Assembly: GCA_033722675.1 (NCBI GenBank)
Contig: JAWVYO010000002.1
Location: 1-62,106 of the forward strand
DNA from: Acidimicrobiia bacterium
GTDB taxonomy: Bacteria > Actinomycetota > Acidimicrobiia > Spongiisociales > UBA11373
DNA: 62,106 bases
Reading direction: 5' to 3'
In this document: positions 1 to 62,106 of the stretch, piece by piece
How positions within the stretch are numbered: position 1 is the first letter of the stretch
Layout: the number at the start of each line of letters is the position of its first letter
Notes under the pieces: model-generated
The model's input: the letters and a program-made list of their open reading frames with translations, nothing else
Database searches by the model: none
Told to the model about the DNA's origin: nothing
Program-made: the position numbers and the translations under genes

Positions 1-1274
1 CCGGGGCGGCCCCCGAGCTCGAGGACGCCGAGGCCGCGCTGACGGCGGCGCGGGCCGCGGCCGCCGACGCCGCGGAGGAGGCGATGCGCACCTCGACGGC
101 GCTCGCCCGTGCGGAGGAGGCCGGGGATGCGGCACGGTCCGCCGTCGACACGGCGACGGCCGCGGTCCGCGAGGCGAAGGACGCGGTGGAGGAGGCCGAG
201 GGGTCGCGCCGCCTCGCCCTCGAGGCCGTCGAGGCGGCCCTGGGGAGCGGGGATCCCGCCGAGGCGCTGGCCGGCCACCGGGCTGCGGTGGGCGAGGCGG
301 ATGCCGCCGTCGCCGAGGCGGAGCGGCTGGTGGCCGATGCCCTCGAGGCCGAGGAGCGGGAACGCGCCCGGACGGTGGAAGCCACCGGTGCACTGGAGGA
401 GGTGCGGGACTCGCTGAACCGCCTCGCCGAGCGGCTCGGCGTCGACGGCGGGTTCGGCACGGACGCTCCTGCCCTGCGCGAGGGGCTCGGCCGGATCCGG
501 GAGGCCTGGATCGCCGGGAAGCGGGCTGCGGACGACGCCCTGACCGAGGCCACCGCGGCCCGGGAGCGGGCGGAGAAGGCGCGCGCACGGGTGCTCACCG
601 ACGCCGGCCTCGAACCGGATCTCGACCTGGCGGCCGCTCGGAGCGCTGCGGCGGCCTCCCTCGAGGAGCTGGAGCAGCAGGCGGCGACGCTTCGCAGCCG
701 GCTGGCGGAGCTCGAGGATCTCGAGGAGCGAGAGGCCGACACGATCGGCGCCCGTGACCGCCTCGAGCGGCTCGTCGCCGACCTGGCGCCGTCGCGCTTC
801 CTGCGTTTCGTGCTCGACGAGAAACGGCGGGTCCTGGCGGCGATCGGATCGGAGCGGCTGGAGGAGCTCTCCGCCGGTCGCTACCGGTTCTCCGACGACG
901 GCAGCTTCGACGTCGTGGACCTGATGGCAGCGGAGCACACGCGGCCCGCGTCGTCGCTGTCGGGCGGCGAGACGTTCCTCGCGTCTCTGGCGCTCGCCCT
1001 CGCCCTCGCCGAACTCGTGGGACGCGACGGCGGCCGGCTGGACGCCTTCTTCCTGGACGAGGGCTTCGGCTCGCTCGATCCCGAGCACCTGGACCTCGCC
1101 ATGGACGGGATCGAACGGCTCGTCGCCGGCGCCGCCGACCGTCTCGTCGTCGTGGTGAGTCACGTCCCCGCACTGCGGGAGCGGATCGAGGATCTGATCG
1201 TGCTGGACAAGCACCCGGCGACCGGCGACACGGTCGTGACCGGCGGCGCACGGCCGGGGGAGGGCGCGGCGTGA
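1..1274 (+). CDS. sbcC: SbcC/Rad50-family DNA-repair ATPase, C-terminal part (5' end outside window)
   Basis: The frame is open from the window edge. An Ala/Glu/Arg coiled coil is followed by the ABC signature LSGGETFLASLALALALAE, Walker B/D-loop FFLDEGFGSLD and H-loop VVVSH. Confidence 0.8.
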   Translation, partial: GAAPELEDAEAALTAARAAAADAAEEAMRTSTALARAEEAGDAARSAVDTATAAVREAKDAVEEAEGSRRLALEAVEAALGSGDPAEALAGHRAAVGEADAAVAEAERLVADALEAEERERARTVEATGALEEVRDSLNRLAERLGVDGGFGTDAPALREGLGRIREAWIAGKRAADDALTEATAARERAEKARARVLTDAGLEPDLDLAAARSAAAASLEELEQQAATLRSRLAELEDLEEREADTIGARDRLERLVADLAPSRFLRFVLDEKRRVLAAIGSERLEELSAGRYRFSDDGSFDVVDLMAAEHTRPASSLSGGETFLASLALALALAELVGRDGGRLDAFFLDEGFGSLDPEHLDLAMDGIERLVAGAADRLVVVVSHVPALRERIEDLIVLDKHPATGDTVVTGGARPGEGAA

Positions 1275-2413
1275 CGGGACCACTCGCCGGCATCGAGGTC
1301 GTGGAGCTCGCCGGGATCGGACCCGTCCCATGGGCGGCGACCATGCTGTCGGACCTCGGCGCGTCGGTCGTCCGCGTCGATCGTCCGGTTCCCGGTCCCG
1401 GCGAGCTGATCCCGACGCACCGTGATCCGATGAACCGGGGGCGGCGGTCGGTGGCCGTCGACCTGAAGCATTCCGACGGCGTCGAGGCGGTCCTGCGTCT
1501 CGTCGACCGGGCCGACGTGCTGCTCGAGGGACTCAGGCCGGGTGTGGTGGAACGACTCGGTCTCGGGCCCGACGTGTGCCGGGACCGCAACCGGCGTCTC
1601 GTCTACGCCCGGCTCACGGGATGGGGCCAGGAGGGTCCGCTGGCGTCGACCGCCGGGCACGACATCGACTACCTCGCCGTCGCCGGTGCCCTGGGCTCGA
1701 TCGGCCGAGCCGGTGGGCCACCGGTTCCGCCCGTCAACTACCTGGCGGACTTCGGCGGCGGCGCGATGTTCGCGGTGGCCGGCGTGCTCGCCGCGCTCGT
1801 GGAGCGCGCCTCTTCCGGCCTCGGTCAGGTGGTCGACGCGGCGATGGTCGACGGCGTCGCCATGCTCCAACTGCTCACCTTCAGCATGCTCGGCAGCGGA
1901 CTGTGGACCGATCGCCGGGGCGCCAACCTGCTCGACGGAGGCGCTCCGTTCTACGACACGTACGAGTGCGCGGACGGCGGGTTCGTGGCCGTGGGGGCGC
2001 TGGAACCGCAGTTCTTCGCCGCCCTGGTGGCCGGGCTGGGCATCGAGGTGGATCCGTCCGCGCAGTTCGATCGCGAGGCGTGGCCGGCGTTGCGTTCGGC
2101 CCTCGCCGGGGCGTTCCTCGCCAGGACCCGGGACGAATGGGCGGAGGTGTTCGCCGGCACGGACGCCTGTGTCGCACCGGTTCTCGGACTCGTCGAGGCG
2201 ACGGAGCATGCCCACATGGCGGCGCGCGATGCCTGGGTGGACGTGGAGGGGGTGATCCAGCCGGCGCCGGCCCCGCGGTTCGAGCGGACACCGGCTGCCG
2301 ATCCGGAGCCGCCCCGGCGCCGAGGCGCGGACACGCGGGAGGTGCTCGCCGAACTCGGGTACACCGACGAGCAGATCGAGGCGCTGGTCGCGACGCGAGC
2401 CGTCTCGGGCTGA
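1271..2413 (+). CDS. mcr: Family III CoA-transferase, alpha-methylacyl-CoA racemase-like
   Basis: The N-terminus PLAGIEVVELAGIGPVPWAATMLSDLGASVVRVDRP closely resembles mycobacterial Mcr/CaiB-BaiF proteins. The GTG start overlaps the sbcC stop (GTGA). Confidence 0.8.
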   Translation: MTGPLAGIEVVELAGIGPVPWAATMLSDLGASVVRVDRPVPGPGELIPTHRDPMNRGRRSVAVDLKHSDGVEAVLRLVDRADVLLEGLRPGVVERLGLGPDVCRDRNRRLVYARLTGWGQEGPLASTAGHDIDYLAVAGALGSIGRAGGPPVPPVNYLADFGGGAMFAVAGVLAALVERASSGLGQVVDAAMVDGVAMLQLLTFSMLGSGLWTDRRGANLLDGGAPFYDTYECADGGFVAVGALEPQFFAALVAGLGIEVDPSAQFDREAWPALRSALAGAFLARTRDEWAEVFAGTDACVAPVLGLVEATEHAHMAARDAWVDVEGVIQPAPAPRFERTPAADPEPPRRRGADTREVLAELGYTDEQIEALVATRAVSG

Positions 2414-2433
2414 CGAACTACCATCGCCGCCTC

Positions 2434-3510
2434 GTGGCACGTGTCGGCATCGTCGGGCTCCCCAACGTCGGGAAGACCACCCTCTTCAACGCTCTCACGG
2501 GACTGACCGCGCCCACGGCGGCCCACCCCTTCTCGACGGCCGAGCCGAACGTGGGTGTCGCCCGCGTGCCCGACGTGATGCTGGAGCGCGCCGCCGAGGT
2601 GGAGGCGTCGAAGAAGACCGTCCATGCCACGCTCGACCTCCTCGACCTGCCCGCGATCGCCGGTCCCGGCGGCGGCGGCTTCGGGGCGCAGTTCCTCGGC
2701 CGGCTCCGGGAGATGGACGCCCTGGCGATGGTGCTGCGGGCCTTCGCAGACGACGCCGTCCCCGACGACGAGTCGGGGACCGACCCGGTCGATCAGGCGG
2801 AGGGGCTCCTGCTGGAACTGGCGCTCGCCGACGCCGAGGTGTTCGCCCGCAAGCGCGATCGGATCGTGAAGGAGGCGACGGCCGATGCCTCGAAGAAGCG
2901 GGCGGCCGCCGCCGTCGAGCGGGCCACGGAACTGCTCGAGGCGGGGACCGCACTCCGCAGCGAGTCGTGGACCGAGGAGGAGCTCTCCGCCTTCCGCGAT
3001 CTGGCGCCGCTCACCCTGAAGCCGGCCGTTTGGGTGGTGAACGTCGCCGAGGACGAGACGGACGCCGCCGCCCTGGCGGCATCCGTGGGCGCGGTGGTGC
3101 CGGCGGGCGACACGGTCGTGTCGCTCTCCGCGGCGATCGAGGAGGAGGGCGCGGCGCTCGACCCCGACGATCGGGCCGAGCTGTTCGAGGGGCTGGGTCT
3201 CGGGGAGGGGGCGCTCGCCACGATGGTCCGGGCGACGTATGACGCCCTCGGCCTCATCTCCTTCTACACCGTCGGCCCGAAGGAGTCCCACGCCTGGACC
3301 GTTCGCCGCGGGGCAGGCGCCCGGGAGGCGGCCGGCAAGATCCACAGCGACCTCGAGCGAGGCTTCATCCGCGCCGAGGTGGCGCCGATCGAGGACGTGC
3401 TCGACGCCGGCGGCTGGGATGCCGCAAAGGCGGCGGGGGCCGTGCGACTCGAGGGCAAGGACTACGAGGTCGCCGAGGGTGACGTGCTGGTGGTCCGCTT
3501 CAGCGTGTGA
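2434..3510 (+). CDS. ychF: Redox-regulated ribosome-binding ATPase YchF
   Basis: VARVGIVGLPNVGKTTLFNALTG P-loop at the N-terminus and a C-terminal TGS-like LEGKDYEVAEGDVLVVRF. The in-frame GTG at 2434 gives the canonical YchF N-terminus. Confidence 0.9.
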   Translation: MARVGIVGLPNVGKTTLFNALTGLTAPTAAHPFSTAEPNVGVARVPDVMLERAAEVEASKKTVHATLDLLDLPAIAGPGGGGFGAQFLGRLREMDALAMVLRAFADDAVPDDESGTDPVDQAEGLLLELALADAEVFARKRDRIVKEATADASKKRAAAAVERATELLEAGTALRSESWTEEELSAFRDLAPLTLKPAVWVVNVAEDETDAAALAASVGAVVPAGDTVVSLSAAIEEEGAALDPDDRAELFEGLGLGEGALATMVRATYDALGLISFYTVGPKESHAWTVRRGAGAREAAGKIHSDLERGFIRAEVAPIEDVLDAGGWDAAKAAGAVRLEGKDYEVAEGDVLVVRFSV

Positions 3511-3562
3511 TCGGCGGTCATAATGACGTGATCCGGGGAGCGAACGCGGGAGAGGATCCACC

Positions 3563-5005
3563 ATGAAGGCGATCGTCGTGGGCGCGGGCGGCGCCACACG
3601 TGCGCTCCTCCGGCGCCTCGGGGACATCTGGGACGCCACGGTCATCGACATCGACGCCGATCGGCTCACCCACGCCAAGCAGGCCCGGGACATCGCGACG
3701 CTCCAGGGGGACGGGTCGAGCCGGGTGGTGCTGGAGCGGGCCGGCATCGCCGACGCCGACGCCCTCGTGGCCGCGACGAACGACGACGACGTCAACCTGG
3801 CCGTCTGCGAGCTCGGCAAGGAGTACGGCTTGCTGCGCATCGCCGCCGTCGTGTACGACCCCGACCGCCTCGGCGAGTATCGGGCGCTCCACGTGCCCGC
3901 CTTCGCGCCGGCGAACCTGGCGGCGCGTCAGCTGGAGTTGAGTCTCGAGCCGCGTCGTGTGTCGTCGACCGCGTTCGCCCACGGCCGCGCCGAGGCCATC
4001 GAGTTCGAGATCGCCCCCGACAGCCCCGTCCGCGGCCAGAGTCTGCGGGACCTCGCCTCGCAGAGCTGGCTCGTGGCCGCGATCCTGCGCGACGATCGCC
4101 TCATCGTTCCCCACGGCAACACGGTCCTCGAGACCGGCGACCTCGTGACCGTCGTCGGGGCCGCCTCCGACTTCTCCCTGCTCGTTCGGACGTTCACGGC
4201 CGGCCAGGCTCGATTCCCCCTCGACTGGGGGCAGAGCGTCACGGCGGTGCTCACGTCGCGCGCCGATCTGGAGGGCCCCATCACCGAGGCCATCAGCCTC
4301 ACCCGCAACAGCCAGGCCTCCTCGATGCTCATCGTGCACCGCGACATCGGGGACATCCGGGACGAGGGCGAGGCCGCCGAGGTCGAGGAGATGCTCGTCG
4401 AGATCGACGAGATGGCCGAAGGCGTCGAGGTCCGACGCCGACCGGTGTCGGGCGCACCCATGAAGGGCCTCGCCGACGTCCTCGCCGAGGAGAGCACCGG
4501 TGTCGTGGTCATCGATGCGCCATCGGGCGGCCTGTTCCGCCGCTTCCGCGCCACCTCGGCGCTGCGCCTCGCCCAGCGGCTCCAGCGACCGGTGCTGTTC
4601 TCGCGATCCTCCCACCCCTACGAGCAGATCGTCGCCCCGGCCCGGGACTCCAACCCCGGATGGGCGGCCGCCCGTGCCGCCATCGACCTGGCCGCCTTCG
4701 GAAAGGCGGAGCTCACGGGCGTGGCGGCGGTGCCGCCGGTCTTCATCACGGGTGCCGACGGACGTGATGCCGCGCTCCGCGCCCTCATCCGGCTCCGGGA
4801 GGAGGCTGCGGTGCAGGGGGTCCCGGTCCGCCGTCGCCTCCGCCAGGGCAACCCGGTCCGCATCCTCGACGAGGCGGCCGACTCGGGCGACCTCGTGGTC
4901 GTCGGCATGCCCGAGCGCGGCGCGAGCTTCTTCCGTCCCGGCATCGTGGGATTGCTCCTCACCCGAGCGTCGACGTCGACCCTCGTCGTGCCGGTCCAGC
5001 AGTGA
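3563..5005 (+). CDS. RCK (TrkA-N/TrkA-C) regulatory protein fused to two universal-stress-protein-like domains
   Basis: MKAIVVGAGGATRALL Rossmann GxGxxG motif and a TrkA-C-like segment (IEFEIAPDSPVRGQSLRDL...GDLVTVVG). The C-terminal half has two USP-like repeats ending in STLVVP. A GGGAGAGGA SD-like sequence lies upstream. Confidence 0.75.
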   Translation: MKAIVVGAGGATRALLRRLGDIWDATVIDIDADRLTHAKQARDIATLQGDGSSRVVLERAGIADADALVAATNDDDVNLAVCELGKEYGLLRIAAVVYDPDRLGEYRALHVPAFAPANLAARQLELSLEPRRVSSTAFAHGRAEAIEFEIAPDSPVRGQSLRDLASQSWLVAAILRDDRLIVPHGNTVLETGDLVTVVGAASDFSLLVRTFTAGQARFPLDWGQSVTAVLTSRADLEGPITEAISLTRNSQASSMLIVHRDIGDIRDEGEAAEVEEMLVEIDEMAEGVEVRRRPVSGAPMKGLADVLAEESTGVVVIDAPSGGLFRRFRATSALRLAQRLQRPVLFSRSSHPYEQIVAPARDSNPGWAAARAAIDLAAFGKAELTGVAAVPPVFITGADGRDAALRALIRLREEAAVQGVPVRRRLRQGNPVRILDEAADSGDLVVVGMPERGASFFRPGIVGLLLTRASTSTLVVPVQQ

Positions 5006-6246
5006 CGGCGATCCTCGCCGCGGCGGAGGGGGGTGCGGGGCAGCACGGCATCGCCACGCCCGTGTCGCTCATCCTGATCGCCGGTGCGGCCTTCCTCCTG
5101 CCGCTCCTCGCCGGGCGGCTCCGCGTGCCCGCCATCGTCCTCGAGATCCTGTTCGGCATCGCGGTGGGCCCGGTCCTCCAGGTCATCGAGCCCGGGGAGG
5201 AGCTCCTCGGCTTCCTCGCCGAGTTCGGCCTGTTCCTGCTCATGTTCCTGGCGGGGTTCGAGATCGACTTCACCAGGCTGGAGCGCCAGGGTCCCGCCCG
5301 GCTCGCCACGGGCGTCGTCCTGTTCGCAGCGTTCTTCGGGGTTGCCTGGATCGGCGCCGAGTTCCTCGAAGTGACCTCGGCGGACGGTCGTCTGTTCCTG
5401 GCGTTCCTGTTGTCGGCAGCGGCCCTCGGCATCGTGGTGCCGGCGCTGCGCGAGACGAGACGCTCTGCCACGTCGGTCGGCCAGGTCATCCTCATCGCGG
5501 CGATGTTCGCCGAGGTGTTGAGCCTCGTCGGGATCGTCGTGCAGACGGTCTTCGTCGAGAGCGGCGGCTTCGGGTGGCGGCTCCTGTCGATCCCCGCCCT
5601 CGTGGCGTCGATGCTCGTGCTCCTGGCGCTCCTTCGCCGTGCGGCGTGGTGGCATCCCGAGAGGTTCGAGCGGTGGTTCCGCTCCGACGATCCCCAGGAG
5701 ATGGGTACCCGGGCGACGCTGGCGCTGCTGTTCATCTTCGTGGGGATCTCGGCGCTGCTGGAGATCGAGGCGATCCTCGGGGCGTTCCTCGCGGGGGCGA
5801 TGTTCACCTTCGTGTTCCGTGATCCCGGGCCGCTGGAGGAGCAGCTCAACGGCTTCTCGTTCGGCTTCTTCATCCCGATCTTCTTCATCAACGTCGGGAT
5901 CGAGTTCCCCCTCGACGAGCTGTCGGACCCGGCGGTGCTCGGCGAGGCGGTCACGCTGATCGGCATCGCCTTCGTCGTGAAGCTGCTTCCGTCGCTCCTC
6001 CTCGTCTTCCAGCGCTTCTCGCTGCGCGAATCCCTCGCCGCGGGGATGATTCTCGCGGGCCAGCTCAGCGTGATCATCGCGCTGGCCGATCTCGGCCTCG
6101 ACCTGGGCCTCCTCACCACCGGCCAGCGTGCCGGCGCGATCATGCTCGTCGCCGTCTCGGCAATCGTGTCGCCGATCGCCTTTCGGCTCCTCGCGCCGCC
6201 CCTGCCGGCGAAGGAGGACACGGTGCCGCCCCGTTCCGGGAGCTGA
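5002..6246 (+). CDS. Cation:proton antiporter (CPA2/Kef-type membrane domain)
   Basis: Polytopic hydrophobic protein with Na+/H+-exchanger-like segments (FLLMFLAGFEIDF, GAFLAGAMF). The GTG start overlaps the upstream stop (GTGA). Confidence 0.85.
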   Translation: MTAILAAAEGGAGQHGIATPVSLILIAGAAFLLPLLAGRLRVPAIVLEILFGIAVGPVLQVIEPGEELLGFLAEFGLFLLMFLAGFEIDFTRLERQGPARLATGVVLFAAFFGVAWIGAEFLEVTSADGRLFLAFLLSAAALGIVVPALRETRRSATSVGQVILIAAMFAEVLSLVGIVVQTVFVESGGFGWRLLSIPALVASMLVLLALLRRAAWWHPERFERWFRSDDPQEMGTRATLALLFIFVGISALLEIEAILGAFLAGAMFTFVFRDPGPLEEQLNGFSFGFFIPIFFINVGIEFPLDELSDPAVLGEAVTLIGIAFVVKLLPSLLLVFQRFSLRESLAAGMILAGQLSVIIALADLGLDLGLLTTGQRAGAIMLVAVSAIVSPIAFRLLAPPLPAKEDTVPPRSGS

Positions 6247-6248
6247 CC

Positions 6249-6704
6249 GTGCGGGTCGTCGTCCAGCGCGTCGCCGGGGCCGCCGTGGCGGTCGACGGCG
6301 ATCGGGTGGGCTCGATCGACACGGGCCTGCTCGCGCTCCTCGGCGTCGCCGACGGCGACGGTCCCGACGACGTCGACGTGCTCGTGGACAAGCTCGTCGG
6401 CCTGCGGGTCTTTCCCGACGACGAGGGCCGGATGAACCGGTCGGTCGCCGATGCCGGCGGCTCCGTGCTGCTCGTCAGCCAGTTCACGCTCCTCGCCGAC
6501 GTCCGCAGGGGGCGGCGACCGTCGTTCACCGGTGCTGCCGACCCCGCCGTGGCCGAGCCGCTCGTCGACCGGGCGGCGGAGCGGATCCGGGCGGCGGGGG
6601 TGCCGTGCGCCACCGGGACGTTCGGCGCCGCCATGGAGGTGTCGCTCGTGAACGACGGACCGGTCACGATCGTCCTCGACGTCGTCGGCGGCCGGGTGCG
6701 CTAG
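6249..6704 (+). CDS. dtd: D-aminoacyl-tRNA deacylase
   Basis: MRVVVQRV...GLLALLGV...LLVSQFTL...RRGRRPSF...VSLVNDGPVT matches the Dtd consensus along its full length. Confidence 0.9.
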   Translation: MRVVVQRVAGAAVAVDGDRVGSIDTGLLALLGVADGDGPDDVDVLVDKLVGLRVFPDDEGRMNRSVADAGGSVLLVSQFTLLADVRRGRRPSFTGAADPAVAEPLVDRAAERIRAAGVPCATGTFGAAMEVSLVNDGPVTIVLDVVGGRVR

Positions 6705-9700
6705 CGGGGCGAGCGGCCGGTCGCCTCCAGCCAGGCGCTTCCGGGCTCGCAGAACCTGGTGAAGTCGCAGGTGCGGCACGCCTCCGATGGCTCCGGGTCG
6801 TACTGCTCGTCGCGGGCGGCGGCGACGAGGCGTGCGAGGTCGTCACGGGCGGCGGCGAGCCACGCTTCGTCGACGTCGGTCCCCACCTCGGTGAGGCCGT
6901 CGCCCAGGTAGACGAAGGCGACCCGGACGGAGGACGGCGGCTCGGGCGAGAACGCGGCGTCGTCGACCGCCACCGCGTACGCCTGGAGCTGGACGCGCTG
7001 GGGACCGTCGTCGCGGGCCCGGCCGCTCTTGAAGTCGACGACCTCCCATCGGCCGGGCGACGGCTCGTAGACCGCGTCGATCCGTCCGCTCACCCGGGCG
7101 TCGGCCACCGCCAGTTCGAAGGGTGCCTCCACGAGGATCGGGCGGTCCTCGGCGAACCGCGATGCGGAGAAGGACGCGAACGCCGACACCCCCTCGCCGG
7201 TGGTCGGCCGATCCGGGACGTCGTAGAAGTCCTCGGTGGCCTCGTCGAGGGCCATCGAGCCGCGGTTGTGGAGCTCGATGCGCCGGTGGAGTTCGATGCC
7301 CCTGCGCATCGCCGGGGACGGCCGCCGCGGGAGTCGGTCGACCTCGCTCCAGAAGAACCGCCGCGGACAGGTCGCGTAGGTGACGAGGCCGGTGACCGAG
7401 GTCCGGAAGCCGTCGTCTCCGTCGTCGACGGTGGGGACCGTCGGGAGATCGTCGAGCGTCATGCGGAGCTGGTCCATGCGCGCATCGTATGCGTCGGTGA
7501 CGTCGAGCTCTCCGGCGAGACGGCGGGGCTCGTCGGGCCGTTCGAGGGTCGCGCCGAGCACGCGGCGCCAGCCCCCGGGTATCGGGTCGGGTGAGGGCAC
7601 GTCGCCGGCGACGATGCCCGGCCGGGATGGCGGATCGCCGGCATCCTCGACCCAGACTTCGACGGAGGCGGCCGGCTGGTCGCGACCCACGAGGTGGAGG
7701 TCGCTCGGCGGTTTCGGCTGTTTCTCGGAGTACCAGTGCGCCGAGGTGGCGACGAGGAGCGACTTGGCGCGGGTCACGGCGACGTAGGCGGTGCGCCACT
7801 CCTGGGCGTCGCGGGCGCGGCGGTAGTGGTCGGTGCGTGCCGAGCCGGCCTCGGCCGGTGGCGCCTCGATCCACCGGGCGTCGAGCCGGAGCTCGTGGGG
7901 CACGTGATCGGCGCGGCGGTCGGGGTCGGGCAGGGCACCGGTGGTGGAGGGAAAGATCCCGCGGGCCAGGGCGGGGAGCACGACGACGGGCCATTCCAGG
8001 CCCTTCGCCCGGTGCACGGTGAGGAGTCCGACGGCGTCCTCGCCACCCACCGACGCCGTGTCGAGCTCGTTGGCGGCGTCGTCGTCCTCGAGGACCTCCA
8101 GGTGGTCGAGGAACGCCTCGAGGGTCGGGGTCCCGGTGAGGGGGCTCCACGCCTCGGCCAGATCGAGGAACCGGTACAGGTTGAGACGGGTCGAGAGCCG
8201 GTGGGCGTCGGCGAGGGCCTCGACCTCCAGCCACGCATCGGTCTCGTCGAGGATCGTGCGGCAGAGCTCGGCCAGCCCCATGCTGTGGGCGGCCGTCAGG
8301 AGTCGCCGGTACCGGTCGCGGAACCGCTCGAGGCGTCGCCGGGCCTCCGGCTCGAGCTCGGGCAGGTCCTCCAGGCGGTCCACCGCCTCGAGGATCGCCG
8401 CCCCCACGCCCTCGGTGTCGTCCCGTGACGCCCGACGGTGACGCCGCACCCACGCGGAGACGGGGACGAGGTCGCCGAGACCGAGCCGGTAGGTGGAGCC
8501 GAGGGCGAGCCGGGCGAAGGCGGGGGCGTCGTCGGGCCGGCCGAGCACGCGGAGCCAGGCGTGGAGGTCGGCGACCTCTGGGATCTGGAGAAGCCCTCCG
8601 AGGGCGGCGACCTCGACGGGCACGTCGCGGCGCTCCAGCGCCTCGCGGACCGTGGCGATCTGGCCGTGGCGGCGGAAGAGGATCCCGATGTCGCGCCATG
8701 CGACGTCCTCCTCGTCGTGGAGCCGCACGATCCGTTCGGCGATCCACTCCGCCTCGTCGAGGTCCGTACGGAGCCGGGCGACCTCGATCCTGCCCGGCGG
8801 CGCGGCGGGGTCGGGACGCAGCTGGTCGACACCCCCCGCGCCGATCCGGGACCGCACCGCCTCGGCGTAGGCGACGATGGCCGAGCCCGACCGGCGGTTC
8901 ACCGACAGCGCCCGGTCGCCGGCCGGCGTGCCGTCGCGCTTCGGGAAGTGCTCGCCGAAGCGTGCGAAGTTGGCGAGCGATGCCCCCCGCCACTCGTAGA
9001 TGGTCTGATCGGGGTCGCCCACCGCCGTCACGGAGGAGCCCGAGCCGAAGAGGACGCGCAGGAGCTCGCGCTGTGCCGGATTGGTGTCCTGGTACTCGTC
9101 GAGGAGGACGACGCGGTAGCGGCCGGCGATCCGGCGAGCGATCGGCGGATGCTCGACGAGGAGGCGGTGGGCGAGGAGCACGAGGTCGCCGTAGTCGACG
9201 AGTCCGAGTTCCCGCTTGCGGCGCTCGTAGGCAGCGAGCGCCGTCGCCAGCTCGCGTCGGGCGGGGGCGGCGCCTGCGGTGTCGTCGTGGTCGAGGAGGG
9301 CCGAGGCGTCGAGCAGGTGGTCGGCCAGGCGGGTGGAGAGGGCTGCGAGGTCGCCGATGCGTTGGGGGCGGGCGGTCAGGTCGAGGTGGACGCGCGGCTC
9401 CGCTCCCAGCGCCTCCGAGAGCAGCTGACGGGCGGAGCCGGTGGAGACGACCGGGGTGTCGCGTCGAACGCCGACGAGGGCGCCGTACTCGCGGAGGATC
9501 GCGTGGGCGAAGCCGTGATACGTGAGGACCTCGACCTGGCGTCCCGCTTCGGCGAGGTCGGGGAGGCGGTCCCGGAGGCGGTCTGCCAGTTCCTCGGCCG
9601 CCTTGTTGGTGAAGGTGATGCCCAGCGCCTGCTCCGGCTCGACACCGTCGCGAACGAGCCGTTCGAGACGAGCGGCCATCGTGGTGGTCTTGCCGGTGCC

Positions 9701-9778
9701 GGCGCCGGCGACGACCCGCAGGGGCTCGTCGGCCGCGTGGTCGACGACCGCCGCCTGTTCGGTGCTCGGAAAGCTCAT
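6701..9778 (-). CDS. adnB: UvrD-like helicase / RecB-type Fe-S nuclease subunit (AdnB-like)
   Basis: MSFPSTEQAAVV...VVAGAGTGKTTTM Walker A, VVLLDEYQDTNP, and a C-terminal PD-(D/E)XK domain with Cys cluster CPRRFF...CRTCDFTRFC. The ATG at 9776-9778 overlaps the upstream stop (ATGA). The longer ORF to 10582 is an Arg-rich shadow. Confidence 0.8.
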   Translation of the reverse strand: MSFPSTEQAAVVDHAADEPLRVVAGAGTGKTTTMAARLERLVRDGVEPEQALGITFTNKAAEELADRLRDRLPDLAEAGRQVEVLTYHGFAHAILREYGALVGVRRDTPVVSTGSARQLLSEALGAEPRVHLDLTARPQRIGDLAALSTRLADHLLDASALLDHDDTAGAAPARRELATALAAYERRKRELGLVDYGDLVLLAHRLLVEHPPIARRIAGRYRVVLLDEYQDTNPAQRELLRVLFGSGSSVTAVGDPDQTIYEWRGASLANFARFGEHFPKRDGTPAGDRALSVNRRSGSAIVAYAEAVRSRIGAGGVDQLRPDPAAPPGRIEVARLRTDLDEAEWIAERIVRLHDEEDVAWRDIGILFRRHGQIATVREALERRDVPVEVAALGGLLQIPEVADLHAWLRVLGRPDDAPAFARLALGSTYRLGLGDLVPVSAWVRRHRRASRDDTEGVGAAILEAVDRLEDLPELEPEARRRLERFRDRYRRLLTAAHSMGLAELCRTILDETDAWLEVEALADAHRLSTRLNLYRFLDLAEAWSPLTGTPTLEAFLDHLEVLEDDDAANELDTASVGGEDAVGLLTVHRAKGLEWPVVVLPALARGIFPSTTGALPDPDRRADHVPHELRLDARWIEAPPAEAGSARTDHYRRARDAQEWRTAYVAVTRAKSLLVATSAHWYSEKQPKPPSDLHLVGRDQPAASVEVWVEDAGDPPSRPGIVAGDVPSPDPIPGGWRRVLGATLERPDEPRRLAGELDVTDAYDARMDQLRMTLDDLPTVPTVDDGDDGFRTSVTGLVTYATCPRRFFWSEVDRLPRRPSPAMRRGIELHRRIELHNRGSMALDEATEDFYDVPDRPTTGEGVSAFASFSASRFAEDRPILVEAPFELAVADARVSGRIDAVYEPSPGRWEVVDFKSGRARDDGPQRVQLQAYAVAVDDAAFSPEPPSSVRVAFVYLGDGLTEVGTDVDEAWLAAARDDLARLVAAARDEQYDPEPSEACRTCDFTRFCEPGSAWLEATGRSPR

Positions 9779-12738
9779 CGGTCGTACGCCTCCCGCCCCG
9801 CCGGCCATGCCGGGCAGACCAGTTTCACGGAGCATCGATCGCACGCCGCCGAGGGCGTGGCGGGCCACCGTTCGGCGGCGATGCCAGCGGCGGCGGCGTC
9901 GAGGGACGCCAGGACGTCGTCGAGACGATCCAGGTCGAACTCCCTCGTGGCGACGCCGGACTTGAGCAGCTTCGCCGGGTACCAGAAGGACGCCGCCGTG
10001 ACCGGTCGTCCGGTGTGGTTCGCGGCGGCGAGCGCGTAGAAGCCGAGCTGGAGCGAACCGGCGGCGTCGGCGAGGGTCGCCGGACTCCGGCTCGTCTTGT
10101 AGTCGACGACGCCGACCCCGCCGTCGGCCTCCTCGATGCGGTCCACCCGCCCCCGCCACCGGACCCCATTCCGTTCGAGCTCCACGGGAAGCTCGACGGT
10201 CAGTCCGGGGCCGGACCCCGGCCAATGCTCGTAGAGGTTCGTGAGGATGCCCGCGGCGCGCTCGTGCCAGGCCGCCGCCCACGCGCCACCTCCGAAGGTC
10301 CCCGGCTCGAACCGTTCGTCCAACAGGGCGAGTGCGTCCTCGAGGCGACCGTGGTCGCGACCGGCGGCGATCGCCTCGCCCTCCACCGTCTCGAGCACCT
10401 CGTGGACGAGGGACCCGAGCGCGGCATGGGGCCCGGCGCCGTCGTCGACGAGGAGCCGACGCTCGAGGGCATAGCGGCGGGGGCACGTCGCGTAGGCCTC
10501 CGCCTGGCTGGGGGAGAGCTCCAGGATGCCGGGCACCAGTCCGTCGTCGGCGCCCCGGGGCAGCACGCCGGCCACGGCCCACGGCGGCCGCGGGCGCCAG
10601 GGCTCGTCGGAGCCGAGGACGGCGATGGCGGCGAGCCGTCGGGCGACCGGCTCACCGGGGTCTCGGGCGATGGCGAGCAGCCAGGCCTCGGCCTCGCGCG
10701 GTGTGACCGGCTCTCGATCGACCGCCGGCGCGCCGAGGTCGCCGTCGGGGTCGAGCATCGAGAGGAAGCGACTCGGCGTCCCGGCGCCGGTCTCGTTCGC
10801 CGTGGAGGTGCAGGTCCACACGACCCGGCTCCGGGCGCGACACATGGCGGTGTAGGCGAGGCGCATCTCCTCCTGGAGTCGGAAGGACGCCCAGGCGGCG
10901 GGATCCGCGGGCCGGTCGGACCCGAGCTGACGGACCTGCAGGAGCGTTTCGCGACGTCGCAGGTCGGGGAACACCCCGTCGACCGCGTCGGCGATCACGA
11001 CCACGTCGAACTCCCGGCCCTTGGCCTGGTGGAGGCTCGTGAGGGTGAGCCGGTCCTCGTCGGGGGCGCGGAACTCGAGCAACGGCGTGGCCTCGAAGTC
11101 GTCCTCCTCCGACCAGCGGAGGTAGTCCGCGAGCGTGGTCGAAGGGTCCCGTTCCCGGAGCCGGCCGAGCACCTGCGACAGCGATGCCCAGGCACGGCGC
11201 ATGTCGGCGTCCCTGCGGGCGGCGGGGACGATCTCGGGGAGCGTCGACCAGACGTGCCAGAAGCCGTCCGCGGCGGGACGGCCGGTGGCCCAGCCGCCGT
11301 CGGCGACGATCGCCGCCAGCTCGGGATGACCGGCCGATTCGAGGATCTCGGCCCACGCAGCGCCCGCCGCCCGGGCACGTTCGAGGTCCCGGACCGACCC
11401 GAGGGCCAGCCCCACGAGGGGTCCGAGCAGCAGCCGACGGATCGCCCGCTCCGCCTCCGGCCCTGCGAGGGAGGCGGCCCGGACGAGGTCGAAGAGGATC
11501 CGGGCGGCCGGATGGTCGACGAGGCGTCGGTCGGGCTGGTCGTGGGCGATCCGCCGCCGGTCGAGCGCCCGGGACAGCTCGGGGAGCAGCCGTCGCTTCG
11601 AGCGGACGAGCACCGCCATCCGTGCGTAGGGGATGCGGTCGCGGCGGTGGATCCGCTCGAGCTCGCCGGCGATCCATTCGGCCTCGTGGCTCTGCTGGTC
11701 GAAGCGGTAGGTCTCGACCGCCGCGGACCCCGGCGCCGGCACCACCGGGCCCGCCGCCCCCGGAAGGTCGCCACCGGCGGTGACCCGCACCGCGGCGTCG
11801 AGGATGGCGGCGGGCACCCGGAAGGACGTGGTGAGCACGATGCGACGCCCCGGGGTGCCGTCGGGAGCCGCGAACTGGTGGGGGAAGCGGGCGACGTTGT
11901 CGAGCGCCGCACCCCGGAAGCTGAAGATGGACTGGTAGGGATCTCCGGCGGCCGTCAGATTGCGGTGCCCGGCCGTGAGCCGGTCCAACAGGGCGGCCTG
12001 CGCGACCGTCGTGTCCTGGAACTCGTCCACGAGCACGTACCGGAACCGATCGGTCACCGATCCCGCGGCGCCGGGCTCGTCGAGGAGCATCACCGCGGTG
12101 GACTGGAGCGTCCCGTAGTCGATGCGGTTGCGCGTTCGCAGTTCGGCCTCATAGCGCTCGAGGAAGGCCGCGAGGCCATCCCAGTCGTCGCGGGCGGCGG
12201 CGCGACGTTCCAGTTCGTCGGGATCGACGAGGTGCTCGCGGCATCGGAGGAGGAAGTCGGCGACCTCGTCCGCGAAGGCGGGGGACCCGAGCAGGCCTCG
12301 GAAGGCGAGCGGCCAGCGGTCGGGCTGCTCGGTGGCCAGCAGGTCCCCGACGAGCGCCACCTGTTCCGGACCGGTGAGCAGCGTCGGGGGGCGGGCGGGT
12401 GAGGCGCCCGGGAGCCGATCGGCGCGGGCCTCCACGATCCGCATCGCCAGGGAATGGAACGTCAGGGCCGGGATGCCGGAGGTGGTGCGGTCCAGCCGGT
12501 GCGACAGGCGCGTGCGCAGGTCGGCGACGGTGCGGCGGGAGAAGGAGACCAGGAGGAGCTCATCGGGTTCGGCGGCGCCGGATTCGACGATGTGGGCGGC
12601 GCGGCGAACGAGGAACTCGGTCTTGCCCGCACCCGGCCCGGCCACGACGAGCTGGGGTCCGTCGACGTCGGCGAGGACCGGCTTCCAATCGGGTGGATCC
12701 ACCCGGATCTCGGGCACTGGAGGTGTGGTGGTGGGCAC
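9775..12738 (-). CDS. adnA: UvrD-like helicase / RecB-type Fe-S nuclease subunit (AdnA-like)
   Basis: VVAGPGAGKTEFL Walker A, VLVDEFQDTT, and a C-terminal nuclease with CPRRYALE...CDRCSVKLVC. It is first in a two-gene operon, as in mycobacterial adnAB. Confidence 0.8.
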   Translation of the reverse strand: MPTTTPPVPEIRVDPPDWKPVLADVDGPQLVVAGPGAGKTEFLVRRAAHIVESGAAEPDELLLVSFSRRTVADLRTRLSHRLDRTTSGIPALTFHSLAMRIVEARADRLPGASPARPPTLLTGPEQVALVGDLLATEQPDRWPLAFRGLLGSPAFADEVADFLLRCREHLVDPDELERRAAARDDWDGLAAFLERYEAELRTRNRIDYGTLQSTAVMLLDEPGAAGSVTDRFRYVLVDEFQDTTVAQAALLDRLTAGHRNLTAAGDPYQSIFSFRGAALDNVARFPHQFAAPDGTPGRRIVLTTSFRVPAAILDAAVRVTAGGDLPGAAGPVVPAPGSAAVETYRFDQQSHEAEWIAGELERIHRRDRIPYARMAVLVRSKRRLLPELSRALDRRRIAHDQPDRRLVDHPAARILFDLVRAASLAGPEAERAIRRLLLGPLVGLALGSVRDLERARAAGAAWAEILESAGHPELAAIVADGGWATGRPAADGFWHVWSTLPEIVPAARRDADMRRAWASLSQVLGRLRERDPSTTLADYLRWSEEDDFEATPLLEFRAPDEDRLTLTSLHQAKGREFDVVVIADAVDGVFPDLRRRETLLQVRQLGSDRPADPAAWASFRLQEEMRLAYTAMCRARSRVVWTCTSTANETGAGTPSRFLSMLDPDGDLGAPAVDREPVTPREAEAWLLAIARDPGEPVARRLAAIAVLGSDEPWRPRPPWAVAGVLPRGADDGLVPGILELSPSQAEAYATCPRRYALERRLLVDDGAGPHAALGSLVHEVLETVEGEAIAAGRDHGRLEDALALLDERFEPGTFGGGAWAAAWHERAAGILTNLYEHWPGSGPGLTVELPVELERNGVRWRGRVDRIEEADGGVGVVDYKTSRSPATLADAAGSLQLGFYALAAANHTGRPVTAASFWYPAKLLKSGVATREFDLDRLDDVLASLDAAAAGIAAERWPATPSAACDRCSVKLVCPAWPAGREAYDR

Positions 12739-12834
12739 GGGAACAACCTATCGGCCGGCACCGACACGGTTCCGGGCAGGTCGGTGCGCCGGTGGGTAGC
12801 CTCCTGGCGGAGCGAGACGGGGCGAGGGGAAGAC

Positions 12835-14124
12835 ATGTCGAACGACCACGAGATCCTGGGCGACGGCCTGCGCGAGTGGGAGTCGCCCCTCTATCGGGAA
12901 GCCCTCCGGCAATTCGACCGGGTGGCCGAGCGGATCGGCCTCGACGACAACGTGGCCGAGCGGCTGCGGGTGCCGCAGCGGGCGATCGTCGTCACCTTCC
13001 CGTTCCGCCACGACGAGTACTCCGAGGTCGAGAGCGTGTTCGGGTACCGGGTGCAGCACGTGCTCACCATGGGGCCGACGAAGGGCGGGATCCGATACGC
13101 CGGCGACGTGAACCTCGGCGAGGTGGCGGCGCTCGCCATGCTCATGACGTGGAAGTGCGCGATCGTCGGCCTCCCCTTCGGCGGCGCCAAGGGCGGCGTC
13201 CGTATCGACCCGACCCGCCTCTCGCGGGCCGAGAAACAGCGGGTGACGCGCCGCTTCACGTCGGAGATCATCAACTTCATCGGTCCCGACACCGACATCC
13301 CCGCCCCCGACATGGGGACCGACGCCCAGACGATGGCGTGGATCATGGACACGTACAGCCAGCAGGTCGGGCACTCCGAGCCCGCCGTGGTCACCGGCAA
13401 GCCCCCCGAGCTCGGCGGCTCGGTGGCCCGGCGCGAGGCGACCGGGCGGGGCCTCATGACGCTGCTCGGACCCGCCTGCCAGGAGGTCGGCCTCGACGTG
13501 GAGGGCGCCACCGTGGCGGTGCACGGCTTCGGGAACGTCGGCCAGTACGCGGCCCTCGCCGCCGCCGAGCAGGGAGCGGTCGTCCAGGCGATCTCCGACA
13601 TCTCCGGCGTCGTCTTCGCGGGCGGCGGCGTGGACGTCAAGGAGGCGATGGCCCACGTCGAGCAGCACGGCTCGCTGGAGGGATACGAGGGCGGGGAGCG
13701 CCTCGACGGGGACGAGTTGTTCGGCCTCGACGTCGACGTGCTCGTCCCCGCGGCGATCGGCGGGGTGATCACCGAGGACAACGCCGACGACGTGCGGGCG
13801 AAGCTCGTCCTCGAGGGCGCCAACGGACCCACCACGGCGGCCGCCGACGACATCCTCGACGGCAACGGCGTGCTCGTCGTCCCCGACATCCTCGGCAACG
13901 CCGGCGGCGTGACCGTCTCGTACTTCGAGTGGGTGCAGGACCTCCAGAACTACTTCTGGAGCGAGGCGGAGATCGTCGGCCGGCTCCGGGAGATCATGAG
14001 CCGCGCCTTCACGGACGTGCTCGCCGTGGCGAAGGAGGAGGGCACGAGCCTCCGCACCGCGGCGCTCATCAAGGGCATCACGCGGGTGTCGGAGGCGAAG
14101 CTCGTCCGGGGGATCTTCCCCTAG
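12835..14124 (+). CDS. gdh: Glutamate dehydrogenase (Glu/Leu/Phe/Val dehydrogenase family)
   Basis: GPTKGGIRY, LPFGGAKGG and GFGNVG motifs. The ATG at 12835 is preceded by a GGGGCGAGGGGAAG SD-like tract. Confidence 0.9.
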   Translation: MSNDHEILGDGLREWESPLYREALRQFDRVAERIGLDDNVAERLRVPQRAIVVTFPFRHDEYSEVESVFGYRVQHVLTMGPTKGGIRYAGDVNLGEVAALAMLMTWKCAIVGLPFGGAKGGVRIDPTRLSRAEKQRVTRRFTSEIINFIGPDTDIPAPDMGTDAQTMAWIMDTYSQQVGHSEPAVVTGKPPELGGSVARREATGRGLMTLLGPACQEVGLDVEGATVAVHGFGNVGQYAALAAAEQGAVVQAISDISGVVFAGGGVDVKEAMAHVEQHGSLEGYEGGERLDGDELFGLDVDVLVPAAIGGVITEDNADDVRAKLVLEGANGPTTAAADDILDGNGVLVVPDILGNAGGVTVSYFEWVQDLQNYFWSEAEIVGRLREIMSRAFTDVLAVAKEEGTSLRTAALIKGITRVSEAKLVRGIFP

Positions 14125-14954
14125 GCGCTGGCGGCGGCCAGGCGCTCCTCGCCGGACGCCGCGAACGCCGGGCAGATGTCCTGGAAGGAGCACCAGTCGC
14201 AGAGGGGGCCCGTCCGGGGCGGGAAGCGGTCCTCCTCGATGGCCCGTTCGATGGCGCGCCACAGGGCCCGCAGCTGGCGGTCCATGGCGTCGAGCTGACC
14301 GTCCGTCACCGGGATCCGGTAGACGGTCGGACCGTTGAGGTAGATCAGCTGCACCTCGTCGGGCGTCCTGCCGAGACGCCGGCGGATGAGCAGGGCGTAG
14401 ATCTTCAGGGCGAAGAAGGCCGGCAGGGCGAACCGTTCCGGCGGCGCCTTCCCCGTCTTGTAGTCGGTGATGACGAGGCGCCCGTCGTCCGTCTCCTCCA
14501 TGCGATCGAGGATCCCGCGGACGACGATGCCGTCGAGGTCCTCGAGCATGTCGAGCTCCCGGTCGAGGGGGTCGAAGGCGCGCGGGTCCTCGATCGTGAA
14601 GTAGTTGGCCAGCAGCTCGAGGCTCTCCAGCCCCCACGCCCGCTCCTCCTCGACGTCGTCGAAGAGGTCCTCGTACTCCTCGAGCCGGACCTCGGACCAT
14701 GCCTCACGGAAGAGGTCGTACAGCGTCTCGGGCGTTCGGCGCTCGGCCGGCAGATCGAAGAGGCGCTGCAGGGCGAGGTGCGCCGTCGTGCCCCGGGCCT
14801 GGTAGACGGTGGTGGGCTCGGGGAGCCGGTCGATCGCCCGGAACTTGAAGAGCTGCGGGCACTGCTTGAAGTCGCTCGCCCGGCTCGGGGAGAGGCGTTC
14901 GAGCACGGGTGTGTCGGCAGCGGTTCCGGAGTCGGCAGCGGCGTTCTGATCCAT
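14121..14954 (-). CDS. RecB-family PD-(D/E)XK nuclease (Cas4-like fold, Fe-S cysteines)
   Basis: MDQNAA...SPSRASDFKQCPQLFKFRAI...ITDYKTGK...CDWCSFQDICP. The Cys1...Cys3 pattern is as in AddB/Cas4 nucleases. The ORF upstream of the ATG at 14954 is an Arg-rich shadow. Confidence 0.8.
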   Translation of the reverse strand: MDQNAAADSGTAADTPVLERLSPSRASDFKQCPQLFKFRAIDRLPEPTTVYQARGTTAHLALQRLFDLPAERRTPETLYDLFREAWSEVRLEEYEDLFDDVEEERAWGLESLELLANYFTIEDPRAFDPLDRELDMLEDLDGIVVRGILDRMEETDDGRLVITDYKTGKAPPERFALPAFFALKIYALLIRRRLGRTPDEVQLIYLNGPTVYRIPVTDGQLDAMDRQLRALWRAIERAIEEDRFPPRTGPLCDWCSFQDICPAFAASGEERLAAASA

Positions 14955-14992
14955 GTGGAGACCATACACCGGGGGAATGACACGCGTGGAAG

Positions 14993-16165
14993 TCAGGTCG
15001 TCGCGGCGGGCACGCGGCGCCACAGGTCCCGCTCCGCGACGGCGAAGAGCACCGAGCCCACGACCACCCATCCCGCAGCCGCCACGAACATGGCCGTGTA
15101 CCCGCCGAGGCCGATGATCAATCCGAGGAGGGGACTGCCGATCAGCGTGCCGACGTCGAACAGGCCCGTGAAGATCGACACCGCCGAGCCGAGTTCCGAC
15201 GGCCGGGAGCGTTCGACGATGAGGGCGTACGCGATGGGGAACAGGAAGGCGTGGCCGGCCCCGCAGAGCACGCCTGCGACCGCCACCGCGGTCATCGACG
15301 AGGCCGTCCCCAGGGCCAGGAAGCCGGCGGCGAACACGACGAGGGCCGGGTAGAGGATCGTCTTCTGTCCGTAGCGGTCGGGCAGCCAGCCCGCCGTGAC
15401 CCGCAGCCCGATGGCGGTCGCCGCGTAGGCGGCGAAGAACCCGCCGACCGAGCCGACGCCGGTCTGGTCGACGTACGTGCGAAGGAAGGCGAAATAGCCG
15501 GTCAGCGCCACCGAGAAGACGAGCGTGATCCACCACAGCGGCCGCAGCGATCGCCGCCGGAGGGCGGAGAAGAAGGAGGGGGACCCCTCGCCGTCGTCGA
15601 CGATGTCGACCGCCACGTCCCGGACCGGGAGCGAGAGCAGGAGCGACACGGTGGCGAACAGGGTGGCGGTGAGGAAGAGCTCGTCGTAGCCCCAGCGGGC
15701 GACGACGGTGTCCCCGATCACACCGCCGAGGGCGATCGGGAGCAGTCCGGAGACGCCGAAGAGGGCGAGCCCCTGTGTGCGCCGATCGGGGGGTACGTAG
15801 TCGGCGGCCAGCGTCGTGAGCGAGGTGAACAGCATGGCCACGGCGAGGCCGTGGACGATCCGAATGCCGTAGACGAGGGGCCCGATCGAACCGATGGCCA
15901 GGTAGGAGGCGACGATCGCGACGTTGAGGGCGTTGCCGGCCAGGACCACCGGTCGCCGTCCCCGCCGGTCCATGATCGAGCCGATCTTCGGCCGGGCCGC
16001 CACCGAGGCGATCGCCGTCGACCCGAAGATGACCCCGATCTCGAACTCCGAGGCCCCGAGTCGATCGAGGAATCCGGGGAAGTGCACGAAGAGGAAGAAC
16101 GCCATCCCCATGAAGAGATTGGCGAAGAAGACGAGCAGGAAGGGGCCCGTGAAGAGGCGTCGCAC
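14993..16165 (-). CDS. MFS transporter
   Basis: A 12-TM-like hydrophobic profile and an MFS loop motif (MDRRGRRP). GTG start at 16165. Confidence 0.85.
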   Translation of the reverse strand: MRRLFTGPFLLVFFANLFMGMAFFLFVHFPGFLDRLGASEFEIGVIFGSTAIASVAARPKIGSIMDRRGRRPVVLAGNALNVAIVASYLAIGSIGPLVYGIRIVHGLAVAMLFTSLTTLAADYVPPDRRTQGLALFGVSGLLPIALGGVIGDTVVARWGYDELFLTATLFATVSLLLSLPVRDVAVDIVDDGEGSPSFFSALRRRSLRPLWWITLVFSVALTGYFAFLRTYVDQTGVGSVGGFFAAYAATAIGLRVTAGWLPDRYGQKTILYPALVVFAAGFLALGTASSMTAVAVAGVLCGAGHAFLFPIAYALIVERSRPSELGSAVSIFTGLFDVGTLIGSPLLGLIIGLGGYTAMFVAAAGWVVVGSVLFAVAERDLWRRVPAATT

Positions 16166-16179
16166 CGGGTCAGCCTAGG

Positions 16180-16211
16180 GGTCGCGAAAAGCAATCAGCC
16201 GGTCGCGAAAA
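16180..16211 (+). promoter_or_regulatory. Pair of direct GGTCGCGAAAA motifs (candidate operator/UP-like element), unit 1
   Basis: Identical 11-mers at 16180-16190 and 16201-16211, spaced 21 bp start to start. The proximal copy starts 28 bp before the -35 hexamer. The same arrangement recurs at 16811-16841. Confidence 0.5.
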
Positions 16212-16228
16212 CCCGACAGCGGTCTCGC

Positions 16229-16258
16229 TTGACGCCTCGGTCGGGGCCCCCCTACGTT
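16229..16258 (+). promoter_or_regulatory. Candidate SigA-type promoter P1 (TTGACG-18-TACGTT)
   Basis: -35 at 16229-16234, -10 at 16253-16258, 18-nt spacer. It is homologous to the promoter at 16859-16887. Confidence 0.5.
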
Positions 16259-16264
16259 GTGACC

Positions 16265-16530
16265 ACTGCCTCCTCGGAGCCGCAAGGATCCGGAGAGGCG
16301 GCCCCGGCGGCGCTCCTTCGGGAGCAGGTCGGACGGGCCCCCGGGCTCGGACGACTGACGGCGGGGCCACACCCGGCGAACGGGCTTCGGCCCGATCGAC
16401 GGGGAGATCGGACCGATCTCACGACCGGTTCGATCGGCCCGCCGGCGGGCGTCCTTCGGGGCGACCGACGGTCGGGAAGAGGACCCCCGAGAGGGCGGAG
16501 GCTTCGGCCAAAGCTTTCTCGGGGGTTTCT
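16265..16530 (+). ncRNA. Candidate structured ncRNA, unit 1 (family unknown)
   Basis: Lies between promoter P1 and a hairpin with U-rich tail. UUCG-capped helices at 16313-16324, 16381-16394, 16450-16463 and 16500-16509, plus a 7-bp hairpin at 16404-16420. No ATG/GTG/TTG on the + strand from 16262 to 16544. Ends are approximate. Confidence 0.5.
16484..16530 (+). terminator. Hairpin plus U-rich tail (candidate intrinsic terminator of unit 1)
   Basis: CCCCCGAGA (16484-16492) pairs with UCUCGGGGG (16517-25), with an inner GGC-UUCG-GCC hairpin, followed by UUUCU. Confidence 0.5.
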
Positions 16531-16595
16531 CACGTCTCGAGGAGGTGGGCGTCGGGTACCGACCGACCACGGGTCGTTCCACCTGCCTCAACGCT

Positions 16596-16783
16596 CGGCG
16601 GCAGCACCCCGCAGCCCACGCATTTCGCGCCAGACCGACGTGACTCGGCCTGGGTGGGCCCCCGAGCGGAGCGGGGTGAGAATCGCAGCACCCGGCGGCA
16701 GCACCCGACACACCAGACCCGCGCGTCGGACCTGAGTGACTCGGCCTCCGTGGCCCGGAACGGCCCGAGCGGAGCGGGAAGCA
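16596..16783 (+). repeat. Two imperfect tandem direct repeats of ~97 nt
   Basis: Shared blocks are CGGCGGCAGCACCC (16596, 16693), GTGACTCGGCCT (16640, 16736) and CCCGAGCGGAGCGGG (16661, 16764). Confidence 0.6.
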
Positions 16784-16810
16784 GAGCCTCGGCGCAGGGG
16801 TGTGAGCGCA

Positions 16811-16858
16811 GAGCGCGAAAATTCTTCGGCGGTCGCGAAAACCGACCAGCGTTTTCGC
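16811..16858 (+). promoter_or_regulatory. Motif pair GAGCGCGAAAA / GGTCGCGAAAA plus inverted repeat GCGAAAAC-N8-GTTTTCGC, unit 2
   Basis: 11-mers at 16811-16821 and 16831-16841, spaced 20 bp. A perfect 8-bp inverted repeat at 16835-16858 abuts the -35. The proximal copy again starts 28 bp before the -35. Confidence 0.5.
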
Positions 16859-16887
16859 TTGCGACCTCGGGGTGCTGCCCATACATT
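16859..16887 (+). promoter_or_regulatory. Candidate SigA-type promoter P2 (TTGCGA-17-TACATT)
   Basis: -35 at 16859-16864 and -10 at 16882-16887. The flanks align with P1. Confidence 0.5.
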
Positions 16888-16893
16888 GGTCTC

Positions 16894-17219
16894 AGTCGCC
16901 CGGGAAACCGAGGCGGCGGCCTCGGAGCCGGAGACGGCTCTGGAGGCGGCCCGGCAGACGGCCCGAGAGGGACGTCGGGCCATCCGGGAGACCGGGTGGT
17001 CTGAAGCCCCGGCAACGGGGCCGACCAAAGGAGTCTTCGGGCTCCGGCGGCGAGTCGGGTCACCCAGGCGATGGACTTCGGTCCAGCGTCAGGGATCGGA
17101 GTGATCGCAAGGTCGCTTCGAGGCTCGGCGGGAGCCCGGCCCGAGAGGGTACGGACCGGCGAGCAGAGGAACCCCGAGAGGGTGGAGGCTTCGGCCGAGA
17201 CTCCCTCGGGGTTCTCTCG
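16894..17219 (+). ncRNA. Candidate structured ncRNA, unit 2 (paralogue of unit 1)
   Basis: Shares the 5' helix (16920-16946 vs 16272-16298) and the 3' module with unit 1. GCAA-capped 6-bp helix at 17006-17021. UUCG-capped helices at 17030-17045, 17073-17084 and 17187-17196. Ends are approximate. Confidence 0.5.
17170..17219 (+). terminator. Hairpin plus U/C-rich tail (candidate terminator of unit 2, possibly bidirectional with the convergent lipoprotein gene)
   Basis: AACCCCGAG (17170-78) pairs with CUCGGGGUU (17205-13), with an inner GGC-UUCG-GCC hairpin. It is nearly identical to the 16484-16530 module and lies 9 nt from the stop of the convergent gene at 17228. Confidence 0.5.
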
Positions 17220-17227
17220 CGTCCGGG

Positions 17228-17692
17228 TCAGCCCTGGACCTCGACGCGGGCGCCGGTGACGGCGACCTCACCGTCGGCCGTCATGGCCGGGCCGTCGATG
17301 GTGGTGTCCGGCGGGAAGAACTCGTACTCGCCGTTGCCGTTCACGTCGATGTGGGCCATGGGGAACACGAGGTCGGACGACTCGAGCGGCTGGTCGAGGG
17401 TCACGGCGACGTTGGACTGGGTGCCGGCGTCGAGGAGCTGGGAGTGGCCGATGACCGGACCGGGGCTCCCATCGGCGTTGCCGTGCACGGCGATGAAGCC
17501 GGGGGAGGGCAGGGTGATCGTGTCGACGACGATCGTCGTCCCGTCGGAGGTCTGTTCCTCGAACACGACCTCGGCCGGCGACATGACGACGGCGTCGCCG
17601 TCGTCGGCGGTGGTGGTCGTGGCGGCGTCGTCGTCGCCGCAGGCGGCGGCCACGAGGGCCAGGACGGCGAGCAGGGCGAACAGGCGTCTCAT
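17228..17692 (-). CDS. Secreted lipoprotein, function unknown
   Basis: MRRLFALLAVLALVAAAC signal peptide with lipobox, then a Thr/Asp-rich linker and a beta-rich domain. GAAGGAG SD 4 nt upstream of the ATG. Confidence 0.75.
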   Translation of the reverse strand: MRRLFALLAVLALVAAACGDDDAATTTTADDGDAVVMSPAEVVFEEQTSDGTTIVVDTITLPSPGFIAVHGNADGSPGPVIGHSQLLDAGTQSNVAVTLDQPLESSDLVFPMAHIDVNGNGEYEFFPPDTTIDGPAMTADGEVAVTGARVEVQG

Positions 17693-17772
17693 CGGTCTCC
17701 TTCGAAGGGGATCGTCGTGTCATTACCCGGGAGCACGCGATCGCAGACGGGCCGATGGGTAGGATCGACGAC

Positions 17773-18390
17773 ATGCGTTACCCCGAACACCTGCTGACCG
17801 ACGACGAGGAGGTCGTCCGGGCGTTCCGACCCCACTGGCGTCTGCTGTTCATCCCGGCGCTCTGGACGCTGCTGGGTATCGCGATCGTCGTGGCGACATG
17901 GATGTTCTGGCCGGAGGTCCCCGTCGTCGACTGGATCGTGACGGGCGTCGTGGTCGTCGCGGTGCTCCGGCTGGCGGTCTATCCGTTCGTCTCGTGGTTC
18001 TTCACCGAGTACATCCTCACGAACGAACGGCTGGTCCTCCGGAAGGGGATCCTGGCCCGCCGCGGTATCGAGATCCCCCTCGAGAACATCAACGACGTCC
18101 AGTTCTCGCAGAACATCATCGAGCGGATGCTGCATTCGGGGGACCTGCTCATCGAGTCGGCGGGCGAGCGGGGCCAGAGCCGGTTCGGCGACATCCCCGA
18201 GCCCGAGGAGTTCCAGAGCCTCATCTACCGGGTGCGGGAGGAGCGTTCCATGCAGCTCAGCGGCGGCGGCCGGGCCGTGGAACCCGACGGGACCGAGAAG
18301 CTCGAGCGTCTCGCGAAGCTCCTGAAGGACGGGATGATCAGCCAGGAGGAGTACGACCGGGCGAAGGCCCGGTTGCTCGACGAACTCTGA
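17773..18390 (+). CDS. Membrane bPH (YdbS/YdbT-like PH) domain protein with C-terminal SHOCT domain
   Basis: LTDDEEVVRAFRPHW followed by two TM helices and a PH-like core (GILARRGIEIPLENINDV). The C-terminal LAKLLKDGMISQEEYDRAKARLL is SHOCT-like. An alternative ATG lies at 17755. 17773 is preferred because TAGGAT-N7-ATG suggests a leaderless start. Confidence 0.8.
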   Translation: MRYPEHLLTDDEEVVRAFRPHWRLLFIPALWTLLGIAIVVATWMFWPEVPVVDWIVTGVVVVAVLRLAVYPFVSWFFTEYILTNERLVLRKGILARRGIEIPLENINDVQFSQNIIERMLHSGDLLIESAGERGQSRFGDIPEPEEFQSLIYRVREERSMQLSGGGRAVEPDGTEKLERLAKLLKDGMISQEEYDRAKARLLDEL

Positions 18391-18441
18391 GCGGCGCGTC
18401 CGGCGCGTCGGTAGCCTCGGATCCCCGACCCGAGGAGCGCC

Positions 18442-20061
18442 GTGCCACACATGATGGACGACTTCCCGCTGCTGCTGTCGACCCTCTACGACCGGGCGGT
18501 CCGTCTCTTCCCCGACACCGAGATCGTGTCCGTCGAGCACGATCGTTCGGTGGTCCGTCAGACCTACGCAGAGACCGATGACCGGGTTCGGCGTCTCGCC
18601 CGGGCGCTCGACGATCGACTCGGCGTGGGCGTCGGTGCCGCGGTCGGTACCTTCGCCTGGAACAACCGCCGTCACCACGAGCTCTACTGGGCGACGGCGA
18701 ACACGGGCCGGATCTGCCACACGCTGAACATCCGGTTGTTCCCCGACCAGCTCGCCTACATCGTGAACCACGCCGAGGACGAGGTGGTCTTCGTCGACCC
18801 GGATCTCGTCCCGCTCGTCGAGCGGTTCGCGGACCGTCTCGAGACCGTTCGCCACTTCGTGGTCATGGGCGACGAGGTCCCCGGCTCCTCGCTGCCGTCG
18901 GCGATCGCCTACGAGGAACTCATCGACGGGGTCGAACCCCACGGACCGTGGCCTCACCTGGACGAGCGTTCACCGATGATGCTCTGCTACACCTCGGGCA
19001 CGACGGGGAACCCCAAGGGCGTGGCCTACACCCAACGCTCCACGTATCTCCACACGATCTCGGTGCTCGCCACGGCCGAGATCGACTCGTCGTCCGTGGT
19101 CCTTCCGGTCGTTCCGATGTTCCACGCGTCGGCCTGGGGCTACCCGTTCATGGCCACGACCGTGGGGGCGACCCTCGTGTATCCGGGCCCGGACCTGACG
19201 CCGGAGGGCCTGGTGGGACTGATCGAGTCCGAGTCGGTGACCGTCTCGGCCGGCGTGCCCACGGTGTGGCTCGGGATCCAGCAGCACCTCATGGATCATC
19301 CCGATGCGGACACGTCGTCCATCGACATGTTCCTGTGCGGCGGCTCGGCGGTGCCGCGTGCCATGATCGAGTGGTTCGAGCGGGAGCGAGGGATCGAACT
19401 GCTCCAGGGGTGGGGGATGACCGAGACGAACCCCGTCGCCTCGGTGTCCTACCTCAAGCCCGAGCACGAGTCGATGGACCTCGACGAGCGCCTCGACCGA
19501 CTCGAGACCGCCGGTCTCGTGATGCCCGGCCTCCAGGTGAAGATCGTCGACGACGAGGGGGAGGACCTGCCCTGGGACGGCGAGGCGTTCGGCGAACTGC
19601 TGATCCGCGGTCCCTGGATCGCGGCCGAGTACTACCGGGACCCCCGCTCGCCCCAGTCCTTCGACGACGGCTGGCTCCGGACCGGCGACGTCTGCCGGAT
19701 CACGCCCGAGGGCTACATCGTCATCACCGACCGGGCGAAGGACGTCATCAAGTCGGGGGGCGAGTGGATCTCGTCGCTCGACCTGGAGCGGGAGCTGATG
19801 GCCCATCCCGGCGTCGCGGAGGCGGCGGTGGTCGGGGTGAAGCACGTGAAGTGGCAGGAGCGTCCGGTCGCCGTCGTGGTGCGACGGCCGGGCGCCGATG
19901 TCACCTCCGAGGAACTCCTCGAGCATCTGGGGCACCGGGTGGTGAAGTGGTGGCTCCCCGACCGCATCGACTTCGTCGACGAGCTCCCCAAGACGGGGAC
20001 CGGCAAGTTCGACAAGAAGGTCGTGCGGGACCAGTACTCGGATCTCCTGTTGGGCGAGTGA
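18442..20061 (+). CDS. AMP-dependent acyl-CoA synthetase / long-chain fatty-acid-CoA ligase
   Basis: YTSGTTGNPKGV AMP-binding motif, GWGMTE, TGDV...DRAKDVIKSGGEWIS and PKTGTGKFDKK. Confidence 0.9.
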   Translation: MPHMMDDFPLLLSTLYDRAVRLFPDTEIVSVEHDRSVVRQTYAETDDRVRRLARALDDRLGVGVGAAVGTFAWNNRRHHELYWATANTGRICHTLNIRLFPDQLAYIVNHAEDEVVFVDPDLVPLVERFADRLETVRHFVVMGDEVPGSSLPSAIAYEELIDGVEPHGPWPHLDERSPMMLCYTSGTTGNPKGVAYTQRSTYLHTISVLATAEIDSSSVVLPVVPMFHASAWGYPFMATTVGATLVYPGPDLTPEGLVGLIESESVTVSAGVPTVWLGIQQHLMDHPDADTSSIDMFLCGGSAVPRAMIEWFERERGIELLQGWGMTETNPVASVSYLKPEHESMDLDERLDRLETAGLVMPGLQVKIVDDEGEDLPWDGEAFGELLIRGPWIAAEYYRDPRSPQSFDDGWLRTGDVCRITPEGYIVITDRAKDVIKSGGEWISSLDLERELMAHPGVAEAAVVGVKHVKWQERPVAVVVRRPGADVTSEELLEHLGHRVVKWWLPDRIDFVDELPKTGTGKFDKKVVRDQYSDLLLGE

Positions 20062-20068
20062 GCCCGGC

Positions 20069-20884
20069 TCAGTCCGATCGGAGCCGTACGAGCACGCCGT
20101 AGTGGTCCGACAGCGTCGTGAGGGTCGCGCCCTCGTCGCCCTCGACGGTGACCGGCCGGTCGAAGATCCTCCGCCACGAGACGGGGTGGAACCCGCTCTC
20201 CATGACGTGATCGAGCACCGTGGCCCGCTCGAAGTGCACGAGGGGGTTGTCGGGGCACCAGGTGCAGGGCGCCTCCGGGTCGTCGGCGTAGGCGCTGCTC
20301 TCGAAACCCGACCGCAGGAGGTCGTAGTTCTCCGGGAACTCGGGATCGCGCCCGGCCCGTTCCGGCCCGCAGTTGAGGTCGCCGACGAGGATCACCGGAC
20401 CGGCGGCCTCGGCGGCGAGCCGGAGGACCGTCTGCACGTGGGCCCGGTGTTCACCCGCCCATCCCTCGGCCCCGGGATGCTCGACGTTGCGGATGTCGGC
20501 GGCGAGATGGGTGGCGAGCACCGTGAAGGGGCCGACGGGTCCGTCCACCTCGGCGACCACGACGGCCCGGCGGGTGAAGTAGCTCGGCAGCGTCACCACG
20601 CTCGTGGTGAGGAGGGGCCAGCGGGAGCGCAGGAGGAGACCGGTCGACCCGTCGAGGGCGTAGCCGGGCTCGGGATCGAGGTGGTCGTCGGCCGCAGTGC
20701 CGTGGCGGAGGGGGGAGGCGTCGGTGAGCACGTCGCGGTCGGGCGCGGACCAGACCTCCTGGAGGGCGACGAGGTCGGCGTCGAGGCGCTCCAGACGCTC
20801 GGCGATGGCACCCCGTCGACCGGCGGCATGGGGGATGAACCCGTCGAGGAGCCCCGTGTTGTAGGTGGCGACGCCGATCTCCAT
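20069..20884 (-). CDS. Endonuclease/exonuclease/phosphatase (EEP) family protein
   Basis: VATYNTG...LQEV...GDLN...LSDHYGV are typical EEP catalytic motifs. Confidence 0.85.
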   Translation of the reverse strand: MEIGVATYNTGLLDGFIPHAAGRRGAIAERLERLDADLVALQEVWSAPDRDVLTDASPLRHGTAADDHLDPEPGYALDGSTGLLLRSRWPLLTTSVVTLPSYFTRRAVVVAEVDGPVGPFTVLATHLAADIRNVEHPGAEGWAGEHRAHVQTVLRLAAEAAGPVILVGDLNCGPERAGRDPEFPENYDLLRSGFESSAYADDPEAPCTWCPDNPLVHFERATVLDHVMESGFHPVSWRRIFDRPVTVEGDEGATLTTLSDHYGVLVRLRSD

Positions 20885-20976
20885 GACGTCACCCTAGGGA
20901 CCGGGGCGGACCGCCTCGGCTCCCGGGGAGACGACCGTGCTGCCGGCGTTCCCGACCGGCCCGGCCCGGTGGGGGC

Positions 20977-21180
20977 TCAGCGCATGTCGAGCGGTTCGGT
21001 CTTCACCCTGACCCCGCCGTCGACACCCTTGAAGCGGATCTTGCAGAAGAACGGATCCTCGAACATCCCGAGTTTCTCGAGGGCGATGATGGGGTCTTCG
21101 AAGTCCTCGAGCATGAACCGGCCGGCGATGGGCTCTTCGTATCCGTCGACGTCCATGACGAACCTGAGTTCCTGGGCCAC
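20977..21180 (-). CDS. Small acidic hypothetical protein (67 aa)
   Basis: GTG start preceded by an AAGGGAG SD 7 nt upstream. Strong G/C third-position bias and balanced amino-acid composition. No family recognised. Confidence 0.6.
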   Translation of the reverse strand: MAQELRFVMDVDGYEEPIAGRFMLEDFEDPIIALEKLGMFEDPFFCKIRFKGVDGGVRVKTEPLDMR

Positions 21181-21486
21181 GACCGTGCTCCCTTCCCGTC
21201 GTCGACGTGACGAACCACGGTTTCAGACCTTCGGGCCGTCGCACCAGGGGAGTTCGACCCTGATCCGACGTCGATGGGGTCCTTCGTCCCGATGTCACCG
21301 CAGTCGGGCGGTTGGCGGCGGCAGCGCCTCATGCTCCTGACGCACCGCGGCTCCACGCCGTTCGGCCCGGTGGACGCCGACCGGTCGCCGGCTGCATCCG
21401 TCCGCCGGACGTGGCCTGCTCCGCGACGCCGAGGGGCCCCGCCGACCGCCGTCGGTGCAGGGACCGCTTCGGTACCCTCCGCAGCG

Positions 21487-21960
21487 ATGCCCGCGCCAGA
21501 CACTCCCGCCATGAAGGCCATCGCGGCCACCGACGTGGCCTTCGAGGTGACCGTGCTCGATCCGCCGCCCCGTTCCCTCGAGGAGGCGGCCGAACGCGAG
21601 GGTGTCGAGCCGGCGTCCAAGGTGAAGACCCTCGTCGTGCGCCGCTCCGACGACGACTACGTCTTCGTCTTGGTGGGCGGTGGGCGGATCATCGACTGGC
21701 CGAAGCTCCGCGACCATCTCGGCGAGTCCCGGCTGTCGATGCCCGACGCCGACGACGCGCTGCGGATCACCGGCTATGCCCGCGGCACGATCACGGTCTT
21801 CGGGTCGAAGCGGACGCTCCCGGTCGTCGTGGACGAGGCGCTCGCCGGCCGGGCCGTCTCCATCGGCGGGGGTGCCCACGGGGTGGCCATCCACCTCGCC
21901 GCGGACGATCTGGTGGCCGTGACCGGCGCCGACGTCGCCGACGTGACCAAGGCCGGGTAG
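21487..21960 (+). CDS. YbaK/EbsC-type aminoacyl-tRNA editing domain protein
   Basis: KTLVVRRSDDDYVFVLVGGGRIIDWPKL...GYARGTITVFG...VVVDEAL...ISIGGGAHGV matches the YbaK/ProX fold pattern. Start is ATG 21487 or 21511. The ORF part upstream is Arg-rich shadow. Confidence 0.8.
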   Translation: MPAPDTPAMKAIAATDVAFEVTVLDPPPRSLEEAAEREGVEPASKVKTLVVRRSDDDYVFVLVGGGRIIDWPKLRDHLGESRLSMPDADDALRITGYARGTITVFGSKRTLPVVVDEALAGRAVSIGGGAHGVAIHLAADDLVAVTGADVADVTKAG

Positions 21961-21988
21961 GAGCACCCTCCACGGTACGTTCGCCCCC

Positions 21989-22558
21989 ATGCTGGCCGAT
22001 CTCATCGCGACCGACGGCGTCGAGGAGCGCCTCGTCCTCGGAGGACCGATCGGGCTCATGGCGCTCCACGGGGGTCTCGAGGCGGGCACCCACCGGGTCG
22101 CCGGAGCCGTCGCCGAGGCCACCGGGTCGAGTTTGTATGCCATCGTCCAGCCGGACGACCACCGGTGGCACGTCCCCAGCGCCCGGCACGACCCCCGGGA
22201 CAGCGAGCGGCTGACACGGTTCCTCGAGCACGTGCGGCTCGCCGTGTCGATCCACGGATTCGGGCGGCGTCATCTCCCGGACACGGTGCTCGTCGGCGGC
22301 CGGAACCGGCGTGTCGCCCGCCACATCGCCTCGGCCATCAGGCGGCACACCGACCTCGACGTCATCGACGAGCCGGCGGCCATGCCGAGGGGGCTGCGGG
22401 GCATGCATCCCGCCAACCCGGTCAACCTGCCGGAGTCCCAGGGCGTGCAGCTGGAGCTGAGTCGTGGCGCCCGGCGCGACCCGGTGGTCGGCTCGCTCGT
22501 CGCCGCCGTCGCCTCGGTGGTGGCGGCCGAGTCGGGCAGCGTCTGCGCCACGGCCTGA
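21989..22558 (+). CDS. Poly-gamma-glutamate hydrolase-like (PghP/UPF0714) zinc peptidase family protein
   Basis: MALHGGLEAGT and VSIHGF motifs correspond to the His/Glu/His metal ligands of the family. NPVNLP...GVQLEL at the C-terminus. Confidence 0.7.
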   Translation: MLADLIATDGVEERLVLGGPIGLMALHGGLEAGTHRVAGAVAEATGSSLYAIVQPDDHRWHVPSARHDPRDSERLTRFLEHVRLAVSIHGFGRRHLPDTVLVGGRNRRVARHIASAIRRHTDLDVIDEPAAMPRGLRGMHPANPVNLPESQGVQLELSRGARRDPVVGSLVAAVASVVAAESGSVCATA

Positions 22559-22588
22559 GGGTCGCGCGACCCCGCTAGCGTCCGGCGC

Positions 22589-22945
22589 ATGCGGGCGCTC
22601 CACGCCACCTGGTTCTACGTGGCCGTCGCGACCACGGGCCTCGTCGGTGTCTGGGGCGTGACCCTGGCCCTCCTCAGGCGGTCGCCCGATCGCACCTTCC
22701 GGATCGCCTCGTACGTCGCCATCGGGGTGATGCTCGTCCAGATCGGCCTCGGGTTCGGCACCCTGGCGGCGGAGGGCGAGCCGAACGACGAGTTCCACGT
22801 CTTCTACGGCTTCGTGATCCTCTTCACCTTCTCCTTCGCCTACATCTACAAGGCGCAGATGGCGAAGCGCCCGGCGCTCTCCTACGGCCTCATGCTGCTG
22901 TTCGTGATGGGTCTGGGGCTGCGGGCGTGGGCCAACGTCGGCTGA
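22589..22945 (+). CDS. Small integral membrane protein (about 4 TM), unknown function
   Basis: Hydrophobic helices with coding-like codon bias. No family recognised. Confidence 0.55.
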   Translation: MRALHATWFYVAVATTGLVGVWGVTLALLRRSPDRTFRIASYVAIGVMLVQIGLGFGTLAAEGEPNDEFHVFYGFVILFTFSFAYIYKAQMAKRPALSYGLMLLFVMGLGLRAWANVG

Positions 22946-22985
22946 CGGTCGGGCCTAGCATGACCCTCCCGCGGAGGAGGATTCG

Positions 22986-23774
22986 GTGCTGCTCGAAGGC
23001 AAACGGCTGGTCATCACGGGGGTCCTGACGGACGACTCGATCGCCTGGCACACGGCGAGGGTCGCCCAGGAACAGGGCGCGGAGATCGTGCTCACCGGCT
23101 TCGGGCGCGGGCTCCGGCTCACCGAACGCGCCGGCAAGCGACTCCCCCGGGAGCCCGACGTCCACGAGCTCGACATCACCGACCCGAGCCACATGGAGGC
23201 CCTCGTGGCCGCGCTCGACGAGCGCTGGGGCGGTGTCGACGGGGCACTCCACGCCATCGCCTTCGCTCCCGAGGACGCCCTGGGCGGACGATTCCTCGAG
23301 ACGCCGGTCGAATCGGCCCAGACGGCGTTCACGGTCTCGGCCTTCTCCTACAAGACCCTGGCGGTCGGCCTCCTGCCGCTCATGCAGAAGGCCGGTGGCG
23401 GGTCGCTCGTGACCCTGGACTTCGACAACACGCAGGCATGGCCCGCCTACGACTGGATGGGGGTGGCGAAGGCGGCCCTGCAGTCCGTCACCCGCTACCT
23501 GGCCCGGGACCTCGGACCCCACGGCGTCCGGGCGAACGCGGTCTCGGCGGGCCCGCTCGGGACGGTGGCGGCGAAGTCGATCCCCGGGTTCAAACGCTTC
23601 GAGGAGGTCTGGGGCACGCGCGCGCCGCTGGGATGGGACCTCACCGACCCGTCGCCGGTGGCGAAGATGGCGGCCCTGCTGCTGTCCGATTGGGCGCCGG
23701 CGACGACCGGCGAGATCGTCCACGTCGACGGCGGATTCCACGCCATCGCGGCGTCGTCGGGGCCGGGCGACTGA
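22986..23774 (+). CDS. inhA: NADH-dependent enoyl-ACP reductase
   Basis: LLEGKRLVITGVLTDDSIAWHTARVAQEQGAEIVLTGF...SAGPLGT...GEIVHVDGGFH; InhA/FabI-like throughout. Confidence 0.9.
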   Translation: MLLEGKRLVITGVLTDDSIAWHTARVAQEQGAEIVLTGFGRGLRLTERAGKRLPREPDVHELDITDPSHMEALVAALDERWGGVDGALHAIAFAPEDALGGRFLETPVESAQTAFTVSAFSYKTLAVGLLPLMQKAGGGSLVTLDFDNTQAWPAYDWMGVAKAALQSVTRYLARDLGPHGVRANAVSAGPLGTVAAKSIPGFKRFEEVWGTRAPLGWDLTDPSPVAKMAALLLSDWAPATTGEIVHVDGGFHAIAASSGPGD

Positions 23775-23784
23775 GGGGAGCGCC

Positions 23785-25002
23785 CTAGGGCGCCCGGTTC
23801 GGCAGTTCGACGCGGAACGTCGCTCCGCCACCCGGTGTCTCGGCGTGGTCGATGGTCCCCTCCATCGCCTCGGCGAGACCGCGGGCGATCGCAAGGCCCA
23901 GGCCCAGCCCGCCGTCGGTCCCCGCCGGTGGGGCGCTGCGCTCGAAGAGGCGAGGCAGCACGCTCTCGTCGATCCCCGGACCGGTGTCCGAGACGACGAT
24001 CTCGACGACGTCGGGCCGGGTCTCCGCCCTGATCTGGGCGTGGCTCCCTGGGGCATGGCGCAGGACGTTCTCGATGAGGTTGCGGAGGATCCGGCCGAGG
24101 TGATCGCCGTCGAGCACGGCGGCGGCATCGCCCCGCGACAACACGACGAAGACCTCTGCCGCACCCGGGACCCCCGCCACGGCCTCGTGGGCCAATCGGG
24201 CCACGTCCACGGGCCGCATGCGGACGGGGAGCACGTGGCGGTCCAGGCGTGAGGCCACCAGCAGGTCGTCGACGAGCACCTTCAGGCGGTCGGTCTGGTT
24301 GAGCGCCGCCTGCACCAGGTCGGCGGCGGCCGGGTCGTCGTGGGCGAACTCGGGACGCTGCAAGGTCTGGAGTGCCCCGATGATCGAGGTGAGCGGGGTC
24401 CGCAGTTCGTGACTGACGATGGCGACGAGGTCTGCACTCAGCGAGGCGGCTTCCGCGGCCCGTTCCGATCGCCGGTCGGCCTCGCGAAGGCGGTCGACGA
24501 TCGTCACCGCCGTCGACACGTCGGTCCGCAACGCGCCGAGGGTGGCGGCTGCCTGTGGGTCACCGGGGTCGCCGACGAGGAGCACACCCGGGACCGCCGA
24601 GGTCCCGACGGAGACGGCCATGGCGGTCCCGATGCCCAGGTCCGAGCAGAGGTGCGCCCAGTCGCCGGCCGTGCGGGGACCGCGCTCGACGAGGACCGAT
24701 CGGCCGCGCAGCGCCCGCTGGGGGAGGGTGTCGTCGCCCGGGGCCAGGGAGACGGCGGGGACCACGTCCTCGATTCGTCCGGAGCCGAAGAGCGGCGGGG
24801 CGATCTCCAGGCGACCTGACTCGGGGTTGGCGCGCAGCAGCCCCACGGTGGGGGCGGCCAGCGCCGATCCGACGGCGGTCATGAGGGCGGCGAGCATGGC
24901 CCGCCCGTCCCGCCCGGCCGCGAGCGAGGCGAGGACGGCGTATCGCCGGGCAGCACCCTCCGGTCGGAGCCGAGGTGACTCAGCGTGGTCGAACAGCGTC
25001 AT
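23785..25002 (-). CDS. Cytoplasmic GAF-domain sensor histidine kinase (no adjacent response regulator)
   Basis: An N-terminal GAF-like region, H-box IVSHELRTPLTSI, N-box LRNLIENVLRHA, and G-boxes VSDTGPGI and GGLGLGLAI. No TM segments. The ATG at 25000-25002 is taken as the start. Confidence 0.8.
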   Translation of the reverse strand: MTLFDHAESPRLRPEGAARRYAVLASLAAGRDGRAMLAALMTAVGSALAAPTVGLLRANPESGRLEIAPPLFGSGRIEDVVPAVSLAPGDDTLPQRALRGRSVLVERGPRTAGDWAHLCSDLGIGTAMAVSVGTSAVPGVLLVGDPGDPQAAATLGALRTDVSTAVTIVDRLREADRRSERAAEAASLSADLVAIVSHELRTPLTSIIGALQTLQRPEFAHDDPAAADLVQAALNQTDRLKVLVDDLLVASRLDRHVLPVRMRPVDVARLAHEAVAGVPGAAEVFVVLSRGDAAAVLDGDHLGRILRNLIENVLRHAPGSHAQIRAETRPDVVEIVVSDTGPGIDESVLPRLFERSAPPAGTDGGLGLGLAIARGLAEAMEGTIDHAETPGGGATFRVELPNRAP

Positions 25003-25020
25003 TTGGTAGTCTCGGGCTCC

Positions 25021-26034
25021 ATGGCGACGGTCCTTCTCCTCTTCGGCGGACGTTCGGAGGAACATGAGGTGTCCTGTGTGTCCGCGGTGGCCGCACTCGA
25101 GGCTCTCGCCGGCAAGGGGCACGAGGTCGTGCTCGTCGGCATCGACCGGTCCGGTGGGTGGCACCTCGTCGACCCCGACCGGCGTCCGCTCGCCGCCGAG
25201 GGTCCCGATGCCTCCTTCGAGGTCCCGGGTGGTGTGATCGCGGCCGGCGGGCGTCGGATCGAGGTCGACGTGGCCTTCCCGGTCCTCCATGGCCCCTACG
25301 GCGAGGACGGGACCATCCAGGGCCTCTTCGAGATGGTCGATCTGCCCTACGTGGGTGCCGGCGTGCTGGGGTCGGCGGCCGGGATGGACAAGGACGTCGC
25401 CAAGCGCCTGTGCCGCGACGCCGGTCTGCCGATCGGCGACTTCGTCACGGTGCGGGCCGCCGAGTGGGCCGACGACGGCGCACCGGTCGTCGAGGCCGTC
25501 GCGGAGGGTCTCGGGTATCCGGTGTTCGTGAAGCCCGCCGCCCTGGGGTCGTCGGTGGGGATCTCCCGGGCCGACGACGACGGCGGGCTGAAGGACGCCC
25601 TGGACGAGGCGCTTCGCCACGGCCCGAAGGCGGTCGTCGAGGCGGCGGTGGCGGGCCGTGAGATCGAGGTGGCGGTCCTGGAGGGCCCGAGGGCCTCGGT
25701 CCCCGGCGAGATCGTCGTCCACGGCGGCTGGTACGACTACGACGCGAAGTACCGGGACGACGCCACCGAGCTCCTCGTTCCGGCGCCGCTGTCGGAGTCG
25801 GCGGCGGAGACGGTCCGGTCACTGGCGCGTCGAGCCTTCGAGGCACTGGAAGGACGCGGGTTGGCCCGGGTCGACTTCTTCTACGAGGAGGGGGGGCGGG
25901 GGTTCCTGCTCAACGAGCTGAACACGATGCCCGGGTTCACCCCCGTGTCGATGTTTCCGATGCTGTGGGCCGCCACCGGCATGCCGTACGCGGATCTCTG
26001 CGACGAACTCGTCGCCCTGGCGCTGGGATCCTGA
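25021..26034 (+). CDS. ddl: D-alanine--D-alanine ligase
   Basis: MATVLLLFGGRSEEHEVSCVSA...HGPYGEDGTIQGLFE...ELNTMPGFT. Confidence 0.9.
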   Translation: MATVLLLFGGRSEEHEVSCVSAVAALEALAGKGHEVVLVGIDRSGGWHLVDPDRRPLAAEGPDASFEVPGGVIAAGGRRIEVDVAFPVLHGPYGEDGTIQGLFEMVDLPYVGAGVLGSAAGMDKDVAKRLCRDAGLPIGDFVTVRAAEWADDGAPVVEAVAEGLGYPVFVKPAALGSSVGISRADDDGGLKDALDEALRHGPKAVVEAAVAGREIEVAVLEGPRASVPGEIVVHGGWYDYDAKYRDDATELLVPAPLSESAAETVRSLARRAFEALEGRGLARVDFFYEEGGRGFLLNELNTMPGFTPVSMFPMLWAATGMPYADLCDELVALALGS

Positions 26035-26061
26035 CGAGACCGACGAACGGGTCGGGCCGGC

Positions 26062-26325
26062 TCAGAGCTTGACGACGGGGCAGGTGAGGGTCCGCGTGAT
26101 GCCCTCCACCGACTGGATGCGGGCCACGACGAGCTTGCCGAGCGAGTCGACGTCGTCGGCGGTTGCGTGGACGATGGCGTCGTACGGTCCCGTCACCGCC
26201 TGGGCGGCTGCGACACCGGGGATCTTCTCGACCTCGTCGGCGACGGCGGCCGCCTTGCCGACCTCCGTCTGGATGAGCACGTAGGCCTCGACCACTTCCA
26301 CTCCTTCTGTGGGGGCTACCGCCAT
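26062..26325 (-). CDS. Stand-alone Lrp/AsnC ligand-binding (RAM) domain protein
   Basis: 87 aa: VEAYVLIQTEVGKAAAVADEVEKIPGV...VTGPYDAIVHA...IQSVEGITRTLTCPV. The rest of the 291-aa ORF is shadow. Confidence 0.75.
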   Translation of the reverse strand: MAVAPTEGVEVVEAYVLIQTEVGKAAAVADEVEKIPGVAAAQAVTGPYDAIVHATADDVDSLGKLVVARIQSVEGITRTLTCPVVKL

Positions 26326-26363
26326 CGATGCTAGCGACCGGTCGACGCGCCGGCCCGGGCGGG

Positions 26364-27548
26364 TCAGAGACCGACGTCGACGCCGCGTCGCGTCAGGATC
26401 TCCCGGGTGTCCTCCAGCGCGGCGCGATACACCTCGCGAACGGCCGGGTCGAGGTCGGTGACGAGGAGGCGGGGGAGCGGCAGGATCGTGTAGTCGGACC
26501 GGTCCACCCGGGTGGGCACGGCCTCGATGCCGGTGACCGCGAATCCGGCGTCCTCCGTGCCCTCGACGGTGAACCGGACGACCACCCCGTTCTGGGTGCG
26601 AGCGGGGCAGCAGTTGGCCGACTGGTTCGACAGGAAGTTCCCGAGGCCGTAGAGCACGTACTCGCCGTCGATCTCTTCGAGGGGCTGGACGACGTGGGCG
26701 TGGGATCCGACGATCAGGTCGAGGTCCGGCGATCCGAGCAGGGTGCGGGCCAGGGCCTCCTGGTCCGGGGTGGGGTCGGTTCGGTACTCGGCTCCCCACT
26801 GGATGCTGAGCACGACGAAGTCCGCTCCGGCGGCCCGCGCGGCCGCCGCCTCGGCCAGGATGGCGTCGGGGTCCGTCACGTCGACGAGCCAGGGGCGGTC
26901 GTCGGGGAGCACGAAGCCGTTGAGCCCGTACGTCCACGACAGGTGGCCGATCGTGATGCCATCGAGGTCGTAGAGGGTCGGCGTTGCCGCCTCGTCGGCC
27001 GATCGGGCCATGCCGGCATGACCGAGTCCGGCGGCGTCCAGGAGGTCGAGCGTGCTCGTCACGCCGGCCGGGCCGCGGTCGTAGGAGTGGTTGGAGGCGG
27101 TGGAGCAGCCGTCGTAGCCCGCGTCGGCGATGGCGACGGCCAGCTCACGCGGGGCGGCGAAGGTCGGATAGCCGCTCAGGTCGGTGTCGTCCACCGACAG
27201 CGGCGTCTCGAGATGGCAGATCGCCAGGTCGGCGGCCGAGAGCGTGTCCCGCACCAGGCGGAACATCGGGCGGTAGTCGTGGGTGAGGTCCCCGCCGCCG
27301 TTGCGCCGTGCCTGCGAGAACACCGGGCTGTGACTCAGCAGATCGCCCGAGAAGGCGAGCGTCACGCGGACCGGCGCCGTGGTGGTGGTCGTGGTGGAGG
27401 CGGTCGTCGCGGTCGTCGTCGGGGCGGCGGCCGGGGCGACGGTGGGCGCCGGGGTCACGACACCGGACGCGGGGCGGACGCCCTCACCGGCGCAGGCCGC
27501 CCCGGTGAGGGCGAGGAGGGCCACGGCGGCGACGATACGGGACATCAC
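26364..27548 (-). CDS. CapA/PGA_cap family metallophosphoesterase lipoprotein
   Basis: Signal peptide with LTGAAC lipobox. FSGDLLSH, CHLETP and GSHAHV motifs of the CapA family. Confidence 0.8.
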   Translation of the reverse strand: MMSRIVAAVALLALTGAACAGEGVRPASGVVTPAPTVAPAAAPTTTATTASTTTTTTAPVRVTLAFSGDLLSHSPVFSQARRNGGGDLTHDYRPMFRLVRDTLSAADLAICHLETPLSVDDTDLSGYPTFAAPRELAVAIADAGYDGCSTASNHSYDRGPAGVTSTLDLLDAAGLGHAGMARSADEAATPTLYDLDGITIGHLSWTYGLNGFVLPDDRPWLVDVTDPDAILAEAAAARAAGADFVVLSIQWGAEYRTDPTPDQEALARTLLGSPDLDLIVGSHAHVVQPLEEIDGEYVLYGLGNFLSNQSANCCPARTQNGVVVRFTVEGTEDAGFAVTGIEAVPTRVDRSDYTILPLPRLLVTDLDPAVREVYRAALEDTREILTRRGVDVGL

Positions 27549-27553
27549 GAAGA

Positions 27554-28483
27554 GTGGATGGAGTGACCACTGAACGTGGCAAGGCGTCCCGGGCGCCGGT
27601 CGGGCCGCCTACCGTCGCCACGGTGACGACGACCACGCTCCGCCGCGTCCCGCCCGAGGCCCTGTTCGTGGTGGCGGGTGTCTCGATGTACGCAGGCGCA
27701 GCGGTGGCCGTCACGGCGTTCGAGTACCTCGACGCTCCGGGCGTCGCCTGGTGGCGGGTGCTGTTCGCCGGCCTCGTCCTCACCGTCGTCCGGCGGTCCT
27801 GGCGCGGGACCTGGACGCGTCGACAGGTGCTGCTGGCGGTGGCGTTCGGATCGGTGCTGGCGGCGATGAACCTCAACTTCTACTTCGCCATCGACCGCCT
27901 GCCGCTCGGGACCACGGTGGCCATCGAGTTCGCCGGTCCGGTGGCGGTGGCGGCCCTCGGGGCGCGGACGCGTCGCTCGATCGCCGCCCTGGCCCTCACC
28001 GCAGCGGGCGTGGTCGTGCTCGCCGACGTGTCGCTCGACGTGAGCGTCACCGGTGTGGTGTTCGCCCTCGTGGCCGCCGTCTTGTGGGCGGGGTACGTCG
28101 TGCTGGGCGCCCGTGTGGCGACCGGCGCCCGGGCCGTCGACGGGCTGGGGATCGGGATGCTCGCCGGGGCCCTCGTGATCGCCCCCGTCGGCCTGCCCCC
28201 GGCGCTCCAGCTCGGTGACGCCCCATGGGTGCTGCTGCTGGCGGCCGTCACCGCCCTGGCCTCCAACGTCGTGCCCTACGGCATCGACCAGGTGGTCCTC
28301 CAGCGCATCCCGAGGGACCGGTTCGCCCTGCTCCTGGCCCTCCTGCCGGTGACGGCGACGGTCACGGGGCTCGTCGCCCTTCGTCAGACGCCCGGCGGCC
28401 TCGAGCTGGCCGGGATCACCCTCGTCGTGGCGGGCATCGCCCTGTCGGAGCGGCCGCCGGAGACCCCCGTCGAAGCGGCGTGA
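27554..28483 (+). CDS. EamA/DMT-family transporter (RhtA-like)
   Basis: Ten hydrophobic helices in two EamA-like halves. The exact start is uncertain (GTG 27554 or a downstream GTG). Confidence 0.8.
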   Translation: MDGVTTERGKASRAPVGPPTVATVTTTTLRRVPPEALFVVAGVSMYAGAAVAVTAFEYLDAPGVAWWRVLFAGLVLTVVRRSWRGTWTRRQVLLAVAFGSVLAAMNLNFYFAIDRLPLGTTVAIEFAGPVAVAALGARTRRSIAALALTAAGVVVLADVSLDVSVTGVVFALVAAVLWAGYVVLGARVATGARAVDGLGIGMLAGALVIAPVGLPPALQLGDAPWVLLLAAVTALASNVVPYGIDQVVLQRIPRDRFALLLALLPVTATVTGLVALRQTPGGLELAGITLVVAGIALSERPPETPVEAA

Positions 28484-28530
28484 CGTCCCGGAGGTGGCAC
28501 ACTCGCCCCCCACCATCCCGGAAGGACGAC

Positions 28531-28935
28531 ATGAAGGTCGCGTACGTGTTCACGAACCCGCGGGCGGCGAGCTACAAGCTCGGCCAGATGATCCTCCCAC
28601 AGCTGGAGGCCGGCACGCACGGGGTGGAGGTCGTCGGGATGTTCTTCTTCGACGACAACACGTTCGTGCTCCGCCAGGGGGATCCGATCGGGGAGCGGCT
28701 CGCCCGGGTCGCCGCCGACACCGGCATGCTGCTCATGATGTGCGACATGTGCGCCCTGGAGCGCAACCTCGCCGAGGGCGAGCCGCGGTGGTGCGATCCG
28801 GCGACCGGCGCGGGCAGGACCGAACCGGGGGAGTGCCGCGTCACCGACGTCGTCGACGGCGTGACGGTCGGCTGCTTCCCCGACCTCTATACCGCCCTCG
28901 CGGGGAGCCCCCCCGACCAGGTCATCTCGCTGTAG
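28531..28935 (+). CDS. DsrE/DsrF-like sulfur-relay fold protein with Cys-rich insertion
   Basis: MKVAYVFTNP...VEVVGMFFFDDNTFVL...LLMMCDMCALERNL. GGAAGGA SD 6 nt upstream of the ATG at 28531. Confidence 0.6.
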   Translation: MKVAYVFTNPRAASYKLGQMILPQLEAGTHGVEVVGMFFFDDNTFVLRQGDPIGERLARVAADTGMLLMMCDMCALERNLAEGEPRWCDPATGAGRTEPGECRVTDVVDGVTVGCFPDLYTALAGSPPDQVISL

Positions 28936-29731
28936 CGGCCGACACGGTCCTCCGGCGCCAGACCACGACGCCGATGCCCACCCCGATGGCCAGCAGCGAC
29001 ACCCAGCCGTTCCGGCTCAGCCCGAGCAGCCGGAACGTGGTGTCGGTGCGGAGCAGCTCGGTCAGGAACCGGATCACCCCGTAGAGCACGAGGTACACGC
29101 CGATCGCCGCCCCCTTCGGGAGGAGGCCCCGGCGTTCGAGGACGAGGATGGCGGGCACGACGACGAGCAGGTTCCACAGCGACTCGTAGAGGAACGTCGG
29201 GTGGAAGGTCGCTGCGTCCGCGAAGGCCGCGGGCCGGTTCGCCGGGTCGATCTCCACGGCCCAGGGCAGGTCGCTCGGCGTGCCGAACAGCTCCTGGTTG
29301 ACGTAGTTGCCCCAGCGGCCGATCGCCTGGGCGACGGGGAGTCCGACGGCGACGGCGTCGGCGAAGCGCCACACGTCGTAGCCGCGTCTGCGCAGCAGGA
29401 CCACCGCGGTGAGGGCGCCGGCCGTGATCCCGCCGAAGAGGGCGAGCCCGCCCTCCCACACGAACAGCACGGCCCACGGACGGCCCTCGTACCGGTCGAG
29501 GTGGGTGCTGACGTAGGCCAGCCGGGCGCCGGCGAACCCGAGGAGCACCACCCACGTGAGGACAGCGTCGAGCCCGGTGGGATCGCCGCCGAATCGCTCG
29601 TACCGCTTCACGGTGATCACGGCGGCCGCCACCACGCCGAGACCGATGAGGACGCCGTACCAGTGGATCTCGAGCGGGCCGAGCTCGAACGTGTTCGCGG
29701 GGGGCGAGGGAATCGAGGCGAGGACGGTCAG
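28922..29731 (-). CDS. lgt: Prolipoprotein diacylglyceryl transferase
   Basis: LASIPSPP...GPLEIHWYGVLI...GARLAYV...WEGGLALFGGI...GRWGNYVNQELFG. The end given assumes a CTG start at 29729-29731 behind a GGAGG SD. The only canonical in-frame starts lie far upstream (up to GTG 29932) and add an Arg-rich extension. Confidence 0.8.
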   Translation of the reverse strand: MTVLASIPSPPANTFELGPLEIHWYGVLIGLGVVAAAVITVKRYERFGGDPTGLDAVLTWVVLLGFAGARLAYVSTHLDRYEGRPWAVLFVWEGGLALFGGITAGALTAVVLLRRRGYDVWRFADAVAVGLPVAQAIGRWGNYVNQELFGTPSDLPWAVEIDPANRPAAFADAATFHPTFLYESLWNLLVVVPAILVLERRGLLPKGAAIGVYLVLYGVIRFLTELLRTDTTFRLLGLSRNGWVSLLAIGVGIGVVVWRRRTVSAATAR

Positions 29732-29813
29732 CGCAGCCTCCGATGGGCGGTCGGTGCGTGACGATACCGCCGTGTGTCGGGTAGGAATCCGACGTCGGCC
29801 ATACTGACGGCCC

Positions 29814-31031
29814 GTGTCCGTGATCCTCCTGCTCGTCGGCGTGTGCGCGCTCGCCCTGACCGTCACCGGTGTGGCGCCTCGCGAACCGCGTCCGGTGCCC
29901 TGGGTCCCCTCCCTGGTGGCCACCGAGCTCACGGTGCCGCTCCTCGCCGCGCACGGGATCGTCGCCGTCGTGTACGTCGTCCTGGGATGGCACGCCGGAT
30001 GGCTCGGTTCCGTGGGGCTCGCCCTCCTCGGCGCCTCCGCCGCCGGGCTCGGTGTGATCCAGGCCCGAACCGCCGAGGCCCGGCCGGCGATGGCGGAGGG
30101 AGTGGCACAGCTGCTGGACGGCGACGTCGTGCTGCCGCCCGTCCCGACCCTTCGGCTGATCGATCCCCGCCCCCGGCCGCCGCTGGGTGTCCGCCGGCAG
30201 GCTCCCGTCCGCTACGGACCCGACCCCGACCACCTCGTCGAGGTGATCGCCGGCCCCGGTGGGGCCGGTCCTGCGCCCGCCCTGCTGCAGGTCCACGGCG
30301 GCGGATGGACCGGCGGCCGCCTCGGTCGCCAGGGGCGGCCGCTGTTGCACCGGATGGCGGCCGCAGGCTGGGTGGTCGTGGAGGCCTCGTACCGGCGATC
30401 TCCGGGTGCGACCTTCCCCGACCATCTCGTCGACGTGAAGCGGGCCATCGCCTGGATCCGGCGGGAGGCGGTCGAGCTCGGCGTCGATCCCTCGTTCGTC
30501 GGGATCACCGGCGGGTCGGCGGGCGGCCACCTGGCGGCGTTGGCCGCGCTCACCCAGAACGAGGCGTGGCTGCAGCCGGGCTTCGAGGAGGCGGACACGT
30601 CGGTGCAGGCGTGTGTGCCCCTCTACGGCGTCCACGACCTGCTCGACGAGACGGGCAGGGGACCCAAATGGCCGTACCTGGCGACGACGGTCCTGAAGTC
30701 CCACCCGACCGAGGACCCCGACCTGTGGGCGGCCGCGTCGCCGGTCGACGCACCGACGTCCGACCGACCCCCCTTCTTCGTGGTGCACGGTCGCGACGAC
30801 ACCCTCGTTCCCGCCGAGGACTCACGACATCTCGTGGAGGTCCTCCGAGGGGCCGGCGGTCCGCCGGTCGGCTACGCCGAGGTCCCGTGGGCCAACCACG
30901 GCTTCGATACGTTCGAGTCCGTCCGGGGGATCCTCGTGGCGGAGGCCGCAGCGACGGTCCTCCAGGCCGTGTGGGCGGAACACCTGGCGGAGTCGGAGGC
31001 GGGTGACGGCGGCGTCGGGACGGGCGGCTAG
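29814..31031 (+). CDS. Membrane-anchored alpha/beta-hydrolase (esterase/lipase, HGGG type)
   Basis: N-terminal TM helices, HGGGW oxyanion motif, GGSAGGHLAA nucleophile elbow, and C-terminal HGRDD...H. Confidence 0.8.
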   Translation: MSVILLLVGVCALALTVTGVAPREPRPVPWVPSLVATELTVPLLAAHGIVAVVYVVLGWHAGWLGSVGLALLGASAAGLGVIQARTAEARPAMAEGVAQLLDGDVVLPPVPTLRLIDPRPRPPLGVRRQAPVRYGPDPDHLVEVIAGPGGAGPAPALLQVHGGGWTGGRLGRQGRPLLHRMAAAGWVVVEASYRRSPGATFPDHLVDVKRAIAWIRREAVELGVDPSFVGITGGSAGGHLAALAALTQNEAWLQPGFEEADTSVQACVPLYGVHDLLDETGRGPKWPYLATTVLKSHPTEDPDLWAAASPVDAPTSDRPPFFVVHGRDDTLVPAEDSRHLVEVLRGAGGPPVGYAEVPWANHGFDTFESVRGILVAEAAATVLQAVWAEHLAESEAGDGGVGTGG

Positions 31032-31240
31032 TAGCCGTCGGAGCCGATGCGGATCGTGTGGGCGAAGAGGCGATCGTCCTGGGCGTCGGTCTGGAAGACG
31101 ATCCGCTGGCCCTGACGGAGCGTGCGGAAGATGGAGCCGCGCAGCGACCCGGGGCGCAGGTACACGGACGAGTGGTCGTCGTCCCGGACGATCTCGCCGA
31201 ACCCGGTCTCCGGGTCGTAGACCTTCACGACTCCCTGCAC
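31028..31240 (-). CDS. Cold-shock-domain-like small protein
   Basis: GVVKVYDPETGFGEIVRDDD...SLRGSIFRTLRQGQRIVF resembles the CspA pattern GxVKWFNxxKGFGFI...L..GQ.V.F. GGAGGAG SD upstream of the GTG at 31240. It lies directly downstream of rpmB. Confidence 0.6.
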   Translation of the reverse strand: MQGVVKVYDPETGFGEIVRDDDHSSVYLRPGSLRGSIFRTLRQGQRIVFQTDAQDDRLFAHTIRIGSDGY

Positions 31241-31280
31241 GGACGCTCCTCCAGCCTCGGGTGGCGGTGAGTGTAGGTCG

Positions 31281-31469
31281 TCAGACCTTCTCGACCTTGC
31301 CGGCCTTCAGGCAGGACGTGCAGACGCGCATCCGCCGGGAGTTCGAGCCGTGCTTGACGCGCACGCGCTGGATGTTCGGCAGCCAGCGCCGGCTCGACCG
31401 CTTGTGGGAGAAGCTCACCTGCTTCCCCACCCACGGACGCTTACCACAGACTTCACAGACGTAGGACAC
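31281..31469 (-). CDS. rpmB: 50S ribosomal protein L28
   Basis: VSYVCEVCGKRPWVGKQVSFSHKRSSRRWLPNIQRVRV. GAGGAGG SD upstream of the GTG. Confidence 0.9.
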   Translation of the reverse strand: MSYVCEVCGKRPWVGKQVSFSHKRSSRRWLPNIQRVRVKHGSNSRRMRVCTSCLKAGKVEKV

Positions 31470-31517
31470 GGAGGGGCCTCCTCGGGAACGGCCGGAGGTT
31501 ACCAGCGCTGCGGCGCC

Positions 31518-33188
31518 ATGCCAGACCCCCTCCGTATACTCCGCGCCGTCGTGACGAGCCCGGGGCTGCTCCAGCCCGACCAGCTGAAGGAGATCCTGCA
31601 GCGCTACCTCCAGCGCCTGCGTGAGCATCGCGACGCCCTCGACCGCTTGAACGTCTACCCGGTCCCCGACGGCGACACCGGCACGAACATGACCCTGACC
31701 GTCGAGGCCGTCGTCGACGAGGTCGAGGACGCCGCCACGATGGCCGAGTTCGCCGCCGGGTTGGCGCACGGGTCGCTCATGGGGGCACAGGGCAACAGCG
31801 GCATCATCCTCTCCCAGATCCTCCGTGGCCTCGCGGACGCCTTCGGGGGCCATTCGTCCATCGGGGTCACCCAGCTCGTGGAAGCCCTGGAGGGCGCCTC
31901 GGCCGCCGCCTACCGGGCGGTGGGCACGCCCGTCGAGGGCACGATCCTCACGGTGCTGCGGGAGGCCGCCGAGGCCGCCCGGGCCACCGGGTCGCCCGAG
32001 GGGGTCGGCCTCGCCGACTTCCTCCGCCGTGTCTACGACCGCGCCGAGGCGACGCTCCGGCGGACACCGGAGCTGCTGCCGGTGCTGCGGGAGGCAGGGG
32101 TCGTCGACGCCGGCGGCGCGGGGTTCCTGCTCCTGCTCGGCGCCTTCCTCGAGGTCGTCACCGGCGAAGAGGTGATCGCCCCCGAGGTGCTGGCGGCGGC
32201 GGTCGACGCGACCGTCGCGATCGAGGGCGATGCGACACCCGACGTGGCGGACCTCCGGTACGAGGTGATGTTCCTGCTGGCGTCGGAGGATCCGGGGGCC
32301 GGGGACCGGCTGCGGGACGCGTGGGCGGCGGTCGGCGACTCGATCGTGGTCGTCGGCGGGCAGGGCACGTGGAACTGCCACGTCCACACCGACGCCATCG
32401 GGCCGACGATCGAGGCCGGGATCGCCTTCGGGACCCCTTCGCGGATCAAGGTCACCGATCTCCTCGACCAGGCCGCCGACGAGGCGGTGCACCGCAGCGG
32501 GTTCGCGCCCCTCGCGGCCTTCGCCGACGCACCCCTCGGCGTGGTGGCCGTCGCGATCGGCGACGGCCTGGCGGCGGTGTTCCGCGACGCCGGCGTGCAG
32601 GGGCTCGCCCGGGGCGGCCAGACGGCGAACCCCTCGGTCCGCGACCTCCTCGCGGTGGTCGACGGCGTGGCGGCCACAGAGGTCGTGGTCCTCCCGAACA
32701 ACGAGAACATCGTGCCCGTCGCCCAACAGCTCGACGCCCTGAGCACCAAGCGCGTCCACGTGGTCCCCTCGACGTCGGTGCCGGAGGGGATCGCGGCGAT
32801 GTTCGCGTACGACCCCCACGGGGATCCCGCGACCGTCACGGCCGCCATGGCGACCGCCGCCGCCGAGTGCCGATCCGGCGAGCTCACCCGGGCCGTGCGC
32901 GACGCCGTGACACCGGTGGGCGAGATCGCCACCGGCGACTGGCTGGCGGTCGTGGACGGCGACGTGACCACGATCGTGCGCGAGGGCCTGGCCGCGGCCG
33001 TGGAGGCCCTCCTGGTCGAGCTCGTGGACGGCGACGCCGAGCTCGTCACGATCGTCCTCGGTGCCGACGCCGAGGACGAGGCGACCGATCGGGCCGTCTC
33101 GTGGCTCTCCGAGCACCGCCCCGATGCCGAGCTCCAGGTGCTGGAGGGTGGACAACCGCTGTACCCCTACCTCGTCGGCGTCGAGTGA
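31518..33188 (+). CDS. DAK2 (DhaL) domain fusion protein YloV
   Basis: LNVYPVPDGDTGTNM, GNSGIILSQ, and a C-terminal DegV-like/YloV domain. It has the conserved position upstream of recG. Confidence 0.85.
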   Translation: MPDPLRILRAVVTSPGLLQPDQLKEILQRYLQRLREHRDALDRLNVYPVPDGDTGTNMTLTVEAVVDEVEDAATMAEFAAGLAHGSLMGAQGNSGIILSQILRGLADAFGGHSSIGVTQLVEALEGASAAAYRAVGTPVEGTILTVLREAAEAARATGSPEGVGLADFLRRVYDRAEATLRRTPELLPVLREAGVVDAGGAGFLLLLGAFLEVVTGEEVIAPEVLAAAVDATVAIEGDATPDVADLRYEVMFLLASEDPGAGDRLRDAWAAVGDSIVVVGGQGTWNCHVHTDAIGPTIEAGIAFGTPSRIKVTDLLDQAADEAVHRSGFAPLAAFADAPLGVVAVAIGDGLAAVFRDAGVQGLARGGQTANPSVRDLLAVVDGVAATEVVVLPNNENIVPVAQQLDALSTKRVHVVPSTSVPEGIAAMFAYDPHGDPATVTAAMATAAAECRSGELTRAVRDAVTPVGEIATGDWLAVVDGDVTTIVREGLAAAVEALLVELVDGDAELVTIVLGADAEDEATDRAVSWLSEHRPDAELQVLEGGQPLYPYLVGVE

Positions 33189-35257
33189 GCGGCCGCAGTC
33201 TCGCCTACCTGACCGGGGTGCCGATCGAGGCGGTCAAGGGGGTGGGTCCGAAGATCGGGGCGAAGCTCCACGAGGCGGGTCTGGACACCGTCACCGACCT
33301 CCTGTTGTCACCGCCCCGCCGGTACATCGACCGATCCCTCGTCGCCCCCGTCGCCGAGGCGCCGACCGGCCGGGAGGTGACGGTGCTCGGCACGGTGGAC
33401 CGCAGCACCCTCAAGCGGGTCCGCCGGGGCCTCACGATCGTCGAGACCGTCGTGACCGACGGGGAGGGCTATCTGTGGGCCACGTTCTTCAACCAGCCGT
33501 TCCGGGAGCGGCAGCTGCGCCCGGGCACCGAGGTGGCGCTGTCGGGGACCCCCGAGCGGTTCCGGGGCAGGCTGCAGATGAAGTCGCCCGTGGTCGACGT
33601 GCTCTCGCGGGAGGGGCACCGTTCGACGGGACGGATCGTCGCCGTGTACCCCGCCGGCGGAGGGGTCCCGTCGTGGCGGCTGGAACAGATGGTCGCCAAC
33701 GCACTCCGGCGGTCGCGACCCATCGACGAGCCGCTCGCCGAGGACCTGCTCGATCGCCTCGATCTCATGGGTCGCGACCAGGCCGTCGGGGCGTTGCACG
33801 CCCCCGACTCGCCGGAGGAGCAGCAGGCGGCGCGCCGCCGGCTCGTGTTCGACGAGCTCTTCCGGTTGGAGGTGGCGCTGGCGCTCCGGAAGCGACGGCA
33901 GATCGAGGACGCGGCGGGCATCGCCCACGAGGTCGGCGCGGGCCTCGTGGACGCCTTCGTCGACGGGCTCGACTTCGAACCCACGGGGGCCCAGCGCCGG
34001 GCGATCGAGGACGTCCGCAGCGACATGGCCCGGCCCCATCCGATGCACCGCCTCCTGCAGGGCGACGTCGGATCGGGCAAGACGGTCGTGGCCATGGCCG
34101 CCCTCCTCGTCGCCGTCCAGGGCGGCTTCCAGGGCGCGGTCATGGCGCCCACGGAGGTCCTCGCCGAACAGCACTTCCTGAACCTCGAGCCCCTCGCCGC
34201 CACCCACGGGGTGCGGATGGCGCTGCTGACGGGGTCCTCGGCCGATCGGGAGGCGGCGCTCGCCGGCGTGGCGGAGGGGACGGTGGACGTGGTCGTCGGC
34301 ACCCACGCCCTCATCCAGGAGGGCGTCCGCTTCCACCGCCTCGGGGTGGCGGTGGTGGACGAGCAGCACCGCTTCGGCGTCCACCAGCGCGTCCGGTTGC
34401 GCGAGAAGGCCGGGGACCTGCAGCCCGATCTGCTGATCATGACGGCCACCCCCATCCCGAGGACGCTGTCGATGACGCTCTACGGCGACCTCGACGTCAC
34501 GACCCTCGACGAGATGCCGCCGGGGCGTCCCGAGGTACGGACCGTGGCCGTGGACCCCGACGACCTCGATCACGTCTACGACCGGATCCGGCTCGAGGTG
34601 GAACGGGGCAACCTCGCCTACGTCGTCTGCCCGCTCGTCGAGGAGTCCGACAAGCTGCAGGTCGCATCGGCGACCGCCGAGCACGATCGCCTCGGCGAGG
34701 TGTTCCCGGACCTGGCCGTCGGCCTCCTGCACGGGCAGATGCGGCCCGACGAGAAACGGGACGTCATGGCCCGGTTCCGGGCGGGAGCGGTGCAGGTCCT
34801 GGTCTCCACGTCGGTCATCGAGGTGGGCATCGACGTGCCGAACTCGACGGTGATGGTGATCGAGGACGCCGATCGGTTCGGTCTCAGCCAGCTGCATCAG
34901 CTCCGGGGACGCCTCGCCCGCGGCGTGGGCCCGAACTGGTGTTATCTCGTCGCCGATCCCCAGACGGAGGACGGGGAGCGGCGGATCGCCGCGATGGTCG
35001 AGTCCGACGACGGGTTCGCGCTCGCCCGGGTCGATCTCGAGATCCGCGGACAGGGGACCGTGTTCGGCGACCGCCAGGCGGGCGCCGCCGACCTGCGGCT
35101 CGCCGATCTCGTCGCGGACGAGGCCACGCTCGAGGTGGCCCGCCGGGAGGCCTTCTCCCTCGTCGACGCCGACCCGCACCTGGCGGACCATCCCGAGATC
35201 GCCGAGGAGGTCCGGGTCCTCCTCGGCGAGGAGGTGGCATGGTTGTTCATCTCCTGA
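33185..35257 (+). CDS. recG: ATP-dependent DNA helicase RecG
   Basis: Wedge domain, GDVGSGKT Walker A, VVDEQHRFG and TATPIPRT motifs. The GTG at 33185 overlaps the yloV stop. Confidence 0.9.
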   Translation: MSGRSLAYLTGVPIEAVKGVGPKIGAKLHEAGLDTVTDLLLSPPRRYIDRSLVAPVAEAPTGREVTVLGTVDRSTLKRVRRGLTIVETVVTDGEGYLWATFFNQPFRERQLRPGTEVALSGTPERFRGRLQMKSPVVDVLSREGHRSTGRIVAVYPAGGGVPSWRLEQMVANALRRSRPIDEPLAEDLLDRLDLMGRDQAVGALHAPDSPEEQQAARRRLVFDELFRLEVALALRKRRQIEDAAGIAHEVGAGLVDAFVDGLDFEPTGAQRRAIEDVRSDMARPHPMHRLLQGDVGSGKTVVAMAALLVAVQGGFQGAVMAPTEVLAEQHFLNLEPLAATHGVRMALLTGSSADREAALAGVAEGTVDVVVGTHALIQEGVRFHRLGVAVVDEQHRFGVHQRVRLREKAGDLQPDLLIMTATPIPRTLSMTLYGDLDVTTLDEMPPGRPEVRTVAVDPDDLDHVYDRIRLEVERGNLAYVVCPLVEESDKLQVASATAEHDRLGEVFPDLAVGLLHGQMRPDEKRDVMARFRAGAVQVLVSTSVIEVGIDVPNSTVMVIEDADRFGLSQLHQLRGRLARGVGPNWCYLVADPQTEDGERRIAAMVESDDGFALARVDLEIRGQGTVFGDRQAGAADLRLADLVADEATLEVARREAFSLVDADPHLADHPEIAEEVRVLLGEEVAWLFIS

Positions 35258-35264
35258 GGTCGCG

Positions 35265-35804
35265 ATGCGGGTGATCGCCGGTGCCGCCAAGGGCCGCCGC
35301 CTCGTGGGCCCGCGGGGGTCGGGGACCCGGCCCATGATGGACCGGGCGAAGGAGGCGATCTTCTCCTCGCTCGGGGGCTTCGTCGTCGACGCCCTGGTGC
35401 TCGACCTCTATGCGGGGTCCGGGAGCCTCGGTCTCGAGGCGCTGAGCCGCGGCGCGTCGGGGGCGGTGTTCGTGGAGCGAGCCCGTCCGGCGCTCGAGGC
35501 GCTGCGCGCCAACGTGGCCGCCGTCGACCTCGGGGGCGACGTCGTCGCCACCGACGTGTCCGCCTACCTGGGGGCCGCATCCGGCACCTTCGACCTGGTG
35601 TTCGTTGATCCTCCCTACGACCAACCGCTACCGTCGGTCGAGCACGTGCTCGGCCGGCTCGTCGACCGACTGGCCGAGGGTGCGGTGGTGATCCTCCATC
35701 GCCGTGCCGGTGGGGACCGCCCGGCGCTCCCGGCCGGATTCGTCGTGGCCGATCGCCGCCGGTACGGAGACGCCGAGATCATCCGAATCGAGGAAGCAGC
35801 GTGA
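35265..35804 (+). CDS. rsmD: 16S rRNA (guanine966-N2)-methyltransferase
   Basis: MRVIAGAAKGRRL...TRPMMDRAKEAIFS...LDLYAGSGSLGLEALSRGA...VFVDPPY. Confidence 0.9.
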   Translation: MRVIAGAAKGRRLVGPRGSGTRPMMDRAKEAIFSSLGGFVVDALVLDLYAGSGSLGLEALSRGASGAVFVERARPALEALRANVAAVDLGGDVVATDVSAYLGAASGTFDLVFVDPPYDQPLPSVEHVLGRLVDRLAEGAVVILHRRAGGDRPALPAGFVVADRRRYGDAEIIRIEEAA

Positions 35805-36280
35805 CGACCGCCCTGGTGCCGGGGAGCTTCGACCCGCCGACGAACGGCCACATCGACGTCGTCGAGCGGGCGGCCGGCATCTTCGACCGGGTGGTCGTGG
35901 CGGTCGTCGGCAATCCGTCGAAGAGCCCCCTCTTCACCTCGGACGAGCGCGTCGAGCTGCTGCGGACCACGCTCGGCGACCACGAGAACGTCGAGGTGGC
36001 CGCATTCACGGGACTGCTCGTCGATTTCGCCTCCGAGGTCGGCGCCGACGCGATCGTCAAGGGTTTGCGGGCGATGACGGACTTCGACTACGAGCTGCAG
36101 CTCGCCCAGATGAATCGGCACCTCTCGGGCATCGTGACCATGTTCGTGGCGACGAAGCCGGCGCTCGGGTATCTGTCGTCCTCCCTGGTGAAGGAGGTCC
36201 GCTCCTTCGGCGGCGACATCGACGAGCTCGTGCCGCCCGCCGTGGCCGCCGCGCTCGAGGAGCGGTACGCAGATGACTGA
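35801..36280 (+). CDS. coaD: Phosphopantetheine adenylyltransferase
   Basis: ALVPGSFDPPTNGHIDVVERA...KGLRAMTDFDYELQLAQMN...SSSLVKEV. Confidence 0.95.
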   Translation: MTTALVPGSFDPPTNGHIDVVERAAGIFDRVVVAVVGNPSKSPLFTSDERVELLRTTLGDHENVEVAAFTGLLVDFASEVGADAIVKGLRAMTDFDYELQLAQMNRHLSGIVTMFVATKPALGYLSSSLVKEVRSFGGDIDELVPPAVAAALEERYADD

Positions 36281-36884
36281 CGTGTTCGACGACCACGAGG
36301 GCGTGGACCCCGTCGACATCGACGCCGAGGTCGACGAGGCGATGGAGCAGGCCCTCGAGATCAACGCGCCGGAGGCGGTGCCGGTCCCGACGAGTGTCGG
36401 CGTCCTGCAGGAGCTCGTCGACGAGCTGATCCTCGCCGTCGAGGGGGCGCGGACGGTGCCGCTGTCGAGCAACGTGATGCTCGACCGCGAGGAGCTGCTG
36501 CGGATGCTGTACCACCTGCGCGACGAGCTCCCCGACGAGCTGCGCGCCGCACGTTGGATGATCCGCGAGCGCGAGACCTTCGTGGCACGGACGAACGAAA
36601 AGGCCCGCGACCTGCTCGAGCGAGCCCGCGAACGCTCCGACGAGCTCGTCTCGGAGTCCTACATCGTGAAGGAGGCCGTCGAGGAGGCGAACACCCTGGT
36701 GCGACGCGCCGAGTCGGAGGCCACCCGCATCCGGCTCGAGGCCGAGGACTACTCCGAGCGGGCCTTCGAGGAGACGGAGAGCGTGCTGGCCGACCTCCTC
36801 GCGCAGGTCCGCCAAGCCCGGGCGCAACTCCACCAGGCACGTCCGCGCGACGACGGGCCGGACCCGGGGCTCGCCGGGGTCTGA
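36273..36884 (+). CDS. Acidic coiled-coil hypothetical protein
   Basis: Glu/Arg/Ala-rich helical repeats. The start overlaps the coaD stop. It is located inside the conserved coaD-yceD-rpmF block. No family recognised. Confidence 0.6.
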   Translation: MTDVFDDHEGVDPVDIDAEVDEAMEQALEINAPEAVPVPTSVGVLQELVDELILAVEGARTVPLSSNVMLDREELLRMLYHLRDELPDELRAARWMIRERETFVARTNEKARDLLERARERSDELVSESYIVKEAVEEANTLVRRAESEATRIRLEAEDYSERAFEETESVLADLLAQVRQARAQLHQARPRDDGPDPGLAGV

Positions 36885-36923
36885 GCGCCGGTTCAGTCGG
36901 GGGCAGCCGATACCCTTTCGGAC

Positions 36924-37418
36924 ATGTCCCGCGCGCCCGAGTCGCCGTTCCGTCACGCCGTGCCCGACCTCCTCGCCGAGGCCGGACGGCGTCGCGTCGC
37001 GAGGGTCGGCACGCCCGTGGAGTGGTCGCTCGAGATGTCGCATCCGACCGACCGCCTCGAGGCCGAGCTGGTGCTCGAGGGCGCCAATGGCGGCGTCTTC
37101 GTGCGCGGCACCGCCGAGGTGCCCTACCGCAGCGTCTGCCCTCGCTGCCTCCAGGAGTGGGATCACGATCTCACCGTGCGGGTCGGCGAGCTCGTCGGCG
37201 ACGGCGCGGACTACGACCTCGAGGGCGACGTGATCGACCTCGAGCCGGTGTTGCGAGATGCCGTGCTGGGGGCCCTCCCCGACAGCCCGACGTGCCGGGA
37301 CGACTGCCGCGGACTTTGCGCGGTGTGCGGAGCCGACTTGAATACGGATCCCTGTTCCGGCCACGACGAAGAGTCGAACAGTCCCTTCGCGGTCCTCCGC
37401 GATCTGCTAGAACCCTGA
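36924..37418 (+). CDS. yceD: YceD/DUF177 ribosome-assembly-associated protein
   Basis: CPRCLQEW...CRDDCRGLCAVCGADLN...C cysteine pattern. It lies immediately upstream of rpmF. Confidence 0.85.
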   Translation: MSRAPESPFRHAVPDLLAEAGRRRVARVGTPVEWSLEMSHPTDRLEAELVLEGANGGVFVRGTAEVPYRSVCPRCLQEWDHDLTVRVGELVGDGADYDLEGDVIDLEPVLRDAVLGALPDSPTCRDDCRGLCAVCGADLNTDPCSGHDEESNSPFAVLRDLLEP

Positions 37419-37442
37419 CACCACCTGCAGGAGGAACGCGTC

Positions 37443-37619
37443 ATGGCGGTTCCCAAGAAGAAGATGTCCCGCTCCCGGACCCGGCGGCGGAAGGCGACGT
37501 GGCGTGTGGCGAAGCCGCACACCGTCCCCTGCCCGCAGTGCGACGCCGCCAAGCTCCCGCACCGGGCCTGCCCCGAGTGCGGTACCTACAAGGGCCGGGA
37601 GGTCCTGACCGAGGCGTAG
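37443..37619 (+). CDS. rpmF: 50S ribosomal protein L32
   Basis: MAVPKKKMSRSRTRRRKATWRV...CPQCDAAKLPHRACPECGTYKGREV. 58 aa, read directly from the sequence (below the ORF-track cutoff). Confidence 0.9.
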   Translation: MAVPKKKMSRSRTRRRKATWRVAKPHTVPCPQCDAAKLPHRACPECGTYKGREVLTEA

Positions 37620-37637
37620 CCCGGGTCGTGTCCCGGG
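37620..37637 (+). terminator. Short GC hairpin after rpmF (possible attenuating terminator)
   Basis: CCCGGG-UCGUGU-CCCGGG lies immediately after the rpmF stop. There is no clear U tract. Confidence 0.3.
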
Positions 37638-37720
37638 CTCGCCGGACCCATCGTCCACCGTCCACCGGCGGTGTCGCGCGCCCCGGCCGCGTGCGACCCC
37701 CCGGGGCCTAGGAGGCCGCC

Positions 37721-38701
37721 GTGGCCCGTATCGCCCTCGACGCCATGGGTGGGGACCACGCGCCCACCGAGACCGTGCGCGGGGCGCTCGACGCCGTGGA
37801 GCGTGGCGTCGACGTCGTCCTCGTCGGTGACCGCGTCCTCCTCGAAGAGGTCCTCGATCGCCACGACGCCTCGCTGCCGGTGGTGCACGCCCCCGACGTG
37901 ATCGGCATGTCGGAGGATCCCGCAGCCGCGATTCGCGAGAAGAAGGGCGCCCCGGTCTCGGTGGCCGCGCGGCTCGTCGCCGACGGTGAGGCCGCCGGGT
38001 TCGTCTCGGCCGGTTCGACCGGCGCCGCGATGGCGGCCGCCGCCGTGGTGATCGGGCGGATACGCGGTGTGAAGCGCCCGGCGATCGCCACGATCTTCCC
38101 CGTCGGCACCGGCACGGTCCTGCTGGACGCCGGCGCCAACCTCGAGGTGCGTGCCGAGCATCTGTACCAGTTCGGCCTGATGGGGTCCGTCGTCGCCGAG
38201 ATCTACCTGGACGTGGCGGAGCCCACCGTCGGCCTCCTGAACATCGGCGAGGAGGCGAGCAAGGGCCGGGACCTCGAACGATCCGCCCACGACCTCCTGA
38301 GCGGCTCGCCGATCCGCTTCGCCGGCAACGTCGAGGGCCGTGACGTGGGTCGCGGTGTCGCCGACGTGTTCGTCACCGACGGGTTCACCGGCAACGTGCT
38401 GCTCAAGACCGCCGAGGGCATCGCCCGACTCGTCGGCCGGCTCGTGCTCGAGTCGATCGCCGACGACGACGATCCGGCGGTCCAGGAGGCCGCCCAGGTG
38501 GTGCTGCCGAAGCTGCTGGGCCTGCGGGAGCGGCTGGACCCGGAGGCCTACGGCGGGGCCCACCTCGTGGGTGCCCGCGGCACCGTCGTCATCGCCCACG
38601 GATCGTCGTCGCGGGTGGCGATCGCCAACGCGCTCTCGCTGGCGGCGGAGGGCGCCGACCGGGGGATCGTCGAGCGGATCGAGGCCGTCCTCCGTGGATG
38701 A
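37721..38701 (+). CDS. plsX: Phosphate acyltransferase PlsX
   Basis: ARIALDAMGGDHAP...SAGSTGA...GFTGNVLLKT. TAGGAGG SD upstream of the GTG. Confidence 0.95.
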   Translation: MARIALDAMGGDHAPTETVRGALDAVERGVDVVLVGDRVLLEEVLDRHDASLPVVHAPDVIGMSEDPAAAIREKKGAPVSVAARLVADGEAAGFVSAGSTGAAMAAAAVVIGRIRGVKRPAIATIFPVGTGTVLLDAGANLEVRAEHLYQFGLMGSVVAEIYLDVAEPTVGLLNIGEEASKGRDLERSAHDLLSGSPIRFAGNVEGRDVGRGVADVFVTDGFTGNVLLKTAEGIARLVGRLVLESIADDDDPAVQEAAQVVLPKLLGLRERLDPEAYGGAHLVGARGTVVIAHGSSSRVAIANALSLAAEGADRGIVERIEAVLRG

Positions 38702-39377
38702 GCGCGGCCCCTCGGACCTCGAGGCCGCTCTCGGCCACGTCTTCGCCGACCCGGCGCTCCTCCACCGGGCCCTCGTTCACCGTTCCCACACCGCCGAGCA
38801 TCCCGACGAGGAGTCCAACGAACGCTTCGAGTTCCTCGGGGACGCCGTCCTCGGCCTCGTCGTCGCCGACGCGCTCCTGACGGGATGGGACCTGCCCGAG
38901 GGCCAGATGGCCAAGGTGCGCGCCGCCGTGGTCAACGAGGGATCGCTGGCCGCCGTGGCCGCCTCGATCGGCCTCGGAGGGGCGCTGCTCCTCGGCCGGG
39001 GTGAGGAGGCGACGGGCGGACGTGAGAAGCCCTCCATCCTCGCGGACGCCATGGAGGCGCTGCTGGGGGCGGTGTTCCTCGATGCGGGCCTCGACACCGC
39101 CCGGAGGATCATCCTCGACCACTGGGGGGGCCTCATCGGCGAGCGGGCCGCCGCGCCGGGGAGGCGGGACTACAAGACCCGTCTGCAGGAGGTCCTCGCC
39201 CGCCGCAACATGGTTCCGGAGTACGTCGTCGAGGGCGACGGGCCGGACCACGCCCGCACCTTCGAGGCGGCGGTCGTCGCCGACGGGCGGGTCCTGGGCC
39301 GGGGGAGCGGCACGTCGAAGAAGCGGGCCCAGCAGGCGGCCGCCAGGCAGGCCCTGGGTGCGGTCGACGATGCCTGA
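38694..39377 (+). CDS. rnc: Ribonuclease III
   Basis: NERFEFLGDAVLGLVVADAL signature and a C-terminal dsRBD (GSGTSKKRAQQAAA). The GTG at 38694 overlaps the plsX end. Confidence 0.9.
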   Translation: MDERGPSDLEAALGHVFADPALLHRALVHRSHTAEHPDEESNERFEFLGDAVLGLVVADALLTGWDLPEGQMAKVRAAVVNEGSLAAVAASIGLGGALLLGRGEEATGGREKPSILADAMEALLGAVFLDAGLDTARRIILDHWGGLIGERAAAPGRRDYKTRLQEVLARRNMVPEYVVEGDGPDHARTFEAAVVADGRVLGRGSGTSKKRAQQAAARQALGAVDDA

Positions 39378-40212
39378 ACTGCCCGAGGTCGAGGCCACGC
39401 GGCGCCATCTCCGTCCGGCGATCGAGGGCAATGTGATCGCCGGCTTCGAGGTGCGGCGACCCCGGATGCTTCGCCGTCAGCCCCGTCCGGCCGACGCCGC
39501 CGACCGGGCCGCCGGGCGACGGGTCACCGAGGTGGGCCGCCACGGCAAGTTCCTCATGATCGGCCTCGACGGCGACCTGACCTGGGTCATGCACCTGGGG
39601 ATGTCGGGGCGCGTGGCCCTGGCGTCGGCGGGGGAGGAGGAGGCGGCCCACACGAACGTCGTGGTCCACTTCCGCGACGGTGCCGAGGTGCGCCTCGTCG
39701 ACCCGCGCACCTTCGGGTTCGTGTCGGTGTTGACGCCCGACGAGGTGGCCACCGGCCCCCTGGGGGCGTTGGGGCCCGACGCGCTGACGGCACTCCCGCC
39801 GTGGGAGGATCTCGCCCGGGCGATGGCGGGCCGGGTCGTGCCCATCAAGCCCCTCCTCCTCGATCAGCGGTTCGTGGCCGGGATCGGCAACATCTACGCC
39901 GACGAGATCCTCCACCGCGCCGGCGTCCACCCGGCGAGGCCGGCGGGCGAGCTCGGAGCCGGCGAGGTGCAGCGGCTCCGCGACGCGGTGCTGCCGGTGC
40001 TCGAGGACGGTCTGGCCCACGGCGGGACGAGCCTCGACGACCTCGCCTACCTGCTGCCGGACGGGCGGGCCGGCGAGTACCTGCACCGCCTTCGTGTCTA
40101 CGGTCGCCACGGGCTGGCGTGTCCCGTCTGCGGGACCGGTGTGGAGCGCCTCGTCCTCCGCCAGCGGTCGACCTTCTTCTGCCCGGAATGTCAGCCGGTG
40201 GGCGAGCGATGA
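39370..40212 (+). CDS. mutM: Formamidopyrimidine-DNA glycosylase
   Basis: MPELPEVE N-terminus, H2TH region, and a C-terminal zinc finger CPVCG...CPECQ. Confidence 0.9.
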   Translation: MPELPEVEATRRHLRPAIEGNVIAGFEVRRPRMLRRQPRPADAADRAAGRRVTEVGRHGKFLMIGLDGDLTWVMHLGMSGRVALASAGEEEAAHTNVVVHFRDGAEVRLVDPRTFGFVSVLTPDEVATGPLGALGPDALTALPPWEDLARAMAGRVVPIKPLLLDQRFVAGIGNIYADEILHRAGVHPARPAGELGAGEVQRLRDAVLPVLEDGLAHGGTSLDDLAYLLPDGRAGEYLHRLRVYGRHGLACPVCGTGVERLVLRQRSTFFCPECQPVGER

Positions 40213-40922
40213 AGCGGCTGGCGGCCGTCCTGGCGCTCGCCGTCGTCGCCGCGTGTGGTGGCGCTGCGACCGAGACGACCTCCACGACGCTCGGCGTCTC
40301 CGATCGCCGCCGGCTGATCGCGGCGGACTACGCCGAGTCGGCCGAGCGGGCGCTCCTCGACACCCGCTACGAGGTCCTGGGGCCGACCGGGATCCAGGAG
40401 CTCGTGCTCGACGCCTGCGATCGCCTGGCCTCGTCATCGCCGGACGCCGCCGTCGCCGACGCCCTCGCGTCGCTCGACGTCCCGGCCGGCGAGCCCGTCG
40501 ACGAGGAGATCGCCACCGAGGTGGTGGTGGAGGGGCTGGCGTCGGTCTGTCCCGACGACGTGCTGCGGGCCTCGGGCATCGACCCCGCCGACGCGGAGGC
40601 GGCCGGCGACACCCGGGCGCTGTATCTGGCGGCCGTGGCGCCCTTCGCGGCCGACGCCGGTCTCGACGTCTCCGAGGAGACCCTCGTGCAGGGAGGTGGC
40701 GCGGTCTGCGCCTCGCTCCAGCGGGGGGACGCCCCCGAGGAGGCGATCCTCGCCGGCTTCGACACGGTGTTCGGGATCCAGGCCGACACCCTCGACGAGA
40801 TCACGGCCGGCAGCGACGAGGCCGCCGTCGTCGGGGGCGTCCTCGGGGCGGCGGCCATCTATTTCTGTCCCACCGAAGCGGAGCGGGTGGCCGTGTACCT
40901 CCAGCAAGAGGGATTGGGATGA
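40209..40922 (+). CDS. Lipoprotein, function unknown
   Basis: MKRLAAVLALAVVAACGG signal peptide with lipobox and paired Cys residues. ATGA overlap with fpg. Confidence 0.65.
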   Translation: MKRLAAVLALAVVAACGGAATETTSTTLGVSDRRRLIAADYAESAERALLDTRYEVLGPTGIQELVLDACDRLASSSPDAAVADALASLDVPAGEPVDEEIATEVVVEGLASVCPDDVLRASGIDPADAEAAGDTRALYLAAVAPFAADAGLDVSEETLVQGGGAVCASLQRGDAPEEAILAGFDTVFGIQADTLDEITAGSDEAAVVGGVLGAAAIYFCPTEAERVAVYLQQEGLG

Positions 40923-41191
40923 TCGCCCGCCGGCTGACCATCGGCGGCCGCGTCCAGGGCGTGGGCTTCCGCTGGTCGACACGGACCGAGGCGGATGCCG
41001 TCGGCGTGACCGGCTGGGTCCGCAACCGCCCCGACGGGACCGTCGAGGCGTGGTTCCAGGGGGAGCCCGAGGCCGTCGAGCGGATGGTGGACTGGGCGCA
41101 CCGCGGCCCGGGGTCCGCCCGCGTCCAGGACGTCGAGGTGACGGAGGCCGACCCCGACGACACGCTGTCGGGGTTCGAGATCCGGCGATAG
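40919..41191 (+). CDS. acyP: Acylphosphatase
   Basis: GRVQGVGFRWST...GWVRNRPDGTVEA...G. 90 aa, located upstream of smc as in mycobacteria. Confidence 0.85.
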   Translation: MIARRLTIGGRVQGVGFRWSTRTEADAVGVTGWVRNRPDGTVEAWFQGEPEAVERMVDWAHRGPGSARVQDVEVTEADPDDTLSGFEIRR

Positions 41192-41288
41192 GGGAGCGCC
41201 CGTTCGGGGTCCTGGATCGCTCGGCGGAGAGGGCGGAGGGGTCCGAATCACACGGGCGTAAGTCTCCACTGGTAGCCTGGCCGGAACC

Positions 41289-44200
41289 GTGCATCTGACA
41301 TCGATCTCGCTCGCCGGCTTCAAGTCGTTCGCCGACCGCACGCGGCTGTTGTTCGGGCCGGGCGTGTCGGTGGTGGTCGGACCGAACGGGTCGGGCAAGT
41401 CGAACCTGGTGGACGCCGTGGCCTGGGCGATGGGGACACAGGGGACGAAGGCCCTCCGCACCGACCTCATGGAGGACGTCATCTTCGCCGGGACCGCGTC
41501 CCGGCCCGCCCTGGGGCGCGCCGAGGTGACGCTGACCTTCGACAACGCGGACGGGGCGTTGCCGATGGACATCGCCGAGGTGACCGTGACCCGCCGTCTG
41601 TACCGGGACGGGACCTCGGAGTACGAGATCAACGGCGCGCCCTGCCGGCTCCTCGACGTGTCGGAACTCCTCGCCGACAGCGGCGTGGGGCGTCATCAGC
41701 ACGTGATCGTCGGCCAGGGCCGGGTCGACCAGGTCCTCAACGCCGGCCCCGACGAGCACCGCGCCGTGATCGAGGAGGCCGCCGGCGTCATCAAGCATCG
41801 TCGCCGGCGGGACCGCGCCGTACGACGGCTGGAGGCGACGGCCGTGGACGTGCAGCGGCTGCAGGACCTGCTCGCCGAGCAGCAGCGCCGGATGCGCCCG
41901 CTGCGACGCCAGGCGCGTGCGGCCGAGCGCCATGCCGAGGCGAAGGAGGCGTGGCGGGCGCTGCGGTTGTGGGTCGGCGGCGAGCGCCTGCGGTCGACGC
42001 GGACGCGCCTCGCCGAGCTCGAGGAGGCCGAACGCGTCGGCACCGAACGGTTGTCGGCCGATCGCGAGCAGCTGGAGACGGTGGCCGCCCGTCTCACCGA
42101 GCTCCGCCGAGCCACCGGCGAGGTCGGTCGGGCGCTCGAGGCCGACACGGCCGCCGCCGCCCGGCTGGAGACGGCGGGGGAGCGCCTGCAGCGGATCTCG
42201 CTCGTGGCGCGTGAGCGACGCAGCGCCATCGAGAACCGACTGCGCGGTGCCGGAGAGCGCCGCGAGGACCTGGCGGCCGAACGGGCCGACCTGGTCGCGG
42301 GGATCGCCGCCGCGGAGACCGAGATCGCCGAGGCCCGCCGGCTCGCCGAGCGTCACGAGGAGTCGGTGCGGGCCCTCGAGGACGAGGAACGCTCCCTCGC
42401 GGACCAGGACCGGATGCCCGCCGAGGGCGTGGTGGCCAGCCTGCGGGGCGATCTGGCCGCCCTGGAGGCCGCCGAGCGGCGCGACACGGCCGAGGCCGAG
42501 TCGGTGGAGGCCCGTCGTCGGGTCGTGACCGAGCGTCTCGAGGAGGAGGCGCGGGAGGTCGAGGCCCTGCGCGAGGAGCTCCGGGCGTCCGACGGCAGGC
42601 TCGGTCCGATCCAGCAGGCCTATGCCGCCGTGGCGGAGCGCCGTGCCGCGGTCCAGGAGCAGCTGGAGCGCGCCGAGGCGACGCTCGCCGACGCCCGTAC
42701 GGCGGTCGCCTCCGCCCGAGCGCGCGCCGAAGCGATCGAGTCGGCGCTGCACGACGCCGGGGACCCCGAGGCGCGTCGCCGGGCCGAGGCGTCGCCGGGC
42801 GTGGTCGACGCAGTGGTGGCCCGCCTCGACGTGGCGGAGTCGCTTGCCCGCGCCGCAGACGCCGCCCTGGGACCGTGGAGCACCGCCCTGGCCTCGGCGA
42901 CTCGCGACGGGGTGGCCGAGGCGGTCGCCGATGTGAAGGGTGCCGGACTGGGTGGTGTCGGCGTGGTCGCAGGGGACCCGTCGGTGCGATCGGCGGCGCG
43001 CAAGGTCGCCGCCGACGTGGGCGTCGACGCACTCGTGGATCTGCTCGGCCCCGACGCCGATCAGGCGCTGGCGTGCGTCCTGGTGGGGGACGTCCTCGTC
43101 GTGGAGGGATGGGCCACCGCCTGGGAGATCGTGCGTCGACATCCGGACCTGCGGGCCGTCACCCCCGACGGCGACCTCGTGACCGCCTCGGGCATCGTGA
43201 CCGCGGCGCCGGACGGTGCCGGGCCGGCCGCCCTGGAAGCCGCCGCCGTGGCGGTCGAACAGGCCGAGACGGAGCTCGCCCGGGCGACGAGTCGTCATCA
43301 GACCATCCGGCGCGAGTTCGACGCCGTGCGGGAGGAGGAACGGGCGGCGCTGGAGGCCGTCGAGGGCCTCGAGGCGACCATCGCCGGATCGTCGGAGGCC
43401 CTGCGGCTCGTCGAACGGAGCCGTGCGGAGGCCGAGGCGGAGTTGGCCCGGCTCGAGGATCGTGCCGCGTCGGTCGCCGATGCTCGTCGGGGCCGCACGG
43501 AGCGCCTGACCCTGCTGCGCACCCGCCTGTCGCAGCTCGAGGGCGAGGAGGCGGCTCGCCAGGAGGCGTGGGAGGCCATGGCCGCCCGGCGCGCCGACGT
43601 CGCCGACCAGCGTGAGCGGGCCGCCGCCGATCACCGTCGCGCCTCCGCTGCCCTCGCGGCCGCCGTGGAGCGGCACGGGATGCTCGAGCGGCGTCTCGGC
43701 GAGGTGACGGAGACTCTGGAGCGTCTCGAGGGCGATCCGGTCGATCCGGCGGTCATCGATCGGCTGGCGGCCATCGAGGTCCGGGCTCGCGCCGCCCTCG
43801 ACGCGACGCGGACGCACGTGAGCGCCCTGCGGGAGCGCCAGCGCGTCCTGCGCGAGCGAGCCGGTGAGGCGGGCGAGGAACACGATGCCGCCGAGACCCT
43901 GCGCGACGAGCTCGAGACCCGAGTCTCGGAGACCCGCGAGGCGCTGAGCCGGTACGCGGTCGAGCGGGCGGAGCTCTCGGTGCGCGAGGAGACGGTCGCC
44001 GAGGGCCTCCGGAGGGACGTCGACGCCACGGAGGAGGCGGCCCTCTCGGCGCCGCCTCCCGAAGTGCCCGAAGGGAGCGATCCCGAGGAGCGTCTCGAGG
44101 AGCTGGAGGCGCTCCTGCGCCGGCTCGGGCCGGTGAACCCCCTCGCGGCCGAGGAGTACCGGGAGCTCGAGGAGCGTTCGGCGTTCCTCGAGGGGCAGCT

Positions 44201-44723
44201 CGAGGACCTCGAGACCTCCCGCCGCGAGCTCCGGAAGGTCATCGATGCGCTCGACGAGGAGATCGGGCGGCTGTTCGCCGAGGCCTTCGACGACATCGCT
44301 GCCGCCTTCGCCGACAACTTCGGGCTGCTCTTCCCGGGAGGGACGGGTGCCCTGAGGCTCACCGACCCCGATGACGTCCTCACGTCCGGCGTCGAGATCC
44401 ACGCGCAGCCACTGGGCAAGAAGGTCGGCAAGCTGAGCCTGCTGTCTGGCGGTGAACGGTCGCTGGCGGCCCTGGCGTTCCTGTTCGCCGTGTTCCGGGC
44501 GCGGCCGAGCCCGTTCTACGTGCTGGACGAGGTGGAGGCGGCGCTCGACGACGCCAATCTGCGCCGCTTCCTGCGCCTCGTCGGGACGCTGCGGGACACA
44601 GCGCAGCTCGTCATCGTCACCCATCAGCAGCAGACGATGGAGGGCGCCGACATCCTGTACGGGGTGACGATGGAGCCGGGCGAGTCCTCTAGGGTGCTCG
44701 CCAAACGTCTCAGCACCGTCTGA
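41289..44723 (+). CDS. smc: Chromosome segregation protein SMC
   Basis: GPNGSGKSN Walker A, long coiled coils, a hinge, LSGGERSLAALAFLFA signature and YVLDEVEAALD Walker B. Confidence 0.95.
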   Translation: MHLTSISLAGFKSFADRTRLLFGPGVSVVVGPNGSGKSNLVDAVAWAMGTQGTKALRTDLMEDVIFAGTASRPALGRAEVTLTFDNADGALPMDIAEVTVTRRLYRDGTSEYEINGAPCRLLDVSELLADSGVGRHQHVIVGQGRVDQVLNAGPDEHRAVIEEAAGVIKHRRRRDRAVRRLEATAVDVQRLQDLLAEQQRRMRPLRRQARAAERHAEAKEAWRALRLWVGGERLRSTRTRLAELEEAERVGTERLSADREQLETVAARLTELRRATGEVGRALEADTAAAARLETAGERLQRISLVARERRSAIENRLRGAGERREDLAAERADLVAGIAAAETEIAEARRLAERHEESVRALEDEERSLADQDRMPAEGVVASLRGDLAALEAAERRDTAEAESVEARRRVVTERLEEEAREVEALREELRASDGRLGPIQQAYAAVAERRAAVQEQLERAEATLADARTAVASARARAEAIESALHDAGDPEARRRAEASPGVVDAVVARLDVAESLARAADAALGPWSTALASATRDGVAEAVADVKGAGLGGVGVVAGDPSVRSAARKVAADVGVDALVDLLGPDADQALACVLVGDVLVVEGWATAWEIVRRHPDLRAVTPDGDLVTASGIVTAAPDGAGPAALEAAAVAVEQAETELARATSRHQTIRREFDAVREEERAALEAVEGLEATIAGSSEALRLVERSRAEAEAELARLEDRAASVADARRGRTERLTLLRTRLSQLEGEEAARQEAWEAMAARRADVADQRERAAADHRRASAALAAAVERHGMLERRLGEVTETLERLEGDPVDPAVIDRLAAIEVRARAALDATRTHVSALRERQRVLRERAGEAGEEHDAAETLRDELETRVSETREALSRYAVERAELSVREETVAEGLRRDVDATEEAALSAPPPEVPEGSDPEERLEELEALLRRLGPVNPLAAEEYRELEERSAFLEGQLEDLETSRRELRKVIDALDEEIGRLFAEAFDDIAAAFADNFGLLFPGGTGALRLTDPDDVLTSGVEIHAQPLGKKVGKLSLLSGGERSLAALAFLFAVFRARPSPFYVLDEVEAALDDANLRRFLRLVGTLRDTAQLVIVTHQQQTMEGADILYGVTMEPGESSRVLAKRLSTV

Positions 44724-44734
44724 CCGGAGGACCC

Positions 44735-45745
44735 GTGGACATCGTCATCGCGATCGTCGCCGTCGTGGTCGTGCTCGGTCTCGGAGCGCTCCTGGTGGTC
44801 CGCCGGCGCCGGCCGGTCGCCACCGACGTCGTCCGCGACACGGCGGCGAAGGCCGCCGGAGGCGACCCGCTGGACCGGGGCCTCGCCAAGACCCGGCGGT
44901 CGCTGGGCGACCGTCTCGGCTCCCTCCTCGGACGCGGCATCGACGAGGCGCTGTGGGTCGACCTGGAGGAGGCACTCATCGCCGCGGACGTCGGCGTGAC
45001 CGCGTCGATGGCGGTGGTGCAGCGGGTGCGGGCGCGCGAGCCCGAGGATGCTTCGGCGGCCCGCCGGGCGCTCCGGGAGGAGCTGCTCGCGGTCTTCGGT
45101 GATCGCGAGCGCGAAATCGTGCTGGGGGGTACGCCGGCGGTCGTCCTGGTCGTCGGCGTCAACGGGTCGGGCAAGACGACGACGATCGCCAAGCTCGGCG
45201 CCCGCCTCCAGGCGACGGGGACCCGGGTCGTGCTCGGGGCCGCGGACACCTTCCGGGCCGCCGCCTCGGAGCAGCTGCAGACCTGGGCGGAGCGCCTCGA
45301 CCTCGGCATCGTCGTCGGCCAGGAGGGCGCCGACCCCGCCTCGGTGGCGTTCGATGCCTACCGTTCGGCGACGGCGCGTGGCGCGGGCGCCGTCGTCGTC
45401 GACACCGCCGGACGGCTCCATGCGAAGCAGAACCTGATGGACGAGCTCGGCAAGGTGGGGCGGGTGCTGCGCCGGGAGGCCGGCGACCTCGACGAGGTGC
45501 TCCTGGTGCTCGACGGCACGACCGGGCAGAACGGGATCGCCCAGGCGCGGGCGTTCACCGCGGCGATCGGCGTGACGGGCGTCGTCATCACGAAGCTCGA
45601 CGGGTCCGCCCGCGGCGGCATCGCAGTGGCCGTCGAGGAGGAGCTCGGCATCCCCGTGAAGTTCGTCGGCGTCGGTGAGGGTGTCGACGACCTCGTACCC
45701 TTCGATCCGGAGGACTTCGTCGACGCGCTGGTGGGGGAGCCGTGA
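44735..45745 (+). CDS. ftsY: Signal recognition particle receptor FtsY
   Basis: N-terminal TM anchor plus NG domain (VGVNGSGKTTT, DTAGR, TKLDG). Confidence 0.9.
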   Translation: MDIVIAIVAVVVVLGLGALLVVRRRRPVATDVVRDTAAKAAGGDPLDRGLAKTRRSLGDRLGSLLGRGIDEALWVDLEEALIAADVGVTASMAVVQRVRAREPEDASAARRALREELLAVFGDREREIVLGGTPAVVLVVGVNGSGKTTTIAKLGARLQATGTRVVLGAADTFRAAASEQLQTWAERLDLGIVVGQEGADPASVAFDAYRSATARGAGAVVVDTAGRLHAKQNLMDELGKVGRVLRREAGDLDEVLLVLDGTTGQNGIAQARAFTAAIGVTGVVITKLDGSARGGIAVAVEEELGIPVKFVGVGEGVDDLVPFDPEDFVDALVGEP

Positions 45746-46140
45746 CCGACGTCGATCGCCTCGCCGCGGCCGCCCGCCGGGCCGCCGAGCGCGCCTACGC
45801 CCCGTACTCCCGGTTTCGGGTGGGGGCGGTGGTCGTGGCCGAGGACGGGTCGGAGTTCTCGGGGGCGAACGTCGAGAACAGCGCCTACGGGTCGAGCATC
45901 TGCGCCGAGGCGACGGCGATCGCGACGGCGGCCTCGGCCGGTGTGCGCCGGATGCCCACGATCGCCGTGGCCTGCATCGACGCCACCGACCCGGGGTTCC
46001 CCTGCGGCAACTGTCGCCAGCTGATGCGCGAGTTCGGCGTGGAGCGGGTCGTCGTCGACGGCCCCGACGGCCCCGGCGTCCACCGGTTCGACGAGGACAT
46101 CCTCCCCAACTCCTTCGGACCGGAGTCGCTCGAGAGCTGA
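45742..46140 (+). CDS. cdd: Cytidine deaminase
   Basis: CAEATAI and PCGNCRQ zinc-binding motifs. 132 aa. Confidence 0.9.
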   Translation: MTDVDRLAAAARRAAERAYAPYSRFRVGAVVVAEDGSEFSGANVENSAYGSSICAEATAIATAASAGVRRMPTIAVACIDATDPGFPCGNCRQLMREFGVERVVVDGPDGPGVHRFDEDILPNSFGPESLES

Positions 46141-46179
46141 GCCGTCAAGTCCGGGCACCGGCCCGCCGATACGCGGGGC

Positions 46180-46425
46180 ATGACCACCTCGCAGCTGGCT
46201 CCGGATTGGAAGACGACCGCGGGGCGCCGGATCGCGCTCCGCCTCTCGGCGACCCTCGTCGCGCTGAGCGCTTACGCGGCCCTGATCGCCGTGGTCCTCG
46301 ACGCGACCGGGGCGTGGTGGGCCGTCGCCGGCCTGGCGCTGGCGGCCATGGTGCTCGCCGCGTTCGCACCCGAGCCAGTGCCCTCGGACCTCATCACCGG
46401 CGAAGGGCCCCGTCGGACGCGCTGA
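46180..46425 (+). CDS. Small membrane protein (2 TM), hypothetical
   Basis: Two hydrophobic helices. Weak support beyond ORF shape and codon bias. Confidence 0.45.
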   Translation: MTTSQLAPDWKTTAGRRIALRLSATLVALSAYAALIAVVLDATGAWWAVAGLALAAMVLAAFAPEPVPSDLITGEGPRRTR

Positions 46426-46428
46426 CGT

Positions 46429-47379
46429 TCAGTCGCGGGCCTCCAGGGCTTCGAGCAGCGGCGGTAGCACCTTGTGGACGTCGCCGACGATCCCGAGGTC
46501 GGCCACGCCGAAGATCGGCGCGTCCTCGTCCTTGTTGACGGCGATGATCGTGCCCGAGTCCTTCATCCCGACGAGGTGCTGCATCGCTCCGGAGATCCCT
46601 GCGGCGATGTAGACGTCGGGCTTCACGGTCTTGCCCGTCTGGCCCACCTGGAGCGAATAGGGCACCCAGCCGGAGTCGACGACCGCCCGGGTGGCTCCGA
46701 CGGCCCCGCCGAGGGTCGATGCCAGGTCCTCGAGCAGCTCGAAGTTCTCGGCCGCGCCCATGCCGCGGCCGCCCGCCACGATGATCGAGGCGTCCTCCAG
46801 CTTGGGACCGGAGGCGGACTCCTCGTGGCGTCCGGTGATCGTGGCGCCGCCGTCACCGGGGAGGGACACCTCCACGACGTCGGGGGTGCCGCCGTCGCCG
46901 GACTCGGCAGCGAAGGACTTCGGCCGCACGACCACGAGCCTCGTGGCCGCGTCGGTGAACGTGGACTCGACGAGCGTCATCCCGCCGTTGATCTCGTTGA
47001 CGACCCGTACCCCGTCGTCGTCGACCTCGATGTCGACGGCGTTGGAGAGCACGGGAACGCCGAGTCGGGCGGCGAGTCGCCCGACCACGTCGCGGTCGGT
47101 GTAGGCGAGGCCGAACAGCACCAGTCCGGGACCGTGCTCCTCGACGAGGTCGGCGAGGGCCGCGGCCACCGGGGCGCCGGGCAGTGCGTCGCCCGGATCG
47201 ATGTGGAACACCGTCGACGCCCCGTGGGCGCCCAGCGTCGCAACGACGTCCTCGGAGGCGGTCCCCACCAGGATCGCAGCCACGTCGCCGTCGAAGGACC
47301 GGGCCTTCGTGAGCATCTCGAGCGACAGTGAGGACGGCGTGCCGTTGGTCTCTTCGGAGAACACCCAGGTCGTCGGCAT
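46429..47379 (-). CDS. etfA: Electron transfer flavoprotein subunit alpha
   Basis: C-terminal FAD-binding motif YIAAGISGAMQHLVGM...IIAVNKDEDAPIF. Confidence 0.9.
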   Translation of the reverse strand: MPTTWVFSEETNGTPSSLSLEMLTKARSFDGDVAAILVGTASEDVVATLGAHGASTVFHIDPGDALPGAPVAAALADLVEEHGPGLVLFGLAYTDRDVVGRLAARLGVPVLSNAVDIEVDDDGVRVVNEINGGMTLVESTFTDAATRLVVVRPKSFAAESGDGGTPDVVEVSLPGDGGATITGRHEESASGPKLEDASIIVAGGRGMGAAENFELLEDLASTLGGAVGATRAVVDSGWVPYSLQVGQTGKTVKPDVYIAAGISGAMQHLVGMKDSGTIIAVNKDEDAPIFGVADLGIVGDVHKVLPPLLEALEARD

Positions 47380-48159
47380 CTAGATCACCTTCTTGGTCTC
47401 GAGGAGCTTCACGATCTCGAGGTGGGCCTCGCCCTCGTCGACGATCTTCTCGCCGGCCTCACGTTCGGGAGCGGGACGCACGTCGGTGATGCGCTGGCCC
47501 GACCCTTCGATACCGACGTCGCCGGCCTCGAAGCCGAGGTCGGCCGCAGACGGCTGATCGATCGGTTTGCTCTTGGCCTGCATGATCCCCTTGAACGTCG
47601 GGTAGCGGGGCTCGACGACGCCGGCGGTGACCGACACGAGGGCAGGCAGACCGGACTCGACGACGGCGTATCCGCCGGTGGTCTGACGTTCGATCGTGAC
47701 GGTGCCGTCTGCGACCTCGACCTTTCGGGCGAAGGTGAGCGACGGCATGTCGAGCAGCTCGGCGAGCATCTGTGGGACGACGCCGGTGTAGCCGTCGGTC
47801 GACTCGGTGCCGGCGATGACGAGGTCGACGTCGCCCTCGGCGGCGATCGCTGCGGCGAGGACACGCGCCGTGACGAGGGCGCCGGAGCCGGCGAGGGCCT
47901 CGTCGTCGACGACGACCGCCTTGTCCGCGCCCATGGCGAGGGCCTGGCGGATGCCCTGGAGCGACCCGGCGGGGCTCATCGAGACGAGGACCACGGAGCC
48001 GTCGGTGGCCTCGGCGAGCTGGAGCCCCAGCTCGACGCCGTAGCGGTCGGTGTCGTCGAGGACCTGGTCGGCGGGCCGCTGGACGAAGTGGGTGTCCGGA
48101 TCGAGCTCGTAGGGGGCGGCCGGATCCGGAATCTGCTTGACGCAGACCGCGATCTTCAT
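47380..48159 (-). CDS. etfB: Electron transfer flavoprotein subunit beta
   Basis: MKIAVCVKQIPD...; located directly upstream of etfA. Confidence 0.9.
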   Translation of the reverse strand: MKIAVCVKQIPDPAAPYELDPDTHFVQRPADQVLDDTDRYGVELGLQLAEATDGSVVLVSMSPAGSLQGIRQALAMGADKAVVVDDEALAGSGALVTARVLAAAIAAEGDVDLVIAGTESTDGYTGVVPQMLAELLDMPSLTFARKVEVADGTVTIERQTTGGYAVVESGLPALVSVTAGVVEPRYPTFKGIMQAKSKPIDQPSAADLGFEAGDVGIEGSGQRITDVRPAPEREAGEKIVDEGEAHLEIVKLLETKKVI

Positions 48160-48223
48160 GTCCCTCCTCGGGGATGGGGGGCAGTCATGGTAGGCAGCCC
48201 GCCGGGCGTGGCCGCCGCCCGCC

Positions 48224-49060
48224 TCAGGCGCCGCCGGCCGCCACGAGACGGGGCAGGAGGGCGTCGACGAGGGCGGTGAATCGGTCGCGGGCCGCCGCGG
48301 CGGTCTCGGTCACCTCGTCGTGGCTGAGGGGGACCGGCGAGATCCCCGCCGCGAGGTTCGTGACGAGGGAGATCCCGACGACCGAGGCCCCCATGTGCCG
48401 AGCGGCGATCGCCTCGGGGACGGTCGACATCCCGACGAGGTCCGCTCCGAGCCGGCGTGCCATCTCGACCTCGGCCGGGGTCTCGTAGGAGGGGCCGAGG
48501 AACCAGGCGTAGACGCCCTCGCCGAGGCCCACGCCGGTGTCGGCGGCGACCTCCCGGGCCACGTGACGGAGCCGTTCGGTGTAGACGTCGGTCATGTCGG
48601 GGAACCGTGGTCCGAATCGCTCGTCGTTGGGCCCGGTGAGCGGGTTCCGGCCGGTCAGGTTGAGGTGGTCGCGGATGAGCACGAGGTCGCCCGGGGCGAG
48701 GCCGTCGCCGCACCCGCCGGCGGCGTTGGTGAGGACGACGGTGTGACATCCCGCCGCGATGGCGGTCCGGACCCCGAAGACGACGTCGTCCATGGCCCAG
48801 CCCTCGTAGGTGTGGACTCGGCCGGCGAAGGCGAGCAGTCGCCCCACCCCGAGGTCGGCGGAGACCAGGGTCCCGGCGTGGCCCTCCACCCGGGGCACCG
48901 GGAAGCCCGGGATCTCGTCGTAGGGCACCTCCACGGCGTCGGGGAGCGTCGCGGCGTGGCCCGACAGGCCGGAGCCGAGCACGATGGCCACGTCGTGGCG
49001 GTCGCGGCCGCTGGCGGACCGCACGTGGTCGGCGGCGGCCGCGACGGCGTCGTGATTCAC
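48224..49060 (-). CDS. punA: Purine nucleoside phosphorylase (PNP family, PunA type)
   Basis: VAIVLGSGLS...GRVHTYEG...TNAAGG...VGMSTVPE. Confidence 0.85.
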   Translation of the reverse strand: MNHDAVAAAADHVRSASGRDRHDVAIVLGSGLSGHAATLPDAVEVPYDEIPGFPVPRVEGHAGTLVSADLGVGRLLAFAGRVHTYEGWAMDDVVFGVRTAIAAGCHTVVLTNAAGGCGDGLAPGDLVLIRDHLNLTGRNPLTGPNDERFGPRFPDMTDVYTERLRHVAREVAADTGVGLGEGVYAWFLGPSYETPAEVEMARRLGADLVGMSTVPEAIAARHMGASVVGISLVTNLAAGISPVPLSHDEVTETAAAARDRFTALVDALLPRLVAAGGA

Positions 49061-50367
49061 GAGATCTCCTCGATGACGACCGGCGGGACGTCGGGGGCCT
49101 CGTCGTCGACGGCGAAGGCGGCGTCGAGACGGTCGAGGCAGGCGGCGAGCCGGTCCTCGTCCGACCAGCGGACCACGGCGAGGGCGTCGCCCGCTTCGAC
49201 CTCGTCCCCGAGCTTCGCCTCGACACGGATCCCGACGCCCGGGTCGATGTGGTCGTCCGTCTGCTCCCGCCCGGCTCCGAGTCGGAGCGCGGCCACGCCG
49301 ACGTCGAGGGCGTCGCAGCGGGTGACGTGTCCGGCCCGTGACGCCTCGACGACGTGGGTGTTCGGAGCCGATGCGAACCGATCGGGTTCATGGATCACGG
49401 CGGGGTCGCCGCCCTGGGCCTCGGCGACCTCCGCGAGCTTGTCGAGGGCGGCGCCGGAGTCCACCGCCTCCTCGAGACGTCGACGCGCCTCGACGCGGTC
49501 GTCGGCCACGCGCGCCAGGAGCAGCATCTCCTCACCGAGGCGGAACGTGACCTCGACGAGGTCGGCGGGGCCCTCCCCGCGCAGGACCTCCACGGACTCG
49601 ACCATCTCGCAGGCGTTGCCGACCTCGTGCCCGAGGGGCTGGTCCATGCGGGTGAGGACGGCGCGGACCTCGGTGTCGTGGGCCGAGCCGATGTCCACCA
49701 TCGTGCGCGCGAGCTCCCGGGCCCGCTCCAGCGACTTCATGAAGGCCCCGGTGCCGACCTTGACGTCGAGCACGAGCCCGTCGAGGCCTTCGGCGAGCTT
49801 CTTCGACATGATCGACGAGGCGATGAGGGGGATGGACGGCACGGTGCCGGTGGCGTCGCGGAGCCCGTAGATCTTCCGGTCGGCGGGCACGAGCGTCTCG
49901 GACTGGCCGGCGAGGACGAGCCCGGTCCGCTCCATGACGCGCCGGAACTCGGCGGGGTCCAGCTCGGCCCGGAAGCCGGGGATCGTCTCCAGCTTGTCCA
50001 GCGTGCCCCCGGTGTGGCCGAGGCCGCGGCCGCTCATCATCGGGATCGCCACCCCGCAGGCGGCGACCATCGGCGCCAGGGCGATGGAGACCTTGTCGCC
50101 CACCCCTCCGGTGGAGTGCTTGTCCACCTTCGGCGCCGCGACGTGGGAGAAGTCGAGCACGTCGCCCGAACGCAGCATCGCGTCGGTCCACGCGGGGAGT
50201 TCGTCGCCGTCGAGACCGCGGAACACGATCGCCATGAGCAGGGACGACATCTGATAGTCGGGGATGTCGCCCGAGGTGTACCCGGCGACGATCCAGCGGA
50301 GCTCCTCGGGCCGGAGGGCCTGGCCGTCGCGCTTGCGTTCGAGCAGGTCCTTCATGCTGAACGTCAT
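49057..50367 (-). CDS. deoA: Thymidine/pyrimidine-nucleoside phosphorylase
   Basis: KRDGQALRPEELRWIVAGYTSGDIPDYQMSSLLMAI...DKHSTGGVGDK...SGRGLGHTGGTLDKLE. Confidence 0.9.
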   Translation of the reverse strand: MTFSMKDLLERKRDGQALRPEELRWIVAGYTSGDIPDYQMSSLLMAIVFRGLDGDELPAWTDAMLRSGDVLDFSHVAAPKVDKHSTGGVGDKVSIALAPMVAACGVAIPMMSGRGLGHTGGTLDKLETIPGFRAELDPAEFRRVMERTGLVLAGQSETLVPADRKIYGLRDATGTVPSIPLIASSIMSKKLAEGLDGLVLDVKVGTGAFMKSLERARELARTMVDIGSAHDTEVRAVLTRMDQPLGHEVGNACEMVESVEVLRGEGPADLVEVTFRLGEEMLLLARVADDRVEARRRLEEAVDSGAALDKLAEVAEAQGGDPAVIHEPDRFASAPNTHVVEASRAGHVTRCDALDVGVAALRLGAGREQTDDHIDPGVGIRVEAKLGDEVEAGDALAVVRWSDEDRLAACLDRLDAAFAVDDEAPDVPPVVIEEIS

Positions 50368-50636
50368 CGGGCCGCCACCCGCCCGCCGGCGGTCAGGGCG
50401 ACGCCCTCGGATCGCAGCCGCCTGGCGTGCTCCTGTTCCTTGCCGGGGACCAACCGGCCCGACGAGGCGACCACCCGCCACCAGGGGAGGCCGCTCGACC
50501 TGCGGAGCACCGCGCCCACGGCGCGCGCCGCGCCCGGTCGTCCCGCCTGGTCGGCGATCTCCCCGTAGGTCGCGACCTCGCCGACGTCGAGTCCGGCGAC
50601 GATCGCGGTGACCCGGCCGGTGAAGTCGTCGCTCAC
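50364..50636 (-). CDS. Alkyltransferase-like (ATL) protein: MGMT DNA-binding domain lacking the acceptor cysteine
   Basis: VATYGEIADQAGRPGAARAVGAVL...GLPWWRVV; the PCHR active-site motif reads PWWR. 4-nt overlaps with both upp and deoA. Confidence 0.75.
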   Translation of the reverse strand: MSDDFTGRVTAIVAGLDVGEVATYGEIADQAGRPGAARAVGAVLRRSSGLPWWRVVASSGRLVPGKEQEHARRLRSEGVALTAGGRVAAR

Positions 50637-51250
50637 AGTGTCCCGAACAGGCGGTCGCCCATGTCGCCGAGGCCGGGCTGGATGTAGAACTGCTCGTTGA
50701 GATCGCGGTCGAGCGCGCCGGCGACGATGCGGACGTCGGGATGCTCGGCGTACATGCGCTTGACACCCTCGGGTGCGGCCACGACGCAGAGACACGTGAT
50801 GTCGGTGGCGCCCGAGTCCTTCGCCTTCTGGACCGCCCACGACAGGGAGCCGCCGGTGGCGAGCATCGGTTCGAGGATGAGCACGTGGGTGTCGTCGAGC
50901 GTCGGCGGCTTGAAGTAGTACTCCATCGGCTCCGCGGTCTCCTCGTTGCGCTGGACGCCGGCGAATCCCACCCGGACGTGGGGGAGGAGGTCGGTCACGG
51001 CGTCGAGGAGCCCGAGACCGGCCCGGAGGACTGCGATGGCCACGATCTGGGGCATCTCGTACCCGGTGGTCTCCTCGAGGGGCGTGTGGATCCGACTCTT
51101 GACGGGCTTGACCCCCTTCGTCGCCTCCATCAGCAGGTTGTACGTGAGCCGGCGTGCCGCCGACCGGAACTCCTCGGGCTCGGTGGAGCGGTCCCGCAGG
51201 ACGGTGAGGTAGTGGCGGGCGAGGGGATGGTCGATGACGGTGAGGTTCAT
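50633..51250 (-). CDS. upp: Uracil phosphoribosyltransferase
   Basis: MNLTVIDHPL...VAIAVLRAGLG...ILEPMLATGGS...YIQPGLGDMGDRLFGT. Confidence 0.95.
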   Translation of the reverse strand: MNLTVIDHPLARHYLTVLRDRSTEPEEFRSAARRLTYNLLMEATKGVKPVKSRIHTPLEETTGYEMPQIVAIAVLRAGLGLLDAVTDLLPHVRVGFAGVQRNEETAEPMEYYFKPPTLDDTHVLILEPMLATGGSLSWAVQKAKDSGATDITCLCVVAAPEGVKRMYAEHPDVRIVAGALDRDLNEQFYIQPGLGDMGDRLFGTL

Positions 51251-51324
51251 GCGTTCGAGGCTAGTGGTCGTGGCTCTCCGGACGGGCCGTCACCGCCGGT
51301 GGGCCCCGGTACCCTGACCGTTCC

Positions 51325-52662
51325 ATGTTCGACACCCTCACGAGCCGCCTCGGCGGCGTCTTCGACCGGCTGCGCGGCAAGGGACGTCTGACCGAGGCCG
51401 ATGTCGACGCAGCCCTCCGCGAGGTGCGTCTGGCCCTGCTCGAAGCCGACGTGAACCTCGGGGTGGCGCGTTCGCTGCTCGGACGAGTGAAGGAGCGAGC
51501 CGTCGGCACCGAGGTCACCAAGAGCCTCACGCCCGGCCAGCAGGTCGTGAAGATCGTGCACGAGGAGCTCGTGACGACGCTGGGGACCGAAGCGAAGCCC
51601 TTGATCCCCGCCTCGTCACCGCCGCAGACGATCCTCATGGTGGGGCTGCAGGGTTCTGGGAAGACGACCACCGCCGCCAAGCTGGCGAAGCGGCTCAAGG
51701 CGTCGGGCAAGCGGCCGCTCCTCGTCGCCGCCGACCTGCAGCGCCCCGCCGCCATCGACCAGCTGGAGACCCTCGGAGGGCGCATCGGCGTGCCGGTCCA
51801 CGTCGACCGCACGACGAAGGCGCCGAAGCTGGTGAAGGAGGCGATGAAGCGGTCCCGCGGCGACGGGTTCGACGTCGTCGTGATCGACACGGCAGGCCGT
51901 CTCCAGATCGATCGGGATCTCATGGCCGAGTTGTCGGCGGTCCGCAAGCAGGCGGACCCCGACGAGGTGCTGCTCGTGGTGGACGCCATGACGGGACAGG
52001 ACGCCGTCAACGTGGCGACCGGCTTCCTGGAACAGACGGAGATCACCGGGCTCGTCTTCTCGAAACTCGACGGCGACGCACGGGGCGGGGCGGCGATCTC
52101 GGCCCGAGAGGTGACGGGCCGGCCGATCAAGTTCATCGGCGTGGGGGAGGGACTCGACGATCTCGAGGTCTTCCATCCCGACCGGCTCGCTTCGCGGATC
52201 CTGGGCATGGGCGACGTGATGACGCTCATCGAGCGGGCGGAGGCCACCTGGGACGAGGAGCAGGCCGAGGCCGCCGCCGAGAAGATGATGCAGGCCCGGT
52301 TCACCCTCGAGGACTTCCTCGACCAGTTCCAGCAATTGCGCCAGATGGGGCCTCTCGACCAATTGCTTGGTATGCTCCCGGGCGCCGCATCGGCGCTCAA
52401 GAACGCCGAGGTGTCCGACGAGGACCTCTCCCGGGTCGAGGCGATCATCCGCTCGATGACTCCCGAAGAGCGGCGCAACCCCAAGGTCATCGACGGAAGC
52501 CGGAAGCGGCGTATCGCGCGGGGGTCGGGAACGACGCCCCAGGACGTGAACGGCCTGCTGCGGCAGTACGCCGAGGCTCAGAAGATGATGAAGGCCTTCG
52601 CCGGCGGCCGCAGCCCGATCCCGGGGCTGACGGCTCCCGGACGACGGCGCAGACGAAGGTGA
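51325..52662 (+). CDS. ffh: Signal recognition particle protein Ffh
   Basis: [18 protein letters not shown]..., [25 protein letters not shown], and a Met-rich M domain. Confidence 0.95.
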
Positions 52663-52687
52663 CGGACGACATGATCGAGGTGACGCC

Positions 52688-53182
52688 ATGGCGGTGAGGA
52701 TCCGCCTGACGCGCAAGGGCAAGAAGAAGCAGCCGACCTACCGGGTCGTGGTGGCCGACCAGCGCTCGCCCCGCGACGGTCGCTACATCGAGCAGATCGG
52801 GTTCTACGACCCGCGCCAGGACCCGTCGGTGGTCGACATCGACACCGAACGGGCCGACTACTGGCTCTCGAACGGTGCCCAGCCGAGCGCCGCGGTGCGC
52901 AAGCTCTTGACCATCGCCGGTGCGGTGGAGGAGCAGGCCAAGCCGGCGCCGAAGAACGTCCACGTCGTGGGCGAGGAGGCGCAGCTCGAAGCCGCCGCCG
53001 AAGAGGAGGCCCGGGCGGACGAAGCGGAGTACTCCGACGAGAGCTCCTCTTCGGAGACGTCCCAGGAGGAAGCCGAGACCGAGGCCGCCGAGACACAGGC
53101 CGAGGCCGAGACCGAGACCGAGGCCGGCGACGGCACGGCCACCGACAGCACATCCACCGACGAAGAGGGTGAAGAGGAATGA
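52688..53182 (+). CDS. rpsP: 30S ribosomal protein S16 with long acidic C-terminal extension
   Basis: [42 protein letters not shown] core, followed by a Glu/Ala/Thr-rich tail of about 85 aa. Confidence 0.9.
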
Positions 53183-53427
53183 AGGGCGAGATCGTCGAAC
53201 GGGTCGTCGACTACCTGTCGAAGGAGATCGCATCCGAGCCGGAGTCCGTCGAGGTGACGATCGTCGAGGAGGGCCCCGACGAGGTCCTCGCCGAGGTCCG
53301 CGCCGCCAAGAAGGACATGGGCCGGCTCATCGGACGCCGGGGCCGCGTGGCCCGGGCCGTCCGGTCGGTCGCCCAGGCCGCCGCCGAGGAGGAGGGCCTC
53401 GACGCCAACGTCGAATTCGTCGACTGA
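53179..53427 (+). CDS. KH-domain RNA-binding protein (YlqC/UPF0109)
   Basis: [23 protein letters not shown]-type KH motif. Conserved position between rpsP and rimM. Confidence 0.85.
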
Positions 53428-53479
53428 CGGCCGGATCTCCGTCGGCCGCATCGGACGCCCCTTCGGCGTCCGCGGCGAG

Positions 53480-53920
53480 GTGACGTTCCTCCCCTCCGAT
53501 GCCGACCTCGACCGGTTCGAGGCGGGAGCGGAGTTCGTGACGGACGGCGGCAGGGCCCTCGTCGTCCGGTCGAGCCGCCGGTACCGCGACCGGGGCCTCG
53601 TCCTCGGATTCCACGGTGTCACCGACCGATCGGCCGCCGAGGAGCTCCGGGGGAGCCTCCTGACCATCGACCCCTCGGAACGCCGTCGGCTCGACCCCGA
53701 CGAGTACTGGCCCGAGGACCTCGTCGGTCTCGCCGTGGAGGACTCGGCGGGTCGGCCCCTCGGCTCGGTCGTCGCCGTCGACCCCGGTGCGGCACAGGAT
53801 CGACTGGTCGTGCGCACCGCCGACGGCGACGACGTCCTCGTCCCCTTCGTGTCCGAGTTCGTGGCCGATCCCGTCGACGGCCGGCTCGTGGTCGACCCAC
53901 CCGCCGGGTTGTTCGGGTAG
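53480..53920 (+). CDS. rimM: Ribosome maturation factor RimM (coordinates are the first canonical start; true start probably upstream)
   Basis: PRC-barrel C-terminus (DVLVPFVSEFV...VDPPAGL). The conserved N-terminal RISVGRIGRPFGVRGEV is encoded in-frame at 53432-53479, upstream of the first ATG/GTG/TTG. Confidence 0.85.
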   Translation: MTFLPSDADLDRFEAGAEFVTDGGRALVVRSSRRYRDRGLVLGFHGVTDRSAAEELRGSLLTIDPSERRRLDPDEYWPEDLVGLAVEDSAGRPLGSVVAVDPGAAQDRLVVRTADGDDVLVPFVSEFVADPVDGRLVVDPPAGLFG

Positions 53921-53947
53921 GCGCGCCGCCCGGCCCACACTCGGGCC

Positions 53948-54376
53948 ATGATCAGACTCGAAGAGACCGTCATCACCCCGAAGCCGCGTGCGGAGGTGTT
54001 CGCCTACGTCGCCGACTTCTCGACCACCGCCGAGTGGGACCCCGGCATCGTCTCCGCGGAGCGCACGTCGGGCGACGGCGGCGTTGGCACCACCTACCGG
54101 CTCGAGGCCACGTTCATGGGCCGCACGGTGCCGGTCACGTACGAGGTGCTGGAGTACGTCGAGGACGAGCGCTTCGTCGTCGAGGGGTCGAACCCGTCGT
54201 TCACGGGACTCGACACGATCACCTTCCACGACCGGGACGGGGCCACCGAGGTGGTCTACGTCGCAGAGTTCGAGATGAAGGGGCTGCTGCGTCTCGTCGA
54301 GCCGCTGTTGCGGGGCACGTTCCGGAAGCTCGGTCGCAAGGCGGTCGACGGGCTCGATCGGGTGCTGAACGGCTGA
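53948..54376 (+). CDS. SRPBCC (polyketide cyclase/dehydrase-like) family protein
   Basis: MIRLEETVITPKPRAEVFAYVADFSTTAEWDPG... is a typical START/SRPBCC N-terminus. Confidence 0.8.
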   Translation: MIRLEETVITPKPRAEVFAYVADFSTTAEWDPGIVSAERTSGDGGVGTTYRLEATFMGRTVPVTYEVLEYVEDERFVVEGSNPSFTGLDTITFHDRDGATEVVYVAEFEMKGLLRLVEPLLRGTFRKLGRKAVDGLDRVLNG

Positions 54377-54380
54377 ACGG

Positions 54381-54620
54381 TCAGTCGTCGTCCTCGAGGG
54401 ACGTCGTGGAGTGCTCGTGTCCCTCGGCGACGATCCGGTGATGGGCCTCGGTGCCGCCGCGGCCCATCCCCATGCCCTGCGAGCCGCCACGGACGTGCGT
54501 GGACTCCCGCAGGGCGCGGGCGAGGGAGTCGCCGCCGTGCCGGGCCGGTCCGGTGCCCTTCGCGTCGCGGAACGACCGCCAGAAGGCCTCGAGTCGCCAC
54601 CAGATTCGCATGCGCGTCAT
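54381..54620 (-). CDS. Small hypothetical protein (79 aa), translationally coupled to the upstream GNAT gene
   Basis: The ATG overlaps the GNAT stop (ATGA). Very high G/C third-position bias. Trp/His-rich with an acidic C-terminus. No family recognised. Confidence 0.5.
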   Translation of the reverse strand: MTRMRIWWRLEAFWRSFRDAKGTGPARHGGDSLARALRESTHVRGGSQGMGMGRGGTEAHHRIVAEGHEHSTTSLEDDD

Positions 54621-55129
54621 CGGAGGGGTGCGGTCTCCCACACGCCGTGGAGGAGCCCGTTGCGTGCTATCGGGTCGGGCCGACGCTCCATGCCCAGCCG
54701 TTCGGCCACGGCGATCGACCGCGTGTTCTGGAGGGCGATGTCGGCGACGACGGCGTCGAGGCCGAGGGTCTCGAAGGCGTGGTCGAGGATCCTGCGAGCG
54801 GCCTCGGTCGCGTAGCCGCCGCCCCAGTGGTTCCGGGCGAGGTGCCATCCGACTTCGATCTCGCCACCCGGCCGGGGGACCGGCTGGAGGACCACGTCGC
54901 CGATCACGTCGCCGGTCGATCGACCTCGGAGCAGCCACCAGCCGGTGCCGTCGGGGGCGAAGGGGCTGCGGCCGAGCAGGTCGGTGACCAGCTGTCTCGT
55001 GTCGTCCAGCGTGGGCCGGTGGCCCCACCAGATCACCTCCGGGTCGCCCCAGACCACGTGCAGCTCGTCGGCGTCCCCGGGTCGCAGGGGAGCCAGGTGG
55101 AGGCGATCGGTGTGGAGGACGGGCTGCAC
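54617..55129 (-). CDS. GNAT family N-acetyltransferase (RimJ/RimL-like)
   Basis: TDRLHLAPLRPGDADEL...IEVGWHLARNHWGGGYATEAARRILDHAF...NTRSIAVAERLGM. GTG at 55127-55129 is taken as the start. Confidence 0.85.
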   Translation of the reverse strand: MQPVLHTDRLHLAPLRPGDADELHVVWGDPEVIWWGHRPTLDDTRQLVTDLLGRSPFAPDGTGWWLLRGRSTGDVIGDVVLQPVPRPGGEIEVGWHLARNHWGGGYATEAARRILDHAFETLGLDAVVADIALQNTRSIAVAERLGMERRPDPIARNGLLHGVWETAPLR

Positions 55130-55162
55130 GGGGTCAGCGTACGGCCGGGTAGCGTCCCGGGC

Positions 55163-55603
55163 ATGGCCTTCCAGCCCGACCCCGATCGGATCGTCTGGCG
55201 GCTCCACCTGGCGGCGTCGCCGGAGCGCGTGTTCGCCGCCATCGACTCCGCCGAGGGGCGGGCGGGGTTCTGGGCCGAGGAGGCCGTCGAGGAGGACGGC
55301 GTCATCACGTTCTCCTTTCCCGGAGGTGAGACCTGGCGCGGTGCCGTCGTGGTCCGGGAGCCCCCGTCGCGCTGGGGCGTCGAGTACTTCGGATCGGTGG
55401 CCGAGTTCCACCTCGAGTCCGACGGGTCCGGTGGGACCGATCTCACGCTCGTGGACACGGGCGTCGCCCCGGACCACCGCACCGAGGTCGCGGCCGGGTG
55501 GCTCAACGTGCTCCTGCCCCTCAAGGCGTGGGTCGACCACGGTGTGGACCTGCGGAACCACGATCCGCGCCGGACGTGGGCCCATGGCTATGTCGACCAG
55601 TGA
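55163..55603 (+). CDS. SRPBCC / Aha1-domain (AHSA1-like) protein
   Basis: IVWRLHLAASPERVFAAI...GFWAE...GGTDLTLVDTGV...GWLNVLLPLKAWVDHG. Confidence 0.8.
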   Translation: MAFQPDPDRIVWRLHLAASPERVFAAIDSAEGRAGFWAEEAVEEDGVITFSFPGGETWRGAVVVREPPSRWGVEYFGSVAEFHLESDGSGGTDLTLVDTGVAPDHRTEVAAGWLNVLLPLKAWVDHGVDLRNHDPRRTWAHGYVDQ

Positions 55604-55760
55604 CGTCGGTGATCGAAGGGGGAGGAGATCGGGACGGCGAGTCGTCGGGCAGGGCCGGATGACGAACAGGACCCTTCCGTGCTCCGCATCGCTCCCATCG
55701 CGCTCGCCGTCCCCGACGCGGACCTGATCGAGGCCTTCCGGATCCGGCTGTAGACGCGAC

Positions 55761-55785
55761 GACGCCCCGGCGGGACCGGGGCGTC
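55761..55785. terminator. Perfect 10-bp GC hairpin between convergent genes (bidirectional terminator candidate)
   Basis: GACGCCCCGG-CGGGA-CCGGGGCGUC lies 21 nt beyond the gap stop codon (55806) and downstream of the AHSA1-like gene. Confidence 0.55.
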
Positions 55786-55805
55786 GAAGCGGTTCTCAGC
55801 GGATC

Positions 55806-56822
55806 TCAGACCGGCGCGGCCTCGAACTCCATGAGCCGCTCGATGAGGTCGACCACGCGGTTCGAGTAGCCCCACTCGTTGTCGTACCACGACAGCACCT
55901 TCACCTTGTTCCCGCCGAGCACCTTCGTGGACTCGGCATCGAAGATGCTCGACGCCGGGTTCCCGATGATGTCGGTGGAGACGAGCGCGTCCTCGGAGTA
56001 CTGGAGGATGCCCGCGAGCGGGCCGTCGGCCGCCGCCTTCACGGCGGCGTTCACCTCCTCGACCGTCACGTCGCGCTGCAGCTCGACGACCAGGTCGACC
56101 GTGGAGCCGTCGGGCACGGGCACGCGCATCGCCATCCCGTCGAGCCGGCCGTCCAGCTTCGGCATCACCTTGCCGACGGCCTTCGCAGCACCCGTCGTGG
56201 TGGGGATGATGTTCTCGCTCGCCGCCCGGCTGCGGCGGAAGTCCGAGTGGGGCACGTCGGCGAGGCGCTGATCGTTCGTATAGGCGTGGACGGTGGTCAT
56301 GACGCCGCGTTCGATGCCGAACGCGTCGTCGAGGACCTTGGCCAGCGGCGCCAGGCAGTTCGTCGTGCAGGAGGCATTCGAGACGATGAGGTCGTCGGCC
56401 TCGAGGTCGTCGTCGTTCACGCCGAGGACGACGGTGGCGTCGAGCGCGTCCTTCGGGGGCACCGTGAGGATCACTTTCTTGGCGCCTGCTTCGATGTGCT
56501 TGGCCACCTGCTCGCGGGTCCGGAAGACGCCGGTCGACTCGATCACGACGTCGACGTCGAGCTCGTCCCAGGGCAGGTCTGCCGGGTCGCGGACGGTGAG
56601 CAGCTTGGCGCGGTTCTTGCCGGCGACGAGGTCGCCGTCCTCGACCTTCACCTCGCCCGGGAACTCGCCCATGACGGTGTCGTACTTGAGGAGATAGGCG
56701 GTCATCTCGTCGTCGGCGAGGTCGTTGATCGCCACGACCTCCATGTCGTTGTCGCGCTGGTTGATGACGCGGAAGACGGAGCGTCCGATGCGTCCGAATC
56801 CGTTGATGGCGACCCTGGTCAT
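55806..56822 (-). CDS. gap: Type I glyceraldehyde-3-phosphate dehydrogenase
   Basis: INGFGRIGR, SNASCTTNCLAP (catalytic Cys), TVHAYT, TTTGAAKAV, MRVPV and WYDNEWGYS. Confidence 0.95.
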   Translation of the reverse strand: MTRVAINGFGRIGRSVFRVINQRDNDMEVVAINDLADDEMTAYLLKYDTVMGEFPGEVKVEDGDLVAGKNRAKLLTVRDPADLPWDELDVDVVIESTGVFRTREQVAKHIEAGAKKVILTVPPKDALDATVVLGVNDDDLEADDLIVSNASCTTNCLAPLAKVLDDAFGIERGVMTTVHAYTNDQRLADVPHSDFRRSRAASENIIPTTTGAAKAVGKVMPKLDGRLDGMAMRVPVPDGSTVDLVVELQRDVTVEEVNAAVKAAADGPLAGILQYSEDALVSTDIIGNPASSIFDAESTKVLGGNKVKVLSWYDNEWGYSNRVVDLIERLMEFEAAPV

Positions 56823-57844
56823 ACGGTGACCTCCTCGGCGTCGTAGGCGGCGAACTTCTCCATGAGCTCGATGGCGCGGGCGGCGTACCCCCAGCCGTTG
56901 TCGAACCAGACGACGGCCTTCAGCATCGTCCCGTCCATCACGAGCGTGGCCAGCCCGTCGAAGATGGCCGAGTGGGTGTTACCGATGATGTCCGTCGAGA
57001 CGATGGGGTCGTCGGTGTACTCGACCACCGTGCTGTTCGACGCAGCCCATCGGACGGCGCCGTTGACGTCCGACTGGGTGACCTCGGTGTCGAGGATCGC
57101 CACGAGGTCGACGTTGGACCCGTCCGCGACCGGCACGTTGAGGGCGGATCCGCTGAGCTTGCCGGCCAGTGACGGCAGGACGTGCTCGATGATCTCCACC
57201 GAGTTCGTCGCCGTCGGGATGATGTTCTCCGCGGCGCTGCGGCTGTTGCGGAGGTCGTCACCCGGCACGTCGGCGAGCCGCTGCTCGTTCGTGAAGGCGT
57301 GGACCACCGTGTACATGACCGCGTCGATCCCGAAGCGGTCGTCGAGGATCTTGAGGATCGGTGCCAGCGCGTTCGACGTGTTCGACCCGAGGGCGATGAC
57401 CGAGTCGTGGGGATCGAGGGTGTGGTCGTTGACCCCCATCAGCAGCGTCGGGATCGTGTCGTCCTTCGGCGTGGACGCGAGGATCACCCGCCGGGCGCCC
57501 CGGTCGAGGTGGCCCTGGAGCTGATCCATCGTCCGGTGCTTGCGGGTGGCCTGGACGACGATGTCGACGCCCAGGCCGGCCCAGTCGACGTCGCCCGGGT
57601 CGGCGTGGTCGAGCATCGGGATGCGGCGGTCACCCACGACGAGGTGGCCGTTCTCGAGCTCGACCGGCTTCGGAAAGCGCCCGAACACGGTGTCGTACTT
57701 GAGGAGGTAGACGAGGGCGGCGGGGTCGGCGATGTCGACGATGGCCGCCACCTCGAGGTCGGGATGGTCCTCGAGCTGGCGGAACACATTGCGGCCGATC
57801 CGGCCGAACCCGAAGAGCCCCACGCGGGTGGGAGCGTGCGTCAT
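56819..57844 (-). CDS. GAPDH-like paralogue lacking the catalytic cysteine (probable pseudoenzyme)
   Basis: Full-length GAPDH fold (FGFGRIGR, VVHAFT, WFDNGWGYA). SNASCTTNC is replaced by ALGSNTSNA, TTTGAAKAV by TATNSVEII, and MRVP by LNVP. ATGA overlap with gap. Confidence 0.85.
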   Translation of the reverse strand: MTHAPTRVGLFGFGRIGRNVFRQLEDHPDLEVAAIVDIADPAALVYLLKYDTVFGRFPKPVELENGHLVVGDRRIPMLDHADPGDVDWAGLGVDIVVQATRKHRTMDQLQGHLDRGARRVILASTPKDDTIPTLLMGVNDHTLDPHDSVIALGSNTSNALAPILKILDDRFGIDAVMYTVVHAFTNEQRLADVPGDDLRNSRSAAENIIPTATNSVEIIEHVLPSLAGKLSGSALNVPVADGSNVDLVAILDTEVTQSDVNGAVRWAASNSTVVEYTDDPIVSTDIIGNTHSAIFDGLATLVMDGTMLKAVVWFDNGWGYAARAIELMEKFAAYDAEEVTV

Positions 57845-57976
57845 GGGTGGATGGTCCCCTTCGTTGGTGGTGCACCGTGCAGCCTATCGACTCCGTGGGC
57901 GCTGTTGGAACCGGTTCCGGTCCCGGCCGGCGGGGCCTGTCGGCGTGGCCGCCGACGCCTGATACCTTGCGGCTCC

Positions 57977-59119
57977 ATGACGTTCCCCGCCCCCGATCCG
58001 GAGTTCGCCGAGCGGTTGATCACCGGCCACGGCGACGTCGCCGGCCTCCTCGCCGAGGCGCGTCGGCTGCGCGACGAGGGACGGGGTCGCACGGTGACGT
58101 ACTCGCGCAAGGTCTTCGTCCCGCTCACGACGCTCTGTCGGGACACCTGCACGTACTGCACCTTCGCCAAGCCGCCGGGCGCCGGTGGCGAGTACCTCGA
58201 ACCCGAGGACGTCCGCTCGATCGTCGCGGCGGGCGACCGGCACCGCTGCACCGAGGCGCTGTTCACCCTCGGCGACCGTCCCGAGGCCCGCTGGCCCCAG
58301 GCACGGGCGTTCCTCGACGCCCACGGACACGCCTCCACGCTGGAGTACGTCGCGGCGATGTCGCAGCTCACCCTGGAGGAGACCGGCCTCTTCCCCCACG
58401 CCAACCCGGGACTCATGGACGACGCAGCGATGACGTTGCTCCGGCCCACGAACCCCTCGATGGGATTGATGCTCGAGAACGTCTCGCCCCGGCTCATGGA
58501 GCCGGGGATGCCGCATCACGGATGCCCCGACAAGGACCCGGTGCTGCGGATGGAGACGATCCGGGCGGCCGGGCGGGCCCGGGTGCCCTTCACCACCGGC
58601 ATCCTCGTGGGGATCGGAGAGACCCCTGCGGAGGTGATCGACAGCTTGTTCGCCCTCCGGGACGTGGCCACGGAGACGGGGGCGGTCCAGGAGGTCATCG
58701 TCCAGAACTTCCGGGCCAAGGCCGACACGCCCAAGCGCCGCGACGCCGAGCCGACCGTCCAGTACTTCGCCCGGATCGTCGCCGCGGCCCGGTGGATCCT
58801 CGGCCCCGAAACGAACCTCCAGGTGCCCCCGAACCTCACCGAGCGCTTCGAGGTCTACCTCGACGCAGGGATCAACGACTGGGGCGGTGTGTCGCCCCTG
58901 ACGATCGACTTCGTGAACCCCGAGGCCCCCTGGCCCCACCTCGACGAACTCCGGGCGCGTACCGAGGCCGCCGGCTTCCGCCTGCGGCCGCGGCTTCCGG
59001 TCTATCCGGAGTTCATCGCCGACGAGTGGATCGACGCCGGCCTGCTGCCCCGGTTGCGGGCCGCCGCCGACGCGGATGGATACGCTCTGGCTCCCCAACA
59101 GGAAGGCACCGCGGCGTGA
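57977..59119 (+). CDS. cofG: FO (7,8-didemethyl-8-hydroxy-5-deazariboflavin) synthase subunit CofG
   Basis: Radical-SAM CRDTCTYC cluster, with TVTYSRKVFVPLTTLC and VQEVIVQNF matching the CofG/FbiC N-half. ATG at 57977. Confidence 0.85.
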   Translation: MTFPAPDPEFAERLITGHGDVAGLLAEARRLRDEGRGRTVTYSRKVFVPLTTLCRDTCTYCTFAKPPGAGGEYLEPEDVRSIVAAGDRHRCTEALFTLGDRPEARWPQARAFLDAHGHASTLEYVAAMSQLTLEETGLFPHANPGLMDDAAMTLLRPTNPSMGLMLENVSPRLMEPGMPHHGCPDKDPVLRMETIRAAGRARVPFTTGILVGIGETPAEVIDSLFALRDVATETGAVQEVIVQNFRAKADTPKRRDAEPTVQYFARIVAAARWILGPETNLQVPPNLTERFEVYLDAGINDWGGVSPLTIDFVNPEAPWPHLDELRARTEAAGFRLRPRLPVYPEFIADEWIDAGLLPRLRAAADADGYALAPQQEGTAA

Positions 59120-60972
59120 TCACGTTCCTCCGACTCCGACCCGCCGACGCCGTCAGCGACGTGTGGGCGGGGACGCGTCGACGGGAGGGGACGACGACCA
59201 TCGAGGTCGACGCTCCCTCGACCGACGACGTCGCCGCCGCCCTCGAGGCCGGCCTCCTCGTCGTCGGTGGCCCCGGATCGGCGGGGGTGGCGGCGTGGGT
59301 GGTCCTCCCGGACGACGCGCGCTCGCTGTCGGACGAGGGTGTCGACGGTCGCCGCATCACCGTGGTCGACGACGGATCGGCGGAGGACCTCCTCGACGCC
59401 GCGGTCCGCAGCCGGGCCGCCTTCGTCCGGACCGGACGGAGCCGTGTGGCCGAGACCGTCGCCCTGCTGGACCTGCCCGGTGTCGAGGCATCGGTCTCGG
59501 TCTTCGTCGACTCGGTGGACGAGGCACTCGCCGCCGTCTCCGGCGGTGCGAGCGACCTCCTCCTACGCGACTGGGACACCGACTCGATCGGGCTCCTGCG
59601 CGACTCGCTCGGTGATCGGCTCCTCGTGGAGCGGACCGCCCTGCCGCCCGGATACCCGATCGACGAGGCGCGTCGCAGACTCTCGTCGACGGCGTTCTCC
59701 GCCTGGCTGGGACAGACCGACGGCTCGGGCGCGGCGCGGCCCAGGACCGAGTGGGCTCCGGGCAAGGAGATGCCGCCGCCGCTCCCGGACCGACGGCTGT
59801 CGGCCGAGTGGTCCGACGCCCGGTGGACCGACGGCGCGCCGGCCGGTGGCATGCACGGCGTCCGACCCGCGCTCGCGGCCATCCTCGAGCGATCGCTGGC
59901 CGGCCAGCGCCCCACCCGCGACGAGGTCGAGTCCCTGTTCACCGCCCGGGGGCACGAGGTCGAGGCGGTCGCGGCGGTCGCCGACCGGCTGCGTCGCGAC
60001 GCGGTGGGCGACACGGTCACCTACGTGGTGAACCGCAACATCAACTACACGAACCAGTGCTACTTCCGATGCGGGTTCTGTGCGTTCTCCAAGGGGCCCC
60101 GGTCGCTCAATCTGCGCGGGGATCCATATCTCCTCGAGGTCCACGAAGTGGCGTACCGGGCGAAGGAGGCGTGGGACCGGGGGGCCACCGAGGTGTGCCT
60201 CCAGGGCGGCATCCACCCCGAGTTCACCGGTGACTTCTACGTCGAGGTCCTCCAGGCGATCAAGCAGACCGTCCCCGGGATGCACGTCCACGGGTTCACG
60301 CCCCTCGAGGTGTGGCAGGGTGCGGAGACCCTCGGCACGACGGTCCCGGAGTTCCTCGCCACCCTCAAGGAGGCCGGGCTGGGCACGCTGCCGGGCACGG
60401 CGGCCGAGATCCTCGACGACGACGTGCGCGAGCACCTCTGTCCCGACAAGATCCGCACCGCCCAGTGGGCCCACGTCATGGTGACCGCCCACGGCATGGG
60501 TCTGCGGTCGACGGCGACGATGATGTTCGGCCACGTCGACGGCCCGCGTTCGTGGGCGAACCATCTCGAGGTCCTTCGCCGCATCCAGGAGCGGACGGGT
60601 GGGTTCACCGAGTTCGTCCCGCTGCCCTTCGTGCACATGGGCGCACCGATCTACCTGCGGGGCCGGGCCCGGCCCGGGCCGACGTGGGACGAGGTCGTGC
60701 TCGTCCACGCCGTGGCGCGCATCGCGTTCGACGGCCTGATCCCCAACATCCAGGCCTCCTGGGTGAAGCTGGGGCTCCCGGGCGGGCGGGCGCTCCTCGA
60801 TGCCGGATGCAACGACATGGGCGGGACCCTCATGGACGAGAACATCTCTCGGGCGGCCGGCGCCTCCCACGGCCAGCTGGCCACGGCCGAGGAGATCGAG
60901 GCGGTCGTGGAGGCCGCCGGGCGGGTGCCGCGCCGGCGAACCACCACCTACGAGGTGCTGGACCCGGCCTGA
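59116..60972 (+). CDS. cofH: FO synthase subunit CofH with ~250-aa N-terminal extension
   Basis: NINYTNQCYFRCGFC radical-SAM cluster at about residue 315, and TEVCLQGGIHPE. GTGA overlap with cofG. The extension keeps the same frame and has coding-like composition. Confidence 0.8.
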   Translation: MITFLRLRPADAVSDVWAGTRRREGTTTIEVDAPSTDDVAAALEAGLLVVGGPGSAGVAAWVVLPDDARSLSDEGVDGRRITVVDDGSAEDLLDAAVRSRAAFVRTGRSRVAETVALLDLPGVEASVSVFVDSVDEALAAVSGGASDLLLRDWDTDSIGLLRDSLGDRLLVERTALPPGYPIDEARRRLSSTAFSAWLGQTDGSGAARPRTEWAPGKEMPPPLPDRRLSAEWSDARWTDGAPAGGMHGVRPALAAILERSLAGQRPTRDEVESLFTARGHEVEAVAAVADRLRRDAVGDTVTYVVNRNINYTNQCYFRCGFCAFSKGPRSLNLRGDPYLLEVHEVAYRAKEAWDRGATEVCLQGGIHPEFTGDFYVEVLQAIKQTVPGMHVHGFTPLEVWQGAETLGTTVPEFLATLKEAGLGTLPGTAAEILDDDVREHLCPDKIRTAQWAHVMVTAHGMGLRSTATMMFGHVDGPRSWANHLEVLRRIQERTGGFTEFVPLPFVHMGAPIYLRGRARPGPTWDEVVLVHAVARIAFDGLIPNIQASWVKLGLPGGRALLDAGCNDMGGTLMDENISRAAGASHGQLATAEEIEAVVEAAGRVPRRRTTTYEVLDPA

Positions 60973-62105
60973 GGGGGCAGGACGGGGGGCGCCTGGCCGA
61001 GCTCGGTCACCCGGTGCCGCACCGTCACCGTGACCCGGTCGTCCGGGTCACCGGCGACCCCGGTGAGCGGCTCCAGCACCGAGGCGGGGCCGCCGACCAC
61101 CAGGTCGAGCTCGACGAGCCACGGACTGTCTTCGGCGAGCCAGACGTTGAACACCTCCACGTCGAGTCCCGCCGGGTCGACGTCGAGCACGGCCCCGAGG
61201 TCGTCGGCGTCGCCGCGGTGGCCCAGCACCCGCACCCCGTCCAGCACGTAGACGGCGGGTTCCGGTCCGACGGCGAGGTTGAGCCCGCTCACGCGCGCGT
61301 CGAGCGGCCAAGACGGGCATCGGGCGAGGAGGGCCCGCTGTGCCGTGGCCGGTCCTCCGACCCGGACGAGGTCGTCGCCCCGACGCTCCCACACGACGTC
61401 GCCGACGCGCCGCAGCTCCGTGACGGCGCCGTCGACGGTGATCGTGCAGGCGACGTCGTCGCCGTCGATCGTGCCCTCCGAACCGAAGGCGACCCGATCG
61501 TCGCCGACGACGATCCGTTCGGTGGCGAAGGCGTAGGCGGGGAGGGCCGGCGTCGCGGCCGGGGCCGGCGCGTCGACCAGGACGGCGGTGACGTGGTCGA
61601 CGACCTCCCGAGCGAGGTACTGCGCGGGGACCCGGGCGTCACCGGGGCGGTCCATGGATGCCCAGGCCACGATGCGGCCCAGCCGCACCGCCACCGTCGT
61701 CGTCGATCCCGAGGCGTCCTCGAGCACGAACCCGCTGGTCTCGTCGCCGACGGGATCGGTGGCGAACGTGGTGAGCGTCCCGTCGCCGCCGGAGCCTTCG
61801 ACCCGCTTGGCGAGATCCTCGATGCGGTCGGCGAGGAAGCGGGTGGCGCCCTCGGCGTCCGCCAGGACGTCGATGCGCACCGACGCGCCGTCGATCGCCC
61901 CCCAGGCGTCGGTGGCGATCCCGGTCCGCCGTCCGAAGCGCTCGTGATCGGCCGCCTCGTCGCCCGGGTCCGCCGCGGAGGCCGCGACGAGCATCTCGTT
62001 GGTCAGGAGCGCGGCAGAGGGATCGTCCACGAGTCGCTGCAGGAGGTCCTGGTCCAGGCTCCGGTGGCTGACGTCGGGCAACACCGGTGGCGGCGGCGCC
62101 GGCAC
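60948..62105 (-). CDS. Hypothetical protein, C-terminal part (5' end outside window)
   Basis: The ORF is open to the window edge with an Asp/Val/Ala-rich, non-shadow-like composition. It overlaps the cofH 3' end by 25 nt. No family recognised. Confidence 0.45.
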   Translation of the reverse strand: MPAPPPPVLPDVSHRSLDQDLLQRLVDDPSAALLTNEMLVAASAADPGDEAADHERFGRRTGIATDAWGAIDGASVRIDVLADAEGATRFLADRIEDLAKRVEGSGGDGTLTTFATDPVGDETSGFVLEDASGSTTTVAVRLGRIVAWASMDRPGDARVPAQYLAREVVDHVTAVLVDAPAPAATPALPAYAFATERIVVGDDRVAFGSEGTIDGDDVACTITVDGAVTELRRVGDVVWERRGDDLVRVGGPATAQRALLARCPSWPLDARVSGLNLAVGPEPAVYVLDGVRVLGHRGDADDLGAVLDVDPAGLDVEVFNVWLAEDSPWLVELDLVVGGPASVLEPLTGVAGDPDDRVTVTVRHRVTELGQAPPVLPPQAGSSTS

Positions 62106-62106
62106 G

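Follow-up and report, generated by a model that had tools for sequence, protein, structure and literature searches.

The gene-free island of about 1 kb at positions 16166-17227 of the window (the whole 62-kb stretch of DNA that was analysed) very probably carries two paralogous small RNA (sRNA) genes on the + strand, which are members of a conserved family that matches no known RNA family and apparently has not been described before. The predicted RNAs are chains of tetraloop-capped hairpins, each unit with its own promoter and a near-identical 3' module. Taken as a whole, the reading that these genes define a new Acidimicrobiia family, the members of which act in trans via protein binding, is one that we hold with slightly less than even confidence. 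The first-pass annotation had proposed a duplicated, independently promoted, structured RNA of unknown class; support for that proposal comes from searches of Rfam, from conservation and covariation across the family, and from the lack of a coding signal.

Two homologous units in a gene-free island

The island is flanked by two genes on the - strand, i.e. an MFS gene with its border at 16165 and a DUF7282 gene with its border at 17228, the latter being convergent to the RNA units. Its description as a non-coding gap was borne out, since 16126-17326 is the sole long stretch of the 62-kb window without codon-position GC periodicity; the other apparent gaps of the window are coding on closer look. 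The open reading frames in the island had been regarded as shadows, and they have neither periodicity, nor a Pfam match, nor protein homology. ARAGORN found no tRNA or tmRNA in the island. As had been remarked earlier, the + strand of the first unit is devoid of ATG, GTG and TTG between 16262 and 16544, where ~8.9 are expected from base composition.

The proposed homology of the two units is confirmed by their 76% identity (alignment A1), with which the repeat families concur. They share an upstream motif pair, as first suggested, with GGTCGCGAAAA present at 16180, 16201 and 16831 and absent elsewhere in the window. In unit 1 the upstream direct repeats (16180-16211, + strand) are two copies of GGTCGCGAAAA (16180-16190 and 16201-16211), 21 bp apart, with the proximal CGCG 24 bp ahead of CTTGAC; the promoter (16229-16258, + strand) has a -35 element TTGACG (16229-16234), 18 nt and a -10 element TACGTT (16253-16258), giving a predicted start at ~16265. 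In unit 2 the direct repeats (16811-16841, + strand) comprise CGCGAAAA (16814-16821) and GGTCGCGAAAA (16831-16841), and the promoter (16859-16887, + strand) comprises TTGCGA (-35, 16859-16864), 17 nt and TACATT (-10, 16882-16887), with a predicted start at ~16894; both starts are based on the sequence and the family consensus. The two hexamer pairs read initially as SigA-like promoters are thus present, and the assignment is backed by conservation in 143 homologous promoters. A generic promoter/terminator scanner made no calls in the island because the sites fall under its consensus thresholds.

Throughout the family the promoter layout is tCGCGAAAa, 20-21 bp, ggtCGCGAAAac, 24 bp, CTTGAC, 18-19 bp and TACnTT, a geometry that is fixed across the 143 instances and that places the two CGCGAAA repeats of each promoter in helical phase. 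The promoter lies at most 650 nt upstream of the 3' module for 135 of 185 modules. Conversely, of 186 occurrences of the double CGCGAA motif in ~1 Mb, 163 have a 3' module downstream, as defined by a strict regular expression, and nearly all of the remainder precede variant family RNAs. We know of no convincing match between the CGCGAAA repeats and the box consensus of GlnR, PhoP or MtrA.

Structure and conservation of the RNA family

RNA 1 (16265-16533, + strand, ~270 nt, predicted ends) folds as a chain of hairpins with GCAA or UUCG loops (MFE -174.4 kcal/mol, z = -6.6), and RNA 2 (16894-17220, + strand, ~325 nt, predicted ends) as some eleven hairpins with GAAA, GAGA, GCAA or UUCG loops (MFE -208.9 kcal/mol, z = -6.5); in neither case did any shuffle equal the native sequence. 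Folding reproduced the 5' helices, the UUCG and GCAA hairpins and the 3' modules that had been picked out by eye. With respect to the 5' end of unit 1, the helix described there stands, but the family's first 5' hairpin is absent, as reflected in a 19-nt gap in A1. In RNA 2 it is present as P1 (16895-16917, + strand, GUCGCCCGGGAAACCGAGGCGGC), the GNRA hairpin that the family conserves at the 5' end, and it covaries in compact family members. A second conserved hairpin of RNA 2, CGGAG-UGAUC-GCAA-GGUCG-CUUCG (17097-17120, + strand), has a degenerate copy in RNA 1 at ~16409-16432; across 18 distinct family instances the base of this hairpin is constant and its upper stem covaries. The closest relative of RNA 2, at locus L009, is 73% identical with the helices retained.

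Exactly two copies of the 3' module are present in the window (0 expected by chance), in agreement with the near-identity claimed for it. In RNA 1 (16475-16538, + strand) its outer stem is formed by pairing of CCCCCGAGAGGG (16484-16495) with CUUUCUCGGGGG (16514-16525), enclosing an inner UUCG hairpin and a tandem purine-purine internal loop, and the tail, UUUCUC, pairs with a GA-rich run upstream. The outer stem of the RNA 2 module (17162-17225, + strand), in which 17172-17182 pairs with 17201-17211, includes an A.C opposition and a G.U pair; it is continued by an extension stem, 17166-17171 with 17212-17218, around a bulged U, after which comes CGCG (17218-21). The U-rich tail reported for both units is present, although it is largely base-paired with the purine run upstream of the hairpin rather than free. 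Model R1 scores the module on the + strand at 69.5 bits for RNA 1 and 73.8 bits for RNA 2, compared with 27.8 and 35.6 bits, respectively, on the - strand.

The spacer between the two genes (16536-16812), which lies outside both RNAs, contains a two-copy direct repeat of ~100 nt (16575-16682, 16672-16785). As a refinement of the earlier description, these 270 nt are unstructured (z = +1.1 and -0.8). The spacer as a third RNA or module was rejected, there being no R1 match and no excess structure. The contigs of the source metagenome assembly break inside this spacer.

Exact-pattern scans located the family at 19 loci in metagenomes and at least 120 in genomes, almost all of which belong to Acidimicrobiia MAGs, so conservation outside this genome is clear. 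The genes often form tandem arrays, of up to 5-6, with further copies at other loci in addition to the tandem paralogues. Family members have a common build, i.e. a 5' GNRA hairpin, tetraloop hairpins in varying number (4 to ~15 local hairpins in the chain) and a 3' module, the near-invariance of which is, for the outer stem, partly built in, because homologues were retrieved by a pattern from that stem and the extra tandem copies are its sole unbiased sample. The RNAs measure 116-595 nt; their bodies diverge fast between members and the ends remain conserved. A phage origin of the units was rejected, with 0 matches among 2.9 million viral contigs.

Compensatory changes are clear in the family helices, as anticipated if the units encode structured RNA. 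For the 3' module 94.5% of cells are paired, compared with at most 65% in slid controls, and none of 500 shuffles matches the observed value. For the four-hairpin compact members the proportion is 88.8% (at most 56% in slid controls), with compensatory change in 35 of 54 pairs (0/500 shuffles). Variant modules likewise compensate, with U-A for C-G, A-U for G-C, and A.C replaced by A-U or G.U. Among 129 predicted RNAs ~71% of nucleotides are paired and 874 of the 999 loops are tetraloops (UUCG 325, GCAA 155, GAAA 126, GAGA 94); GNRA and UNCG loops account for 763 of the 999 on the + strand versus 13 of 883 on the - strand. The units have the attributes of a generic independent, intrinsically terminated sRNA gene, namely a promoter, a covarying structure, a 3' hairpin with a U-rich 3' strand and no coding potential.

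The supposition that these RNAs belong to no catalogued class was upheld by Rfam, none of whose families reached the gathering threshold, either in the window or across 134 kb from 17 homologous loci; with Rfam 15 at E ≤ 10 there was only sub-threshold miRNA/sRNA noise on the terminator hairpins. A literature search for the 3' module sequence gave unrelated matches only, and, as far as literature searches show, no sRNA biology of Acidimicrobiia has been described.

Proposed mode of action and its implications

The architecture of the RNA suggests that it is built for high stability and abundance: both ends would be locked in helices, almost no sequence would be single-stranded, the promoter resembles those of stable RNAs, and tandem duplication would raise gene dosage. 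In the predicted fold the near-invariant 3' stem-loop also sequesters the U-rich tail. We infer that the RNA acts in trans on a protein, either by sequestration or as part of an RNP, with recognition occurring via the sequence-constrained 3' module, i.e. its A.C/G.U-containing helix and tandem purine-purine loop, and with the variable hairpins serving as a scaffold. Protein binding through the 3' module is a tentative, structure-based model, to which we would give appreciably less than an even chance. A more far-reaching version, in which the family is a class-wide abundant RNP or decoy RNA without a described counterpart, every copy of which is controlled at both ends by a CGCGAAA-binding factor, is unlikely; such an RNA could, for example, take over the role of 6S/Ms1 in Acidimicrobiia or act as a sponge of a global RNA- or helix-binding protein.

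Despite their abundance in soils, sediments, oceans and wastewater, Acidimicrobiia have barely been cultured. That well over a hundred species-level genomes keep the family suggests that the RNA matters to the cell and is not a niche regulator, as is also argued by the presence of up to six tandem copies, the invariant promoter layout and the sequence-constrained 3' element. The results provide a covariance-model seed for annotation, a DNA motif for use in the search for a regulator and a 64-nt RNA bait for use in the search for a partner protein. They also imply that class-wide structured RNA families are still missing from Rfam for lineages dominated by MAGs.

Alternative explanations and relation to known RNAs

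A different mode of action, in which the genes encode sibling sRNAs comparable to Qrr, LhrC or the csRNAs, with a short conserved seed that base-pairs in antisense with the mRNAs under their control and with hairpins that only stabilize the RNA, is rather unlikely. The organization of the genes is certainly reminiscent of Qrr1-5, LhrC1-5 and the csRNAs, which comprise several near-identical genes with their own promoters and terminators; in the family described here several such paralogues lie at one locus with further copies elsewhere, and the common dedicated promoter implies a single regulator, as is typical of sibling sRNAs. One compact subtype, moreover, has a conserved 12-nt loop, GGGCCCGCUUUC, which is a possible pairing seed. 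However, Qrr, LhrC and csRNAs are ~90-110 nt long and expose a conserved seed, whereas the RNAs of this family are longer (116 nt being their minimum) and mostly paired, with no single-stranded stretch conserved family-wide. The closed GNRA/UNCG tetraloops, 76% of all loops, are poor pairing sites, and GAGA and UUCG replace one another at the same position, indicating that the loops are structural caps; the best-conserved sequence lies inside helices, and the bodies diverge quickly.

Among known protein-sequestering sRNAs, CsrB and RsmX-Y-Z are likewise modular multi-hairpin RNAs with a variable module count, with paralogues that are sometimes in tandem, an upstream activating sequence before a sigma-70-type promoter and a terminator hairpin. 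The Csr/Rsm RNAs display repeated GGA loop motifs, of the form A(N)GGA, for CsrA, whereas here the caps are GNRA or UUCG, conserved sequence is in helices and internal loops, and no link to CsrA is known, nor was one seen. A sponge of the CsrB/Rsm type was rejected, there being no GGA loop class among the 999 predicted loops of the 129 RNAs.

It is quite improbable that in Acidimicrobiia the family corresponds to the RNA polymerase (RNAP)-binding RNAs Ms1 (core) or 6S (holoenzyme), in which case it would be abundant in stationary phase and serve to store or inhibit RNAP. Ms1 (MTS2823/scr3559) is a known abundant structured sRNA of ~230-300 nt from other Actinomycetota, and like the family described here it is a stand-alone gene of the same phylum and size range that has a sigma-A-like promoter, ends in an intrinsic terminator and changes fast in sequence at a kept genomic position; Ms1 changes so fast that it has been traced by synteny. 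The flanks listed for Ms1 include a 'PH domain-containing protein' (PMC9130861), and the present family is usually found just upstream of bPH_2, but the 'PH domain' flank is common to the two by name only. The defining feature of both Ms1 and 6S is a long hairpin that is interrupted by a central bubble (PMC4191392), and S. coelicolor Ms1 does fold as a nested rod. The MFE and centroid structures of our units, like the folds of 20 compact relatives, instead consist of local hairpins in series, and they lack both a bubble and a helix that closes the 5' end onto the 3' end. Ms1, furthermore, usually has one copy only, in linkage with a HAD-IB hydrolase gene (MSMEG_6173/SCO3558), in contrast to the tandem arrays and the PDDEXK_1 and bPH_2 linkage seen here; that hallmark flank is absent, with no HAD gene within ~10 kb of the RNA units. 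There is also no visible sequence similarity to scr3559, and no Rfam match, though the Ms1 paper says that Rfam holds Ms1 candidates. Identity with Ms1 was rejected on the basis of fold, synteny and sequence. 6S RNA, to which the family is alike in being predicted to be stable, abundant and highly structured, was rejected for want of the open-promoter-like closing stem, central bubble and terminal loop and of a match to RF00013.

Neighbouring genes encode a PDDEXK_1 nuclease, GDH, a bPH_2+SHOCT membrane protein and an acyl-CoA ligase (AMP-binding); those for PDDEXK_1, bPH_2+SHOCT and the acyl-CoA ligase offered no lead to an RNA-binding protein. That a large structured RNA is kept beside bPH_2+SHOCT, which encodes a small membrane protein, recalls OLE RNA and OapA, but there is no sequence or structural similarity, and simple conservation of gene order may account for the neighbourhood. 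Among the relatives of the bPH_2 protein listed by a word-indexed search, all at 58% identity or above, the named ones are mostly Acidimicrobiia; an exhaustive search reaches 34% identity, and all 10 of the representatives checked are uncultured, the named one being of the Acidimicrobiales.

That the RNA is a cis-acting leader or attenuator, which together with the terminator controls read-through into the bPH_2+SHOCT and acyl-CoA ligase genes, is very improbable, even though the last RNA copy is 20-200 nt upstream of, and co-directional with, bPH_2 in ~40 genomes. The usual downstream gene is leaderless and separately promoted, which contradicts a leader role: in most genomes the start codon of bPH_2 is preceded, at 6-8 nt, by a TAnnnT box belonging to that gene, and the same applies in the window (TAGGAT at 17760-17765, ATG at 17773). 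Each tandem copy, moreover, has its own promoter and terminator, compact family members sit at unrelated loci, and the RNA gene is divergent from bPH_2 in three genomes. The first-pass annotation had considered a cis-acting role unlikely because the next gene is convergent; its conclusion holds given the leaderless bPH_2, but the reason does not generalize, since in most relatives the next gene is the co-directional bPH_2+SHOCT and the convergent gene between the RNA and bPH_2 is a feature of the window.

Scarcely tenable is the explanation that there is no RNA gene and that the island is a DNA-level feature (a repeated regulatory region or REP-like palindromes) or a decayed coding region, because, although CGCGAAA is present on both sides of each unit (two direct copies upstream, one inverted copy downstream) and metagenome assemblies break in the island, codon periodicity and protein homology are lacking, the bias towards tetraloops differs strongly between the strands, compensation at G.U and A.C positions is of the RNA type, and the order from promoter to terminator is conserved.

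The units and their non-coding island

The island at 16166-17227 lies between two genes encoded on the - strand, for an MFS transporter (14993-16165) and a DUF7282 lipoprotein (17228-17692). On a sliding codon-position GC measure, 16126-17326 is the sole long non-periodic stretch of the 62 kb window, other candidate gaps from a first crude gene call being coding on inspection. ORFs crossing the island gave no Pfam match at E<=0.1, and ARAGORN found no tRNA or tmRNA within it. The island shows no coding signal, as had been proposed from the sequence, and unit 1 is indeed devoid of start codons, with zero ATG, GTG or TTG in 283 nt of the + strand (16262-16544) versus ~8.9 expected; unit 2 has four such + strand codons. 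Two short stretches, 21301-21601 and 57751-58051, likewise lack codon-position GC periodicity, the former falling inside a called tRNA_edit-domain gene (21274-21960).

The two units (16166-16545 and 16796-17232) are 76% identical (alignment A1). Each carries + strand direct repeats of the GGTCGCGAAAA type upstream, 20-21 bp apart; unit 1 has them from 16180 and 16201, unit 2 from 16811 (degenerate, AGCGCGAAAA) and 16831, and within the window the 11-mer GGTCGCGAAAA is confined to these repeats. The + strand promoter hexamers are TTGACG-18-TACGTT (16229-16258) and TTGCGA-17-TACATT (16859-16887), and a nearly identical + strand 3' stem-loop, the 3' module, lies at 16475-16538 and 17162-17225. 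All elements of the first-pass annotation, i.e. homologous units, motifs, promoters, hairpins and 3' module, were recovered in place. A generic promoter/terminator scanner made no call at either unit, which means only that the sites fall outside its E. coli-like thresholds.

Predicted folding energies are -174.4 kcal/mol (z = -6.6) for unit 1 and -208.9 kcal/mol (z = -6.5) for unit 2, the MFE structure, a dense hairpin chain, being the centroid structure in both. The 270-nt inter-unit spacer has no more structure than shuffled sequence. It contains (16575-16785) a two-copy direct repeat of ~97-103 nt, with ~70% of aligned columns identical (alignment A3), and the source metagenome contigs L001 and L003 end within it, at 16715 and 16633, respectively.

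Family extent, fold and strand

Two exact-pattern scans built on the shared 3' module revealed 19 loci in a metagenome collection and at least 120 in a collection of species-representative genomes; a search of 2.9 million viral contigs yielded none. The listed genome matches are almost all Acidimicrobiia / Actinomycetota MAGs, with a few in Porphyromonas, Zixibacteria and Streptomyces that differ in inner sequence and look like chance. The upstream DNA of family loci shows the same gene plan throughout, so conservation extends well beyond this genome. Among the matches listed, the 143 distinct promoters have the layout tCGCGAAAa, 20-21 bp, ggtCGCGAAAac, with the proximal CGCG 24 bp ahead of CTTGAC in 138, a spacer of 18-19 bp and a TACnTT -10 box, and 135 of the 185 modules listed have a promoter <=650 nt upstream. 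In the ~1 Mb of retrieved sequence the double CGCGAA motif is present 186 times; a strict-regex module follows it in 163 cases, and nearly all the other copies lie ahead of variant family RNAs.

The predicted RNAs fall into length classes of ~145-170, 220-300, 310-450 and up to 595 nt. Many of the loci listed carry tandem arrays of 2-3 genes and three (L033, L090 and L101) carry 5-6, the latter being partly recent segmental duplications; at L090 the same unit pair is repeated ~950 nt apart. CGCG stands exactly 5 nt past the 3' hairpin in 114 of 185 distinct tails (L004-L142), and the tail CGCG is present in the window at 17212-17223 and also at 16623-16629. The reverse complement of the tail (ACGCGAGAAA) matches, in inverted orientation, the CGCGAAA motif upstream of the promoter, so that the same motif flanks each RNA gene on both sides.

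Compact members (~160 nt) comprise four hairpins: P1 at the 5' end, with a GNRA loop (GGGGGCAACCCC type); P2, with a GAGA or UUCG loop; P3, which is either a UUCG hairpin inside a conserved internal loop or has a conserved 12-nt loop; and P4, the 3' module. In 29 compact sequences 88.8% of cells are standard-paired under this model, versus <=56% with slid partners, and compensatory change occurs at 35 of 54 pairs, a value matched by 0 of 500 shuffles. The longer RNAs of the window have additional hairpins beyond this plan, including a conserved CGGAG-stem-GNRA-stem-CUUCG hairpin (17097-17120, + strand) with covariation of its upper stem across 18 distinct relatives. Unit 1 is without the P1 hairpin. 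The closest relative of unit 2 (L009) is 73% identical, with helices retained; bodies elsewhere diverge fast.

In 83 non-redundant P4 sequences, the 11-bp outer stem contains an invariant G.U pair together with one A.C opposition, one pair covaries (U-A / C-G / U-G), and tandem purine-purine oppositions make up a 3x3 internal loop, accompanied by a covarying 3-bp stem capped by a UUCG or GNRA loop. A 5-bp extension, formed by an upstream GA-rich run and the 'U-rich tail' with one U bulged out, covaries AU / GC / GU. Since the search pattern derived from the outer stem, its invariance in this set is to some extent circular. Extra tandem copies, a sample independent of the pattern, show how the outer stem varies; all the changes seen there (C-G to U-A, G-C to A-U, and A.C to A-U or G.U) keep the helix, adding to the compensatory changes in the compact model and in P4. 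The terminator stem is near-invariant in sequence across the class.

The + strand is settled by scores from R1, a model of the 3' module (73.8 and 69.5 bits, the - strand giving 35.6 and 27.8), and by tetraloop asymmetry, GNRA/UNCG loops making up 763 of 999 on the + strand of 129 predicted RNAs versus 13 of 883 on the reverse complement. Both units are conserved, structured and + strand, each between its own predicted promoter and terminator. The initial interpretation, a duplicated, independently promoted structured RNA of unclassified kind, is supported by family conservation, covariation, the lack of a coding signal and the Rfam null.

Relation to known RNAs and possible mode of action

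The predicted RNAs form a new family within a known element type, the stand-alone structured / sibling sRNAs. Their anatomy seems suited to stability and high dosage: ~71% of bases in the predicted RNAs are paired, location of both termini in helices, with the 3' U-run paired, would stabilise the RNA, and phased A-tract repeats upstream of a good -35 box, together with tandem gene amplification, would raise dosage. The predicted loops are closed tetraloop caps, interchangeable with one another (GAGA for UUCG), and sequence constraint lies in helices and internal loops, not exposed stretches. Together these features point to protein recognition over seed pairing, and we tentatively favour a trans mechanism of that type, via sequestration or an RNP. 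That the RNAs instead act by base pairing seems less likely; gene organisation is shared with sibling sRNAs, but the exposed seed of the latter is missing, and constraint in helices and internal loops with exchangeable closed tetraloops argues against it. CsrB/Rsm-type sponges have a comparable modular, multi-copy logic, but their GGA-loop signature is missing here.

Ms1, the obvious candidate in the phylum, differs on each testable point. Its defining rod-with-bubble fold is absent from the predicted folds of the units and compact relatives, as is HAD-IB hydrolase synteny from family loci, and Rfam, which according to the Ms1 authors includes Ms1, gave no match for the window or homologous loci. 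The sole link is the 'PH domain protein' listed among Ms1 flanks (PMC9130861), a match by name. 6S RNA fails as Ms1 does. Literature searches turned up neither a paper on sRNAs of Acidimicrobiia nor one with the module sequence.

Genomic context

Some 40-50 genomes among the matches listed share the order PDDEXK_1 nuclease (divergent), RNA gene(s), bPH_2+SHOCT membrane protein and acyl-CoA-ligase-like gene. The window retains this order, but the MFS gene and the DUF7282 gene that flank the RNAs look like insertions into the ancestral arrangement; the MFS insertion is common to the window, L015 and L016. Compact members also occur at other loci, beside unrelated genes, and one MAG has family copies on at least three contigs.

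A role of the RNA as cis leader of bPH_2 is rejected. The bPH_2 gene usually starts 20-200 nt past the last terminator, but in most relatives a TAnnnT box of its own precedes the start codon by 6-8 nt, which marks the mRNA as leaderless. In the window, the bPH_2+SHOCT gene (17755-18390) has TAGGAT at 17760-17765, 7 nt upstream of ATG 17773, which is most likely the start rather than 17755. At 6701-12738 on the - strand is a UvrD-helicase/PDDEXK gene pair (AdnA/AdnB-like), then glutamate dehydrogenase, followed by the stand-alone PDDEXK_1 gene (14121-15023), which has a 31-nt overlap with the MFS gene.

Follow-up and report, generated by a model that had tools for sequence, protein, structure and literature searches.

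[quoted passage not shown] In chloroplasts, two GAPDH paralogues, GapA and GapB, form A2B2 hetero-tetramers; both are catalytic, GapB carries a regulatory element, and regulation proceeds via a C-terminal extension and CP12. The protein considered here, for which the name psiGap was coined, differs from GapB by having neither a nucleophile nor a C-terminal extension. The Cys149/His176 dyad is required for GAPDH catalysis, in which Cys149 is the nucleophile and Arg195, Gly209, and Arg231 contribute to the Ps and Pi sites; the GAPA/B isozymes are mentioned in the same source (PMC9287727).

Two described systems include inactive paralogues. TbGAPDHL of the Trypanosoma brucei paraflagellar rod has lost the nucleophilic Cys and the substrate-binding residues, with the adenosine region of the cofactor site conserved (PMC4106842). 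This eukaryotic, cytoskeletal protein is poorly conserved, is read as a relic, and is unlinked to gap (PMC4106842), whereas psiGap is bacterial, highly constrained, and apparently coupled to gap in its translation. The trypanosomatid prozymes (AdoMetDC and the deoxyhypusine synthase paralogue) are described as dead paralogues that hetero-oligomerize with and control the live enzyme. As with psiGap, a dead paralogue is kept under selection beside a live enzyme (PMC6221367). The prozymes are eukaryotic and belong to other enzyme families, whereas psiGap is operon-coupled, with complex formation and activation postulated. Full-text literature searches turned up no account of a Cys-less GAPDH paralogue in bacteria, and TbGAPDHL was the only inactive GAPDH-like protein found.

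Organization of the psiGap-gap Locus

The window, which is the whole stretch of 62,106 nucleotides that was analyzed, comes from a metagenome-derived contig. The psiGap gene adjoins gap, a normal glycolytic gene, on its upstream side. The features of the locus are listed below.

57881..57886, minus strand: -10-like TAGGCT, candidate operon promoter, 37-42 nt ahead of the psiGap start codon
56819..57844, minus strand: psiGap coding sequence (open reading frame, 341 aa), a GAPDH-fold paralogue without Cys149, Cys153, Arg195, Gly209, and Arg231
56830..56834, minus strand: GGAGG Shine-Dalgarno sequence of gap, within the final psiGap codons and 7 nt ahead of the ATG
56819..56822, minus strand: ATGA stop/start overlap (tcat on the plus strand), in which the psiGap TGA overlaps the gap ATG by 4 nt
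55806..56822, minus strand: canonical type I gap coding sequence (open reading frame, 338 aa), with all catalytic residues present
55760..55786, minus strand: 12-bp GC stem-loop, starting 19 nt past the gap stop and lying between convergent genes

The 4-nt overlap noted in the sequence-only reading of this DNA is read directly in the sequence. Of 76 species-level loci, 64 have a 4-nt overlap at the junction, 6 overlap by 1 nt, and 5 have a spacing of 4 nt or less. Motifs resembling GGAGG or GAAGG occupy the equivalent spot ahead of gap in most relatives. A canonical gap gene lies directly downstream of psiGap in 76/76 GTDB species loci having downstream sequence, mostly with the ATGA overlap, and the pair also occurs in other phyla within unrelated neighborhoods; the two genes are thus a dedicated bicistron, as had been proposed.

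The neighbors of the pair in the window are the divergent cofG/cofH genes. A link with F420 biosynthesis was considered and dropped, because the neighbors are unrelated in other branches of the group. No third pathway gene accompanies the pair in the neighborhoods compared. Neither an Rfam scan nor a tRNA scan gave any match in the window. When sequencing runs were searched for the window sequence, a tidal-flat metagenome was the sole match, with no RNA run.

The TAGGCT element was not picked up by a scan for the sigma-70 consensus. The pattern TA(G/C/T)(C/G)CT is found at an equal distance upstream of psiGap in 15 or more of the relatives compared. At the other end of the operon, the strong hairpin that had been described after gap is borne out by its 12-bp GC stem and by the folding energy of the 76-nt segment after gap, which is -51.3 kcal/mol (z = -7.0), with 0/200 shuffles as stable. 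The hairpin is missed by a consensus terminator scan because it has no U-tract, and it is probably a terminator of the kind that lacks one.

Fold and Family Assignment of psiGap

The Pfam domains Gp_dh_N and Gp_dh_C are detected in both proteins (E = 7e-29 and 1e-45 for psiGap). The AlphaFold2 model of the psiGap monomer has a pLDDT of 90.2 and a pTM of 0.88, from which the fold is predicted to be intact; the least confident stretch is the S-loop, with a pLDDT below 50. The two-domain fold is that of the canonical type I GAPDH (GapA; TIGR01534; Geobacillus stearothermophilus 1GD1), at about 48-50% identity. Against TIGR01534, psiGap scores 310.9, below the cut-off of 367.2, and Gap scores 452.5, above it. 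Compared with type I phosphorylating GAPDH (EC 1.2.1.12), psiGap thus has the fold but neither the score nor an intact Cys/His dyad, Ps site, or Pi site.

Two other family assignments were compared. Epd/GapB of the gamma-proteobacteria is, like psiGap, a GAPDH-family paralogue with a changed function, but it is an active enzyme in which the Cys/His dyad is present, whereas psiGap lacks the Cys and scores 249 bits against the erythrose-4-phosphate dehydrogenase profiles (NF010058/TIGR01532; cut-offs 539 / 530). Assignment as an ArsJ-associated GAPDH (NF033735) was rejected at 280 bits against a cut-off of 450, the neighbors being gap and cofG/cofH. A search of the PDB returned no solved member of the paralogue group; canonical GAPDHs gave the best matches, with 285 bits when psiGap was compared and 442 bits with the group profile, whereas group members score 530-570 bits.

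Active-Site Residues of psiGap

The two proteins align by BLASTP with 48% identity over 337 aa (E = 8e-111). Only three positions of the alignment are gapped, close to residues 28 and 270, and residues 65-268 align without interruption; the active-site columns are therefore unambiguous. An alignment without gaps, as first claimed, is accordingly found around the active site but not over the full length. For Arg195, the numbering was compared with that implied for HRDLRRAR in PMC9287727. The residues of interest are as follows.

57791..57811, minus strand: GFGRIGR dinucleotide-binding fingerprint, Gly12-Arg18, invariant in 120 homologues
57380..57382, minus strand: Asn155 (AAC codon), aligned with the Cys149 nucleophile
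57299..57301, minus strand: His182 (CAC codon), the His176 equivalent, kept in 120/120 homologues and in 41/42 members across the group
57239..57292, minus strand: S-loop, Thr185-Arg202, with the core TN..RLADVP identical to that of the partner Gap
57245..57247, minus strand: Asn200 (AAC codon), aligned with Arg195 of the Ps site (RRSR to RNSR)
57137..57139, minus strand: Asn236 (AAC codon), aligned with Arg231 of the Ps site (MRVP to LNVP), Asn in 119/120 homologues

The motifs SNASCTTNC, VHAYT, RRSR, TTTGAAKAV, and MRVP are all found in Gap. The substitutions listed in the sequence-only reading were each recovered in the alignment: SNASCTTNC becomes ALGSNTSNA, by which the nucleophile is replaced with Asn and the second Cys (Cys153) with Ala; TTTGAAKAV of the phosphate site becomes TATNSVEII; and the Arg of MRVP becomes Asn. 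The retained features, namely the His of VHAFT and the Rossmann motif FGFGRIGR, were likewise recovered. The C-terminal WFDNGWGYA motif is kept in part, but it carries a conserved, family-specific replacement of Glu314 by Gly.

Thr179 is kept in the Ps site, where both arginines are replaced by Asn. In the Pi-site segment, Gly209 is replaced by Asn and Ala210 by Ser, and Ser148 and Thr208 are kept. The GxGxxG fingerprint, Asp37 (the Asp32 equivalent), and Asn316 (the Asn313 equivalent) are invariant in the psiGap homologues. The NAD site is partly remodeled: the ADP-side fingerprint is kept and three nicotinamide-side residues are replaced (Asn6 by Phe/Met, Asn31 by Val, and Ser/Thr119 by Ala, as Ala123). 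Ser/Thr119 hydrogen-bonds NAD (PMC4106842). The S-loop core VHA.TN..RLADVP is at least 95% conserved in psiGap and is the same in the partner Gap. The canonical enzyme and psiGap thus share GxGxxG, Asp32, His176, Thr179, Ser148, Thr150, Asn313, and the S-loop core; unlike the canonical enzyme, psiGap lacks Cys149, Cys153, Arg195, Gly209, and Arg231, has Gly for Glu314, and is always encoded upstream of a true GAPDH.

Judged from these residues, psiGap is predicted to be unable to carry out thioacyl GAPDH chemistry, because it lacks the nucleophile as well as both arginines of the Ps site. With no thiol, no Arg195 or Arg231 for the C3 phosphate, and a changed Pi segment, glyceraldehyde-3-phosphate would not be oxidized. 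The earlier description of the protein as catalytically dead applies to thioacyl chemistry but not in an absolute sense, since the conserved pocket residues leave room for ligand binding or other chemistry.

Selection on psiGap

The loss of an essential Cys on a metagenome-derived contig might be explained by a decaying pseudogene, or by an assembly or sequencing artifact of a tandem gap duplication. No break interrupts the psiGap reading frame, however, and Asn occupies the nucleophile position in 120/120 of the closest homologues, which come from independent assemblies and carry identical substitutions; a sequencing error or chance origin was rejected on that count. The median dN/dS over 24 close pairs is 0.083 for psiGap and 0.071 for gap, and the GC3 of psiGap (0.95) equals that of gap. 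At least 583 matching stretches are present in species-representative genomes. Pseudogene decay, which had been named as one outcome that would contradict a functional paralogue, is ruled out by these comparisons, and the probability left to decay or artifact is close to nil.

A total of 93 psiGap columns are at least 95% conserved across 73 species. Twelve sites that are conserved but differ from the canonical residue cluster in the pocket of the Acidimicrobiia psiGap clade, where Asn155, Ser157, Ser215, and Asn236 are present at 95% or more and Asn214 in most members. Taken together, the comparative evidence identifies psiGap as a selected, presumably functional paralogue and not a decaying gene.

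The Wider Paralogue Group

Hundreds of uncultured bacterial species carry the psiGap-gap pair, and the Acidimicrobiia Asn clade forms a single branch within a broader, unnamed paralogue group. The group is also found in Acidobacteriota, Planctomycetota, and marine low-GC lineages, always with an adjoining canonical gap. Six deep branches share the gene order, with unrelated neighborhoods and a GC content that ranges from 30-74%. Members carry the annotation "type I GAPDH" in public databases.

The group is monophyletic in the neighbor-joining point tree, with a bootstrap of 56% that falls to 28% with the signature columns masked. Because this value is modest, common ancestry rests partly on gene order and on shared derived states (Asn6 to Met, Asn31 to non-Asn, Cys153 to Ala, Arg231 to non-Arg, and Glu314 to Gly). 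The group is not Cys-less throughout, since some members keep Cys149. A large sub-group, mostly of Acidobacteriota, retains Cys149, His176, and Arg195 and, on the basis of these residues, could be catalytically competent on some substrate.

Arg231 and Gly209 are each replaced in 41/42 sampled members. The nucleophile position is occupied by C, N, S, V, A, G, or P, position 209 by N/W/H/Y/T/R, and position 231 by N/S/K/T/H/E. The conserved positions include Arg194, Arg197, and Asp186 (42/42 each) and Asp282 (41/42), together with GxGxxG, Asp32, Asn313, and the S-loop; the group as a whole also keeps His176, Ser148, Thr150, Thr179, and Thr208.

This pattern bears on whether psiGap is a neo-functionalized enzyme that would act within the pathway of Gap and outside any mixed tetramer. 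Direct hydride transfer, with a carbonyl or alcohol that bears no phosphate as the substrate, would then rely on the GAPDH scaffold, NAD(H), and His176. Cys-independent hydride-transfer chemistry does occur in other GAPDH-like-fold oxidoreductases. The five group-wide pocket residues, the conservation of the replacements themselves in the Acidimicrobiia clade, the retained GxGxxG, Asp32, and Asn313, and the existence of Cys-retaining members all favor such an enzyme, and a neutral substrate is suggested by the absence of the two phosphate sites. The variation of the nucleophile, 209, and 231 positions between branches is hard to square with a single reaction, however, the NAD-bonding Ser/Thr119 (PMC4106842) is Ala in the Acidimicrobiia clade, and the pair travels without a further pathway gene. 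A new enzymatic function is therefore considered unlikely, though worth keeping in view.

Proposed Role of psiGap

The role preferred here is that of a non-catalytic subunit made together with Gap and incorporated with it into a hetero-tetramer. Both genes would be transcribed together from the candidate promoter of psiGap, and the ATGA overlap and internal Shine-Dalgarno sequence would couple their translation; as a consequence of such coupling, psiGap and Gap should be made in fixed proportion. psiGap may then occupy some of the places of Gap in a tetramer of the GAPDH type, such as one of 2 psiGap : 2 Gap, where its S-loop, Arg194/Arg197, Asp282, and dinucleotide site could contact and tune the catalytic Gap subunits. 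It might thereby provide a hard-wired form of half-of-sites behavior or act as a regulatory subunit responsive to NAD(H) or another ligand.

The subunit role is favored by the variation of the catalytic positions across the group while Arg194, Arg197, Asp186, Asp282, and the fingerprint stay; Asp282 and Arg197 are assigned to the subunit interface on the basis of the Bacillus stearothermophilus literature. The loss of the catalytic residues, the constant partnership with gap, the S-loop core shared with Gap, and the predicted fold also favor it. The features of a prozyme-type system are also present: an active paralogue in the same genome, catalytic loss combined with purifying selection, and coordinated synthesis at the gene level. 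Against this role, the conserved His176, Ser, and Thr residues and the pocket sites look like a pocket that selection maintains, whether to bind a ligand or to catalyze a new reaction, operon adjacency also fits two enzymes of one pathway, the S-loop is modeled with the least confidence, and the sub-group that keeps Cys149, His176, and Arg195 could be catalytic. On balance, the chances that psiGap is such a subunit are judged to be about even, with the complex, its stoichiometry, and its effect on activity all at the level of prediction.

A free-standing binding protein would share the co-expression without being a stoichiometric subunit of the active tetramer. It might be a sensor of NAD(H) or a metabolite, an RNA- or protein-binding moonlighter, or a factor for the assembly or sequestration of Gap. 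The retained dinucleotide fingerprint and the polar, Asn-rich pocket are compatible with binding, and there is a precedent in TbGAPDHL, an inactive GAPDH-like protein that has a structural role and may retain its cofactor site (PMC4106842). The near-universal stop/start overlap in many phyla points instead to fixed-ratio synthesis, psiGap has a conserved tetramer-core S-loop that matches the one in Gap, and relics of the TbGAPDHL type evolve fast (PMC4106842) compared with a dN/dS of about 0.08 for psiGap. This explanation is accordingly regarded as rather improbable.

The non-catalytic subunit role can be extended to a broader and more tentative proposal, which we consider possible but somewhat doubtful. 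The housekeeping GAPDH in several uncultured phyla would be an obligate Gap/psiGap hetero-tetramer, in which the pocket of psiGap (His176, Ser148, Thr150, and the Asn cluster) and its dinucleotide site serve as an allosteric sensor and the classical half-of-sites reactivity and negative cooperativity of GAPDH are hard-wired; the Cys-retaining Acidobacteriota forms would then be intermediates.

Significance

psiGap is not a local curiosity but belongs to a branch of a large, multi-phylum paralogue group. The annotation of these genes as "type I GAPDH" double-counts GAPDH in metabolic reconstructions from metagenome-assembled genomes. The psiGap-gap pair offers a natural system for the effect of a "dead" protomer on cooperativity, redox sensitivity, and the response to NAD(H). 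Because paralogues in multiple phyla have lost the nucleophile and arginines, are under selection like that on gap, and have their synthesis locked to gap, the data imply that abundant environmental lineages, namely Acidimicrobiia, Acidobacteriota, and marine groups, have an unrecognized layer of GAPDH architecture or regulation.

Organization of the psiGap-gap Gene Pair

The upstream protein was named psiGap; the name GapX, that of the second, active GAPDH of Corynebacterium, was avoided. Residue numbers of the Cys149 type follow the B. stearothermophilus convention. For the S-loop (H190 R191 D192 L193 R194 R195 A196 R197), this numbering was confirmed against the residue numbers of PMC9287727 and by alignment to 1NQ5/1GD1. 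The window has a GC content of 72% and originates from a tidal-flat metagenome. The features of the gene pair are as follows.

57881-57886, minus strand: TAGGCT, putative -10 element, from comparison with relatives
56819..57844, minus strand: psiGap, 341 aa, ORF call
55806..56822, minus strand: gap, 338 aa, ORF call
55760-55786: stem-loop 3' of gap with a 12-bp GC stem

The sequence-only reading had described a stop/start overlap, and an ATGA joining the psiGap stop to the gap start is present at 56819-56822. A GGAGG is located 7 nt 5' of the gap ATG, within the psiGap coding sequence. A strong hairpin terminator had been proposed after gap. The GC stem-loop exists, and the 76 nt containing it fold with a dG of -51.3 kcal/mol (z = -7.0); it lacks a U-tract. 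Beyond the stem-loop lies a convergent AHSA1-like gene, and the pair therefore ends at the stem-loop. Neither pgk nor tpiA follows gap, in agreement with the proposed bicistron outside a gap-pgk-tpiA layout.

The sequence TA(G/C/T)(C/G)CT is kept approximately 37-42 nt 5' of the psiGap start among relatives, including loci L001, L003, and L006-L025, and could plausibly serve the psiGap-gap operon as its -10 box. A second, TAxxxT-like motif (GGTATCA/CGTACTA) appears nearer the divergent cofG start. The two motifs are probably the -10 boxes of two divergent operons.

Conservation of the Bicistron and Its Neighbors

One genome per GTDB species was scanned with the signature peptides W[FY]DNGWGY or [AS]LGSNTSNA, and at least 583 stretches were found that carry these peptides and encode a psiGap relative. 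Among the best 80 of these, a canonical gap directly follows the psiGap-like gene in all 76 loci that extend downstream, with the motifs SNASCTTN[CS], VHAYT, RR[SA]R, T[TS]TGAA..., MRVP, and WYDNEWGY. The two genes overlap by 4 nt ([AG]TGA) in 64 of the 76 loci and by 1 nt in 6; they are spaced by 1-4 nt in 5 and by 24 nt in 1. Judged from these loci, the psiGap-gap bicistron is the conserved unit. Acidimicrobiia-type pairs at loci L029, L043, and L052 are found on contigs in MAGs labeled Kiloniellaceae or Gammaproteobacteria, which probably reflects mis-binning rather than transfer.

In Acidimicrobiia, the window included, the pair is flanked by an ffh-rpsP-KH-rimM block and divergent cofG/cofH. 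The neighboring genes are as follows.

52688-53182, plus strand: rpsP, ribosomal protein S16, 164 aa
about 54617-55180, minus strand: GNAT acetyltransferase
about 55151-55603, plus strand: AHSA1/SRPBCC-like gene
59116-60972, plus strand: CofH homologue, 618 aa
60948-62105, minus strand: 385-aa ORF without a Pfam match, running off the window end

The C-terminal tail of S16 is long, acidic, and of low complexity (22 residues not written out here, then DEEGEEE); the relatives have 157-162 aa. The two further genes at 54617-55603, between the SRPBCC gene and gap, form a local insertion, since this interval is missing or holds a different small gene in L001 and L003. Radical_SAM and CofH_C span only residues 309-616 of the CofH homologue, leaving its approximately 300 N-terminal residues outside any Pfam match. 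Relatives encode a CofH of the same form (619-620 aa) beside a separate 378-aa CofG. At the position of the 385-aa ORF, from cofH to trmD, they carry two Pfam-less ORFs (about 350-470 aa).

Active-Site Residues of psiGap

PsiGap and Gap are 48% identical (E 8e-111). As had been claimed, the alignment is gap-free over the active site; the only three gap positions are all distant from it. The substitutions read earlier were all recovered: SNASCTTNC becomes ALGSNTSNA, with Cys149 replaced by Asn155 (codon 57380-57382) and Cys153 by Ala; TTTGAAKAV becomes TATNSVEII (Gly209 to Asn, Ala210 to Ser, Lys212 to Glu); MRVP becomes LNVP (Arg231 to Asn); and GFGRIGR and His176 are retained. In addition, RRSR becomes RNSR (Arg195 to Asn), and Thr179, Ser148, Thr150, and Asp32 are retained. 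The substitutions fall exactly in the Cys/His dyad, the Ps site (Thr179, Arg195, Arg231), and the Pi site (Ser148, Thr208-Ala210) (PMC9287727). Both GAPDH domains of Pfam are detected in psiGap. Against the type I GAPDH equivalog model of NCBI, psiGap scores 310.9, below the cut-off of 367.2, and Gap scores 452.5, above it.

The nucleophile position is Asn and position 153 is Ala in all of the 120 nearest homologues, which also share His176; position 231 is Asn in 119, and position 195 is T/M/L/G/S/N. These homologues are 64-85% identical and metagenomic, and those with organism names are Acidimicrobiia/Actinomycetota MAGs. The median dN/dS from 24 closely related locus pairs is 0.083 for psiGap versus 0.071 for gap. 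Across 73 species, the mean p-distance is 0.397 for psiGap and 0.262 for gap, an approximately 1.5-fold higher rate of change in psiGap; even so, 93 of the psiGap columns are conserved at 95% or more. On this evidence psiGap is a conserved gene and not a decaying copy. A pseudogene is extremely improbable, given a dN/dS near that of gap and the invariant Asn.

Twelve columns are conserved in both psiGap and Gap with different residues. Ten of these are in active-site segments (Leu152, Gly153, Asn155, Ser157, Ala159, Ser215, Ile218, Leu235, Asn236, Gly317) and two in the NAD domain (Ala123, Gly9). The AlphaFold2 model of psiGap from the clade alignment is of high confidence (pLDDT 90.2, pTM 0.88) and has GAPDH topology. 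In this isolated monomer the S-loop (186-203) is the only poorly defined region. Its core, VHA.TN..RLADVP, is at least 95% conserved in Acidimicrobiia psiGap and identical to that of the partner Gap.

A Wider Paralogue Group

The Acidimicrobiia-clade profile was searched against 1.8 billion cluster representatives. Further 50%-identity clusters with Arg231 replaced were obtained, in which the nucleophile position is C, N, S, V, A, G, or P. Among the best 80 of the at least 583 loci, 9 have an "intermediate" gene in the psiGap position, mostly labeled Acidobacteriota. The intermediates retain Cys149, His176, and Arg195; they have Asn in place of Arg231, Trp, Tyr, or His in place of Gly209, Ser in place of Ala210, Ala in place of Cys153, and Gly in place of Glu314. 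With diverse members as the profile, this Cys-retaining type is abundant, and the nucleophile position is occasionally Ser or Val.

Six deep branches were examined (proteins P0123, P0124, P0127, P0129, P0131, P0135), whose loci range from 30% to 74% GC with unrelated flanking genes. A second GAPDH gene directly follows the psiGap-like gene in all six, usually with an ATGA junction, and, as far as the contigs extend, has the catalytic motifs of a canonical GAPDH. Source names in the group include Acidobacteriota, Planctomycetota, Candidatus Eisenbacteria, Polarisedimenticolaceae, and a marine cluster with 387 members. Judged from these sequences, the Acidimicrobiia clade belongs, as one branch, to a larger group of paralogues that has no name.

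A phylogeny had been suggested for a Cys-less clade beside gap. In the neighbor-joining tree all Arg231-less sequences, some of them with Cys149, form one clade, apart from all canonical GAPDHs including the partners; the bootstrap is only 56% (28% with signature columns masked). A common ancestor is thus likely, short of proof. Shared gene order also favors it, as do derived states that the members have in common away from the pocket (Asn6 to Met/Phe, Asn31 to Val/Ser/Ala, Glu314 to Gly).

Where records of the group carry a product name, it is nearly always "glyceraldehyde-3-phosphate dehydrogenase" or its "type I" form, as given by NCBI and JGI to P0016, P0041, P0059, P0104, P0123, P0132, P0284, and others; only some records carry the cautious "NAD-binding domain-containing protein". 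This naming is a systematic over-annotation. No model in NCBIfam or Pfam separates the group from GAPDH, and no PDB entry belonging to it was found. Outside the window, protein P0121 (2089 aa) has an apparent signal-peptide-like N-terminal segment and the domain order GAPDH-GAPDH-PGK-like-GAPDH-GAPDH, with Cys149 kept in all GAPDH units; it was retrieved only because four domains together raise its score. A similar protein is P0133 (1455 aa).

Proposed Function of psiGap

Residues were compared across 42 diverse group members. The counts are N17, C12, S7, V2, A2, G1, and P1 at position 149; R18 with the remainder T/S/Q/N/L/G/W at 195; N20, W11, and others at 209; and N35 plus S/K/T/H/E at 231. 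By this comparison the group has lost, or varies at, the residues with which GAPDH binds and attacks G3P. Asp186, Arg194, and Arg197 of the S-loop are each present in 42 of 42 members and Asp282 in 41, and the dinucleotide fingerprint, Asp32, and Asn313 stay conserved. The GAPDH S-loop forms the tetramer core and also lines the NAD site of the neighboring subunit. In work on B. stearothermophilus interface mutants, Asp282 and Arg197 are reported to bridge subunits, which is a lead rather than a test.

It is proposed that psiGap would be a non-catalytic subunit co-assembling with Gap. What was observed matches the signature of such a subunit: repeated, chemically unrelated nucleophile replacements, universal Arg231 loss, and strong purifying selection, together with retained oligomerization elements and a nearly universal translational link to a true gap. 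A hetero-oligomeric role of this kind is given about an even chance. The pocket is probably still used, since His176, Ser148, Thr150, Thr179, and Thr208 are conserved across the group and the clade has its own Asn-rich pocket. The same residues would also fit a new enzyme with a Cys-independent redox reaction, which is considered unlikely; Cys-retaining members may be active on some substrate. The pocket could instead be a ligand or allosteric site, compatible with the subunit explanation.

The proposed NAD(H)-binding scaffold is only partly supported. For the ADP side, binding is plausible. Toward the nicotinamide, the Acidimicrobiia clade has Ala for Ser/Thr119, and the equivalent Ser-to-Ala change is noted to lose a hydrogen bond to NAD+ (PMC4106842). 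That psiGap is a free-standing binding or sensor protein is judged about as unlikely as a new enzyme.

For a non-catalytic partner subunit, the trypanosomatid prozymes are a precedent in concept (PMC6221367). Chloroplast GapA/GapB are likewise co-assembled GAPDH paralogues, but both subunits are active. The closest inactive GAPDH relative in the literature searched is the trypanosome flagellar GAPDH-like protein, which is poorly conserved and was interpreted as a relic (PMC4106842); psiGap, by contrast, comes from bacteria, is under tight constraint, and is locked into one operon with gap. No description of the psiGap group was found in the literature searched, where a pseudoenzyme partner, as psiGap would be, is undescribed for bacterial GAPDH. 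The finding matters for the textbook enzyme that it concerns and for its widespread occurrence.
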